A stretch of 64,000 nt of DNA, taken from the NCBI RefSeq assembly GCF_006345805.1, contig NC_043008.1:78058001-78122000 (forward strand). The letters are read 5' to 3'. Within the stretch, counting starts at the first letter, position 1. The number at the start of each line of letters is the position of its first letter. Origin of the DNA: Octopus sinensis (lineage: Eukaryota). The position numbers and the translations under genes are program-made. Positions 1 through 64,000 of the stretch are shown piece after piece. The notes under the pieces were generated by a model. It did not search any database. It worked only from the letters and a program-made list of their open reading frames with translations, and was not told the DNA's origin.

Positions 1-255
1 TTATATATATATATATATACATTATATATATATATAATATTATATAATTATATATTATAATATATATATATGTACATATATACATACATGCATATATATA
101 TATATATATATATATGTATTATACATATGAAAAAATTTATATATAATGCATATACGTATATAAATATATAAATGTATATATAAATACATATATATATATG
201 TGTGTATATGTGTATATATAAATGTGTATATATCTATAACTACATACATATAGAT

Positions 256-287
<32 letters not shown>

Positions 288-297
288 CGATATAGAG

Positions 298-342
<45 letters not shown>

Positions 343-407
343 GTAGGTAGGTAGGTCGATATATATATATATATATATATATAGATAGATAGATATATAA
401 TAGATAG

Positions 408-448
<41 letters not shown>

Positions 449-452
449 TATA
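1..452. repeat. (TA)n / (GATA)n microsatellite block
   Basis: Direct inspection. Similar simple-repeat blocks recur throughout the window and account for most Y/I-rich ORFs in the track. Confidence 0.95.
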
Positions 453-1000
453 GATAAAACTTACTTGGAAAAGGATGCGTGGCGATCGATCATTATAATA
501 TAAAAATATAATACATATATGCATATATACATATATGTACATACCTACATATATATGTATATATACATGCATATATGGGTACAGAACATAAAAAAATCGT
601 TGAACACAATGGGAAACGAAAACAAAAACAAAAACATAGAAACGAACTTTTTTCAAACAAGGAAAAAAATAGAATACAAGACATGCAATACAAGGAATAT
701 GCCCCTTCTTCAGTTGTCCCTGTTTCATCTACTCCGCGCTGCGAAGTTAAGAACAAAACGTGGAGTAGATAAAATAGGGACAACTGTATTTTTCGTTGTT
801 TTAAAAAGGGAATTTTTTTTTATGTTTTCGTTACTCATTGTGTTCAACGTTTCTTTGATGTCCTGTACCCATATATGTATGTATATATACATATATATGC
901 AGGTATGTACATATATGTATGTATATATGCATATATTTATATATTATTTATATTATTATATGATCGAACGCCACGCATCCTTTTCGAAATAAATTTTATC
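453..1000. repeat. ~550 bp fold-back (palindromic) element, probably PLE pseudo-LTR derived
   Basis: Left arm gataaaacttacttggaaaaggatgcgtggcgatcgatca matches the reverse complement of tgatcgaacgccacgcatccttttcgaaataaattttatc. Central stem 711-738/759-786 with a 20-nt loop. Arm sequence is homologous to 5130-5300, next to a GIY-YIG fragment. Confidence 0.75.
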
Positions 1001-1664
1001 TTAATAATTATGATGCGCGCTCTTCTCCTTTACTATTTCTTCTCTGTCTATCTCTCTCCCTCTCTTGTTCTTCATCCTTTCTGATTTTCTCTCCCACCCT
1101 TCCCTATTCTTCTCCTCTCCCTTTCACCGTTCCCTCTCTCTTACTCCTCCTCCTCCTCCTCCTCCTCATCGACTCTCTCGTCACTGACACGTGATGAGAG
1201 GGAAGCCATCTTTCTGACTGCTATCTTCACCAAGACTAGACCAGCTTAACCTGTCTCTTTCATATGCTGTCTCCTTAAGTGTTCAGAATAATTTTTCCAT
1301 CGTCTTGACTTAACCGCCCTCATCGTTTGTTTTTACTGTTTTGTTCTCATTGTTCTGTCTTTTACCGTTTTTTACTTGTTTATTGTTCTTACTGTTTTGT
1401 TCTTACTGTCCTGTTCTTGTTACCACTTTTACCCTCCGCAAAAAATCCCAAATTTTATTTACTTTGCTTTGCGAGAAGGAATGTTTCAACGAAGCCGCGT
1501 CTTGTCCTTACCTTCGAAAAGACATATATAAGTATGTCTACATGCTGGAAATAACAGTCAAAACTCGTATTTAAATCGCCAAAATACATTGATAGTACTA
1601 CAGAAATCAACCGTCCGAACGCAAACGGACTAAGACAATCACGAAAACAAGCATGGAGTGTCGT

Positions 1665-2685
1665 TCTATCTTTTCTCTTTTCAAAGAAAATATTTCTCCT
1701 AGCGTTCACTACTTTCCTCTCGTTCTGGACTAAAGACCCTCGATGTTGGTTTTCGTCCGGTTTCCTTGTATGTCTCCACTCTCCTGTTTTGTTCCCAACT
1801 TTGACTCTCCATACATCCTAAATTTTATTTTAGAATTTATGGGATCAACTGGCTTTGAAGATTCATATTGCCATTGAATGCTCGAAATGAGGAGTAGATT
1901 GACAGCCGACAACTGATAAAGGGTCCGTTCTCTGTGTTTACTTGTTCTGTTTTCCATGTTTTCTCTCATTATTTACGTATTTAACTCGTTTGTTTACGCA
2001 CTTCATGTAGTTTGTACAGTTGGTGATGTCCTGAGGCCATATATGCATACATATATATATTATTTATTATAATTATTATTATCTATGTAAACGCGATGCA
2101 TCCATTCCCAAGTACGTTTATCTTCATCTGTTTGATGCGAATCTACTCTATACTGTTAATTTCATCCTTCTCTTATTCCATTTTCTCCCCTCCCTCTTTC
2201 ACCGTTTTCTATCTGTCTTTCTATCGTTGCTCACATATGATCATCGTCCATCTTTCTTTTCTATACGTGATCATTGTTCTTTTCCTGCATGGACGTTCAA
2301 AAGAATGGACGTTTTATTTCTTTCTCTTCTATCTTTTCTCTTTTCAAAGAAAACATTTCTCCCAGCGTTCACTATTTTCCTCTCGTTCTGGCCTAACTAT
2401 TCTCTATGTTTGTTTTCGTTCAATTTCCTTGTGTGTCTCCACTGTCCTGATTTTGTTTCAAAATTTGACCCTCCATCAATCCTAAATTTTATTTTCGAAT
2501 TCATGGGAACATGTTGTCGTTGTATGCTCGAAATGAGGAGTAGATAGACAGCCGCTAACTGCTGAAGGGTTCTTTCTCTGTGCGTGCTTGTCCTGTTTTA
2601 CATTTTTTCTCTCGTTGTTTGCGTATTTAACTCGTTGTTTACGTATTTCATGTTGTTTGCACAGCTGGTGAAGTCTTGTACTCAT
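1665..2685 (+). repeat. Two diverged tandem copies (about 1665-2042 and 2326-2685) of a dispersed repeat
   Basis: Shared ttcaaagaaaa..ttctcc.agcgttcactat ... ctcgaaatgaggagtagat.gacagccg..aactg. Further copies near 7090-7290 (+) and 45845-46075 (-). Confidence 0.7.
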
Positions 2686-2726
2686 ATATATATATATATA
2701 TAATATATATATATAATATATATATA

Positions 2727-2847
<121 letters not shown>

Positions 2848-2909
2848 TTATTACTATTATTTAATTGAACGCGAAGCAAACATTCCTGAGTAAGTATATA
2901 TATATATAT

Positions 2910-2950
<41 letters not shown>

Positions 2951-2951
<1 letters not shown>

Positions 2952-3248
2952 GAGGCGCAATGGCCTAGTGGTTAGGGCAGCGGACTCGCGGTCATAGGAT
3001 CGCGGTTTCGATTTCCAGACCGGGCGTTGTGAGTGTTTATGGAGCGAAAACACCTAAAAGCTCCACGATGCTCCGGCAGGGGATTGTGATCCCTGCTGTA
3101 CTCTTTCACCACTCTTTCTCTCACTCTACTGTTGGCCTGCTTGCTTAGCCAGCGGGGTGGCGTCATTCGAAGGCTAAAACAATGCGAACGCATTGTGACC
3201 AGCGATGTGTAAAACATCTGATGGTCTGGTCGGTCACGTGATCACGTG

Positions 3249-3249
<1 letters not shown>
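2951..3249 (+). mobile_element. tRNA-derived SINE (family A)
   Basis: A box tggcctagtggtta and B box ggtttcgatt, non-tRNA body, cacgtgatcacgtga tail. Inverted copy at 46566-46859. Confidence 0.8.
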
Positions 3250-3291
<42 letters not shown>

Positions 3292-3306
3292 ATGTGTGTA
3301 AGTGTG

Positions 3307-3388
<82 letters not shown>

Positions 3389-3742
3389 AGAAAGAGAGAG
3401 AGAGTTTAAAATGTTGTACCGATGTATATTATGAAAAAGGAGGCAGTCAGGATTTTGGATAATTCTTTACTACCTCAAACTCGTCAAGCCTAAATCAAAA
3501 CCAAAATGGTAAAAACAGAACGTTTCATTGTTCATTTATACGAATCGGATGCTTTTTTGTTTATCTAGATGCAGACAATATTGTTTTTGTTTTGGGGAGA
3601 GGTGGGGAGAGAAAGAAAGAAAAGGAAAAGGAGTGGTATGTAGGCAGAGAGAGTGAGAGAGAGTGAGAGATGTTTCAGGACATTTAAGAAAGAGCAGAAA
3701 ATAATAAAAGATGAGGACAGGATAGCTAGCTAGCTAGCTAAC

Positions 3743-3866
<124 letters not shown>

Positions 3867-3884
3867 GAGTCAGAGAGGCAGAGG

Positions 3885-4658
3885 CTTCTTTTCAATTTGC
3901 TGTGGTAAATTCATTGAAATTTCATTATAAAGCATTTTTCTTTCTTCTTTCTCATTTTTTTCTCCTTTCTTCCCATTTTACACCTAGCAACATATTTGTA
4001 TATAAGCACATTTTCACACAAGGGCTGGTGACCTTTCACAGATGTTAATTTTAAAAAGTAGGATGGAAAAAAAACAAGAAAAGAAGGGAGAGAGCGGTCA
4101 TCACTGAAAAATGAAAAAGAGTACAGAGTTCAAAGTCCTATGAAAATGCATGTTCTTTACACTTCTATAGTGAAGTCCCATATACTGTGTAATTCCATGT
4201 TTTGCATGAACAAACATTAAATATCAGTAAAGTATTCACAAATTAGGAAAATAAAGTCAGAAAATTAAAAGATATTTTGGTACTGTTTATAATTCAATCT
4301 ATACTCTATGTGCATTTAATCAAACACCATAAAATAGATTTTCATGTATATTGTATATTAAGCTGGAAGCCACTCTGTAGGATATAAATTATATAATACA
4401 ACAGGGCCTGCTTAAATACATTTTTGAGTAACTCTCATCCTTTTGTAGGATTTCTTTTTCTTTTTCTTGCTTGAATAAGATAAGTTTTCTGTTTTTACTT
4501 GGATAAAATAATTCAAAAGTGATCTTTTTCACGAATTACTTTGCCAAGTGGCAACATTAGATATCTTTCCTAATCAGTGGTAAAATGGTTCTAGTATTCT
4601 CTCTCGGGTATATGTAATTTCTATAAGAACAATAATTGGCAAAATCCCAATGTTATAT
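3885..4658. repeat. Left arm of a ~750 bp inverted repeat (partner 6295-7030)
   Basis: Co-linear reverse-complement match, e.g. gctggaagccactctgtaggatataaattatataat vs attatataatttatatcctacagagtggcttccagc; roughly 80% identity by eye. Confidence 0.85.
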
Positions 4659-4660
4659 GC

Positions 4661-4691
<31 letters not shown>

Positions 4692-4829
4692 TGCGCACGC
4701 GTGTATCTATTTATGGAGATGAGTATCACGTTATTAACATTGGAGCCACATTTAGAAAAACAGTAATAGTGTAATAATAAATGAAAACATTGTTTTCATT
4801 TCATTTATCATAATTACTATTAAAAAAAA

Positions 4830-5300
4830 TAAATATGTAGTTTCTCTGCTTCTCTTTCAAACACTTGTGCCATTCCTCTTGTCGGATATGCTGTCTGTGA
4901 ATTCTTGCACGATGGCAGAGGGAATTGCTTGCTTCGCCAATGTAATTTTCCTTGCAGTTGTGGCAAGTAATGCAGTATATGAGATTCTGCGTCTTACAGT
5001 TCATTTACGTTGAGAAAGAATCCGATCTTGAATTTTACGTGGGAACCGTTATTGTTGTTAGGAATTCTTAGTTAGGAAGACACGCCAGAATCCAGTTGCA
5101 ATGAATTACCATTCCTGTCCTCACTTTCGAAACACGCTGGAGTTGAACTAGGGACAGCTGATGAAGGGGATTTTTCCTTGTGTAGTTGTCTTGTACTCTG
5201 TTTTTTCGTTGTTAAAAAAATGGTCCGTTCCATGCTGTTTTTACTTTTTCGTTTCTCGTTGAGTTCTACGTCTATTTGTGGTGTCCTGTACACACGTATA
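4830..5300 (-). mobile_element. Penelope-like element fragment: GIY-YIG endonuclease plus inverted pseudo-LTR piece
   Basis: CKTQNLIYCITCHNCKENYIGEASNSLCHRARIHRQHIR fits the PLE GIY-YIG signature (IYCI.C..C...YIGET...L..R...H). Confidence 0.8.
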
Positions 5301-5467
5301 TATATTTATATATGCATGTATATATACATGTAGATGTAGGTACGTACATATATGTTTGTATGCATGCATATATTTTATTTATTACACTATTGTATGACTG
5401 AGCGCCCTCGCGTCGATTCGATTCGTTTCGTTTCGTTTCATTTCTTCTTCTTCTCTAAGCTGGTTTA

Positions 5468-5550
<83 letters not shown>

Positions 5551-5703
5551 AAATAAATATAAGAGAGTGGTCACTATATGGCTCACTCTAGCACCAGTTA
5601 ATCCAAAAGTTTCAACCACAAAAATACATGTTTCCCATGAAAGTCAGTACGATTGTTAGCTCACACGGACAGGGCAAATAAAAAATAACAAAAATACAGA
5701 TTA

Positions 5704-5785
5704 TTTTGGGACAATTGTTTCGCTATTAATGAATTAAATGTAATTTTACTTACAAAAAAATCCACTTGTAGCTCGTCAGCCAAAA
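5704..5785 (-). ncRNA. Type I hammerhead ribozyme, fully canonical (H1)
   Basis: Minus strand: ttttgg-CTGACGA-GCTA-(42 nt loop)-TAGC-GAAA-CAATTG-TC|ccaaaa. Stem I 6 bp, stem II 4 bp with G10.1-C11.1, palindromic stem III ACAATTGT, GUC cleavage between 5710 and 5709. Confidence 0.85.
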
Positions 5786-5953
5786 CTATCTGGATGAAAT
5801 CCACTCAATCACACGCCAGATTTTACCATAACGATAAATACGCGTGTGGTTCAATTGATTACATCCGACGTTATAATTCAAATGCCCCAACCAACAGCGC
5901 GCCAAACTTTCACGGAAAACAAAGACTGCATTTAGAAATAAATGTAGCATAAT

Positions 5954-6099
5954 TATAATTAATTAATAAGGGTGAGAGAATTAGATACTAATTTAATAGT
6001 ATAATAATCCAGGTTTCTCGGAGCACTAGGCCACTTGGTGTTGAATAGATATACTATTAAATTAGTATCTAATTCTCTCACCCTTATTAATTAATTATA
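5954..6099. repeat. Perfect 50-bp inverted repeat with 46-nt loop
   Basis: 5954-6003 (tataattaattaataagggtgagagaattagatactaatttaatagtata) is the exact reverse complement of 6050-6099. Confidence 0.92.
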
Positions 6100-6231
6100 T
6101 ATATATATATATACTTACATACATACATACATACATATATATTATATATATATACATACATACATACATACATACATACATACATACAACATACATACAT
6201 ACATACATACATACATACATACATACATACA

Positions 6232-6294
<63 letters not shown>

Positions 6295-6299
<5 letters not shown>

Positions 6300-7030
6300 A
6301 CATTGGGATTTTGACAATTGTTGTTTTTATAGAACTTAGATATACCCGACAAAGAATACTAGAACCATTTTACCACTGATTAGGAAATATATCTAATGTA
6401 GCTACTTGGCAAAGTAATTTGTGAAAAAATCTTTTGAATTATAATAATCCAAGGAAGCAAGAAAAAGATAAAGAAATTCTACAAGTGGATGAAATCTACT
6501 CAAAGATATATTTAAGCATACCCTTCTTCATTATATAATTTATATCCTACAGAGTGGCTTCCAGCTAAATATACAATATACATACAAAAACTCATTTATA
6601 ATGTTTGATTAAATGTACATAGAGAATAGATTAAATTATAAACAGTACCAAAATGTTTTTTTTTTTATATTCTGACTTTTATTCTAAATTTTTATTACTG
6701 TACTATTTAATGTTTGTTCATGCAAAACATGAAATTACACAGTATATGGGACTTCACTATAGAAGTGTAAAGGAATATACATTTTCACAGGACTTGGAAA
6801 TTTGAACTCTTTTTCATTTTTCAGTGATGACCGCAATCTCCTCCCTTTTTTATCTTTTCCATCCTACTTCCTAAAATTGACATCTTTCCCTTGCGAGAAA
6901 ATGTGCTTATATACAAATATGTTGATAGGTATAAAATGGGAAGAAAGGAGAAAGAAACGAGAAAGAAGAAAAGAATGTGATTTTTAATGAAATATCAATG
7001 GATTGATTGCATCAAATTGAAAAGAAACTC
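6295..7030. repeat. Right arm of the ~750 bp inverted repeat
   Basis: Reverse complement of 3885-4658, from ataacattgggatttt to atcaaattgaaaagaa. Confidence 0.85.
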
Positions 7031-7286
7031 TCCTCTCTCTCCCTCTCCCTCCCCCTCTCTCTCTATCTTTATCTATCAATCTATCTATTTACCTCTCTAT
7101 CTGCCTGTTCTTGAATGCGCGGAATGAGTAGTAAATAGACAGTCGACAACTAATGAAGGGTCCTTTCTCTGTGTTTACTTGTCCCGTTCTCCTTTTTTTG
7201 TCGTTACTTATGTATTTACGGGTTTGTTTACGTATTTCATGTTGTTTGCGCCTTTGGTGAGGTCCTCTACCCATGTATACATGTGT

Positions 7287-7319
<33 letters not shown>

Positions 7320-7329
7320 CGAGCAAAAC

Positions 7330-7683
7330 GTCTGCCCCCTGTTCAATGGACGGTGCTGAGTAGTCAAATATTTAAACCAAATTTTCACAAAACTTGTCCG
7401 ACCGTCCCATATTTGATAAATACTGATTTAACCTAAATTTGAAACACCAGCAAAAGAAGAAATAAAGATAGACTTTTTTCTATTCCAAGATAAACGATTT
7501 TACAAATGCATGTTCCCACGGCTTTATCGATCACATTCTCACCTGGAATAGATTTTTGTAATTTTTTCAGAATCTCTACACGCCCTGATATCGTCGGTAC
7601 CTACATATCAAATTTGAGCGCAATCGGATGGAGGATGCCCGAGATCCTTGAAGACACACACACAGACAGACAGAACGGATTAT

Positions 7684-7690
<7 letters not shown>
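7330..7690 (+). mobile_element. Non-autonomous element with a Helitron/Helentron(HINE)-like 3' end
   Basis: caaatttgagcgcaatcggat...acacacacagacagacagaacggattatatata resembles DINE-1/HINE termini from recall; no coding sequence. Confidence 0.4.
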
Positions 7691-7727
<37 letters not shown>

Positions 7728-7862
7728 AATGTGTATATATATGCATACATATATATATGTATATATATACATATATGTTTGTATATATATATACACATAC
7801 ACACTCACGCTCACACTCACTCTCTCTCTCTCTCTCTCTCTCTCACGCACACACATACTCAC

Positions 7863-7928
<66 letters not shown>

Positions 7929-8373
7929 GGCATTTTCTGGAATTTACGTAGAAAGCTGCGAATTCCGTGCCGTTTATTTTGTTCTATCAATTACAATATA
8001 AGTAATTGAAATTTTTATCTGAAAACCTTAGCAATTAGCTGATTATTAGGCGCGCATACTGTCAATTTTATATAACAATAGGAAAAATTCATTTGTATAT
8101 TTGAAAGCTTCCTGAATGTAAAAATTATGAGAGTTGATATTAACCATGTCTTTGTCCATACCCCTCCCTACCTGCTTCGTGATTTAGAAACACCGAGATC
8201 CCTCTTCTGAAGAACTATTTCGTGCAAGAAACTCCTTTTCCATGTCACTAAACTTCAATAATTAAAACTCATTAACTTCTCCTCCTTATTCCTATAATCT
8301 CCACCATTCCTCTTTAACTAACCTCACTGGCAGAAGTTAATCACTTTCTAAAATAATTTAAAACAAAACTCAC

Positions 8374-8465
8374 CACTGATCAACGGTGTCATCATAACGT
8401 TCCACACAAGCTATCGTCGTTAGATCATCGAATCCTCCAATCACAAATATTGTGTCTTCCAACAG
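8374..8465 (-). CDS. KLHL10: KLHL10 homolog exon 5 (sixth Kelch repeat); not in the ORF track
   Basis: Found by reading the minus strand: acceptor catattag|CTG, LLEDTIFVIGGFDDLTTIACVERYDDTVDQ(W), donor TG|GTGAGT. 92 nt, phase 0 to 2; continues exon 4 in frame after a 10.9 kb intron. Confidence 0.88.
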
Positions 8466-10043
8466 CTAATATGATTTTCACATTCACGAGGGAAATAAAA
8501 GTTAATTAGAAAAAGGATTAATGAAAACAAAATAACATAAAAACATTACACAAATAGTTAGATTATTTAAATTGCTCGTGACATTCTGTAAGATTATTTG
8601 CCTTAGATTAAAAGTAAAAATTATTTGATTCCCAGAAGAAAGGACTTTGATTTGTGCATGGGGGTGGATCTGGTTTTATTAATATTTCTTATTCATTAAA
8701 TGTAGAGCAATGAATATTTATTGAACACTGCAACTCATTATTAAAGGAAAGGTTAGATATATTTGTCAGGCCCATGTTATATTACTGGTATATCCGTTCA
8801 TTAACCTAGTCATTGATTTTTTTCTTAAACAATTAAGTAGATAAATGGTGAAGATATATTTCGTTGAGTTCAATTCCAAAACTAATATCAACTTCAATAG
8901 CATAGCCGTTTGATTACTTGGTCATTCTTTTCGGTCTTCTTTCCCTATTTCTCTAGCTGTATTTTATTAGTAATTATTTTATGTAACCTGAATATATCTC
9001 TATATGTAATCATCTTTTAATTTCACTATTAAGTGCTTCCACAATCAAGTAGCATCGAATGTGAAGTCAAAAGCTCTTGATTAGAAGAAACTGTGGCAAA
9101 AAAATTACATCTTGTTCTCTGGTACTTATTAAATATTATATACTTATTTTGGACGAGAAAAAGCATTCAGAGGAGAGAAAAGATATTTTGCGGTTCATGT
9201 CTTTCCCAAGAGAGTTGTGGCGAAAGTGAAAGCTTAAATCAAGGATTGAATTAGCATCGCAGTTTCGACTATCTACTTATCGCTTCATCTAGAACATATG
9301 CTAGTCAGAGCCGTTAGAATTCCGGATTAAAGACGTTAATGATTTTAGTTTCGTTTTTATATATTTTCACTTAAAACGCCGCTTGTGTAGTTACAAAATA
9401 TCAATTATATATTCCAAATAGTTCAATAAATCACAAATTTGCAGATGATAGTAGTTGGGAATATTTTAATTTAATGACTAAATGAAACAATGGAAGGCAA
9501 AATGGACTTCGTAGGGATTTGAACTGAGAATGTTAAAAATCCGAAATACAGATCCAAAAGCATTCTGTCCGAAAGCATTTAATGAAGCTGAAACTTTTTG
9601 CTTGCCAATTGCAACTTCAAGGGGATATATTCTTTTGAAAAGATAATGAGTTATTTCCCTTGAAATATAAAATTTGGCAGGAAATTTTCACTGTATTTTT
9701 ACGTAAAAGCAATCATACCAAAATAGTTAAACCTAAGAAAAGCTGGGAAGTATTATTTCCATGCTAGGAGGAAGTGGATTTTCAGCGTATTTCAGGTGCA
9801 ACATTCAGAGTTTTACTTGTCTAGCAAGTGACATGTTTTGAAGGTGCGTGAGGCATATAAGAAATACACAAGTCTGTGAAATTCTCTTTAACGTCACTTT
9901 TTCGGCTTTGTGAGTCGAGGAAGTGGTTATCTAAGGAGTAACTTTTATCAAAGGAATAATAATAATAATAATATAATAATAATAATAATAATAATAATAT
10001 CGTAATAATATCTTCAAATTTTACCATAAAAGCAGCACGTTTT

Positions 10044-10217
10044 GGAGGAGGGATTAGTTGATTACATCGACTCCAGTGTTCAACTGGTATTTATATCATC
10101 GATCCCGAAAAGATGAAAGGCTATGACGGCCTCGGTGGAATTTGAACTTAGAACGTAGCGACGGGCGAAACACCCCTAAGCATTTCGTCCGGAACGATTC
10201 TGCTAGCTCACCACCTT
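10044..10217 (-). mobile_element. tRNA-like SINE (family B)
   Basis: Matches the recurrent unit aggcggcgagctggcagaaacgttagc...gttctgagttcaaattccgccgaggtcgactttgcctttcatcctttcgggg. Confidence 0.75.
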
Positions 10218-10230
10218 AATGATGATGATG

Positions 10231-11809
10231 AGATATTCCTTGGAGAATCTAATATTAAAAGTGTAATCCTCCAAGGTGACTCGTTTTCTCCGTTACGTTT
10301 GTAATTATACTAATACCCATAACAATGACACTTAGGAAAGTTCTGTTTATGGATGACCAGAAATTGTTTGGGAAATCTGAAAAACAGATAGATTTCTTAG
10401 CCAGAACAATCCAGAAATGTGGTAGGGATATCGGGATGGAATTTGGGATTACCAAATGCTCAGTACTTAATATGAAAAGAGGGAAGAAAGCAGCCGGCAG
10501 AGGATTGCGATTATCATCAAGAGAGACCATGGATGAACCCGACGGTAATGGGTATAGAAGTTTTGGGATTTTGGAGCTAGATAACATTCTACACAGAGAA
10601 ATGAAAGTCAAGGTCATCCAGTCGTATCAAAAAAGGGTGAAGATAGTGTTGAAATCCAACCTGAATGCCAAACATTTGATTACCACAATGAATATCTGGG
10701 CAGTTGCGGTGGTCAGATATAGTGCATCCATCCTCAAATGGACTAAGGAGGAAATATATCAACACTGGATACAAGGACGAGAAAGTTGATGGTGCTGCAT
10801 GGGGCACTACACCCTAAAGCAATCGTAAACAGACTGTATATGAAAAGAAAGAATGGTGGCAGCGGACTAATTATTATAGACCATTGTATAAGGAGTGAAA
10901 GGAGAACAAATAGTGATGAATACCTACAGCAATATGCCGCGAAAGATATAATTGTAAATGCAGATGAAATGATGGGCAAGGAAAAGAGAAAGGAAGATCT
11001 TCTTGAAATGAGAATGCATGGACTGTTTGAAAGGAATGCGCAAGGCGTTAAGGATAATACAGCATCGTGTATTATCTTGAGCGAGGTGATTTGAGGCGTA
11101 CCACCGAAAGCTTGATTAATGCTGCACAAAACTAGGCTCTCGCTACCAATTCAATGAAGTATAACATCTATAAAACTTCTGATACCCAGAAATACAGACT
11201 CTGTGCAAAGAGCGTGGAAAATGTGACCCACTTGGTAAAAGAATACTTGATAAAAGAATACAAGCGCTGCCACAATAAAGTGAGTGTGTATCTTCATTGG
11301 CTCTTATGCCGTAAATGCCAATAAGAAGTAACAGAGAACCGTTATGAGCATGTACCAAGTAAAGTTCTGCAGGAGGATGGGAAAGTAACGATAGTCTGGG
11401 ACTATCGAACACCGTTGACTGGATATTGTTATATTTAATAAGAAAGACAAATACTCTCACATCGTTGATGCAGCCATACCAAATGACATGAATGTTGTGA
11501 GTAAAGAGGCTGAAAAAAAATCACCAAGTACTCCGAATTGAAAGTGGAAATGTCAAGACTGTATGGAATGCGAGAGAGTAATGTAAAAGTGATACTAGTG
11601 GTGATAGGAGCGTTGGGCTCAATCCCACTAAAATTTCAAAACTTCTTAAGGAAACTGGAAATCCCATGCAAGATTGATGTCTTGCAAAAAGCAGCCTCAT
11701 TGGGCACAGCGCACATCTTAAGGAAAATATTACCTGTCTGAGATCCTTGTTGTGACTGACAGATGACTAAAGACTCCGGGACGCGTTTTACCTACACTGT
11801 GTTACGAAG

Positions 11810-11811
<2 letters not shown>
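10231..11811 (+). mobile_element. R4/Dong-type non-LTR retrotransposon, 5'-truncated and decayed (D1)
   Basis: RT motifs QGDSFSP and LFMDDQKLFGK...IGMEFGITKC, WAVAVVRYS, HGALHPK, C-terminal LVVIGALG...LQKAASLGTAHILRKIL; ends in (AAT)n. Confidence 0.88.
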
Positions 11812-11870
<59 letters not shown>

Positions 11871-11960
11871 GTAATAATAATAATTATTATAATAATAATA
11901 ATAATAATAATAATATATAATAATAATAATAATAATAATAATGATAATTATAATAATAAT

Positions 11961-12834
11961 AACAGAACAGCAACGGACCATGATAAAATGATGGCAAGAA
12001 AAGTCCCTTCATGGCAAATACTGGACTAAACTAAATGCAAAAGAAATAGACAAAGAAAAATCCCAGCAGTGGTTGAGACGCTCAGGACTTAAAGCAGAGA
12101 CAGAGGGATTTTTAATTGCAGCACAAGACCAAAGCCTCCCCACCAGGAATTACCAAAAACATATAATGAAAAGAAATATAACAAGTAACTGCAGAATATG
12201 TGGAGATGGACAAGAAACAATAAATCATATTATCTCTGGCTGCCCAGTCCTGGCTAAGAAGGAATATATTCACAGACACGACAGAATTGGGACCTACATA
12301 CACTGGAAGCTATACCAACATTATGGAATAACAACAGAAAAAAGATGGTATAGGCACATCCCAGAAAAGGTCACAGAAAACGAGAAAGCAACCACACTCT
12401 GGGATATGCCAATACACACAGATAGAGAAATTAAGGCCAACAGACCAGATATAATTGTCAGAGATCATGAAGGAAAAAATGCTTTCTAATTGATATATCA
12501 ATACCAGCAGATGACAACGTGTCTCTAAAAGAAATGGAGAAACTTTCAAAATACACAGACCTGGAAATAGAGGTAACTCGAATGTGGAATCTAAAAACAG
12601 AAACAATTCCTATCATAGTAGGTACATTAGGCATGATAAAAAAATATTCAGACAAATACATAACAAAACACCAGGATTTAAAAACACATATAACATACAG
12701 AAAATCGCACTACTGGGCACTGCCCACGTCCTAAGTAACCATCAGAGCATCACAACAAAACACAACACATATCCAAGGCACACAGAGCTGCGCTCGGTAG
12801 TGAAGTGAAAGCACAATATAAAAAAAAAACACTG
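11961..12834 (+). mobile_element. R4/Dong-type LINE 3' fragment (D2): CCHC knuckle and restriction-like endonuclease
   Basis: CRICGDGQETINHIISGC...HRHD...ANRPDIIV...LIDISIP.D..KEMEKLSKY.DL; flanked by (AAT)n on both sides. Confidence 0.9.
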
Positions 12835-12875
12835 AATAATAATAATAATAATGATAATAATAATAATAATAATAA

Positions 12876-13101
12876 TACGCTTGAGCGGGATGGGCTACTC
12901 AACCTGAAGAAAATTCTAACTGGGCCCCACCTGCAAGGTCATGTGCTGTTTATCTTGATATGAGATCACCATGTCGCGCACATATGGTTGTGATGCATGT
13001 GCCTGGTGTGCCCTTATCAGACGGGTAGTCATGATGGGTATATTGGGCTTCGTATATTTTACCCCAGTGTCACTTTGATGGCATGAACTGCTCTCTCACT
13101 C
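12876..13101 (+). repeat. 3' end of a dispersed element terminating in (AAT)n
   Basis: Ends ctgctctctcactc(aat)n; a longer reverse-complement copy lies at 50959-51485. Confidence 0.7.
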
Positions 13102-13160
<59 letters not shown>

Positions 13161-13170
13161 TAATAATAAT

Positions 13171-14210
13171 GATAATAAAAGAGAGGGAAGAAGACTGATT
13201 GGATGCGAACGCAGCATTTGAGCAGATGAAAACAACATAGCATAGTATGTAAAAAAAAAATGCTACAGAACCGCTATTATTGGAAATAAGAAGGTCAGGT
13301 TTATGTAGGATGGAAGATTGCAAAGATAATGCATTGTACAGGGACTTGAGAATTAAGGAAACTGAAAATAGGCGGATAAAGAAAAGAATGCATGGACAAT
13401 TTCATAGTGATGCTAGAGATAAGAGAGACAGAAAAAGATGGCTATGGATGACTAAAAGTAATTTAAAACCAGAAACAGAGGCTCTAATCTGTGCTTCCCA
13501 AGAGCAAGTACGAGGTACAAATTACATCAAATACAGAATAGACAATACATCAGAAAGTGCAGAGTTTCTGGACAAAATGGTGAAATCGTATGGCATGTTA
13601 CCAGTCAATGTACGCTACTAGTCTAGAAAGAATATATGAGACGTCATGACAATATAGCAAGGATTGTTTATTGGACACATTGCAACAAGTATGGAATTGA
13701 CAAAGCAAAAAAAAAATGGTACGAACATAAACCCGAAGGCATAATCGAAAATGATAATCCAAAGATCCGATGGAATTTTATGATTTAGTGCGACCATGAG
13801 AATAAGAAACCAGACATAGTCTTAATTGAGAAAGAAAGCAAATTATGCTGGATTATAGATATAGCAAGTCCAGCTGACAACAAGGTATGCGATAAGGAAG
13901 TAAAAAAAGTCGATAGGTTTGATAGGTTAGCTTAGGAGGTTAAACAGTTGTGGTTGCTGAAAAAGATAGTAGTAGTATCAATAATTGTCGGAGCCCTGGG
14001 AACAGTAAGTAAAAATCTTGAGAAGTACATGGAACAAATAAGGCTTGCAATAAGGGTGGAACACTTGCAGAAAACAGCACTGCTTGGAACTGCTCGACTA
14101 CTCCGGAAGGTGCTCGAAAAATAAGAGGTGTTACCTTAGTTCACAGGTAGTGAACAGCTGGTACCGTAGTACATCTCCAGTGTTAGAAGTTGTGCATAGA
14201 CATTAAAGAA
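13171..14210 (+). mobile_element. R4/Dong-type LINE 3' fragment (D3a)
   Basis: MHGQF...WLWMTKSNLKPETEALICASQEQ, KPDIVLI, IVGALG, LQKTALLGTARLLRKVL; followed by an (AAG)n tail. Confidence 0.88.
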
Positions 14211-14334
14211 GAAGAAGAAGAAGAAGAAGAAGAAAAGAAGAAGAAGAGAAGAAGAAGAAGAAGAGAAGAAGAAGAAGAAGAAGAAGAAGAAGAAGAAGAA
14301 GAAGAATTATAATAATAATGATATAATAATAATA

Positions 14335-14383
<49 letters not shown>

Positions 14384-14385
<2 letters not shown>

Positions 14386-15420
14386 TAATAAAAGAGAGGG
14401 AAGAAGACTGATTGGATGCGAACGCAGCATTTGAGCAGATGAAAACAACATAGCATAGTATGTAAAAAAAAATGCTACAGAACCGCTATTATTGGAAATA
14501 AGAAGGTCAGGTTTATGTAGGATGGAAGATTGCAAAGATAATGCATTGTACAGGGACTTGAGAATTAAGGAAACTGAAAATAGGCGGATAAGAAAAGAAT
14601 GCATGGACAATTTCATAGTGATGCTAGAGATAAGAGAGACAGAAAAAGATGGCTATGGATGACTAAAAGTAATTTAAAACCAGAAACAGAGGCTCTAATC
14701 TGTGCTTCCCAAGAGCAAGTACGAGGTACAAATTACATCAAATACAGAATAGACAATACATCAGAAAGTGCAGAGTTTCTGGACAAAATGGTGAAATCGT
14801 ATGGCATGTTACCAGTCAATGTACGCTACTAGTCTAGAAAGAATATATGAGACGTCATGACAATATAGCAAGGATTGTTTATTGGACACATTGCAACAAG
14901 TATGGAATTGACAAAGCAAAAAAAAAATGGTACGAACATAAACCCGAAGGCATAATCGAAAATGATAATCCAAAGATCCGATGGAATTTTATGATTTAGT
15001 GCGACCATGAGAATAAGAAACCAGACATAGTCTTAATTGAGAAAGAAAGCAAATTATGCTGGATTATAGATATAGCAAGTCCAGCTGACAACAAGGTATG
15101 CGATAAGGAAGTAAAAAAAGTCGATAGGTTTGATAGGTTAGCTTAGGAGGTTAAACAGTTGTGGTTGCTGAAAAAGATAGTAGTAGTATCAATAATTGTC
15201 GGAGCCCTGGGAACAGTAAGTAAAAATCTTGAGAAGTACATGGAACAAATAAGGCTTGCAATAAGGGTGGAACACTTGCAGAAAACAGCACTGCTTGGAA
15301 CTGCTCGACTACTCCGGAAGGTGCTCGAAAAATAAGAGGTGTTACCTTAGTTCACAGGTAGTGAACAGCTGGTACCGTAGTACATCTCCAGTGTTAGAAG
15401 TTGTGCATAGACATTAAAGA
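14384..15420 (+). mobile_element. Near-identical tandem copy of D3a (D3b)
   Basis: Identical to 13171-14210 including inactivating stops; I saw only homopolymer-length differences. Confidence 0.88.
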
Positions 15421-15588
15421 AGAAGAAGAAGAAGAAGAAGAAGAAGAAGAAGAAGAAGAAGAAGAAGAAGAAGAAGAAGAAGAAGAAGAAGAAGAAGAAG
15501 AAGAAGAAGAAGAAGAAGAAGAAGAAGAAGAAGAAGAAGAAGAAGAAGAAGAAGAAGAAGAAGAAGAAGAAGAATTATAATAATAATG

Positions 15589-15636
<48 letters not shown>
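15416..15636. repeat. (AAG)n followed by (AAT)n microsatellite
   Basis: Direct inspection; a similar compound array lies at 14205-14390. Confidence 0.95.
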
Positions 15637-15638
<2 letters not shown>

Positions 15639-15660
15639 CCTTTCTACTGGAAGCACAAGG

Positions 15661-16020
15661 TCTCAAATTTGGGGGAAGGGATTAAGTCGATTACATTGAC
15701 CCCAGCACATAACTGATACTAATTTTATCGACCCTGAAAGGATGAAAGGCAAAGTCGACCTCGGCAGAATTTGAACTCAGAACGTAACGACAGACGAAAT
15801 ACCTATTTCTTTACTACCCACAAGGGGCAAACAAGGACAGACAAACGGATTAAGTCGATTATATCGACCCCAGTGCCTAACTGGTACTTATTTAATCGAC
15901 CCCGAAAGGATGAAAGGCAAAGTCGACCTCGGCGGAATGTGAACTCAGAGCGTAGCGGCAGACGAAATACCATTAAGCGTTTCGCCCGGCGTGCTAACGA
16001 TTCTTCCAGCTTACTACCTT
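15661..16020 (-). mobile_element. Two adjacent SINE family B copies
   Basis: Repeated gaaaggatgaaaggcaaagtcgacctcggc.gaat.tgaactcaga. Confidence 0.8.
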
Positions 16021-16045
16021 AATAATAATAATAATGACAATAATA

Positions 16046-18600
16046 GAGTTCGGATCTCACTGAATGAACCCACTCAGCACCGTAGTTGTGGGAAACCTCT
16101 TGGTTCCAGATGTTATTTCAAAACTGGCAGGTTTCCTCTGCTTTAGATGTATTATCTTTTGTATCTCCACTTAATCTCTTAAAATCCTGCCATTGACTAT
16201 TTGTAAATAATCTGTTTTGCTGGAACTGCGATATACAATCAGTGTAGCCTTGTACTGTCAATGATTTTGCTCCAACACGTTGTTTTAGGGTTTCAGTAAC
16301 AGTTTTGAAACTTTTCTTTCCTGTTTGGTATTTTGTTTCAAGATATGCCCTCACAATTTCTTTCCATTGTCCTTTTGGACCAGTCAATTTCGGGATAACA
16401 TATGGGGGCAGGAGATTTCCCACAACCACGGTGCTGAGTGGATTTATTCAGGGAGATCCTAACCCCATCACCCTGTGGCTCCACGACAGGACCACGTATG
16501 CATAACAACAGAAGATGTAATTACACTTGTATCAAAACTGCCAAACTGGAAAGCGACAGGACCAGACAGAATCCAAGGCTACCGCTCAAGTGACTTGGTC
16601 AACACACAAACGAATTGTGTTTCAATTAGACAATTGCCTACAGAGTGGTGCAGTTCCATAATGGATTGTAGAGGGAAAGACAACATTGTTGAGGACAATG
16701 AGGTTAGCAATTACCAACCCAAAGTTTGTCTTAAACTCTTACGGAAAGTGTTAACAAGCATCCACGTAGGGAAAATATATACGTTCCTTGCGGAAAACAA
16801 TCTACTCCCAGTAGAACAAAGGGGGATGCAGAAAAGAATCCAGAGCGCCAAGGACCACCTTGTGATAGACAAGGTCGTAATGAAGAACTGCAAACGGTAC
16901 CAAAAAACTTGTGCATGGCCTGGATATTCTTTAAAAATGCTTACAAGATCTTGCCACATTCATGAACTCTGGAAACATTCGACATGTGCGGAATAATTGA
17001 GAATGTGTGTGCACTGATTAAGAACAGCATGCCTCCAGCACCTATCTGAGGTAACAATCAAAAGATGTATCTTCCAGGGAGATTGTTATTCACCTTTCTC
17101 ATTTGTTATAGCCTTGATCTCACTTTCTGTAGTTCTACGCAAAGTTAACGCGCACTATGAGTTGAGAAAGAATGTGTCTCGTCTCAACTATCTTCTCTTC
17201 ATGGAGGATTTAAAACTGTTCGCAAAAGCAAAACCTGAAATGGAGAGGCTGGCTGAGACTGTACAGATATACAGCAATAATATAAGGATAGAATTCGGTA
17301 TCTAGAAGTGTACGGTGCTCACTTTGAAACGGAGGAAAAGAGCAGATTGTAGGGGCCTAGAACTTCCAAACGGAGAACGAATAGGAGACTCAGGTGACGA
17401 TGGGTACAAATAGCTTGAGATCTTGAAGGTGGAGAATATCTTACACAGAGAAATGAAAGACAAGGTCACCACTGCATATTTTTGGAGCGCCTCAGATTAC
17501 TCTTGAAGTCAAAACTCAACTCAAGGAACCTTGTGACTGCCATCAATATATGGGCTGTTACTGTAGTCCACTACAGTGCACCCATTTTAAAATGGACACG
17601 AGATGAGATTGACCAACCCGATCACACTACTCCAAAGACGATAACAATGCATGGTGCCCTCTACCCTAAGGCGAAAGTACATGGGTTCTACATGAAGAGG
17701 TGAAACGGTGGACGTGGCCTGATTTTCGCACGAGAGTGCATCAATACTGAAAGAAAAAACATGGCAGAGTATTTGGTAATCAACGAACTAGACCTGCTAC
17801 AGTATGCTGCTAGAACAAAAGGATTTAACCAAAACGGACTAAAAAATGCTATGAATCCCGATCACTAATAGCCAACGAGAGAGAAGAAACTCTACTCCGC
17901 ATGGAATTACGTGCTCAATTCCACCGTGAACTTAAAAGACCAGAAAGCATCAAGTGTGACCTTAAAAAGAAGACTGAAGATCTAATCATTGCTGCTCAGG
18001 ATCAGGCATTGAATAGCAGCTCAATGAAAAGGGATATAGACTACACAAGAACAGCGAACCTCTGAAGAATGTGTGGGAAGAAGGTCGAAAGCATGACCTA
18101 CATGGGAAGTACTTGTGAAAGTCTTGCACAGAAAGAGTATAAATGCAAACACGACAAAATAGTCTAAAGCCTTCACTGACTACTATACCGGAAGTATGGA
18201 TACGAGGTAACAGGTGTTTTGCACCAACATACACAGTAAAGATAATGGACGAAAACGAGAAGGCAAATATCTTTTGGTGTTTGACTTCCAGTCAGACAAG
18301 GTGTTAGAGTACCGAAGGCAGGATATAGTAACCTTTAAGAGGGACAAACAAGAGTGCCTAATAATCGACATGACAATGCCAGGAGATCAACCTATTATCA
18401 TAAATGAAAGAGAAAATGTTGATAAATATGGAGACCTGAGAATTAAGGTCAGCAAGATGTAGCAGCTGCGAGACTTAAACATAAAGGTTGTCTCTGTTGT
18501 CATCGGAGCATTGGGTTCAATACCACCCAACCTGAAGAAACATCTGGAAAGGTTAGAAATACCTTACAACCGTGGAGTATTGCAAAACTTGGTTTTATTT
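16046..18600 (+). mobile_element. R4/Dong-type LINE (D4) with inverted 5' segment
   Basis: Plus strand from ~16408: KLPNWKATGPD, EQRGMQK...KDHLVID, IFQGD..SPFSF, LNYLLFMEDLKLFA, RLE motifs. 16046-16407 encodes the upstream region (LKQRVGAK...QFQQNRLF...CQFW) on the minus strand. Confidence 0.85.
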
Positions 18601-18757
18601 GGGGCTTTATATGGTAATAATGGAATTTTTTAGAAATTTCTGTCGGCTTTTTTTCGAGTAGCGTGCGTTTTGTGAAAAATTATATGGTAATGGACAATAT
18701 GTCCAATTTTCGGCATATTTGGCATTAGAATGTTTTTCGTTTGCCCTTATTTATAAG

Positions 18758-18821
<64 letters not shown>

Positions 18822-19363
18822 CCACTGAAAGGCATGAAAACCCGCAGTTAAATTTGTATCGTGACAATATATGATAATAGAACTTGAGTGGCAGGGAGTA
18901 ATAATTTCGACAAAGATCGAAGGATAACGCTCTGACCTTTTTCAGGGACTAAGGTACTAGTCAAGGAAGGGAAGGTGCCCTCAGACCGGAGTCTGAATCG
19001 TTGTAATAAAATGACCTCTGATAATGACATCTAAAGGCACTCAAAAATCAAGCGCTAGTCTCAATCCGGGCTATGGATTTATCACCCATGGATAGGGACG
19101 TCCTTTCCGACAGACTTCCACTAATTTTCTGTCAACTATATTTCATTCGTAATGTTTTACTTGATTGAGACAATGGAAGAAACCACCTACCCAAAGTACT
19201 GCTCAATGAGGTCCGATCGAAACCATATCGTTGTAAAGCGATCGTCTTATGTCAATTCGATTTTTAAAAATATTTCACTGGATAATTTGACAAGGAAATA
19301 AGATAAAAATCTTGATGGTAAATTACATAAATATCTTCAGTAAAATTAATATAAATTTCTTAC

Positions 19364-19635
19364 CACAGCTGCAAAGTTACTTCTAGGAGTATCCATTTCT
19401 TGTATGGTTTGCCACGAATTGCTGGTAGGACTATATCTCTCGACACTATTGATGCGGGTCACTCCGTTAAAGCCACCAAGTGCGTACACAAAATCCTGAT
19501 GGGCTACAACACTGACACCACTCCTTAAGTTTCTCATTGGTGTTATCATGGTCCATTGGTCAGTAATTGGACAGTAATATTCAGCTGAGCTGAAGATTTC
19601 AATTCCATCAAAACCTCCACAGATGTATATTCTCG
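19364..19635 (-). CDS. KLHL10: KLHL10 homolog exon 4 (Kelch repeats)
   Basis: Acceptor tttttgcag|CG; reads (A)RIYICGGFDGIEIFSSAEYYCPITDQWTMITPMRNLRSGVSVVAHQDFVYALGGFNGVTRINSVERYSPTSNSWQTIQEMDTPRSNFAAV; donor GTG|GTAAGA. 272 nt, phase 1 to 0. Confidence 0.93.
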
Positions 19636-19902
19636 CTGCAAAAACCGAAGGAATAAATATATATTTCCAGGGTACACAGAAATGGCTTCAAGATAATTGT
19701 TAGGTCATTTTATGATATATCAATTTGTTGAGTAAAAGTCTATGTAGATTCTGGAATCAAAATAAACTATATTTACTTTAACATCATTAAAGTTCCTATC
19801 ACCGGACGAAATATTGGTCACCTGTCCCCTACACATTATTTTCTGTTACTATTTCTACAATGTGTATCAGGATAAAGTGTAAAATTAACTTTGTATACTT
19901 AC

Positions 19903-20072
19903 CCCGAAGTACTGTCGCGGCAGCATCACTCCGGGCGCTATTCATTGAAGTTATATAAGACCACTGATTATTTTCCTTGTTATAACGTTCGGCTGTTTTC
20001 TGCCTTACCACTCCGTTATAACCTCCAATAGCATAGATTTCATTGTTCAACACAGCTGCACTGACATAACAT
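19903..20072 (-). CDS. KLHL10: KLHL10 homolog exon 3 (Kelch repeats)
   Basis: Acceptor tttataacag|A; reads (R)CYVSAAVLNNEIYAIGGYNGVVRQKTAERYNKENNQWSYITSMNSARSDAAATVLR; donor CGGG|GTAAGT. 170 nt, phase 2 to 1. Confidence 0.93.
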
Positions 20073-20284
20073 CTGTTATAAAGAGTATTAAAGTAACATT
20101 TATATCGTTATAAACACGTTCATACGTTCCCGCTCTTGTACATTATACATGCATTTATACATACATACATACACACACACATACATGCATACATACATAC
20201 ATACATATATACATACATACCCACACACATATATGTATGTATGTATGCATGCATGCATGTATGGGGTTAAAAGATGGTAACATG

Positions 20285-21700
20285 GTCCTACGCAAGACTG
20301 CAACCTTATGTTCAGAATGTGCATAGAACTTGCAGGTTAACAGCATCGAAGGCCTTAGGAAAGTCGACGAATCCCATGAACAACTCTTGATTTTTTTACG
20401 TACCTTCTCCATGACCTGTCAGAGGGAAAAGATCATGTTCGATAGTGCCACGAGCAAAGCGAAATCCGCACTGTGATTTTGGATAGAATCACAACGTGTT
20501 TGACGATCCCATTTACAATGTGTTTGACGATCCTGTCAAGAATGATTCGAGCATGGATTTTACCAGCAATATACACAAGTAATATACACAACCTCTTCTG
20601 TTTCCTTTGTTCTTATAAAGGTGTTGAATAGAGGCATACTTGAAGCCCTGTGGTACACTTCCTACCATCCAAATATTTATGATGAGGTTATGCAATGTCT
20701 TAAAAAGCTTCTGTCCACCATGCTTATAGATTTCAGGAGGGACAGCATCCCTGCCAGGGCCCTTACCAGAAGAGATCTGTTTAACAGTTTACCATTTCCA
20801 GGAAGGTTGGCTCCAGAGGCAATTCCGTTATTTCAGCGAGCTGCGGAATAGACATTATGGCATCATCATTAGTGACTGAGGTGGAATTCAACACGGCTTC
20901 GAAGTGATCTTTTCATTCTTTCAGGATGTCAGATTTGTCAGTTAACAGTGTCTCTCTGTTGGATAGGAAAATAGGAGTAACACCATGCTCTTGAAGCTAT
21001 AATAAAAGGTTTTAGAATCTTTTTGTCTGCATCGTCTTAGAGTTCAGTTGCTTTGAAAGACCACCAAGCCTCCTTCATCTGTCTCAGAGAACGTTGGACC
21101 CGGCCTCTGCATTTCTAACAAGCATTCACTTTTCTGGATCATCTCTTACATGTAATGTTAAAGTCCCCAATATCTCGCTACTTAGTGACAACATAGTATA
21201 TGAGATGCCAATCCTTAGATCTAGGACACATCCAGGTTGTCCAGGCAAAACCAATACCAAAGTAGCGTGGCTCGTCCTCATTTCTTCCACAGTAAAAAAA
21301 TATGTATTCACCTTTACTTTCTTCTAACTGTTATGAGACTGCAAGACGAGTTACACTGAGTGCAGCTATGTCGATGTATTTCTTTCGTTCAAGTGTAACC
21401 AGTGCAATTTTTCGTTCCGGTACTGAGTGATTATCTTGGAGAGTGCGCACATTCCAAGAACCAAGGTTAGTATTCTTAGATTTCTTCATGTTTCAGCTGT
21501 GTTACTGAATAATCAGACAGCTGCGGCGGGCTGCCAAGTTTAAGGTAAGTAAGCAATGTTTAGGGCTCTTTTTTTGCCCCTCTCCCTGTAAGGGAAAGCA
21601 GTGCTGTGTCTAAATAGACCTGCTTTGTCACCACTGGAAGACACGGACAGCACAGTTACTCACAAGTTCTGTGCTTGAACACCCATCAACCAGTGGTCAC
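20285..21700 (-). mobile_element. RTE-clade LINE fragment (APE endonuclease + RT N-half), decayed
   Basis: LTLGSWNVRTLQD...IAALS.TRL (APE); PQGFKYASIQHLYKNKGNR, SQCGFRFARGT, FVDFPKAFD (RT). Confidence 0.85.
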
Positions 21701-23419
21701 CGACTGTGTAGAGATCCAGCAAGAAACTGTTAGTGATATCTTTTACCTGTCCGTGCCCCCTCCACTCTCTCGCCAGAGGACTTTTTACTTTTGCAAGCTG
21801 GAGCTGTGAAGTATTGAATGAATAAATGTAAGTTGTCATAAAACCCACATATATGATTTGATTTAAGTTATGAAGGCTTCTGTAGAACTAGCCACACTTT
21901 TTGGAAGTGATGATAGCAAGAATATGGTGTACATATGTACCAGAGTACCAAGAAGAACACACCTCAGGCTTTTTCTTTAGAGGTTTCCATCTCCTGGACA
22001 AGTCACTATAAACAATTGGAGAGCCTCGTCTACTCTATGACTTTGCTGATATTACAGCCCTGTTAATGAGATCTTCAGCAATCAAAGACCTGGTTTTATA
22101 TCAGAGTTTCCATCTCCTAGAGGGGATGCGTTCACCACGATTTAGGAGCCCCATCTGCACACTAATATATGAAATTAAGTACATCAAGTTTAAAATATGA
22201 ATAAGATAAAACTGTATATACATATACATATTGTTGGATGGCTGTTGACTACTCATGAGCTCCTTCGCCCTTTTGACAGGTTTTATTTTTCGTCCCGAAG
22301 ATGTGTCCAACAGGTTCTACTGGGTTACATGTTACCAGTAGCGTTCAGGGGTGCTCTGATGTATATATATCAGACTTCTCTTTAAATATTTAATCAGTTT
22401 CATTGAAACAGGTCATTAAACCAACTTCATGTAATCAGACCCACCTATCTCTGAGTCAAAACAAATCAACATCGGCCATTACTCACACTGTCAACAGGAG
22501 AGAAAATAAAGAATAACTGCTTCATCTATTGTATGAGACTAACAACTGGAACAAACAACTTTTCATCATTAAAAGACGTATCTTTGTGACAATATCATTT
22601 CAGTCATAAATTTCCCTTTCAGAGTTTGAAAGAGCGAGGTGGAGCCAGAGAGAGCAGGAGGGAGGGGTAGGGAGAGAGAGCAGGAGGGGAGAGAGACAGA
22701 GAGATGAAGAGAGATGTATGAGATTAGAAATAAAGAAAAGTGGAAAATAATAGAGGAAAAATAGAAATGAAAGATGAAGGCGACTCAACAAAAATTGCAG
22801 TCCAGGATATCATTAAATATAAATATATTCATACATTGCATTATAATGTATACACACACGCATATGCACAACACACACACACTCATACACACATTCATAC
22901 ACATGTATTTACACATATATGTATAAAAACGTAGACAAAAAGAGAGGTAGAGAGAGAGATACAGAGCGAAAGAGAGAGAGAGAGAGAGAGAAAGAAAGAA
23001 AGAAAGAAAGAAAGAGATAGATAGATAGATAGACAGATAGACAGATAGATAGATAGACAGATAGATAGATAGAGGGAGAGAGAGATATCATTCAAGCACC
23101 AGGTGCATTAATATTATAAACACTTGTTAATTCTATCAACAATAGATTATATCTACAAACCAATTCATGTGGAGATTAACGACAAAGAAACGGGCATTAT
23201 CTACAAGAAGCTAATTAAATATTCCTATCCACCCATATCTATCCATTTATCTATATCCACTCATCCAACTATCCATCCATCCACAATCTCATTACCCATA
23301 TATACAGTCAACCATTTCGTATCTTTTCTTCCCATTCCACCCCTTTCTTATTTTCCAATTATTTCCTCTCCTACTCTCTCCCCCTCTTTCTCTCTTTCTC
23401 TCACGCACACTCTCTCTCT

Positions 23420-24270
23420 CCCTACCTACAGATAGTTTCCCAGAGTGTAAGATTTTGCCGTGGGTTGGTATGTAGGCAGAAAGGGTAGTGGTTTTGTGGG
23501 AGTGTGTGTTTGGTGGTATGAATTCTTGGGTGCGTGTGTGTGTATTTGGAAGTATGCGTGTGTGTGCGTTATGCACAAGTAAGTGGGTGGTGATGATATA
23601 CGTATTTGATAAAAGGGTGTAACTGCTGTGTCTATGCTTGAAAGCTTGAAGAGTTAAAATGATTATCTGTTCACGTCGGCATAGAGTGTGGACCTTTGTA
23701 CAGGGCTGCATTTAACACAGGTGGAGTGATCTGCAGAACAAAAATTGACGTGCAACAGCAATCATTGTAGAATTGATGTCTTGCCAATGTTCGGTAAGTG
23801 GTTAGTCTAGCCTTGTCCAGTTTATCCAACATTTGAAGCTGTAATTGATAATGGTAATTGGATCCGGTAAGAAGAGTAGTGAGGGAGGCACGTTTAAAGG
23901 AGATAGTTGGCCGTGGGATGTTGGTAGTTTTGTTTGGAGGATTGAAGGGACAGAATGGACAAGTGATAAGTGAGAGGAAAAGGGTGAAGAAGGCATGTTA
24001 TGAGAATGTAGAAGTGAGTGAGGTAAGGTCGAGTTAGGAGTAGGAGTCGGTAGAGTCTAAGCGAAAACGAGTGATAGTGAGGAGAGGTAACTGATGGTAG
24101 CAGTGAAGTTCAGAATGGACATAACTTGTAAGAAGGAGTGTAAAACGAGTTGACAGCAAAGGCGAAGATCCTGAGTTGGACGAGGAGGAGGGAGCATTGA
24201 TACAATCGTGAATGTAACACTCATAAATCTCCGAGGTGAAATTCGGAGAAAAACTAGACATACACCCCCC
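23420..24270 (-). mobile_element. Penelope-like (Neptune-type) 3' fragment: RT end, thumb, GIY-YIG
   Basis: Frame-shifted TDSYS..., TEHWQDI...AVARQFCSADHS, RREQIIILTLQ. Confidence 0.65.
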
Positions 24271-24310
24271 ACACACACACACACATGAATTTATATTAGA
24301 AAAATGGAAC

Positions 24311-24458
24311 CTTCTGTTGTGCATTGGTCCTACTTCTTTCCACTCTTGCGATGTTGTGTCCAGGCAGCGTACACTATTGAAGTACTCCATGCCATCAAAG
24401 CCACCAATTATATAAACATATCTGTCTAGAACACACGATCCATGATAGGCTCGGAAGT
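24311..24458 (-). CDS. KLHL10: KLHL10 homolog exon 2 (Kelch repeats)
   Basis: Acceptor tatcttacag|AC completes GAC; reads (D)FRAYHGSCVLDRYVYIIGGFDGMEYFNSVRCLDTTSQEWKEVGPMHNR(R). 148 nt, phase 1 to 2; weak donor AAG|GTTCCA. Confidence 0.9.
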
Positions 24459-24933
24459 CTGTAAGATACAAGTATAATACATTTCATATCATTTTTGTGT
24501 CTATATTTGTAAATACCCTGACTCATTGGTGCACCAGGGAAGAGTATCTATCAAGAGAAAGCCAATCTACTTTTCCAAGCGACTCAAGTGGAAAATTTAA
24601 ACTTAGTTATAAGCTAATGACACACTGTTTCCACTGTTTACGGTTTTATTCTGCACTAAATTCGCGATACTTATAACTAAAGTGAATGTTATATTCATGG
24701 GCGTTGTAAAGTGGTGTTGGAGAGTAGCAACACCACTTGTTCAGCCGAATGTCCAGGTCTATGTCGACTCTATGTCGACTTCATTATTTCCCCAGGGTTA
24801 CTCTGGAACACATCATCTCAGTATTACTATGGTGCAGTGTCAGTGTGCTCTAATTTTAAGACAGTATTACATTTGTGTAATAATACCCTTTCATTAGTCG
24901 CTCATTATTATTATAGGTAGTCAGCCTTATGTT

Positions 24934-25100
24934 AGTGTTACTGTGAGTCGATATTTCCTCAGTGTTACTGTAGTCCAGGATAGGTCCAGTATTACAGGGG
25001 ATCGCAAATGAGCACAATATTTCGACGGCTCAATATTATCATAGTGTTACTGTTACATCGGATTAGCCTAGTGTTACTGTAGATCAATATTAGCCCAGTA
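24934..25100. repeat. Degenerate 27-bp minisatellite, core AGTGTTACTGT
   Basis: Core starts at 24934, 24961, 24988, 25043, 25070 and 25097. Confidence 0.7.
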
Positions 25101-25101
25101 T

Positions 25102-26176
25102 AAGGCGGCGAGCTAGAAGAATCGTTACTTAGCGCCCGTCTTTACGTTCTGAGTTCAAATACCATCGAGGTTGACTTTGTCTTTCATCCTTTGGGTTTCG
25201 ATAAAATAAGTACCACTTGAGCACTGGGGTCAATGAAATCGATTTACCTACTCCCCGAAATTACTGACCTTGTGCCAAAATTTGAAACCAATATTAGCCC
25301 GGTAATTCAATAGTCCAAAATGTACCAACTATTACAGTATCATTGATCTGTATTTCCGTTCTAGGGTTTATTAGACTAGGATTGACCGGTATGTTTAGAT
25401 TTGACAGTGTTTCTGTTTATATATACAAAGCCAATGCAGAAGCGATTGAAAATTGTTTAATTACACCGAGATGTCAACAAAGAAGATATGAGTTCACTTC
25501 CACTTGGCATTCACATTTTATTCACTTTTACGTTGGCATTGTTTATCAGCACTAAATACCCTGTAAACTATATTTACAGAAATTATTATATTGTTGAAAT
25601 TAGTCAGAAAATCTGGTGTACGCTATACAGAATAGGCGAACTGGCAGAAACGTTAGCACGCCGGGCGTATTTTGTCTGCCGTTACGTTCTGAGTTCAAAT
25701 TCCGCCGAGGTCGACTTTGCCTTTCATCCTTTCGGGGTCGAGTAAATAAGTACCAGTTACGCACTGGGGTTGATATGATCGACTTAATCCGTTTGTCTGT
25801 CCTTGTTTGTCCTCTCTGTATTTAGCCCCTTGTGGGTAGTAAAGAAATAGCTATACAGAAGAGGGGGAGATTCCCAAATACCGAGTTGGAGAACCAATTC
25901 AGATTTTTCGCGCATATTACTTTTCAGGAAGATGATACTGATAGTACTTCTTATTTCTTTACTACCCACAAGGGGCTAAACACAGAGGGGACAAACAAGG
26001 ACAGACAAAGGGATTAAGTCGATTACATTCACCCCAGTACGCAACTGGTAATTAATTTATCGACCCCGAAAGGATGAAAGGCAAAGTCGACCTCGGCGGA
26101 ATTTGAACTCAGAACGTAGCGGCAGATGAAATACCACTAGGCATTTGGCCCGACCTGCTAACGTTTCTGCCAGCTC
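25102..26176. mobile_element. Cluster of three SINE family B copies (25102-25290 +, 25632-25850 +, 25950-26176 -)
   Basis: Family B consensus. The first copy has a 16-bp TSD caatattagccc(a/g)gta at 25085-25100 and 25289-25304. Confidence 0.82.
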
Positions 26177-28156
26177 TATTCTCCCCACTAAACTATCAAT
26201 TCATCTAAGCTTATAAAAAAACCCTACGTGACTATATACTCTGCCGAACGCTGTAAAACAAGAGGTAAATTCTCTTACTTTTGTCTCCGTTTGGCACTAA
26301 TTCCCAATTCATGGCATGCTACTTAAATACGTCAAGATGATTATTAACGATGAGATAATTTCCAAATTTTTTTTTATTTCCATGTTCAAAACAACATCAT
26401 ATATAGAAGTTTTTGATTAATTCCAAATTAATTTTTAAATTGCAAAGTTTCTTTTATAAATTTGTGACATATTGATGTCAATTTCAAGCCGGAATACAAC
26501 ATGCTTTTGTATATTATTAGTACTGATGCACAATCAGCAAAAACTGGCTCTTCAGAGTTGCTTGTGAAACCTGAAAATAACGCCTATTCATTGCTTTTCA
26601 AGCTTTCCTTTAACTTCATTGGTGTAACATACACCTGGAATGATGAACATGCAGCATGTGGGAGGTGCCAATCGTCACAACTGACTAAATCTAATCGTTT
26701 AATTGTCAGTTATTGTTAGAATTCTTATAATGACAATTTTAGAGTGTCCAGTTAAAATGCATATGTCATGCAATAAACTTATTACTAACAGTTCAGTAAT
26801 ACTTCAGTAAGTTATCTTTTGATCTGAATTTCGAAGGTGTGCAGCTGTTGTTTCTAAATATAAACTTACTAGGTGAGAAACTCTTACGGTTAACTACTTT
26901 ATTTAATTAGAAAAGACTTATAATAATATTACTTTCAGAAAACTAGTGGAACTAAAAAATCGGGTAAGTAGGTGTTAGAAGTTAATATTTATGTCAAATT
27001 CTCTTTGTCTGAAGTAATTTCGTTGCATTTACTTGAAAGAGCACAATTATAAGCTGTCGTATCACATTATAAAATCCTTTCCCCGCTAGAAAATATCTTG
27101 ATTGAAGATTGTTTTTTTTCATAATGTTAATTATATTGAAGTATATATTTGCTTTAACATTTAACAGTATTATTTTCGTAGAACGGATAGTTATTCTGTT
27201 GATGTAAAAGGGATTCACAAGAATTGTAATTACACATGTCTTAACACAGATAACTAATGTGTGTGTATCTGTCTGTCTCTCTATCTGTCTCTCCGTGCGT
27301 ATCGGCCAACTGTCCATGAGTAAAAAAAGAACACACACCAAGAGAGAATTTGAGTGGTTATTCTTCCATATTATCGGGAAGTGTATTCCTGGTTATGGTA
27401 TATAGCCGACCAAAATGTTATCACTGGTTTTGTGTCTACTATTGCACTTGGTAATACACACAGCTTATCTGACTTACTGACCGGAAGCACATAGTCGCAT
27501 ATACTGCCTTGACTTGATTGGGGTAAAAAAAACAACCGAAAAACTTTGCTGTTTTCAAACGGAGAAGACCACGCTTCGAAAATTAATTTTCTATCATGAG
27601 GGCAACTACTAAAATTTTTCCTTTTTGATTTCAAGTGGGCTCCCAGATTAATCAGTATCCAAATCGAGCATTATAGCTAAGAAATTTACTATGGTTACTG
27701 TCGCAACAGTAACCTGAACGTGTGAATCAGGCCTCTCTTAAGGCTGTCCAGGGTGTGCCTTCTAGAGATTGCAAAAACGCCATCCCTATAAAGGCCAAAA
27801 CGTGTTGACGGGAATTTCTTACTTAAGGTATCAAGTATAAATATTCCGTATAGTGGAAGACACATGCTCAAGGTCTCACGCAGTGGGACTGGATCGAGAA
27901 CCACGTGGTTGGGAAGCAAGCTTCTTACTGCAGATGGATTTAGTACGAATCTTTATTCAGCATGACGATCGTTCCAAGCCATCCTGTATGTGTCCCACAG
28001 GGGCAGGATACCGTGCCTCTAGTTGTGTTGCATCAAACAGAGCAGGTTGTGTCACTTCAGGTGCCTGGTGTAGAAAAGGACATACCACTAACTATACTAA
28101 GATCTCCTTGGCGTGTTGCTCTGGTTAGTTGTACTGGTACAACTAGATAGATAGAT

Positions 28157-28212
<56 letters not shown>

Positions 28213-28689
28213 GGATGGATGGGTGGATGGATGGATAGACAGACAGATATATATATATAGATAGATAGATAGATACATACATACATACATACATACATAC
28301 TCTAAACTGTCACTTTCTTTTGTGTGTCTTTAGCAAGGGAGGTGTCATGCCGTTTCATGTAGGCCATGTGAAGCTGCTAAAAAGTGCTGCTGTATGACAC
28401 AGTGTTCCAGTGTCACAAATTAATATTTCCAAATGTTATGTAGGTCCATCGAAACATAAACAATGACGTAATATTGCCATTTTCAAGTTGAGAACAAGAC
28501 TGTTTTTCAATTGCATTCAAAGCAGATGACGTTTGAAAAGAGAACGCTTATAAGGAAGAAGACAGAAAGAAATAGAAATAAAAATACAGGGGAGATAACC
28601 AACTTTATACCAATGTGAAAAGAACATGAAGATGATATGAATTGTTCACGATGTGTCTGGTGGCTTATTTCTAAATTCCGCAAAGATGT

Positions 28690-29800
28690 ATTACTTAAAA
28701 TTTCATTCTTGGGATTTGCAGAGTCGTTCGAAGTTCTTAAGTTCCTTAAGAGATATAGTTTTTCAAGGGATCATGTTGAACCTCTTTTTGACTTGTTAAT
28801 ATAGGGCCTGGTTTCGGAAAAGAATTTCCATTTTATGACATAGTTCATCCTTTCAACTTTAAGCTTCCAGGTTAAAGGCTGGAGGGTTGCTGAATATCCC
28901 TTCTCACGGTGTATTAAAATCGAAAGATGATTGTTATATCTGGATATAAAACCTACTGATCTGATATAACGCTTGGTTCCTGTTCGACCGTTGTCATAAT
29001 TCGTTGATACCTGTGCGTCATAAACGATGGAATATATATCACCTTTCTGCCGTAGAGGACATTAAGAGTTGTCTCTACATGTGCATCCAGGGCAGCTTTG
29101 AGTCGTCGGTTGTTTATTAATACAGGTCATTATATTAGGAGGAAGTTGGGAGGACAAGGAAAAGCAATTTTTAACGTGTTTCATAGATCTTATTTTATCT
29201 ATGGGTTCTTGGAAAGTGAATATCTACTAAGTGCGGGTATCTTCTACCCACGTTTGTCCTAACATTAAGGGAGAAACAGGGAAGGGAGTCATAAAACTTT
29301 CCGAGGCCTAGTCTTACGACTAGATGAAAGAGGAGATAGGGAGTTGTAAAAGATTTTATTAGTTAATCCGCTATCCTGTAGAACCTTTTTTATAATATGG
29401 GGCAGCCTTATCGAATATTTCTTTAGAAAAAGAAAGGCATGTGATCCTACAGCTAATGTTTGAAATTAAGTTTTTAATCAGCGGATTATAGAAATGCTTA
29501 TAAATATATTTAAGTTTCTCGTTAGGCTTAAGGAAGTGCTTATAGGAATTAGTTCTGAGGTCTATGAAAATGTCTAAAAAGTCAGTCCTAGTTATGTTTG
29601 TATTAATAGAGATTTTCTCTTAATAAATCCTCGAACGATTAAAAGATACTCTCGCGTAAGGATATAGTATATGAAGTGCATATTGTGGAAGGTACGTAGG
29701 GAAAGTTATGGTTTCATTAAATTCAAATCCTGTTTTGAAGAAAGTCGTGGACCCAATATGTTAACATTTGTTAAAACTTCCCTCGATTTGTAACGAAAAA
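28690..29800 (-). mobile_element. Penelope-like (Penelope/Poseidon-type) 3' fragment, decayed
   Basis: EIFDKAAPYYKKVLQDSG (thumb) and YNNHLSILIHREKGYSATLQPLTWKLK...YVIKWKF (GIY-YIG C-half). Confidence 0.7.
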
Positions 29801-31111
29801 CATCCTAATTAATAAGTAATTTAGTTGACATCACATATGTAATTCATTGCATATTGTATATGACGCGATATCTAATGTATTCGAATAACTTATCACATGA
29901 AAAGTAATGAAAAGTAATTTCTTTCTACCATACACATATCGCATTCTACGATAGAAGCGTCTTTATGGACAATATGAATATTAAATTGTTTAATGCTTGT
30001 TAAGATTAAGTGGTAACTGAAAATATATTGCATATTTCGAGATTTTATTCTAAAGATTTCATCGATAGTAAGACTTGAGGTATTTAAAGTTGGCATAATA
30101 AGAGTACTGATTGGCAATTCAGTTGCGGGCTGAATAAAAACACAAGGTAGAACATGTCTATACCATTTTAATAGCAGAATCTAAAAGTTATATTCGTTAA
30201 ATGCAATCTAAATATATCACTCTATACCAAAAATACTGACAGGCAGGCAGGCAGGCAAGCTGGCAAGCTGACAAGCTGAAAGACAAACAGACAGGCAGGC
30301 AGACAGACAGACATACAGACTGATAGATAGATAGATAAGTTTCCTAATTGGCCACACAGGGCTGCACATAGATGGGACAAGTTACAAGGTAGAGCTTTTC
30401 TTTTGGGGGATGAAAAAAAAACAAAAAGACAAAAAACAAAAGAAACAAAAAAAAGGGTGGCGTAGGTTTTCGATCAAAAGGGATCGTAAAAGGGAAAAAA
30501 GAACAAAAAATAAAAAATAAAAAATAAAAAAAAGGAAAAGGAACAAAAGAAAAGAGAAATGAAAAAAAAAGAAGAAAAAAGGCGGGAAAAAGGGGAAGAG
30601 GGAAAAAAACGATCAATAGGGATCGTGTATCACAGTGTTATGATGTATGGTGTAAAGGGGAAAGCAAGTAAGGTTTATCCGTGGGAAGAAAAGCCTACGA
30701 AAAAGACCACGGTAACCTTGGTCAATATTGTTATATGTTACCACATTTGTTTGCAAGTGGGTAACCCTCTGTTTTCAATTTCTGGGTTCATAGGATTATG
30801 CTCAAGGTGGCTTCGTCATTCATACGTGCCAACCTTGCTACATTTACCCATCTTTTTTTTAAACATTCGCTAGACAAAACTTGCCTCTCTACTCTCTCTT
30901 TCCTTTTCAAGTGGTACTTGAAGAAAATGAGTTACACTATACTGAAAAATATTGAGAATTCTTTCATATAATTGCCTACACAAACGTGTTATACATGTAT
31001 GCGACTTAAAGAGATACTTAGCCAACCCTAACTGAAGTACAATATATCAGCCTATAAAATTAAAACTATTTTTGCCATGAATTAAAAATATTATATAATC
31101 TTATTGCATAC

Positions 31112-32090
31112 CAGATTTTACTCCTTTACATTTCATCCAGCGATTTGCTCTAGAATCATATGTTTCCATCAGATTCGTTGCATATCTACCGCTCCAGCCA
31201 CCAAAAACGAAGATGATTTCATACGGCAGCCTTGGTCGTGCAATACTAATGTTGTCAGCTACTAAATTATTTTCATTGATGTCTAAATCGTATAGAATCT
31301 TCAGCGCTTCAATAACAAGAGATTTGCAGTCTTTGTTCTCGTGAACATATGGATGTACTTTAACTTTTTCCACAAAATAATTGGTCGTCAAAAGTGCCAG
31401 ACGTACATTTCGTAACAGTTTAGCAATATGACATTTTCGATTCGGTGGATCATAATCAATCCATTTTATGATAGCTTCAAAAGCAATCTCTTCCGATTTG
31501 ATATTCAGTTCTTCCGAGCCTAATATTTCATGAAGTGAAGTGTCATCTAGTAGTTGAAAGTCATCACAGCCAGTGTAAACTTTAGTAAAGTTATGCAATA
31601 TAAATTTATGCGCGTTCTGTCGGAGCTTCTCACAGAAAAATTTTTTTGCAAAGTTTTCTATATTGATGCAGGTAAAAATAGAAATTTTCGATGATAAATA
31701 ATCGCAGCAAAGGTCTTGTAGATGAGTCATGTTCAAATAATCTGAAGCAATCAAAATATCACTTACATTTTCATCATTGATATTACAAGCATTTGTATAC
31801 ATGTAACCGATAATTTTGCTCATAATCGGAGCCGATATATCAGTAATATTGACCGTATGACGGTCAGATTCAAACTTACTGTTTGTAAACAAAGCTCGAA
31901 AATAGGGACAGGCAGCAGCTAATATAACACGGTGAACAGGTATTTTTTCATCACCTACTTGGATCACAGCATCACATAATTCACCAGCCTTTCTTAAAAC
32001 CACTAAGCTATTTGACGTTTCCTTAGGCACCTCTTTGATGAATAGTTCCCCTCCCAAATCCGCTAGATCTTCTTCCTGGGAATATTCCAT
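31112..32090 (-). CDS. KLHL10: Kelch-like protein 10 homolog, coding exon 1 (BTB + BACK + start of Kelch 1)
   Basis: ORF MEYSQ...LCDAVIQVGDEKIPVHRVILAAACPYFRALFT (BTB), ILHNF...ELNIKSEEIAFEAIIKWIDYDPPNRKCHI..LL..VRLAL (BACK) and RPRLPYEIIFVFGGWSG...ETYDSRANRW, closely parallel to KLHL10 as recalled (RPRLPYAILFAIGGWSG). Donor TCTG|GTATGC at 31112/31111, phase 1; 979 nt. Confidence 0.9.
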
Positions 32091-32806
32091 CGTGAATTCG
32101 TGAAAAAAAAATACAATTTCTTACAATGTATATTTTTTTCTAAAATTATTCCTACTTTCACTGCATTGTCTTCACGGCTACGATTTAAGTAACCCCGAAA
32201 ATGTTCGTTTTGAACATAGAGACGACATTTTAGTTGAAATGGTAAGGCGTCATAAATAAAATGACGTAAAATAATTACTACTTTCAAATGGAATTAATCT
32301 ATGAAATTCTATACATCTGGAAAATTCAGTAGTATTATAACATTGCTACTTGTATACGAAATAATTTCATTTGAAGATCAATACTCTGTGACAGAAGTGT
32401 TCTTATCTCTGGTGTCTCATTAGCTATTTTTGTTGTCGCTATTGTGTTGTTACTTAAACTCAAGTCAGATCTAATCAAGCAGTTATACAACAAAAGACGT
32501 TCCAATCTTGACAACACCGTCTTTTCGTAAATAATTGGCTAACGTGTCCTTCCTTATTAAGATTGAAGGCTTTTACTAGAGAGCATTGGTTGCTGTTCCT
32601 AGCTGATAGATCTATCGAGCAGAGATTCACTCGTTAGTTCATCAGCTTTTAATGAAAGTTAACTCTTTTCAATCAAGTTTTCCGGTGTCGTAAATTATTT
32701 TCGGGATAAAAAACAAAACAAAAAAAAACAGAACAATCATGAAAAAGTGTTGAAGAGAAATCGCTATGACATTAGTAAGTAGCTGAAATATTTCTATAGT
32801 TTAACA

Positions 32807-35706
32807 CAGTAGTTTTCAGCCAGGGTTCCGCGGAACCTTAGGGTTCCGCCAGTACAGTCCAGGGGTTCCGCAAGAAGTTACATAAATGCTAAACTCGATA
32901 GTAATTTTAAATTCTCCTGTGCAAATATCTATGTACATGTTAGGCCTACGTGTACATCTACGAGTTGCACGCCAGCGTAGATGACCCTGATCCTTGGTGT
33001 GTACATGTACGTGCACATCTACGAGTTGCATGTCAGCTTAGATGATGGTTTAGTTTTCTTTTGTAAAATACGAGTGACTATATTTAGAACAAACATTTTA
33101 ACTGCATAAGCCATTTAGGTGTTGTTGTTAATCCGCCTTTTAAAAGATCTTTAGCTTTTTGGAAGGCGTTTTTGTAAAATCTTTTTCTTGTATGACGTCT
33201 ATTAATATTTGGTCAAATGTTAAGATTAAAAAATTCGAAAGAGAGTTGAATTACATATGTAGAAAAAGAAAAGAAATAGGCGAAACTGATACTAAATTAT
33301 AAGATATTTAAATATGCATAAATATTAATTCCTTACAAATTTCTGAATTAGAACAATGAACAAATAAAGGACATTTTAAATTCAAATCCGAAAATCTATT
33401 TTATTATTATATGCATATTGTTTAAATATAATCAAATACCTATTACTGAAAAACATTAATAAAAAAGCTAAATTTTACATCATTAAACTCGCTACACTTT
33501 AAAGATCATTTTGTCCTGCCACTATTAGGTTTTATATACAATTCTGCTTACAGCCTTACATGTATGGATATATTTCTGAAAAAAAAACGTAAGTTAGACA
33601 CAGCTGAAGAGACGCTGGGTCTGAGGCAGTCTGTTGAAGCTGCAGCCACTGCCAGTGATGCTGCCTCGTCGAAATTACCAAGAAATGATGGAATTAACCT
33701 GCAACTAAAAGTTCGTCAATATTGTGAAAACTACATAGCTCTGGGATTTACTTGGACTGGAAACCAAGGCTGCTCTTCACCTTTGTGTACTATTTCTGGG
33801 AAGAAGCTGGCTAATAGTGCTATGGCACCAGCCAAACTGAAACGACACTTAACGACTAAACATCCAGAGTTGTCAGGCAAAAAAGAACAATATTTTAAAA
33901 GAGAATTGGCGTTTAATAAAAGGGAAGTTTCTATGTTTGCCAAAAAGTTCAAGTTGAGTGACAAAGGACAAGAAGCAAGTTATGCTGTGGCGGAGATAGT
34001 TGCAAGAAAAATGAACTCTCATACCATCTCTGAAACTGTAATTTTACCTACATGCCAGTAAATAGTGAGGATAATGTTTGGAGAGGATGCTGTATCAGAG
34101 CTGAATAAATTTCCACTTTCTGACAACATGACAGGAGACATTGAGTGCAATATTTTTGACTTAAGTCAAAAATACTGAAACATAGGCTGTTTGCACTTCA
34201 AGTTGATGAGAGTACAGACATCAGTGGTAAATCACAGCTCCTTGTATTTGTTTGTTTTATTAATGATGAAGCTATTGTAGAAGACGTCCTGCGTTGCAAG
34301 GAGTTGCCAGAAACAAGAAAAGGACAAGATGTATTTGATGTTTTAAATTCATATTTAGAGTATTGTGGATTGAACTGGAAAAAATGTGTTGGTATTAGTA
34401 CAGATGATGCCCCTACAATGACATGATGTCTTAAAGGCTTTGTCCCAATCGCACAAAAAAAATCCAAATATTATCCATACTCATTGTTTCATTCATAGAG
34501 AAACACTAGTTGCTAAAAATCTTGGACCTGAACTAAAATCTGCATTGGATATGGTAGTGAAAATAGATAATTACTTCAAAATGAGGCCACTTAAATGTCG
34601 ACAGTTTGCGAAACTTTGTGTGGGTATAGAAGCAGACCATTCCATTTTAATCCAGCACACAGAAATACGATGATTTGTCTCGTTTTTACAAATTAAAAGA
34701 AGAGTTATTGACCTTTTATTTGCAAGAAAACCTGAAAGACTTTGTAGAATGTTTAAGTGATGACCATTGGTGTTCCAAGGTAGCATATTTTGCCGATATA
34801 TTTCATGAGCTAAACCTCTTGAACAATGGTATGCAGGGCAGGAACGAAAATATCTTGTCTTCTACTGACAAAATAAATGATTTTCAGAAGAAATTGACAA
34901 TATGGAAGAAACGCATAGCTGGAGGAAATTTGGAAATGTTTCCAAGTGTTTTTAAAAGGAATTGTCAAGAAACTGCGCTACTGATTTTGAACCATTTGCA
35001 CACTTTGTTAACAAATCTTGACAAATATTTTCCATCGATATCTGTTGACCAGTATGACTGGATTAGAAACCCATTAGTGGAATTTGAGACATTTGAAGAA
35101 CAGCTCACATTAACAGAAGAAGAAGAACTTGCCAGTGTTTTAAATGGCAGAACATTAGAGTTGAAGCATTCTGAGCTTCATCTGAATGCATTTTGGTTGC
35201 TGGTTGAAAAGGAATATCCTGCAATCGCCCAGAAAGCGCTGCGACTTGTTGTACATGTTTCAACCTACTACTTCTGTGAATTTGGATTTTCAGCCCTGGC
35301 AACCATCAAGCACAAGAAGCGAGCACAATTGCTGTCTCTGGAAGATGAACTTCATGTGTTTCTATCAAAAACACGACCCAGTCTTAAAGAGTTGTGTAAG
35401 AAACACCAGGCTCAAGTTTCTCATTGAGTTTGTGATGAGAATAAATGTAATCTATTCAAACTAAAGTTTTTTTGATACATGTTTTAATAATAACTGTAGA
35501 TGCAAGACTAAAATTGCATATGTACGTGACAATTTTTTTACAGTTTGAGATTTTACTGTAAGTAAATCTGAACATGAGTATTTTCATTTCAGTAATTAAA
35601 TGCTGTTTTTTTTGCATAAGACAATTAAATTATTGCACAGGGGTTCCTCGAGCCAGTGGAATGTTTCCTTGGGGTTCCGCTCCAGAAAAAAGGTTGAAAA
35701 GCACTG
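32807..35706 (+). mobile_element. Full-length hAT DNA transposon (Buster/Charlie-type), transposase pseudogene
   Basis: TIRs CAGTAGTTTTCAGCC and CAGTGCTTTTCAACC(rc); perfect 8-bp TSD GTTTAACA (32799-32806 and 35707-35714) with central TA. Motifs: BED finger (PLCTISG..LANSAMAPAKLKRHLTTKH), LQVDESTD, HCFIHRE, LIQHTEIR(W), YFCEFGFS. Several stops and frameshifts. Confidence 0.95.
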
Positions 35707-36230
35707 GTTTAACAGCCTTCCGTTTCATAAAGCCATCCGTCAAAAAGTGATATATTGTGCCAGGATACAAATGATCGCCCAAATTGAACAATCACTCTTC
35801 TGCAATCCAGAGAAACATCAAAAGTACCACATCTCAACTTTTACTACATACTTATGAATATATTTATATCATATAATATATTCACTAATTTTCCACTCAG
35901 TTTAGCAAAACTCTCATTTATATTATGTCAAGTCTCAATGATAGACAAAATAAGAAAGTGTTTACGTTATAGTTTTAATTGTAAGTTTACATAGGAATGT
36001 ATTTCTAGCTTCATCTTAAAACAATATTTTTTATTATAAAATTACAAAACATGCCTTACTGCTCTCATGTGTTCTGTCTTTTTATCAAGATGCATATATT
36101 GTGATTTTAAATTAGTAAAAGTGAACATAGTACACTGTATGTTAAAGTTATGTTAACAACGTGTTTAATGACAATGTCGGTGTTATTTTTTGTGGCTCAA
36201 TGGTTAAACTGCTTGTTAATGAATCGTTTT

Positions 36231-36281
36231 GGGCAGTCATATTGTTTGCCCTTCGAATTGGGGCAAACAACATGACTGCCC
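36231..36281. repeat. 21-bp stem hairpin (one mismatch) with 9-nt loop
   Basis: GGGCAGTCATATTGTTTGCCC-ttcgaattg-GGGCAAACAACATGACTGCCC. Confidence 0.85.
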
Positions 36282-36867
36282 AGACTCAAGATCTTTAGCG
36301 AGACACGACTTTATGCATGGATGTACCTGAAGTGACCCAGACTGCAAAATGGATGCAACAGAACATGTTGCACGGAGTCCCACCCATAAGGAACAGTAGC
36401 AAGATGATTAGCAACGATCGTCATACAAATCAAGGATTAATACCAAATCCATCTTCTGGTCACTTACTCAATTACTATTACCTCAACTGCGGAATTCCTG
36501 AAGTAGATCCAACAGAAATATACCCCAACTACGGATGACAGCAGGTAGCCCAAACCGTGCCAGTTCTCTATTCAACACTTGAACACACTAATCGACATAT
36601 ACCTATTAGTCCAGAATACTTTTCATTTATATATATGTGTGTGTGTGTTTGTGTGTGTGTGTCTGTTTCTGTGTGTGTATGTGTGTGTATGTGTGTGTGT
36701 GTGTGCGTGTGTGTGTGCGTGTGTGAATCAAGATATATGAGTTTCCAATTGTTATAGACAATTGTTATAACATCGTTTTCTATCTATGTTGCAACATTAG
36801 TGTATTTATCTTTAAGTATGACAAAACATGATCGCCGACTTAACGTGATTGATTATTCAACATAATA

Positions 36868-37371
36868 TTGGGTTGGCAACTAAGTTCTCGCCATTTTTAA
36901 AATTTATATTTTTTAAAAGGTTTAATAAAAAATAACAACTAATTAATCAATAATGTTGCTTACAACTTCTTCCCAACATTCAACAAGATTTTCAATACCT
37001 CGTTGGTAGAAATCCCCCAATTTCGACTCGAAAAATTGATTATGCCAAGCTCTAAATTCTGCATCAGCATTGAACGAATAGCATTTGAAAGAGATCGAAA
37101 GAGGTGGAAATCCGTTGATGCCAAACCAGGAGAGTACGGCGGGTGTGGTAACTCTTCCCAGCCATGCATTTGATATTAGCGATGTGAGGGAGGAGCGTTG
37201 TCGTGCAGCAGAAGAACTCCATGCTGCCGATTAGGTCTTTTCTCTTGACTAGCCGTTTTGAGTTGTTCCATCTGTTGAACATAGATTTCCGCGTTGACTG
37301 TTTGATTCCGTTGAAGCAATTCGTAATGGATAATCCCTTCCCAGTCCCACCATACGCACAACATAGTTTTA

Positions 37372-37375
<4 letters not shown>
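36868..37375 (-). mobile_element. mariner transposon, 3' half with one TIR
   Basis: MLCVWWDWEGIIHYELL...LLLHDNA...WEELPHPPYSPGLASTDFHLFRSL. TA + TIR TTGGGTTGGCAACTAAGT at 36866-36885; 5' half lost at a (TA)n array. Confidence 0.92.
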
Positions 37376-37446
<71 letters not shown>

Positions 37447-37737
37447 TATTAAACTTACCATAAAATGGTATTTTTTCAATCCGATAATGGTATTTTTGAT
37501 AATGGTATTTACTGATAATGGTATTTTTCTCCCAGAAAAAAACTGTAGCATCTTACTTTAGCAACACGCTGGAGGGTGAGGGAGGATGACTTACTCTCAT
37601 TCATTTTTTGAATTTGGCGGCACTAACACGGAATACGATCTCTCTGATACCGTTAGGTTAAGTGATGTCTTCCAGTGCCCTCAAATTTAAGATACAATTA
37701 TTAATAATTGAGATACAATTATTTATGATTGTGGAAT

Positions 37738-37830
37738 CCTACGCTGAAGAGTCGAAAATAGTCGGGTAAGGTATGATTATTTATTATTTATGCTTTATAC
37801 TGGCTTAATTCCGAAACGTGCGTCCGTAGG
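37738..37830 (+). ncRNA. Type I hammerhead ribozyme motif (H2), long loop II
   Basis: cctacg-CTGAAGA-G...(60 nt)...C-GAAA-CGTGCG-TC|cgtagg. Stem I 6 bp, GUC site after 37824; stem II weak beyond the first G-C pair. Confidence 0.75.
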
Positions 37831-38023
37831 TAACCTATTATAGAATGATTTTCGTCATTTTTTCCCCTTTTGCCTACGTGGTTTGTCTTCAAGTGCTTTG
37901 GTTTTTCTGGGAACTCCCTTTAAAGTAGAAAGAATAGCTAGGATTTTGACTGCTATTTCTAAAACTTAGGTGTGTGGTGAAGCTAATCGTTGCTGAACCC
38001 TAATTATATAGTATATATATATA

Positions 38024-38069
<46 letters not shown>

Positions 38070-38073
<4 letters not shown>

Positions 38074-38490
38074 TAGTAATGCAATACTAGAGTATTGCTT
38101 TCCAGTAAAGAATAGCCCGTGAGGGAAAAATATATGGCACAACACAGAAGTAAATATATGGCACAACGTAGTACCGATATTTACTGGAAATAGCGAACAT
38201 AATAATACGACGCTAATGTATAGCTTCACCGCGTATGTACTAGCAAAAATGCGTGTGTGCAACAAACTAGAAAAAATTGTCTTACCTCCAGGGAGAACAT
38301 CTGAAAGATGAAATACCTGGAAAAGGATAATGTGGGACCTGCGCAGGTTTCAGATTTTTCAAGATATGTCTGCACCCATAAACTTGATCTATCTTCATCA
38401 GCCAAACATATACCACGACAACATTTCAGATGTTCCCTCACGGGCTATTCTTTACTGGAAAGCAATAATTTAGTATTGCATTACTAATTT
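38070..38490. mobile_element. ~420 bp element with 58-bp terminal inverted repeats enclosing H3
   Basis: 38070-38127 vs 38433-38490 reverse-complement match (aaattagtaatgcaatacta...ctttccagtaaagaatagcccgtgaggg). Confidence 0.7.
38333..38404 (-). ncRNA. Type I hammerhead ribozyme motif (H3)
   Basis: Minus strand: tgg-CTGATGA-AGAT...ATCT-GAAA-CCTGCGCAGG-TC|cca. Stem III ACCTGCGCAGGT is a perfect 12-nt palindrome; cleavage between 38336 and 38335. Confidence 0.75.
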
Positions 38491-38690
38491 ATTGAAACTT
38501 CTTCACCGTTCTCGTGCTGTTAGCGTTTCGGCGTTTCAGTCGAGTGTAATGGCATTAATGTGGTAATTTAGAAACCTGCATAATGTACTCCTTATTCCTT
38601 CGGAATTAGGAATATGCAGCCTTCGAAACATATGTCGAGAATAAAGGATATTTGTTAACTAGTAGTTCAACTCCATTCTTTCATATACTT

Positions 38691-38729
<39 letters not shown>

Positions 38730-38831
38730 CTCCTTCTTCCATTTTCCTGAGCACCTAATAATAATAATGCTGTAATTGTTCCACGTGTTGTTGTTTTTTC
38801 TGTTTTCCCGTTTGGATTAACCTTATATATA

Positions 38832-38994
<163 letters not shown>

Positions 38995-38996
38995 AT

Positions 38997-40017
38997 GCAG
39001 GCTTGTGGGTGAATTTGGTAAATGGAAACTGATAGAGCCTGTCATATATATATAGATATATATATTCATGTGTGTGTGTTTGACCCTCCACAACCGCTTT
39101 AAAACCGGTGTTGGTGTGTAGCGTCAATGTATTGTAGCGGTTCGGCAAAAGAGATCGATAGAATAAGTATCAGTCTTACAAAAAAGTACTGGGGTCGATT
39201 GATTCAACTAAAATTCAAGGTAGTACTCCAGCATGGCCACAGTCTAATGACTGAAACAAGTAAAAGATAAAAGATTCAAATCACATTGTCTTTGTTACAT
39301 ATCTTATGTCACTACCCCACCCCGAATAATCTCTTTCTGTCTCTCTCTCTCTCCCTCTTTCTCTTTTACTCTCTTTTTCACACTATATGTGTGTGTGTGT
39401 GTGTATTCTTTCCATGTTATAATATATATATAAACATGTTGGGGATGTATTCTAGGTTTACATTAATAATTTATTTAATAATATATGATATAGTAATAAT
39501 GTACATAAGACTTATGTACAATAATTTAGAGCCATGTGTTACTGTCGTATCTACATATATATTTATGTGTGTGTGCGTGCGTGCGTATGTGTCCGTATGT
39601 ATGTCTGAGGGGAAGAGAGGTAGAGATAGGTAGATAGAGAGAGAGATAGATAGATAGGGGAGAGAGAGGGAGAAAAGTCCCAAAGAAACAGGATCAAAAC
39701 AGTAGTAGACGTTTAGTAAACAAATCGAAGTATATTTTGATTGGCAGATTATAAACAGTAATATAATTTTATAATGGGTTCACATTTTTTCTCAAATCTA
39801 TGCAATGAATACTCGCACACAGAATATTATCATATTGCACTTAATATTCTTTAATATATCGTTTGTTTAAAGGGTCACTCGTAAGATAGATCATTTATTT
39901 TTCAAGCGCTCTTATCTCTATTTTTCTCAATGATGAATGTTTAAAATAATGGAAAAATATTGAATAAAATAACTCTGCATTTCATTCTTTTATTACATAC
40001 ATATATACATACATACA

Positions 40018-40075
<58 letters not shown>

Positions 40076-40642
40076 TGTATGTATGTATTAGACTGCGGCC
40101 AAGCTAGGACACCACCTTGAAGAAGTTTTAGTCGAATTAGTCGACCCCAGTACTTCTTTTTAAAAGCATGGTTCTTATTCTATCGGTTTCGTTTGCCCAA
40201 CAGCTAATGTTACGAGGGCGTAAACACATCAATGTCAGTTGGCAAGCAGTGGTGAGGGACAAGCAGAGAGCGAGGGACTCCCCCCACACACACATTCATT
40301 GATTCTTTTACTTGAAACCAAGCCTTAACGGGCTTTTGTCGAAAAATCAACCCTAAGACTTATTTTTCGTAAGCCTAGTACTTCTTCTGTCGGTCACTTT
40401 ACGAGGAAGTAAATAACCCGACATCGTTTGTCAAGACAAACACAGGATCAGAGACAAACACACATAAATATACGTAGATATACGACGAACTTCTTTCAGT
40501 TTCCATCTACCAAATCCGCTCACAAGCCTATGGTCGGCCCGAGACTATTGTAGAAGACACTTGCCCAAGGTCTCACGCAGTGGGACTGAACCCGGAACCA
40601 TGTGGTTGGTAAGCAAGCTTCTTACCACACAGCCATGCCTGC
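38997..40642. mobile_element. SINE family C copies (38997-39275 +; 40085-40642 -)
   Basis: Head ggctgtgtggtaagaagcttgct..accacatggttccgggttcagtcc and tail ...ccagcatggccacagtc.aatgactgaaacaagtaaaag. Other heads at 27855-27925, 45575-45725, 48716-48805 and 51888-52033. Confidence 0.75.
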
Positions 40643-41609
40643 GCTTATGTGTGTGTGTGTGTACAGAGGGAGAGAGATACGACGGGCTTCTTTCAGTTCC
40701 CGTCAACCAAATCCACTCACATGGCTTTGACAAGCCCTAGGCTATAGTAGAATATATAATATATTCATATATATATCGTGCGCACGTGTGCGTGTGTTAG
40801 ATATATTAATTTGTTAAATGCTACATCTTTGGAGATTACTTAGATGCACCATTAATTTCTATAGAAATATTCATTACCGAATTGCTGAACAAACTTGTCC
40901 ATCATCACTGTACTTAGCTACTTTCTTACTAGGGCACGTCCGTGTAGTTAATTGTCAGTCTGTTGTCGCTGAAATATATAAAAAAAAAAAAGTTATGATG
41001 CCGATGGCTCAATTACATAATTACTGATTTTGTTGATCAGGACTAGTCTAACGTTAAACAAGTACCACTGAGCAGTTCGCGAGAATTTTCAAAAGTAGAT
41101 AAATAGAATTTGACTTAAAAACTATCAATTCGCCTACGTATTTGAGTGCCCTTAAGAATTGGTAACTTAGATGTCTTAAACGGGTAATAATCAGAATGCG
41201 CGCCGTTTTGTAGCCTATTGCTACTGACAACAGTGTGTTAGAATCAGTATGAATTTGCATTCTCTTCCCGGTTTGTAACTATGTTTCACCTTCCGAGATT
41301 CCTAAATTTTCTCTGTCTATTTTTATAAAATTAAATCTTGATAGCTTTAATTAAAATACCTGCATCAAAAAATAACGTTTTTTCATATTTAATGGAAAGC
41401 TACAAAGTTGTAAGTTTTACTTTAATTCTACTTAATGCTGTTGCTAATTTGATTCAAGCTTAATTACATTTAAAATATTATGCACACGCACGAATAGATG
41501 ATAAGAAGGTAAACAAAGTATGGTAGGAGCAACATATGTTGCAGATAAAGAGAAAAATAATGGATGAACATATTTTCTTTAAAACTGAGGAGATTATAAA
41601 CAGAAGAAA

Positions 41610-43830
41610 TGGGACGAAAACAACTGCGTGAGAGGACAAGTTCGGCCAGACGTAGGAGTGTGGATGTGTAAGGTTGGGGGTTGGGTCGAAGATCAAGTAA
41701 ATGTTGGAGTGCACGCAGCCCCTCATGGTGATGGATCGCCGTGTATAGACTCTTGATGTCAAAAGTGAAGAGAAGTTTAGAGGGGCCAGGATGGAAGGAT
41801 ATAGGGTTGAACAAACGAAGAGCATGGTTGGCGTCATGGTTGTCAGAGGGGAGGGAAGCCACTAGGGGAGCAAGGACACGGTCAAGATATCTGGAGAATT
41901 GTTCGGTGGGGCAGTTGCTGTCGGAGACAATGGGGAGGCCAGGGTTGTTAGGTTTGTGGATTTTGGGGAAGAAGTAAATTGTGGAAGTGTGAGGGGTGCG
42001 GACAATGTGGTTAGCGGCGGTGGAGGAGTTGGGAAGAGGATATGAGGTCATGGAGAGTGGAGGACACAATCTGTTGGTAGCTGGGCGTGGTGTTGGAGGG
42101 CAGTAGGCAGTAGAAGGAGGTGTCTTGAAGTTGGCGGAGAGCTTCCGCCTTGTAGAGGTCCGCGCGCAACACCGCCACGGCACCACCCTTATCGGCCGGT
42201 TTTATGACGATATCCGTGCGGCATCGGAGACATCGAAGGGCTGAAAGTTTGGCTGGGGAGATGTTCTGATGTCGGGGACGCTTGAAAAACCGGTCCACAA
42301 CACGCTGGCAGGCGCCCGCAAAAAGATCGACTACTTGGAACTGGCGTCCACTTGGATGGTCGGCGGCCCAAGTCGGTGAAGCAGTCCTCATCATTAGATG
42401 CAGGTGGAGTGCCGCGGAAAAGCACGCACAAAGCTGTGGATATCGGAACGAGTCTGAAATTCGTTGCTGGATAGAGTGAGGGGGATGAAGCGCAGACCCT
42501 ACTGATGAGGGAGCGTTCCGCCTCAGAGAAGGGAAGATCTGGAGGAATGGCAACAACAGACTGAAATGGAGAAGGGGTGGATGGGACAGAAGTAGGAGGG
42601 GTGGTGGGTTGTGGTTGGTGGGAGGGTATGTAGGTGGGGTATTTGGAGGGACGGGGTTTGGTAAGGGTGGGGGAGCGTATTAGTGAGAGAGGCGTAGGGG
42701 AGGAGTTGGGGTAGTGACATCGGGTGTGATGGAATGGAGGAGAGATTGGAGTATACGTTGTTTGGTGTGAGTGAGAAATTGACGAAAGAGATTATTTAAA
42801 TGAATTATGTAACGTAAAGTAGTATTACCATCGGAAGGCGGTCGCTGTTGTGTATTTTGGAGAGATTAGAACGAATGGTGGCGCGCATAAGACGGTAGGA
42901 TGTAGTACGGAGTATGGGTTGGATTGCTGAAGCATAGTGGAGAGTGGGGTGACTGCAGAGGCGTGGTTTTATGAAAATTAGTAAGGAAAGGTTAATAGGT
43001 TGAAATCAGCGGAAAGGAAGTGTGGAAAGGTGTTTTTTAGGCGGTGGTGAAAGTGGAGGAGGAAAGGTTTGTAATCGGGCATCATTGAAAGACGAGAAGA
43101 AAAGAGAGAGAAAGGTAATAAAGATGTGAGGAGAAAAAATTCAAAACGAGTGGGGAGAAAATGCAAAAGGCGTGAGGAGAAAAAATGCAAATGGCGTGAA
43201 GAGAAAAAATACAAGAGGTGGGAGAAGAAGAAAAATAAAAACAAGGAGAGAAAGGAGGAAGACGGAAGAAACAAAGAGAAAGAGAAAGAAAGGGAGAAGA
43301 GTAGGCAAAAGAGGAAAAGAAAGGGAGGGAAAGAGGAGAAATGTAACAAGTGCGGATTGAGAGAAACGACAATAGGAAAAAGCAGAAAGTACAAAAAAGT
43401 TTAGAAAAATCCAAAAGGTTCAAATGCCTTGGTGTATTGGAGCGATTTCTCATCAAAGAAGAGTCCAGCATAATCCATGGGTAGGAGAGGTGCAGCCGAA
43501 GTGTAGGAGTCCAGGTGTAGAAGAGGAGAAGAAAGTCCAGGTAGAGAATCCAGGTACAATAGTCCAAAGTTCGAAGTGGAGGTAGAAACAGGATAAAACC
43601 AGTGTGAACACGTGAGTGTGTAATATATAGCGAGAATTTACAAAAGAAAAAATACCAAGATCGGGAAGTGAGAAAGTCTTTTATGTTTTGAGCTTATGCT
43701 CTTCGACAGAAAGGAACACAGAAATAAACAGGGAAGGAAAATAGAAAAAGGCATAGTGGCTAAGAATCTATCATGGCGAATGCCGGACAGAGGAGTCACT
43801 CAGGTGGGAAATAATAAAGTAGTGGTGATC
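41610..43830 (-). mobile_element. Penelope-like element (Neptune-type) RT N-half with 5' pseudo-LTR
   Basis: IVIKPADKGGAVAV, FFPKIHKPNNPGLPIVS..CPTE..S.YLD, LFTFDIKSLYTAI.H.EGL.AL...LLRLAELVL; pLTR at about 43590-43830. Confidence 0.9.
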
Positions 43831-44019
43831 CCAAATCGAAGGTGCGCGTGTGTGTGTATGTGAGAGCATGTATGTGCGTGTGCATGCGTGTGGAAGGGGC
43901 TGGTGACATTGACGTGTGCGTATGTACATATGTAGGTGTGGGAAGTGGTCAGTGCTAGTGTGCGCGGGGTGGTGTGATGTGGTGTGGTGTGGTATGGTGG
44001 CGTGTGGTGTGATATATAT

Positions 44020-45500
44020 ATATAGGGAGAGTTTACGAAAAAAACAAAAGACGAAGACAGGTGGTGTACAAAACAAACAGATGTATTAGTATAACGCTCA
44101 GGAATAGAAAAAAGTCTTTTACGTTTCGGGCCTACGCTCCTCTACTGAAAGGGGCACAGAAAAAACAAGGAGAGAAAAAAATGTGTGTAGTGGCTAACGA
44201 TCTATCATGGCGACTAGTGCCGGACAGAAGAGTCAAATACAGGAAGGAAAGTAGGGGAGATAACAAGGTAAAGATGACCCCCAACACAAAGGTGCGTGTT
44301 TGTATAAGAGAGTATGTATGTACGTGTGAAAGAGGGCCGTGTGTGTGTATGTGTGTGAAGATGTGGGGATGGGTGTGTGGTGGTGTGTTGTGATGTGATG
44401 TGTAATGTTGTATGATGTAGTGTGGTGTGGTGTGATGTTGTTGGGGTTTGTGGGTAGGCAGAGGGTTGGGATAGAGGTGGGGTATGTGTGGGAGGTGGGA
44501 TATAGGATAGGGGAATGGAAGGATAGGGAAGGTGGAGTAGGGATGTGTAGGGGTGGGTGGGTTCCTGGGGGAGGGGAAGGTGGGTATGTGAGGAGAGAGA
44601 GGAGGAGAGAAGAGAGAAAGAGAGTAAGAGAGAAGAGAGAAGAGAGGAAGAGAGAAAGAGAGAGAGAGTGGGGAAAGAGTAGGAGAGAAGAGAGAAAGAG
44701 AATAAGAGAGGAGAGAGAAAGAGAGTAAGAGAGAAGAGAGAAGGGAGACAGAGAGAAGAGAAGAAGAGAGTAAGAGGGAAGAGGGAAGGAGGGGAGAGAA
44801 AGAGAGAAAGAGAGTAAGATAGGGTCGATGATGGGTGCCAGTGAGGAGGGTGGTGTTGGAGAGGTAAGGGCAAGTGCCTCCACGAAAAGAAAAAGAGAGG
44901 TGAGCAATAATGGTTGCTCACCAAAGAATGTTCAGGCGGCGGAGGAAGGTTGTGACCCTCCGCGTCTGTCCACGCAGCCCCCTGCTCCCGCAGCCTCAAA
45001 AAGAAAGAGGAAAACGAAAAGCAAAGGACGGTCGGCGGATGTTCCTGGGCCGCCGACGGAGCCGCAGGTGGGATGTGTGCCACCTGCGGATAGGGCTCCG
45101 TCAGTGGGACGTGTGCCCCTGACGGAACAGTGTGAGGTCCCTTCTTGTGAAGAGGAGGTGTTTCTCCTCCTTTACCGCTAGGGAGGGACGGTGAGTAAAT
45201 TTTTGGAGGGCTTGGGTGACCGAGAATGTGTGTACTCGGTCTGCCCAAGTAGTCCGATATGGCCTCCGCAGGTGGCTGCGGAGGTAGTAACTGAAAGAAT
45301 TTTGTCAAAGGTCACAGCGAATTTGCTTTCCTCTTTGCAGGCCCCGGCTTGTCAAAGCAGAGTTGTCTGCAGGCGGCAAGTCACATTGCTTGGGGGACCT
45401 AACAAAAAGAATTTTTGTAAAAAACTTTGTATTGTAAGAAACTTTGTATTCGAGGGTTTGTCGGTCGGTGGGCGCCGACATCCCTTTCATCCGTATCATT
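44020..45500 (-). mobile_element. Second, internally deleted tandem PLE copy ending in a pseudo-LTR (44020-44260)
   Basis: The pLTR is a direct repeat of 43590-43830; an inverted pLTR copy lies at about 46290-46480. Confidence 0.6.
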
Positions 45501-45811
45501 TTGTTTCATTCCATCTCATCTTGTCCATGTCCAGCCCACAAGCTTCTCTCTATGTACTGCCCTTGTGGCAAATTAAATGAAATAAAGAAGCTTTTTCCCA
45601 ACCAAATGGTGTAGGCTTCAGTCCCACTGCGTGGCACCTTCAGCAACTGTCTTCTACTATAGCCTCGAGGCGACCAAAGCTTTGTGAGTGGATTTGGTAT
45701 AGAGAAACTGAAAGAAGTCCGTCGTAACTGAGAAACTACAGACGATATATATATGCATATATATATGTGTGTATGTGCGTGTGTGTGTGTGTGTGTGTGT
45801 GTGCATGCATG

Positions 45812-45843
<32 letters not shown>

Positions 45844-46086
45844 AATGAGTTCAATACGCAGAGAACGAGAGAAACAAATGGAAATGAGGATAAGTAACAT
45901 AAAGAACGATCCTTCGTCAGTTATCGGCTGTCTATCTACTCATCATTTCGAGCATTGAACAACAATATGAGTCTTCGACATATGGAGAGTGAAAGTTGTG
46001 AACAGTGTAGACACACAAGGAAACTGAACGAAAACAAACATGGAGGGTCGTTAGACCAGAACCTGGGTAAAAAAGCGAAGTGAGCA

Positions 46087-46128
<42 letters not shown>

Positions 46129-46356
46129 AACAGAAAGAGGGACAGAGAGAAAGAAAGTCAGATAGAAAAGGTGAGGAAAAAAGTGAATTAGAGAAAGGAT
46201 GGGAGAGAATGAGAGAGAAAACAGTATAGAGTTTTAACGCATAAAAAAAATAAGGATAAACTGACTTGGAAATGGATGCGTGGTGTAATATAGTAATATA
46301 GATAGATCGCTAGCCACAACACACATTTTTTTCCCTCCTTCTTTCTATCGGTGTTC

Positions 46357-46392
46357 CTTTCTGTGGAAGAGCATAGGCTCGAAACGTTAAAG
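46357..46392 (+). ncRNA. Minimal hammerhead-like motif with non-canonical core (H5); decayed copies at 44116-44151 (-) and 43678-43713 (-)
   Basis: cttt-CTGTGGA-A-GAGC-atag-GCTC-GAAA-CG-TT|aaag. Stem III reduced to the palindrome ACGT; located in PLE pLTRs. Confidence 0.6.
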
Positions 46393-46501
46393 ACTTTTTC
46401 AATTCCCTAGCGTTATACTTATACATCTGTTTGTTTTTCTACAACACCTGTCTTTGTCTTTTGGGTTTTTTTGTGAATTCTCCCTATACCCCACCCACAC
46501 G

Positions 46502-46565
<64 letters not shown>

Positions 46566-46567
<2 letters not shown>

Positions 46568-46859
46568 CACCGTGATCACCGTGACCGACCAGGCTATCAG
46601 ATATGCTACACATCGCTGGTCACAATGCGCTTTGCATTGTTTTAGCCTTCAAATGACGCTATCCTGCTGGCTAAGCGAGGAGGCCAACAGAAGAAAGAGA
46701 GAAAGTTGTGGCGAAAGAGTACAGCAGGGATCGCGACCACCCTCTGCCGGAGTCCCGTGGAGCTTTATGTGTTTTCGCTCAATAAATACTCACAACGCCT
46801 GGTCTGGGAATCGAAACCGCGATCCTGCGACCGTGAGTCCGCTGCCCTAACCACTGCCT
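46566..46859 (-). mobile_element. tRNA-derived SINE family A
   Basis: Reverse-complement homolog of 2951-3249. Confidence 0.8.
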
Positions 46860-46952
<93 letters not shown>

Positions 46953-48009
46953 TGTATGTATGTATATATCGTCTCCTCCTCCTCTGCTGCTTCCACTTCC
47001 AGGAAGGCTTCTGTTGGCTCTGGCGAAGCTGGTGTTCTCTCGGGAGGTGGGGACATTGATTCTTTCTACGTGGGAGGGGGTCTAGAAGTCGGATCTAATG
47101 TGGTGGGTTCTTTTTTTTCTTTTTTGCCTATACTTGTAACATGAGTCTTATACACCATGTAGGCCAAACGGGACTTAAATGTTTCCCTACTGCTTCTTTT
47201 GATGCAATGTGCACTCTTTTGGATTACAGTGTTATGCAACGTGCTGTGACTGATTCACTGGGTGGGGTAACTTTTATTTTCTGCCCCTCCATTTGTAGCA
47301 TTGCTTTGCACTTTTGTAGTTGTTCTTGCTCACATTTGATATTTTCCTGGCCTCACCAGCGGCCGCAGCAAAGTTGGTGTTTTTTTTAATTTACATCCGG
47401 TTTGTTTAGAAAAGTGTCCTCTGTTTGCATATCTGGTAAGACTTCGTTTGTTGTACTGGTAGCATTTCCAAAATCATGGCTCCATTTACACAAAAGGTGG
47501 GAAAAAACGCCACACAAAAATATTAATAATTCCCCCTTCAAGCAAAGGGGAATCAATTACAAAAACTGTATCAAGCGGCAACAACAAAGTTTCTCCAACA
47601 ATGTTTCAACAATAACAAATACAACTTACAGTTCAGCGGTCCAGCACTGTCAGAAATGACAAAACGCCCAGAATTTCTAGTTGTCAATCGAATTCTTTAT
47701 TGCCTAAAAGGGGCCAACATAGAAGGGACAACACAAATTATTGGGGTGGTGAGGACGATGGAGGATACAACACAAAAGATGACAGTTACATAAAAAATCT
47801 ATGGGAATATGCTCGAATGACTGCACAATACAAAAAACGACAAAATGAAGTGAGGGACGGGTTCGACTTCGACCCCACAAGCCCCATTCTACTGAAACAT
47901 TTAGTTACCTTTATGATATACATACATGCAGGCTCACTCATTCTCAACATGCGCGCTACAAACTTCCATCTTTTGCCATATATATCGGGCAACAGACATC
48001 TCCTCTCCA

Positions 48010-48530
48010 GCCTTATTTTCCTTTTTTCCTTCTAAGATGGAAAACAAAGAATTTCAGCAATCCAGGGCTGGAGATGAAGCTGCCAGTCGCCACTCCTTTC
48101 ATTCGAGTCTTTCACACTGCTTTTTTCGCTATAGCGACCACAACGAGGAAACAAACCTTCTTTATTCAAGGAGGAAGGTCGAACAATCTTTATAATTGAC
48201 TCGGAAGGCAGTTGAACTCTTACTAGATGTGTGACAGCTGCTGTTCAACGTAAACCCACATTTCCGAAATTTTCGGACATTGCACAATCACGTGCCGAAC
48301 AGTTCCACTGTCCTGCTCGCATTCTGGACAAGTGGGCGTGCAAGAATGATCATGCCTTGTGAGTTTATCACGAAGTAGTAAGACTTCTCGGTAACATTGC
48401 CAAGCCAGAAACTAGGAAATTATCCAAAGGCATCGGCCCGAATGTCTTTGGAACAGGCCGGCAAGTTAACTATCGTCGAAGCCTAAAGTTTTCCTCCAAG
48501 TCGTCATCGTACGTATCCTCGTCCAACCCT
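48010..48530 (-). mobile_element. L1/Tx1-like LINE ORF2 C-terminal fragment
   Basis: AWQCYREVLLLRDKLTRH...CPECEQDSGTVRHVIVQCPKISEMW (zf-RVT-like CCHC knuckle). Confidence 0.6.
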
Positions 48531-48553
48531 CTATAGAATGACGACGTGGAATG

Positions 48554-48805
48554 TTGGGGTTAGTAGCCCGCGCTCTTAACCACTACGCCATATGCCCGTG
48601 GTCAATTATGGAGTTCGGGGTGGTGGTGGTGGTGAAGCGGCGGTGATGGTGAGTGCATAGTGAAAAGTAATATTTTTTTAATATAAAATGTTTGTGCATA
48701 AAGTATATAGGAGTAAGAGTGGCTGTGTGGTAAGTAGCTTGCTAACGAATCACATGGTTCGGGTTCAGTCCTAGTGCGTGACACCTTGGGCAAGTGTCTT
48801 CTACT
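48554..48805 (+). repeat. 252-bp direct duplication, copy 1 (copy 2 at 51726-51976)
   Basis: Near-identical; I saw one indel and one substitution. The unit is a composite of unique sequence and a SINE head. Confidence 0.9.
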
Positions 48806-48808
48806 GTG

Positions 48809-48839
<31 letters not shown>

Positions 48840-48880
48840 ATCTATCTATCTATTCTATCTATCTATCTATCTATTTATCT

Positions 48881-48920
<40 letters not shown>

Positions 48921-48940
48921 TATATATATATATATATATA

Positions 48941-48971
<31 letters not shown>

Positions 48972-48974
48972 TAA

Positions 48975-49041
<67 letters not shown>

Positions 49042-49044
49042 CAC

Positions 49045-49085
<41 letters not shown>

Positions 49086-49089
49086 CGTG

Positions 49090-50760
49090 TGGAAGGCCGG
49101 TTTATGGGATTACCTTAGGCTTCCCGTCCATAAAGCGTTTAGCTTTATGGCGTATCGTCAGATCCCAAGAACTGGTTGGCTCATGACCTCTTAAAAATAT
49201 AAAAGGTAGCAATTGATAATTATTTCCTTTTGCTAATGGCTATCGACTTCTGGCTGTGCTGTCATCTTGCGGGCTCCAGAAGGCTAGCAGGAACCTCCTG
49301 AAGTGTAAACATAACCCGAAAATCTCCGTTCTGAAATTAAGGATATTCCCTGGTTCGAGTGAGTCTTTTAGGATACTCGGGCGTTCAGCTGTGCATAACT
49401 TGCAACGTTTCATCTCGTTGATGTTGAGGCCTGGGTTCTCGAGGATTTTCCATGAGATCGACTATGGAATCTCATCGCCTCTTGGTTGCGAGTCGTGATG
49501 GCCAGTGTTGTTACGTACCTTCTATCCAGAACTCTGAAGAAGGACATGTGGTTGGTGAGACCTGTGGTTGCTTGAAAGAGTCCCCAGAACATCCAATGTA
49601 TCTCCGTAGGCGGGCGCAGTAGGCGCTGTACCTGCTGGTGTTATTGTTGCTGCTGCCGCCGACATTGATATTGTTGGAGCTGCGACTGCTGGTGCTGTTC
49701 CTGGAGGTGGTGGTGGTGGCGTTGGTAATGGTATCGCCACTGCCGGTCATGGTGGAGGCACAGTTGCTGTTTTTGTGATCCTCTTCATTGTTGGGAGAGC
49801 TGCTATTGCCGCTAGAGGTGTCATTTGCTGAGGTTCCGCTGGCGATTTTGTTAGGGCCACTGTCACTGCTGTAATAGCTGGTGGTGGCAGTGGGCGTGTT
49901 GCTGCTGCTATAGGGGTTGTCAGGTCTGCTACTGTAGACTCTAAAGAAGCTGTTGGTAATGCTGGTATTGATGGGGATGCTGTTGTTGTTGTTGGTGATG
50001 TTGCCATCGAGAGAACAGCTAATGTTGTTGTTGGTGCTGTTATTGCTATTATTGCTAATGTTGTCAACTGTGACGACGGTGGAAGTGTTGCTGGTTCTTT
50101 TCATACGGCTGCTATGGCTTCTACCGGTGGTATTACTAGGGTTTGCTAGTACTTCAGCTTCAAAGACGACCCTTTTAGTTTTGCAGTGGCCTCCTACCGA
50201 GCATCTGTTGCAGTCCCTGCATGAACATCCCGTCTCTTCCTGTGGCTTAGGGGTGCTAACTATGATGCTCTTAATATTGGGGGCACAGCTAAACGAGGCT
50301 CTAAGGTTGTGCCTGTTGAAAATGGGCCCGTACCTATGGGAGCTAGTGAAATACTTATCTATAAATTTAAGAAATATTCTACCTACAGGCGTTTGTGTGT
50401 TAAGAGGGAAAGGGAAGCAAACCACATGGCATTTCTGCGGCGCTTCCATTTGCAGTTTGGGGGTTCTGGCGTGTAGGAGATGTGGATAGGTGTTAGGAGG
50501 CTGTGTTTATGTATGTTAGCCTCTTGTTTGGTTTGCGGGGGTGGGGCTATATGTACCGGAGCCGAACTCGAGCGTGACGTCTAAGTCAAGGATTGTGAGG
50601 TTGGTCTCTATGATGATTTTCAATACCATGAAGGCAAGCGTGCTGATTAGATATTTTCTAAGCCTGTTTAGTGTATTCCCTTCTTGCTCCCCTAGGGATG
50701 ACCGGTGCGTTTTCGAATACTCAGGGAGAGAGGAAAGGATAAGTATTCATGCAGTAGTCG
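49090..50760 (-). mobile_element. Penelope-like (Penelope/Poseidon-type) 3' half: RT end, thumb, GIY-YIG, 3' pLTR
   Basis: IIIETNLTILDLDVTL; GRIFLKFIDKYF..SH....IFNRHNLRASFSCAPNIKSII; CSCRDCNRCSVGGHC...VVFEAEV...YIGCS..SFK; NHMSFFR in a shifted frame. Confidence 0.85.
49106..49166 (-). ncRNA. Hammerhead motif with A15.1G change (H6), in the PLE 3' pLTR
   Basis: gggat-CTGACGA-tacgCCATAAAGCtaaacGCTTTATGGacgg-GAAG-CCTAAGG-TA|atccc. Stem I 5 bp, 9-bp distal stem II. Confidence 0.6.
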
Positions 50761-50890
50761 TAGATATTAGAGATTCTTCTTCTTCTTCTTCTTCTTCTTC
50801 TTCTTCTTCTTCTTCTTCTTCTTCTTCTTCTTCTTCTTCTTCTTCTTCTTCTTCTTCTTCTTCTTCTTCTCTTCTTCTTCTTCTTCTTCC

Positions 50891-50942
<52 letters not shown>

Positions 50943-50958
50943 TATTATTATTATTATT

Positions 50959-51485
50959 GAGTGAGAGAGCAGTGAATGCCATCAAAGTGACACTGGGGTA
51001 AAATATACGAAGCTCAGTATACCCATCATGACTACCTGTCTGATAAGGGTACACCACGCACATGCACGCAACCATGTGATCTCATATCAAGATAAAACAG
51101 CGCATGGCCTTGCAGGTGGGGTCCAGTTAGAATTTTCATCTGGTCGAGTAACCCAGCCTGCTCAAAAGGTACCTGAATAAGGATTGTTTAAGGATATTGA
51201 ACGAAATACCCATGTTTCCAAAGGTGAATATTTCAAACCTCTAAGAATTGCTTTCAACACACGGCTATGATGCTCCCCCACTACTTCTGCTCGTGGTCAG
51301 AGAAGCACATATCGTCAGCCACTAAGGGACATGCTCAACTGGTTAAAGTCAAGCAACTGACAAGCAAATCTGTGGTATTGAGCACAATATTTGCTGTAGC
51401 CCATCTTTTATACCAAGACAAACAATGTACAAGATAACACTTCCAATCAGTTAAGATCAGAAGCCATGAGAGCCACTGTCTGGTA
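50959..51485 (-). repeat. Dispersed element ending in (AAT)n then (AAG)n
   Basis: Homolog of 12876-13101. Confidence 0.7.
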
Positions 51486-51611
51486 CTGTTGTTGTTGTTG
51501 TTGTTGTTGTTGTCGTCGTTGTCGTCGTCGTTGTTGTCGTCGTCGTTGTCGTCGTTGTTGTTGTTGTTCTTGTTATCATCATCATCATCATCATCATCAT
51601 CATTATCATTG

Positions 51612-51698
<87 letters not shown>

Positions 51699-52052
51699 TC
51701 ACTGCCTCGAATCGAACTCGGAATCTTGGGGTTAGTAGCCCGCGCTCTTAACCACTACGCCATATGCCCGTGGTCAATTATGGAGTTCGGGGTGGTGGTG
51801 GTGGTGAAGCGGCGGTGATGGTGAGTGCATAGTGAAAAGTAATATTTTTTTAATATAAAATGTTTGTGCATAAAGTATATAGGAGTAAGAGTGGCTGTGT
51901 GGTAAGTAGCTGCTAACGAACCACATGGTTCGGGTTCAGTCCTAGTGCGTGACACCTTGGGCAAGTGTCTTCTACTATAGCCTCAGGCCTTGTGAGTGGA
52001 TTTGGTAAACGGAAACTGAAAGAAGTCCGTCGTATATATGTATATATGTATG

Positions 52053-52085
<33 letters not shown>

Positions 52086-52087
52086 TG

Positions 52088-52152
<65 letters not shown>

Positions 52153-52180
52153 CATATATATATACATATATATATATATA

Positions 52181-54084
52181 CAAAATAAGAAAATGGAGGA
52201 ATACACTTTAATCAATCATCAACTACCAGATAATACCCATTCACATAATTTATTAACCATCTACATAGGAACATCAAGATTAAACACAATAATACAGAAC
52301 AAAACAGTACACATCAATGAGTAATATGATACCATAAGTACAATACTTATAAATAAATATAAATAAATATAAATAAAAATATAAACTAGATCTTACAGCT
52401 GTTTCAGCCATGTAGATACATAATTAAAATTTACACCGATTATACCATAAAAAACCAAAACAATACGAAACCGTCCAGATATCAACACTTATAAGTATGA
52501 GCTTGCTCCAACTACAATTCTGTATAAACCCTATCCTAGCAAACCACACATCCATATACAAAACAAATAAAGCTACCAAATAAAAAACCGGAGCTATTTA
52601 CCACCACAACCATGTATACCCAATCACGATACACAGCCCATCAAAAATTACGTAATCCATATCTATCGGTGTATACATGCTTAGTGTTTTGGTTTTTTAT
52701 GGTATAATCGGTGTAAATTTTAATTATGTATCTTTCGCAAATAACGTACTTTTTCTTTACCCTAGTCATTGCAAATGTGTATGTTGAGTTTATATCCCTC
52801 TTGTAAACTATATCTGAATATTTTCCAACCTTTGCCTAATATTAATCCTTGCGTTTTCTACCCTTTTAGGCTCCTCTTTTTGTACATTACAACCTTTTTC
52901 GATGTATTAACAATTAGTATTATCTTAACTTTAATGATTCTTAATATTATTTTAGTTAACAGTACGTATGTGTATGTATATATATACATATATGTGTGCG
53001 TGGTTGCTTTTGGGCATATGTATTTGTTTATATATATGTATATATGGATATATACGCATGCAGTTATGTATGTACGCATGTCTCTGTGTATGTAAGCTTA
53101 TATTTCCTGCGCTTAGGTTTATCTATGTGTGAATGTGTATGCGCGCATATACATGTGTATGTATGTAAGTGTAAATAAGACTATTGAAATTCAAATGTGC
53201 CTGCCAATCGTATTGAGCTTTAAAGCTTAAATTTTTTGCAAACCTGCTAATAAATATCAATCACCGTCCAAACTCTGATTTGTATGTATGTATACGCATG
53301 CACACTTTTGGTTTTTTCTATGATGTAAAAGAATAGTTTTTTATTATATATGTGTTTGTTGAGCTATAATGTATTGTATTGTATTATATTAATATGTTAT
53401 TATATTATTATATTATGCTGTTGCTGTATTCTATGTGATATTTTCCATCTAATGTGTACTGTGAATGGCGGAATGCACATATTCTTTTACTGGTATTATT
53501 ATTAATGATAATAATAATAATATTAATAGCCTTTTGTAACTTAATACAATGAACCCTGGACTTTGTATATGTACATTTTCATGTGTATGTGTGTATATTA
53601 TAATATATTGATCTGACTAACTGTAACCTTATATGTATGTATATTATTATGTATATACTTATATATATGTAGGTGCATGTGTATATACACTTATGTGTAT
53701 GTGTATATTATGTATATGTACTTATTCTTGTATATGTGTACCTTATCTTATATTCATATTTGAATTGTACTTTATAATCTCTGAAGAGGCCTTGGGATAT
53801 ATATGTAAGTATCTCATTTATAATCACATATTACCTTAACACACCAGGCTAATATGAGCATAATGAGATACTCCTATCTACATGGCTGAAACAACTGTAA
53901 GATCTAGTTTATATTTTTATTTATATTTATTTATATTTATTTATAAGTATTGTACTTATGGTATCATATTACTCATTGACGTGTACTGTTTTGTTCTGTA
54001 TTATTGTGTTTAATATTGATGGTGAATGGCTATTATCTGGTAGTTGATGATTGATTAAAGTCTATTCCTCCATTTTCTATTTTG
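52181..54084. mobile_element. Non-coding PLE-type element with ~210-240 bp terminal inverted repeats
   Basis: 52181-52418 vs 53875-54084 are near-identical reverse complements; a smaller internal IR lies at about 52413-52465 / 52682-52733; contains H4. Confidence 0.75.
53777..53903 (+). ncRNA. Type I hammerhead ribozyme motif (H4), ~100-nt stem-loop II
   Basis: atct-CTGAAGA-GGCC...GGCT-GAAA-CAACTG-TA|agat; GUA site after 53899. The inverted half copy at 52390-52418 has the perfect palindrome ACAGCTGT. Confidence 0.75.
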
Positions 54085-54140
54085 TTTTATGAATTTTAGG
54101 TAAAACATTTTACCTTCGCCCATATAATACAATAAATGAA

Positions 54141-54174
<34 letters not shown>

Positions 54175-54179
<5 letters not shown>

Positions 54180-55115
54180 GACGGGCTTCTTTCAGTTTGT
54201 ATATATATGTATGTATGTATGTGTATATGTTTGTGTGCCTGTGTTTGCCCTTCGCCCCAACATGGCTTGACAACTGATGGTGTTGTGTTTACGTCCCCGT
54301 AACTTAGCGGTTCGGCGAAAGACACCGATAGAATAAGTACTAGGCTTACAAAAAATAATCTTGGGGTCGATCTGGTCTCCTAAAGGTGCTCCAGCATGGC
54401 CACAGTCAAATGACTGAAGCAAGTAAAAGTATAAAGAGTAAAGTATATATAAATCGCATCAAGTAATCATTGTATATCAGTTTCCTTCACTTTTCAATGA
54501 TTAGCAGATGAGCAACTATCTTTTGATACGGACATAACACAGGCTACACTTTCAGGCTTTTCAGATAAAGTTGTCAAGAATAACCCAATAGGTTTACTAT
54601 TAATTCTCTGAAATATTCACGGGTCCTGCTAGTAAATATAAACTTTGTGAGAAATTTTTGGAAATGGTTCAGTAATAAATACCATTATTCTTTATATAGG
54701 TGCAACCGTGCCTCTATGGTAAGAAGTTAGCTTCTCAACCGCATGCCATCTTCTGGATGGCATAGGTCAACCAAAGCCTTGTGAGTGGATTTGGTAGACA
54801 GAAATTGAAAGAAACCCGTCGTGTGTGTGTGTGTGTGTGTGTGTATCTGTGTGTGTGTGTGTGTGTGTATGTGTGTGTGGTGTGTGTGTGTGAGTGTATG
54901 TATATCTGTCTGCCTGTATATGTGTTTGCGTTTGTCCCCACCACTGCATGACAACCAGTGTTGTCATGTTTACGCCTTCGTAACTTAGTGGTTCGTGAAA
55001 AGGCGGATAGAGTAAGTACCAGACCTGAACAAATATAAGCACTGTAGTCTATTTTTCCTAATAAATCCTTCAAGGTGGTGCCCCAGCATAGCCACTGTAT
55101 AATGACCGAAACAAA
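54175..55115 (+). mobile_element. SINE family C copies (54175-54440 partial; 54706-55115)
   Basis: Family C body and tail motifs. Confidence 0.7.
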
Positions 55116-55699
55116 CGAAAGATATCAGGAGTTTTTTTTTGCTTTGTTTTTTACAGAATTTTTATTTTGTAAGCATCAAATATTTCTCAAGAGAATTTTA
55201 TTTATTTCTAGCTTCAGGCAATCGATTTCTTTCTGTCAAACGCTTTCGATTCATGGCAAGTCCGTTATTTGCTTTCACTTAAAATTCATTTCCCTCAGCT
55301 ACCACTCTCAGACAGTGTAATTATCCACTTTATATTGAAAACTCTCAACTGAAAAAATAAGCTGCATACTAAATATTTTGTCACTGTCGAGTATTGCAGC
55401 GGAATACGTTCGGAGTTCTATAAAATGGCCTAATTAACATTTTAAAAATGCAGTAATTTTCGGAGTAGGTATCACCATTCAAAATGTTGATAAATAATTA
55501 TTGTTTAGTGAAATTGTGTTATTCAATTAGTAATAATTTCATTTGTTTAATATTATAGGTTCAAGATATTTCCGGTGATAACAAAGGAAAGATAAATCTT
55601 TTGGATATGATGTGAGCCAAATGTAGCATTTCATGCCAGTGAACAGTATTGTTGTTATATATGATGATGAACAGTACTACATACAGGCTTGATAGAGAA

Positions 55700-57300
55700 T
55701 TGTAAAATGTATTAGTCACGATGACTCTCAATGTCACAAACAGGATCCGAAGCAGTGACACGTCAAAGGTATACCATCCGTGAATACCCTGCCTTGCTAT
55801 TCTAATGTAGTGTATCTAGGTCTATGTTATTCCAATTTCCTCCCATTTTAGATGGTATTTTAGGATTTAAGACGATTTAGTTATCATGTCTAGCAGGTTG
55901 AGCGGTTGCGTAAGGATTGTACTTCAATGGACTCTGGAGAGGGCCACAGCATAGGCGGGTAAGATTGACACAATCAGACAGTAACAACTGGTTGGTACTC
56001 TTTTTCATTTGTTATTGGTGGGAACATAGTCTCTGGGGCTAATGAGGATATAAATGTTCGGCTGTTTCTATGTGTTGGTGTTCTTTATACTTGTCCGACC
56101 TGAATAAGTGAGATGTAGTTATCAGAAGAAATGTATGTTTTGACATTTAGAACTGACTTTCCTACGCTCCCCTGCCCATTGTTGACCGAACGAATAAGTG
56201 TTGCATATGTGTCTGGGCATCTAATAATGATTTTCAAGCAATGTTGGTGATTGTGCTATTGCTGACTGTATGCACAGTAATGTTTATGTGGTGTTGCTGA
56301 CATTATGTTCTGCAATGTCAATGTTTGTGAATGTGGTGGCATCCTTGCATGAATTACATTGTAGCTGGTGAGTGTGTTACTGTTGAATATGTATTCTGTG
56401 GTGTTTATGTTGGTGATTGTTGTATTGTTAACTATACTATTGTTACTGAACAATCTGTTGTTGCTAATGGTTTGTCATTGCATTTTGCGAACTTTCTTTT
56501 CTTGGTAGCATTTTCCCGACTGGTTTAATTCGAAGTTTGTATGAGAGTTTTTTCTTTGCATCGAGATACGTCTGGTAGAAAATGAAAGGATATTTAGCCG
56601 ATTGTTTTCTCTGTCACTGTATTGGCTAGGGGTGATGGCTTGGAACAGGGTTTGTACTTAGCGTTGTGACTCAGGTGTATGTGTACTGGTAATGGTTGTT
56701 TAGAATGTAAACTAATTTTATTTATATGGCTATTCTATTACATTACGTCTCATCGATATTCTTTGAGAATTACAATGTTTTTGCATGTAACGAAATGTTC
56801 CTCAGTTTTGTAATTTCGGAGAGTATTATGGTATAATGCCTCCTGGGACGGTTGACAAGGTCAATTGTTATATACATACATATGTATGTGCTTATTTTAT
56901 TGATGTCCACTGTATTGCCGTTTCTTTTAAATTTTCTATGCTGCATGGAATCTCTGCTATAATCTATTCGTATTCTACTGTCCTTTATGGTAGCTGCATG
57001 ATGTTATGGATGTTATAATGACACCTCCGCAGTAATATAGTATTCTTTCCTTGCTGGAGTGTAATTAGGTATTGAAGTATCTTGTGTTATGGTTGTAGAA
57101 ATGTTTTGCAAGCTCTCTCGACATGAAAGGATGTGTAATATTATTTCGCTTGATAAATATTCATTTTCCAGGCCGTAGTATTAAGAAAACTATATTATAT
57201 TTCCACAGCATATTTTCGTATGTTAAGGACTGAAATTTTTTAATACATTCTATATGGCGTCATGGCATTGAGAAAGGAGATAATCACGGCACTTCCTATT
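55700..57300 (-). mobile_element. Highly decayed Penelope-like remnant (tentative)
   Basis: Only scraps are readable (GRT...KEHQ, GIY-YIG-like); many stops. Confidence 0.3.
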
Positions 57301-57351
57301 TTTGTTGTTGCTGCTGTTTCAACTGATGTTATTGTTGCTATTACTGTTATT

Positions 57352-57632
57352 AAGGCGGTGAGCTGGCAGAAACGTTAGCACGCCGGGCGAAATGCCTAGC
57401 AGTATTTCGTCTGACTTTATGTTCTGAGTTCAAATTCCGCCTAGGTCCACTTTCATCATTTCGGGGTCGATAAATTAAGTACCAGTTACGTACTGAGGGC
57501 GATCTAATCGACAGGCCCCTCCCCCAAAATTTCGGGCTTTGGAGTCGATGAAATAAGTACCAGTTACGCACTGAAGTCGGTATAATCGACTAGCCCACTT
57601 CCTCCAAAAATTTCAAGGCCTTGTGCCTAGAG
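57352..57632 (+). mobile_element. SINE family B with duplicated tail
   Basis: taaggcggtgagctggcagaaacgttagcacgccgggcgaaatg... Confidence 0.8.
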
Positions 57633-59274
57633 AAGAAATAATTATTACTGCTATTATTTCTGTTCTGAAAAGCATTTACATGTCCTTATAAATGGAATTG
57701 TTTGCTTGTATTTGTGTTTTGAAAACACCTTTTTAAAACGTTTTGATGTCTGTTGTACCATCGCTTTCTGATATCGGTCATGTGTGTTGGAAAAAATATT
57801 CCCATAGGATGAACATATACCGTTCGATAAGCATTCAGTCCTGGCTTGTCTGTCCCATTATTTTACATTTTATCACAACTGTTCAGTCTGACATTTTCAT
57901 CAGTTGTGAAGAAGACACAGTAATATTTCACTACTAATGTTAGCAAATCTAACCATCACTAAACGCCTTTTGTTGCCTTATATATTTCATCATTTCCGGT
58001 AGAAGCCAATTTACTTTACTTATACTAATAATTCTGATTTAGATTGTGTTGATTCAAGAACACCATTTACTGATGAGCCAATTGAGGCATACATTCATTG
58101 AATAACTAGGTACAAATACTGAATCTTGAATTAACACTTTGAAAACTGTCAATCAAATCAGTCGTAAACTCAGCTATGCACTCAGTTGTGAACTTAGTTG
58201 CAGTGGTGTACGATAGTTGAATTAATAGTAATGATGTTGCTATTGATATCAGGTTTATGATGAGGGTAGTCATGGCCTGAGGGCTGTCTAAATATATTTA
58301 ATGAGATAAAGCAGCAGAAAAGAACTATGTGATTTTCGATGATGATAAATAATTTTTACATGAAGAGAGAGAAAATAATACTGAAAGATAAAAATAATTA
58401 AATAATTAATTATAGACGAAAATACAATTGGAAGATAAGGACAGCATGTCACAGTATACGGAACGTTCTTAAACTGTATGCAGTGTAAGGCTGTATATGA
58501 AAAGAATTTGAGATTGTTGTTTTTAAAACAGAAAAAGGTGTGGAAAGGGAGAGATCAAACTGTGCACATGTTGAATGCTATGATGTTCCTATTATAGAAA
58601 CCAAACAGAGATGAAAATACTTGCTTGTTCAAGTAAGGAAATATCTTTTATTGTAAAAGTAACGACGTAACAGTAGGAGTACCTGGGGAAAGCTACGTGT
58701 AAAGAGAAAATTCACCGATATATTTCCGTTCATTTCCACGCTATTCCCTTAGCTGCATATGATAACATATCGTCAACAACTCTATAGAATTTCGATTCTT
58801 TCAATGTATTACAGCAATTCACTGAAGAAAAAGATTAAATAAAAGCAATATTACGAAATATGGTTTGACGCAACATGTTTAAGATAGATTTAATTTGCGG
58901 AATAGTTTTCTAAAATAGAATTACCAAGTGTAAATAATTATTAAAGCATGTCTTTCGTATTCTTTTTTAATATTTAAAAATATTAACTCCAAATATTCTG
59001 TCTTCCATATTGGTTAAATTAATCGATAATTCTGCATTTCATGTATGAATGCGCATAGTGGTTTGGATAATATTTTAAAGTATCCACACAATTTGGTCCC
59101 TTCAAGCATTCTTTTTCTTTTCGTAAACTTATGGAATAAAATTATTAATTAGATTTTCTGACAAGAATCGAATTACAAATTGCAAAATTTTATTTAAAAC
59201 ATGTGAACTAGAATGTGTGCCTGAAAACGAAGGGAAATAGACTAATTGATTTAATAGATGGATTTATATATACA

Positions 59275-59305
<31 letters not shown>

Positions 59306-59664
59306 TTGAAACGTTTTTTTACACTTAAGTAAAATGTTCGGGTCAAAATCATAAGATTGAGACAAATCATGCGAAAGATAATGATTTTAGCATGAAATGT
59401 GTTAGGTGTGACAAAAGCTTAAAATGAAACTAAAATAAATGAATCATTGTCATTCGTCAACAAAGACACGGCGATAGACACATCCAAACCAAAACAGTGA
59501 TTAGTGTAAACACTTCAGTAGAGACACTCAATAACTCCACAATCACAAATACAAAGACAGTAGTGTATCCAACAACACTAAAATCAACAATATATATTCA
59601 ACCACACCACAGTAACCGTAATTATGATATATATGTTTCTATATTCTTTTATTCTCTTATTTGA

Positions 59665-59905
59665 TAAGTCATTTGAATGTAGCCATGCCGGAGCACCGAC
59701 TTGAAGGAGCAAATAGACACCAGGACTTTTTGAAAGCCTAGTACTTATTTCATCGGTGTCTTTGACGAACCGCTAATTTATGAAGATGTAAACACACCAA
59801 CACCGGTTGTCAATCGGTGATAGGGGACAAATACAGACGCACATACATATGCACACACACACACGCATATATATATATATATATATAATATATATATATA
59901 TATAG

Positions 59906-60000
<95 letters not shown>

Positions 60001-60168
60001 ATATATATGTATGTATATATTAACGACGTGATTCTTTCAGTTTCCGTCCCCCAAGTCCACTCACAAGGCTTCGTTCGGCCCGAAGCTATAAGAAAAGACA
60101 CAAGGTGGACTGAACCCGGAAACATGTGGCTGGAAAGCAAGCTTCATACTACACAGCCACACCTGCGC
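59665..60168 (-). mobile_element. SINE family C with internal microsatellite
   Basis: Head 60022-60168, tail 59665-59850. Confidence 0.72.
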
Positions 60169-60404
60169 TTATATACATATATAGAATAACGAAGGCAGCT
60201 ATATAAAAGTAAGGCGGCAATATAAAACTAAAGATATAAGGCAATATAAGGTGGCAATATAAAACTAGAAACGAAAAATTCTTTTGTTACTAACTGTGAC
60301 TGTCAGTGCCAGAAATATGAGTTAAAAGCGCTTATAGCCGCAGGAAGCACATGCCTATACACTGACAGGGGAGATAACCAACCCACAGTGATTGATATCA
60401 CCAT

Positions 60405-60444
60405 ACCAGTTTAGTTTCGCTTAGAACGAAAGCTCATCAGTGGT
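60405..60444 (-). ncRNA. Minimal hammerhead fossil with mutated cleavage site (H7)
   Basis: acca-CTGATGA-GCTT-tcgttct-AAGC-GAAA-CTAA-AC-tggt. Stems I and II are perfect; the expected GUC reads AAC. Confidence 0.55.
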
Positions 60445-60923
60445 GACTCATCCATTTCCCCTTCATAAGAACATACAATTACAACACCGACATAAACTGC
60501 ATAAATTCATTCTACATTACAACCACGTCACGCCTTTTAAAATGTATTCACAAGACAAATTCAAAAATGCTAAACATGTGTAGCTCATAAGCAAACGCAA
60601 AATAGACATGATTTCAGTAAGTATATACCAATACTATATGCAGCAGTAATAGCCAATCTTATTAAAGTAAACCACAATCTTAATCACTATACATCTACAC
60701 CATATACAACGAATTAATGTTCTTTTTATAAACTAAAGACATCGCCAGTACAATTCAACAACATGATACTACAGATATAGCCAACCGGATTTTCCAATCA
60801 ATACTGCTAACTGTAACCTTAGATATGTTTGAGGAACACAAATAGGTTTTATCATATATACAGGGTTTCATTTATTGAACTAATAGAGCAACATTCGTAT
60901 ACCATTTATTCGTGGTGGATATA

Positions 60924-62389
60924 TGAGGGGTGTTCATTAAAAATTCCCCTGACCCACTTCCGCTTATTGCACGAAACGGAACTTGTGCAGGTATAATTAT
61001 ACATGTCTTTATCATGATTCCATTGCTTCGGTTGGACTTTAGTCTCAGGATCATTGAGATGGACCCATGTTTCACCTTGTGTTAAATCTTCCGAAAATGT
61101 CCTCCTCGTTTTCTTGGTACATTGCCAAAAGAGCCTAGGAGCAATTGACTCGTTCCTGCTTCTGAAAAGGTGTGAGTAACCGGGGAATCTATTGTGCAGA
61201 CAACTTCCGCATGTGCAAATTGTTGTGGACATGTCACATTGTAAATTGCAGCTTTCCACTGGTATTCGTTTGTCTTTTGTAGCTGCTGATGTGGACTAAG
61301 GTGGTATAATGGAGGCAGTTGAATGCAGATCAGTGATCAGGTTCTTATACATGAAAGGTCGTACACCAAAAGAGACTTTCGATGAGATGAAAGAAGCGTA
61401 TGGTGACGCCAGTTCAAATGTGGTCAGGCATCGGTGGAAAATGTTCCTATTCCTGGACTGCCACATTTCGTCATTGATGACAACACCATCCATAAAGTGG
61501 AAGCCGCCATTTTAGAGGATCACCGGATAACTACTCGATAACTAGCCCAAGAAGTGAAGATAAGAGTAGGGATCCGTGGAAAATATCATCCACAACAATT
61601 TGCACATGCGGAAGTTGTCTGCACAATAGATTCCCCGGAAATTCACACCTTTTCAGAAGCAGGAACGAGTCAATTGCTCCTAGGCTCTTTTGGCAATGTA
61701 CCAAGAAAACGAGGAGGACAGTTTCGGAAGATTTAACACAAGGTTAAACATGGGTCCATCACAATGATCCTGAGACTAAAGTCCAACCGAAGCAATGGAA
61801 TCATGATAATTCACCACCTCCAAAGAAGACTCGTGCCCAATCCTCAGCAGGCAAGATGATGTTCACAGTCTTTTGGGAACAGCACGGAATAGTGATGATG
61901 GATTTTCTGGTAAAGGGCACCACAATTAACTATTATGCTTCACTGCTGCAGAAAATGCGGGATGCCATCAAAGCAGAGAGGCGTTGCATACTGACCAAAG
62001 AAGACCCCTCCTCCATGAAAACACCCCAGTTCACAATGCGCATATTATCCAGATGAAAACACACTGCTGCGGCTATGAAATCCTTCCTCGTTCCCCTTAC
62101 TCTCCCGACCTTGCACTATCTGACTTCCACTTCTTGCCAAACATGATGTCATTTTTTTACGGCGAAGCGCTTTCCGAATGAGGATGAACTTATTTCCGAT
62201 GTTAGTCTTGGCTCCAGAAGCAACCTACCGACTTCTACGGACAAGGTCTTCACAGCTACATAAAGCGATGGGAAAAGTGTGTCAACATTGATGGTTGTTC
62301 TGTAGAGAAGGACAAATAATTATGCCAAGTTTCGTTTATCTCAGTCCTTGGGAAGTGGGTCAGGGGCAATTTTTAATGAGCGCCACTTA
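60924..62389 (+). mobile_element. Full-length mariner transposon (pseudogene) with internal inverted duplication
   Basis: ~38-bp TIRs (tgaggggtgttcattaaaaattcccctgacccacttcc). Motifs: MEAVECRSVIRFL, MMFTVFWEQHGIVMMDFL, LLHENTPVH, YEILPRSPYSPDLALSDFHF; frameshifts. Confidence 0.92.
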
Positions 62390-63769
62390 CAATTAACTAA
62401 CAACTAATTTCCACCGCTACTATTTAAAAAGTGTAAGTATTGTATGTTATTATCCATTAAAGGCATACACTCATCATATCTTTGTTGAAGATGTTACTAG
62501 ATCTGTGATGTTGCAGATGAAACTGACTAATATGTAGGTTGGCTTAAAATCTTTAAGATATCAACAAATGCCTTTAAGCAACAGTACTACTTTTTTTTTT
62601 AACTTCATAAGTTAATGAGTTTTGAGCTTGAAGAAGTCACGAAATGCACTCAACTGATTTAAAAAGAAATGACTTATAGAGTAATGTAACTTGAGATAAA
62701 CTATTTTTGAGAGAACGGAGTGATTAAAATTAAAATCTTTTTGATGACGAGAATGCCGAACGTCGGTTAACATAGGTATAAACAAGTCCAGCATTATAAT
62801 TTAAAATTAATTAGAATACAATACCTAAATTAATTATTATTTCGTGTGGATTATTATAGTAAGGGATATTGGATATGAACTTGATAGAATTGACATGCTT
62901 TAAAGAAAGGGAAATATTATCTTTTGTTAAATTATGAGATTCTAGTTGCCTGCAATGTATTTCCTATTTTGTTTGTCTTGTAAGTGTTTCAGAACCTCCT
63001 GTTTCACGTCTAGCAGATACTTAACTTCGAATATTTATCTTTTGTTGGATAATTTTTAAATATTACTAGTTTTACCTTATCATCACGAGAAATCCCGCTG
63101 TTCCTTGTATATTTTACTTGCATTCATGGAAATTAAAAATGTATGTCACTACTCCTAGCTATTTTGTTGAATCAAAAGTGAATAAGTGATTAGTATTCTT
63201 CTACAATATTGCAAATAGACGAATTCATGTAGAGAATTGGAAATGTCGAAAACAAAAGATATCGACAATTTCATGCATTACGATATTTGCTTTTAGGCTT
63301 TGAAAAATAGATGCATTTATTTGTCAACTGTTGCAGAATTAATTCATCATCGTTAGTGAACCATTGTGGTAGCTAAAGCATTCATTTATCGTTACATCAT
63401 TTAATTACTGCCTACTAAAAATATTTAGCCTCGTTTGAAGCATTCCAGGTATCTTATCTGGTGTTTTGCAAATACATATTTTATAGCTTTCTGCTTCGCT
63501 TCCCATCAGATGATTTGTGTTGTCTGTGGGGAAACTTTTCCTAATAAATTATTTGGCTTAAGTAGGATCCAATTACTGTTATTAATGCAACCGATTTTAG
63601 AATATGTTTGAACTATTAAAGGTAGATCTTCATTGTATTTTCAGATATATAGATATCATTAGGGCGTTTAAAAGCTGTAGATGCTTCTTGAATTCGTACA
63701 TTACATCATGGGTTCGTGCTAATAGAGCAGTGTTTCAACAAATAGTTTCAGGGCCGAACAACCAGGTAC

Positions 63770-64000
63770 CACTCAGAGACATTGATACACCATGACTATG
63801 CCTAATTGAGAAACATACTGCACACTCCACGAGGCAGTGGTTAATCTCTTGGACTGCAGTGTGGCAGTCTGGATATGTCTCTCGTTTAATCACTTGATTC
63901 TGATGGCGGCACCACTAGGGCAGAACGGTTGCAGTTATTTGGCACTTATCAGTATCATCCAAGCACAGTGGTTGGTGCTAGTGAGGCTATCGATACTGAA
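63770..64000 (-). mobile_element. LINE C-terminal zinc-knuckle fragment (tentative)
   Basis: (Y)PDCHTAVQEINHCLVEC resembles CX2CX7HX4C. Confidence 0.4.

What the first reader, a model, noticed from the sequence alone, without database searches (positions are those of the whole stretch)
5704..5785. Intact canonical hammerhead ribozyme on the sense strand of KLHL10, downstream of exon 5
Seen: every conserved core nucleotide is present (CUGACGA, GAAA, GUC), with a 6-bp stem I, a 4-bp stem II and a palindromic stem III. It is on the minus strand like KLHL10, 2.6 kb past the exon 5 donor. Known: PLE pseudo-LTRs carry minimal type I hammerheads that cleave as dimers through palindromic stem III (Cervera and de la Pena 2014; Lunse et al. 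2017). Inference: the last KLHL10 exon must lie further downstream, so this motif is probably transcribed in intron 5, where self-cleavage could compete with splicing or truncate the pre-mRNA of a spermiogenesis gene. It is intact while neighbouring PLE sequence is decayed, which fits either a young insertion or retention.
Basis: partly seen in the sequence, partly recalled or inferred. Interest (0 to 1): 0.8.

Follow-up and report, generated by a model that had tools for sequence, protein, structure and literature searches.

The report
Lone transposon-type hammerhead ribozyme in KLHL10 intron
A complete hammerhead self-cleaving RNA motif really is present on the sense strand of a KLHL10-like gene's intron, but it looks like a solitary leftover of a Penelope/retrozyme-type mobile element, a common kind in invertebrate genomes, with no evidence that it acts on the host gene.

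Summary
On the minus strand at 5786-5703 there is a type I hammerhead with every core nucleotide: CUGACGA, GAAA and a GUC cleavage triplet, cutting between 5710 and 5709. It has the G10.1-C11.1 pair, a 7-bp helix I and a 4-bp helix II. Helix III is one C-G pair capped by the palindromic loop AAUU.

A descriptor scan finds two such motifs in the window, against 0.006 expected from 3601 shuffles. Rfam misses this one because helix II continues into a 45-nt structured extension.

The motif sits in a ~290-nt, 36% GC, highly self-paired unit (z = -5.5). That unit lies in a 534-nt block inserted between two (TA)n arrays. A decayed Penelope-like GIY-YIG endonuclease remnant lies 660 nt away on the same strand.

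The KLHL10-like gene is on the minus strand. The exon 5 donor is 2587 nt upstream of the motif, and the last exon is not in the window, so a sense, intronic position is likely.

Best reading: a solitary retrozyme-like or pseudo-LTR relic. Its weak palindromic helix III needs a second copy, and none is nearby, so cleavage of the pre-mRNA is probably poor. Regulation of KLHL10 is untested speculation. It is a new member of a known kind, of modest interest.

The parts
5703..5786 (-). Type I hammerhead motif: helix I, core, helix II, GAAA, helix III, GUC site
   Evidence: Read directly. Found by the descriptor scan. Expected by chance 0.0058 per window.
5697..5792 (-). Hammerhead with extended helix I: 7 bp, an A5787/A5702 mismatch, then 5 bp
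   Evidence: MFE fold of 5800-5690: -28.3 kcal/mol, z = -4.9.
5773..5779 (-). Core box CUGACGA (C3-A9)
   Evidence: Sequence.
5722..5772 (-). Helix II: G10.1-C11.1 and 3 more pairs, a CA/AA internal loop, then an 8-bp and a 5-bp helix capped by GUAAAA
   Evidence: Folds: -12.6 kcal/mol against -4.9 +/- 2.3 for shuffles.
5718..5721 (-). Core box GAAA (G12-A15.1)
   Evidence: Sequence.
5711..5718 (-). Self-complementary ACAAUUGU. As a monomer it gives a 2-pair helix III with tetraloop AAUU. Between two copies it gives an 8-bp duplex.
   Evidence: Sequence. The 8-nt duplex folds at -6.4 kcal/mol.
5709..5710 (-). Predicted cleavage site, 3' of C17 (5710) and before C1.1 (5709)
   Evidence: Standard hammerhead numbering applied to the sequence. 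Cleavage was not tested.
5631..5921 (-). About 290-nt, 36% GC, highly self-paired unit. It has a closing long-range helix, a 73-nt hairpin (5866-5792) and the hammerhead hairpin.
   Evidence: The 401-nt fold of the minus strand gives -119.5 kcal/mol, z = -5.5. The plus strand gives -84.3, z = -4.0. There are 103 pairs, with 15 G.U on the minus strand against 5 on the plus strand.
5562..6095 (-). 534-nt block between two (TA)n arrays. It holds a 146-nt palindrome (6099-5954) and the hammerhead unit. Read as an insertion into a (TA)n microsatellite.
   Evidence: TRF finds (TA)50 at 5466-5561 and a TATA array at 6096-6299. The palindrome was found.
4822..5040 (-). Decayed GIY-YIG endonuclease remnant of a Penelope-like element. 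Only the first half of the domain is present, with stops upstream, and no reverse transcriptase is nearby.
   Evidence: Pfam GIY-YIG E = 9.6e-4, below the family cut-off. 325 relatives. The top relatives carry RVT_1 plus a C-terminal GIY-YIG. tblastn E = 1e-16.
8374..8465 (-). Fifth coding exon of the KLHL10-like gene (LLEDTIFVIGGFDDLTTIACVERYDDTVDQW), followed by a GTGAGT donor
   Evidence: tblastn and translation.

Best explanation
This is a genuine type I hammerhead ribozyme motif carried by a small non-coding mobile unit of the Penelope/retrozyme world. The unit is either a monomer of a non-LTR retrozyme or a detached pseudo-LTR-like piece.

Proposed origin (inferred). Multimeric transcripts of the parent element were processed by hammerhead self-cleavage. 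The palindromic helix III of two neighbouring copies pairs to form a double hammerhead. A copy was then reverse-transcribed and inserted by a Penelope-like RT/GIY-YIG enzyme into a (TA)n microsatellite. This placed it in sense orientation in what is most likely intron 5 of a KLHL10-like gene.

Present state (inferred). The copy is solitary. It is presumably transcribed only as part of the host pre-mRNA. It lacks a partner for helix III, and its core can be sequestered by an alternative pairing. It therefore probably cleaves poorly or not at all in cis, and it has no demonstrated role for KLHL10.

Shown: the motif, its statistics, the self-paired unit, the flanking (TA)n arrays, the Penelope-like endonuclease remnant, and the gene's strand and exon positions.
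Inferred: the mobile-element origin, the intronic position, and the low activity.
For: - Complete core, G10.1-C11.1 and three helices.
- Two perfect-core motifs in the window against 0.0058 expected, and none added when one core mismatch is allowed.
- Helix I of 6-7 bp, helix II of 4 bp and a 1-2 bp helix III with a small palindromic loop. This is the architecture described for most metazoan type I hammerheads (PMC4209133) and for the axolotl HHR_Amex1 retrozyme motif (PMC7229834).
- The surrounding 290-nt unit has 36% GC and is strongly self-paired (z = -5.5). It has more G.U pairs on the hammerhead strand, 15 against 5. This fits the description of non-LTR retrozymes: units of roughly 150-400 nt, low GC, highly self-paired (PMC7229834, PMC7761336).
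- The block is flanked on both sides by (TA)n, a target reported for Penelope-like elements (PMC8557442). The 3' flank of a related element, L003, also ends in (TA)n.
- A Penelope-like GIY-YIG remnant lies 660 nt away on the same strand, and a Penelope-like RT remnant lies at 42268-41617.
- Solitary motifs are the commonest state in animal genomes (PMC4209133).
- About 43% of Xenopus retrozyme copies lie in introns (bioRxiv 10.64898/2026.07.22.740005).
- Low activity is expected. The hammerhead fold is 5.6 kcal/mol less stable than the MFE, in which GACGA pairs with UUGUC. Monomers with this helix III design cleave poorly in vitro (PMC7229834, PMC4209133).
Against: - No second copy of the unit exists in the window, and no copy could be found elsewhere. 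Membership of a repeat family is therefore inferred from architecture and neighbours, not shown.
- The defining tandem arrangement of retrozymes is absent.
- No Rfam hammerhead model matches.
- The 45-nt extension of helix II is unusual.
- The internal loops sit 7 bp up helix I and 4 bp up helix II. That is the geometry where natural hammerheads make their activating tertiary contact. Monomeric activity therefore cannot be excluded.
- The strong self-pairing is also seen, more weakly, on the plus strand (z = -4.0). A DNA-level foldback element is not fully excluded.
Confidence: 0.68

Rival explanations
1. It is an active intronic ribozyme. The hammerhead cleaves nascent KLHL10 pre-mRNA, either as a monomer helped by tertiary contacts between the internal loops of helices I and II, or through host factors. 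This lowers or tunes mRNA output, either as a retained (exapted) function or as a side effect.
For: - Sense orientation, 2587 nt past the exon 5 donor, with the last exon further downstream.
- Perfect core and intact helices.
- Internal loops at the canonical distances from the core.
- Precedent exists: conserved intronic hammerheads and the CPEB3 ribozyme in amniotes (cited in PMC7761336, PMC10919898).
Against: - Helix III has one C-G pair plus A15.1-U16.1 and a tetraloop. Motifs of this design need a dimer (PMC7229834, PMC6765202).
- No partner copy exists in the window.
- The MFE sequesters part of the core.
- No conservation data could be obtained.
- In Xenopus, retrozyme copies are depleted from introns but are still common there, so an intronic position alone means little (bioRxiv 10.64898/2026.07.22.740005).
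Confidence: 0.1
2. It is the hammerhead of a pseudo-LTR belonging to the same Penelope-like copy as the adjacent endonuclease remnant. On this reading it is part of a rearranged tandem or inverted Penelope insertion, not a separate retrozyme-like unit.
For: - The GIY-YIG remnant is on the same strand, 660 nt away.
- Penelope insertions are typically complex, with partial tandems and inverted 5'-truncated copies, and they target microsatellites (PMC8557442).
- An 857-nt inverted repeat (3812-4658 and 6295-7102, 81% identical) brackets the whole region.
Against: - The hammerhead lies upstream of the endonuclease remnant with no reverse transcriptase between them.
- A (TA)50 array separates the two, which suggests separate insertions.
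- The inverted-repeat arms contain no hammerhead core.
- The motif lacks two recurrent traits of Penelope minimal hammerheads: the extra base between positions 9 and 10.1, and the pattern of long helix II with short helix I (PMC4209133).
Confidence: 0.17
3. It is a chance match, or a DNA-level foldback or MITE that happens to contain the hammerhead boxes. It has no history as a ribozyme.
For: - The descriptor was defined after the fact.
- At 0.006 per 64 kb, a multi-gigabase genome would still contain of the order of a hundred chance hits. This is an extrapolation.
- The plus strand also folds better than shuffles.
- No Rfam hit.
Against: - Two perfect-core motifs occur in one window against 0.006 expected.
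- G10.1-C11.1, the palindromic loop 3 and the extended helices I and II were not part of the descriptor.
- G.U pairs are 15 on the ribozyme strand against 5 on the other.
- There is no target-site duplication or terminal-inverted-repeat signature at the unit's ends (by eye).
- Penelope-like remnants are close by.
Confidence: 0.05

Closest known systems
Type I hammerheads of metazoan non-LTR retrozymes (Cervera and de la Pena 2020, PMC7229834), especially the amphibian HHR_Amex1 or newt satellite design
   Same: Type I topology. Helix I of about 6 bp and helix II of 4 bp. Helix III is a single pair capped by a palindromic tetraloop, so the motif is expected to be active as a dimer. It is embedded in a low-GC, highly self-paired unit of about 300 nt.
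   Different: Only one copy is present, not a tandem array. Helix II continues for 43 nt beyond an internal loop, instead of ending in the conserved loop 2. Helix I continues past an A/A mismatch, instead of showing the conserved loop 1. No circular RNA evidence is available.
Minimal hammerheads of Penelope-like element pseudo-LTRs (Cervera and de la Pena 2014, PMC4209133; Lunse et al. 2017, cited in PMC6765202)
   Same: Animal type I motif with a very short palindromic helix III. G10.1-C11.1 is conserved. Penelope-like coding remnants are nearby. Most genomic copies of this kind are solitary.
   Different: There is no extra base between positions 9 and 10.1. Helix I is long (7 bp plus 5 bp), not 4-5 bp. 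Helix II is 4 bp plus an extension, not a continuous 6-8 bp. The motif is not demonstrably inside a terminal repeat.
[quoted passage not shown]
   Same: A hammerhead on the sense strand of an intron of a protein-coding gene.
   Different: The amniote motifs have a stable helix III, cleave as monomers and are conserved across species. None of these holds or could be tested here. Rfam HH9 does not match this motif. It does weakly match the second motif in the window.

Membership tests
Hammerhead ribozyme, type I | Conserved core C3 U4 G5 A6 N7 G8 A9, G12 A13 A14, the A15.1-U16.1 pair, and H17 at the cleavage site | tested here: met
   CUGACGA at 5779-5773, GAAA at 5721-5718, U16.1 at 5711, C17 at 5710.
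Hammerhead ribozyme, type I | Three helices around the core, with helix I open-ended and helices II and III closed | tested here: met
   Helix I is 7 bp (+5), helix II is 4 bp (+13), helix III is 2 pairs with tetraloop AAUU.
Hammerhead ribozyme, type I | G10.1-C11.1 pair closing helix II | tested here: met
   G5772 and C5722.
Hammerhead ribozyme, type I | Match to a curated covariance model (Rfam clan CL00010) | tested here: not met
   No hit at gathering score or at E<=10 on 5600-5900. The probable cause is the 43-nt insertion in helix II (inference).
Hammerhead ribozyme, type I | Tertiary contact between helix I and helix II loops | not testable with these tools
   Internal loops exist 7 bp up helix I (A/A) and 4 bp up helix II (CA/AA). 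The conserved loop sequences of classical animal motifs are not evident.
Hammerhead ribozyme, type I | Site-specific self-cleavage | not testable with these tools
   Needs in vitro transcription or end mapping.
Metazoan non-LTR retrozyme | Unit of about 150-400 nt, GC below about 45-50%, predicted to be highly self-paired | tested here: met
   5921-5631 is 291 nt with 36% GC and 103 pairs. The 401-nt fold has z = -5.5.
Metazoan non-LTR retrozyme | Head-to-tail tandem copies, each with a hammerhead | tested here: not met
   No second copy in the 64-kb window by blastn, nhmmer or the descriptor. Monomeric derivatives are reported in other genomes (bioRxiv 10.64898/2026.07.22.740005).
Metazoan non-LTR retrozyme | Expression as circular RNA | not testable with these tools
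   No transcriptome is available.
Penelope-like element pseudo-LTR hammerhead | Located in a terminal direct repeat flanking an RT-GIY-YIG ORF | tested here: inconclusive
   A GIY-YIG remnant lies at 5040-4822 on the same strand, but downstream of the motif. There is no RT, no direct repeat, and a (TA)50 array lies between them.
Penelope-like element pseudo-LTR hammerhead | Helix III absent or very short and palindromic | tested here: met
   ACAAUUGU at 5718-5711.
Penelope-like element pseudo-LTR hammerhead | Unpaired base between positions 9 and 10.1, enlarged helix II (6-8 bp), short helix I (4-5 bp) (recurrent traits, PMC4209133) | tested here: not met
   A9 is followed directly by G10.1. 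Helix II is 4 bp before an internal loop. Helix I is 7 bp.
Exapted intronic ribozyme (HH9, HH10 and CPEB3 type) | Sense strand of an intron of a transcribed gene | tested here: inconclusive
   The same strand as the gene and a position past the exon 5 donor are shown. The downstream exon is not in the window, so the intronic status is inferred.
Exapted intronic ribozyme (HH9, HH10 and CPEB3 type) | Conservation at the orthologous site across species | not testable with these tools
   The closest available KLHL10 homologues are 48% identical. No related genome was within reach.

The most novel reading that the evidence does not exclude
The hammerhead is retained at this position in the KLHL10 intron across related species. 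Its unusual architecture, with internal loops 7 bp up helix I and 4 bp up an extended helix II, would let it cleave as a monomer. Co-transcriptional self-cleavage would then compete with splicing of the last intron and tune expression of a gene that in other animals is needed for spermiogenesis. That would be an invertebrate counterpart of the amniote intronic ribozymes.
Probability: 0.05. Interest if true: 0.7.

Novelty: new member of a known kind. Interest (0 to 1): 0.28.

Why it matters
If the best reading is right, this is one more of the thousands of Penelope/retrozyme-derived hammerheads in invertebrate genomes, and it matters little for KLHL10.

Two points have modest value:
- Curated covariance models miss this motif entirely because of the long helix II extension. 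Surveys based on Rfam will therefore under-count such variants, and a descriptor that allows long helix II inserts would recover them.
- A perfect-core, sense-strand, solitary hammerhead in the last intron of a conserved gene is a convenient test case for an open question: do lone retrozyme or Penelope hammerheads ever cleave host pre-mRNAs in vivo?

Tried and rejected
- **Rfam.** A gathering-score scan of the whole window and an E<=10 scan around the motif gave no hammerhead hit for this motif. The only hit was noise: RAGATH-35, 14.5 bits.
- **Other copies in the window.** Searches for other copies of the unit or of its flanks found none (blastn word 11 and word 7, nhmmer).
- **Public metagenomes.** A search with CTGACGAGC-N40-60-GCGAAACAATTGTC gave one hit. 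It lies inside a bacterial coding region without the helices and is a chance match.
- **Pfam on six-frame translations of 3700-7300 (minus frames).** Nothing was found when 1200-residue strings with X at stops were submitted. The GIY-YIG signal appeared only when the 67-residue piece was scanned alone.
- **Word-indexed protein search with that piece.** No candidates. The exhaustive HMMER search did find relatives.
- **Contigs of the two closest Penelope relatives (L002, L003).** These were fetched to compare their hammerheads. The flanks are too short and no motif passes the descriptor.
- **Last KLHL10 exon.** I searched with an HMM of homologue C-termini and a regex. It is not in the window.
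- **Hammerhead remnants in the 857-nt inverted-repeat arms.** None found.
- **tRNA-derived SINE.** No tRNA-like gene in 1-9000.
- **Energy of the double hammerhead.** It cannot be computed with a nested two-strand model, because the topology is crossing. I disregard the -6.7 kcal/mol figure.
- **Transferring the minus-strand structure to the plus strand.** The result is meaningless because non-canonical pairs are not penalised.
- **Organism identity.** It could not be established.

Full report
**1. The observation**

On the minus strand, 5786-5703 reads GUUUUGG CUGACGA GCUA (43 nt) UAGC GAAA C AAUU G UC CCAAAAU.

- Every invariant hammerhead position is present. C3-A9 is 5779-5773, G12-A15.1 is 5721-5718, U16.1 is 5711 and C17 is 5710.
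- The predicted cut is between 5710 and 5709.
- The G10.1-C11.1 pair is present (5772 and 5722).
- Helix I has 7 pairs. After an A/A mismatch it continues for 5 more pairs, 5792-5788 with 5701-5697.
- Helix II has 4 pairs. It then continues through a CA/AA internal loop into an 8-bp and a 5-bp helix capped by a hexaloop. That hairpin folds at -12.6 kcal/mol against -4.9 +/- 2.3 for shuffles.
- Helix III is A15.1-U16.1 plus one C-G pair, closed by the palindromic tetraloop AAUU. The 8-nt stretch ACAAUUGU is self-complementary.

**2. Chance**

I used a descriptor with an exact core, helix I >=5, helix II >=4 and helix III >=1.

- It finds two motifs in the 64-kb window, both on the minus strand: this one and 60397-60447.
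- In 3601 block-wise dinucleotide shuffles the mean was 0.0058 per window, and 0.00056 with helix I >=7.
- Allowing one core mismatch adds no hit.
- The descriptor was written after seeing the motif. G10.1-C11.1, the palindromic loop 3 and the helix extensions were not part of it.
- No Rfam model matches this motif, at gathering score or at E<=10. I attribute this to the helix II insertion; that is an inference.
- The second motif has a compact helix II. In a local scan it matches Hammerhead_HH9 at 22.9 bits, E = 0.0013, below the gathering score.

**3. Surroundings**

- The 401 nt from 5960 to 5560 fold on the minus strand to -119.5 kcal/mol, against -88.0 +/- 5.7 for shuffles (z = -5.5).
- The structure has three parts. 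A long-range closing helix joins about 5921-5901 to about 5650-5631. A 73-nt hairpin covers 5866-5792. The third part is the hammerhead hairpin.
- The 291-nt unit has 36% GC and 103 pairs.
- The plus strand folds to -84.3 kcal/mol (z = -4.0).
- The minus-strand fold uses 15 G.U pairs and the plus-strand fold uses 5. This leans towards structure at the RNA level in the ribozyme polarity.
- The region around the second motif shows no such excess structure (z = +0.65).
- The unit has no other copy in the window.
- It lies in a 534-nt block (5562-6095) between a (TA)50 array at 5466-5561 and a TATA-type array at 6096-6299. The 5' part of the block is a 146-nt palindrome (6099-5954).
- On the same strand, 660 nt downstream, 5040-4822 encodes the first half of a GIY-YIG endonuclease. 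Pfam gives E = 9.6e-4, below the family cut-off.
- An exhaustive HMMER search finds 325 relatives of that piece. In the best ones the match lies near the C-terminus of proteins that also carry RVT_1, which is the canonical Penelope-like layout. tblastn gives E = 1e-16.
- No reverse-transcriptase sequence lies near it. A separate Penelope-like RT remnant is at 42268-41617.
- An 857-nt inverted repeat (3812-4658 and 6295-7102, 81% identical) brackets the region. It contains no hammerhead core.

**4. Gene context**

- The 329-aa ORF at 32090-31101 (minus strand) carries BTB, BACK and Kelch domains. Its named homologues are kelch-like protein 10, with 48% identity at best.
- tblastn with homologues places five collinear coding blocks on the minus strand: 32036 to about 31130, 24453-24310, 20074-19898, 19648-19361 and 8465-8374.
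- The fifth block ends in ...DQW followed by GTGAGT.
- The remaining about 32 residues (YRSALSxCVV...) are found nowhere in the window.
- The motif therefore starts 2587 nt past the exon 5 donor, in sense orientation. It is most likely intronic, with the last exon beyond the window start. The intronic position is an inference.
- The organism could not be verified.

**5. Mechanism**

The architecture is the one described for most metazoan type I hammerheads: helix I of about 6 bp, helix II of 4 bp, and a helix III of 1-2 bp with a small palindromic loop (PMC4209133). Such motifs fold into a double hammerhead when two copies are adjacent.

- An axolotl retrozyme monomer with a one-pair helix III and palindromic tetraloop cleaved only 6% in an hour, whereas dimers cleave well (PMC7229834).
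- Single Penelope minimal motifs showed no detectable cleavage (PMC4209133; see also PMC6765202).
- Non-LTR retrozymes are units of roughly 150-400 nt (monomers of about 300 bp). They have low GC, are highly self-paired and are thought to be mobilised by Penelope-like elements (PMC7229834, PMC7761336, bioRxiv 10.64898/2026.07.22.740005).
- Penelope-like elements favour microsatellite targets including (TA)n and form complex tandem or inverted insertions (PMC8557442). The 3' flank of a related element, L003, also ends in (TA)n.

I therefore read the block as a solitary retrozyme-like or pseudo-LTR-derived unit inserted into a (TA)n array next to an older Penelope remnant. In its present state three things argue for poor cis cleavage:

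- There is no partner for helix III within the window.
- The hammerhead fold is 5.6 kcal/mol less stable than the MFE, in which GACGA of the core pairs with UUGUC.
- Monomers of this helix III design cleave poorly in vitro, as cited above.

Against that, internal loops lie at the canonical distances in helices I and II, so an activating tertiary contact cannot be excluded.

**6. Comparison and novelty**

- Relative to retrozyme hammerheads, this one lacks the tandem arrangement and the conserved loops, and it has an unusual helix II extension.
- Relative to Penelope minimal hammerheads, it lacks the extra base between positions 9 and 10.1 and the pattern of long helix II with short helix I.
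- Relative to amniote intronic hammerheads, it lacks a stable helix III, and conservation is unknown.
- Intronic copies are common for such elements: about 43% of Xenopus retrozyme copies are intronic (bioRxiv 10.64898/2026.07.22.740005).

It is a new member of a known kind.

**7. Verdict**

The motif, its strand, its distance from exon 5, the neighbouring decayed Penelope sequence and the dimer logic all hold. The assignment to a pseudo-LTR is not shown. An effect on KLHL10 splicing is speculation that the helix III design argues against.

Interest is 0.28. The most novel reading not excluded is an exapted, monomer-active intronic ribozyme, with probability about 0.05.

Noticed in passing
window 60397-60447 (minus strand); Rfam alignment spans 60455-60381: A second perfect-core hammerhead motif: GUCACCA CUGAUGA GCUU-UCGUUCU-AAGC GAAA CUAAACUGG UA UGGUGAU. 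Its helix III is non-palindromic, 4 pairs with a 3-nt loop, and the cleavage triplet is GUA. It matches Rfam Hammerhead_HH9 at 22.9 bits (E = 0.0013 in a local scan, below gathering score). Its surroundings are not unusually structured, and the sequence is unique in the window.
   Followed up: partly
window 4822-5040 (minus strand): Remnant of the first half of a Penelope-like GIY-YIG endonuclease (NLIYCITCHNCKENYIGE...), with stops upstream and no reverse transcriptase next to it.
   Followed up: yes
window 41617-42268 (minus strand): Penelope-like reverse-transcriptase remnant. tblastn hits come from the same RT-GIY-YIG proteins that match the endonuclease remnant. Pfam alone gives no hit for these ORFs.
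   Followed up: partly
window 3812-4658 and 6295-7102: 857-nt inverted repeat, 81% identical, bracketing the hammerhead block and the endonuclease remnant. It has no coding signal and no hammerhead core. Its nature is unknown; it could be the arms of a foldback element or inverted copies of a transposon end.
   Followed up: partly
window 452-1001 and 5954-6099: Two palindromes (self reverse-complementary), about 550 nt at 70% identity and 146 nt at 80%. Part of the first (784-972) resembles 5198-5406, between the hammerhead block and the endonuclease remnant.
   Followed up: no
window 619-726 (minus strand): A loose hammerhead-like hit: CUGAAGA ... GAAA, with helix II made of A-U, G.U and G.U, and helix I made of G.U-rich low-complexity sequence. 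0.027 such hits are expected per window. It is probably chance.
   Followed up: partly
window 1664-2073, 2327-2717, 7111-7319, 45841-46279: A repeat family of a few hundred nt. Two copies lie about 650 nt apart in direct orientation, and further copies lie just outside the right arm of the inverted repeat and at 46 kb.
   Followed up: no
window 10325-12489 and 16475-17703 (plus strand); 13280-13621 and 14599-14832: Fragments of non-LTR-type reverse-transcriptase ORFs in KLHL10 intron 4. One has a Pfam zf-RVT hit. Two ORFs 1.3 kb apart share an identical 77-residue peptide, which indicates a local duplication.
   Followed up: partly
window 33564-35427 (plus strand): Two long ORFs (165 and 250 aa), just upstream of the KLHL10-like start codon and on the opposite strand, with no Pfam hit. 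By eye they resemble a hAT-type transposase; this was not verified.
   Followed up: partly
window 49511-50449 (minus strand): A 312-aa ORF, very rich in Ser, Asn and Thr in its second half, with no Pfam hit. It lies in a GC-richer stretch (42-50 kb) with strong GC skew.
   Followed up: no
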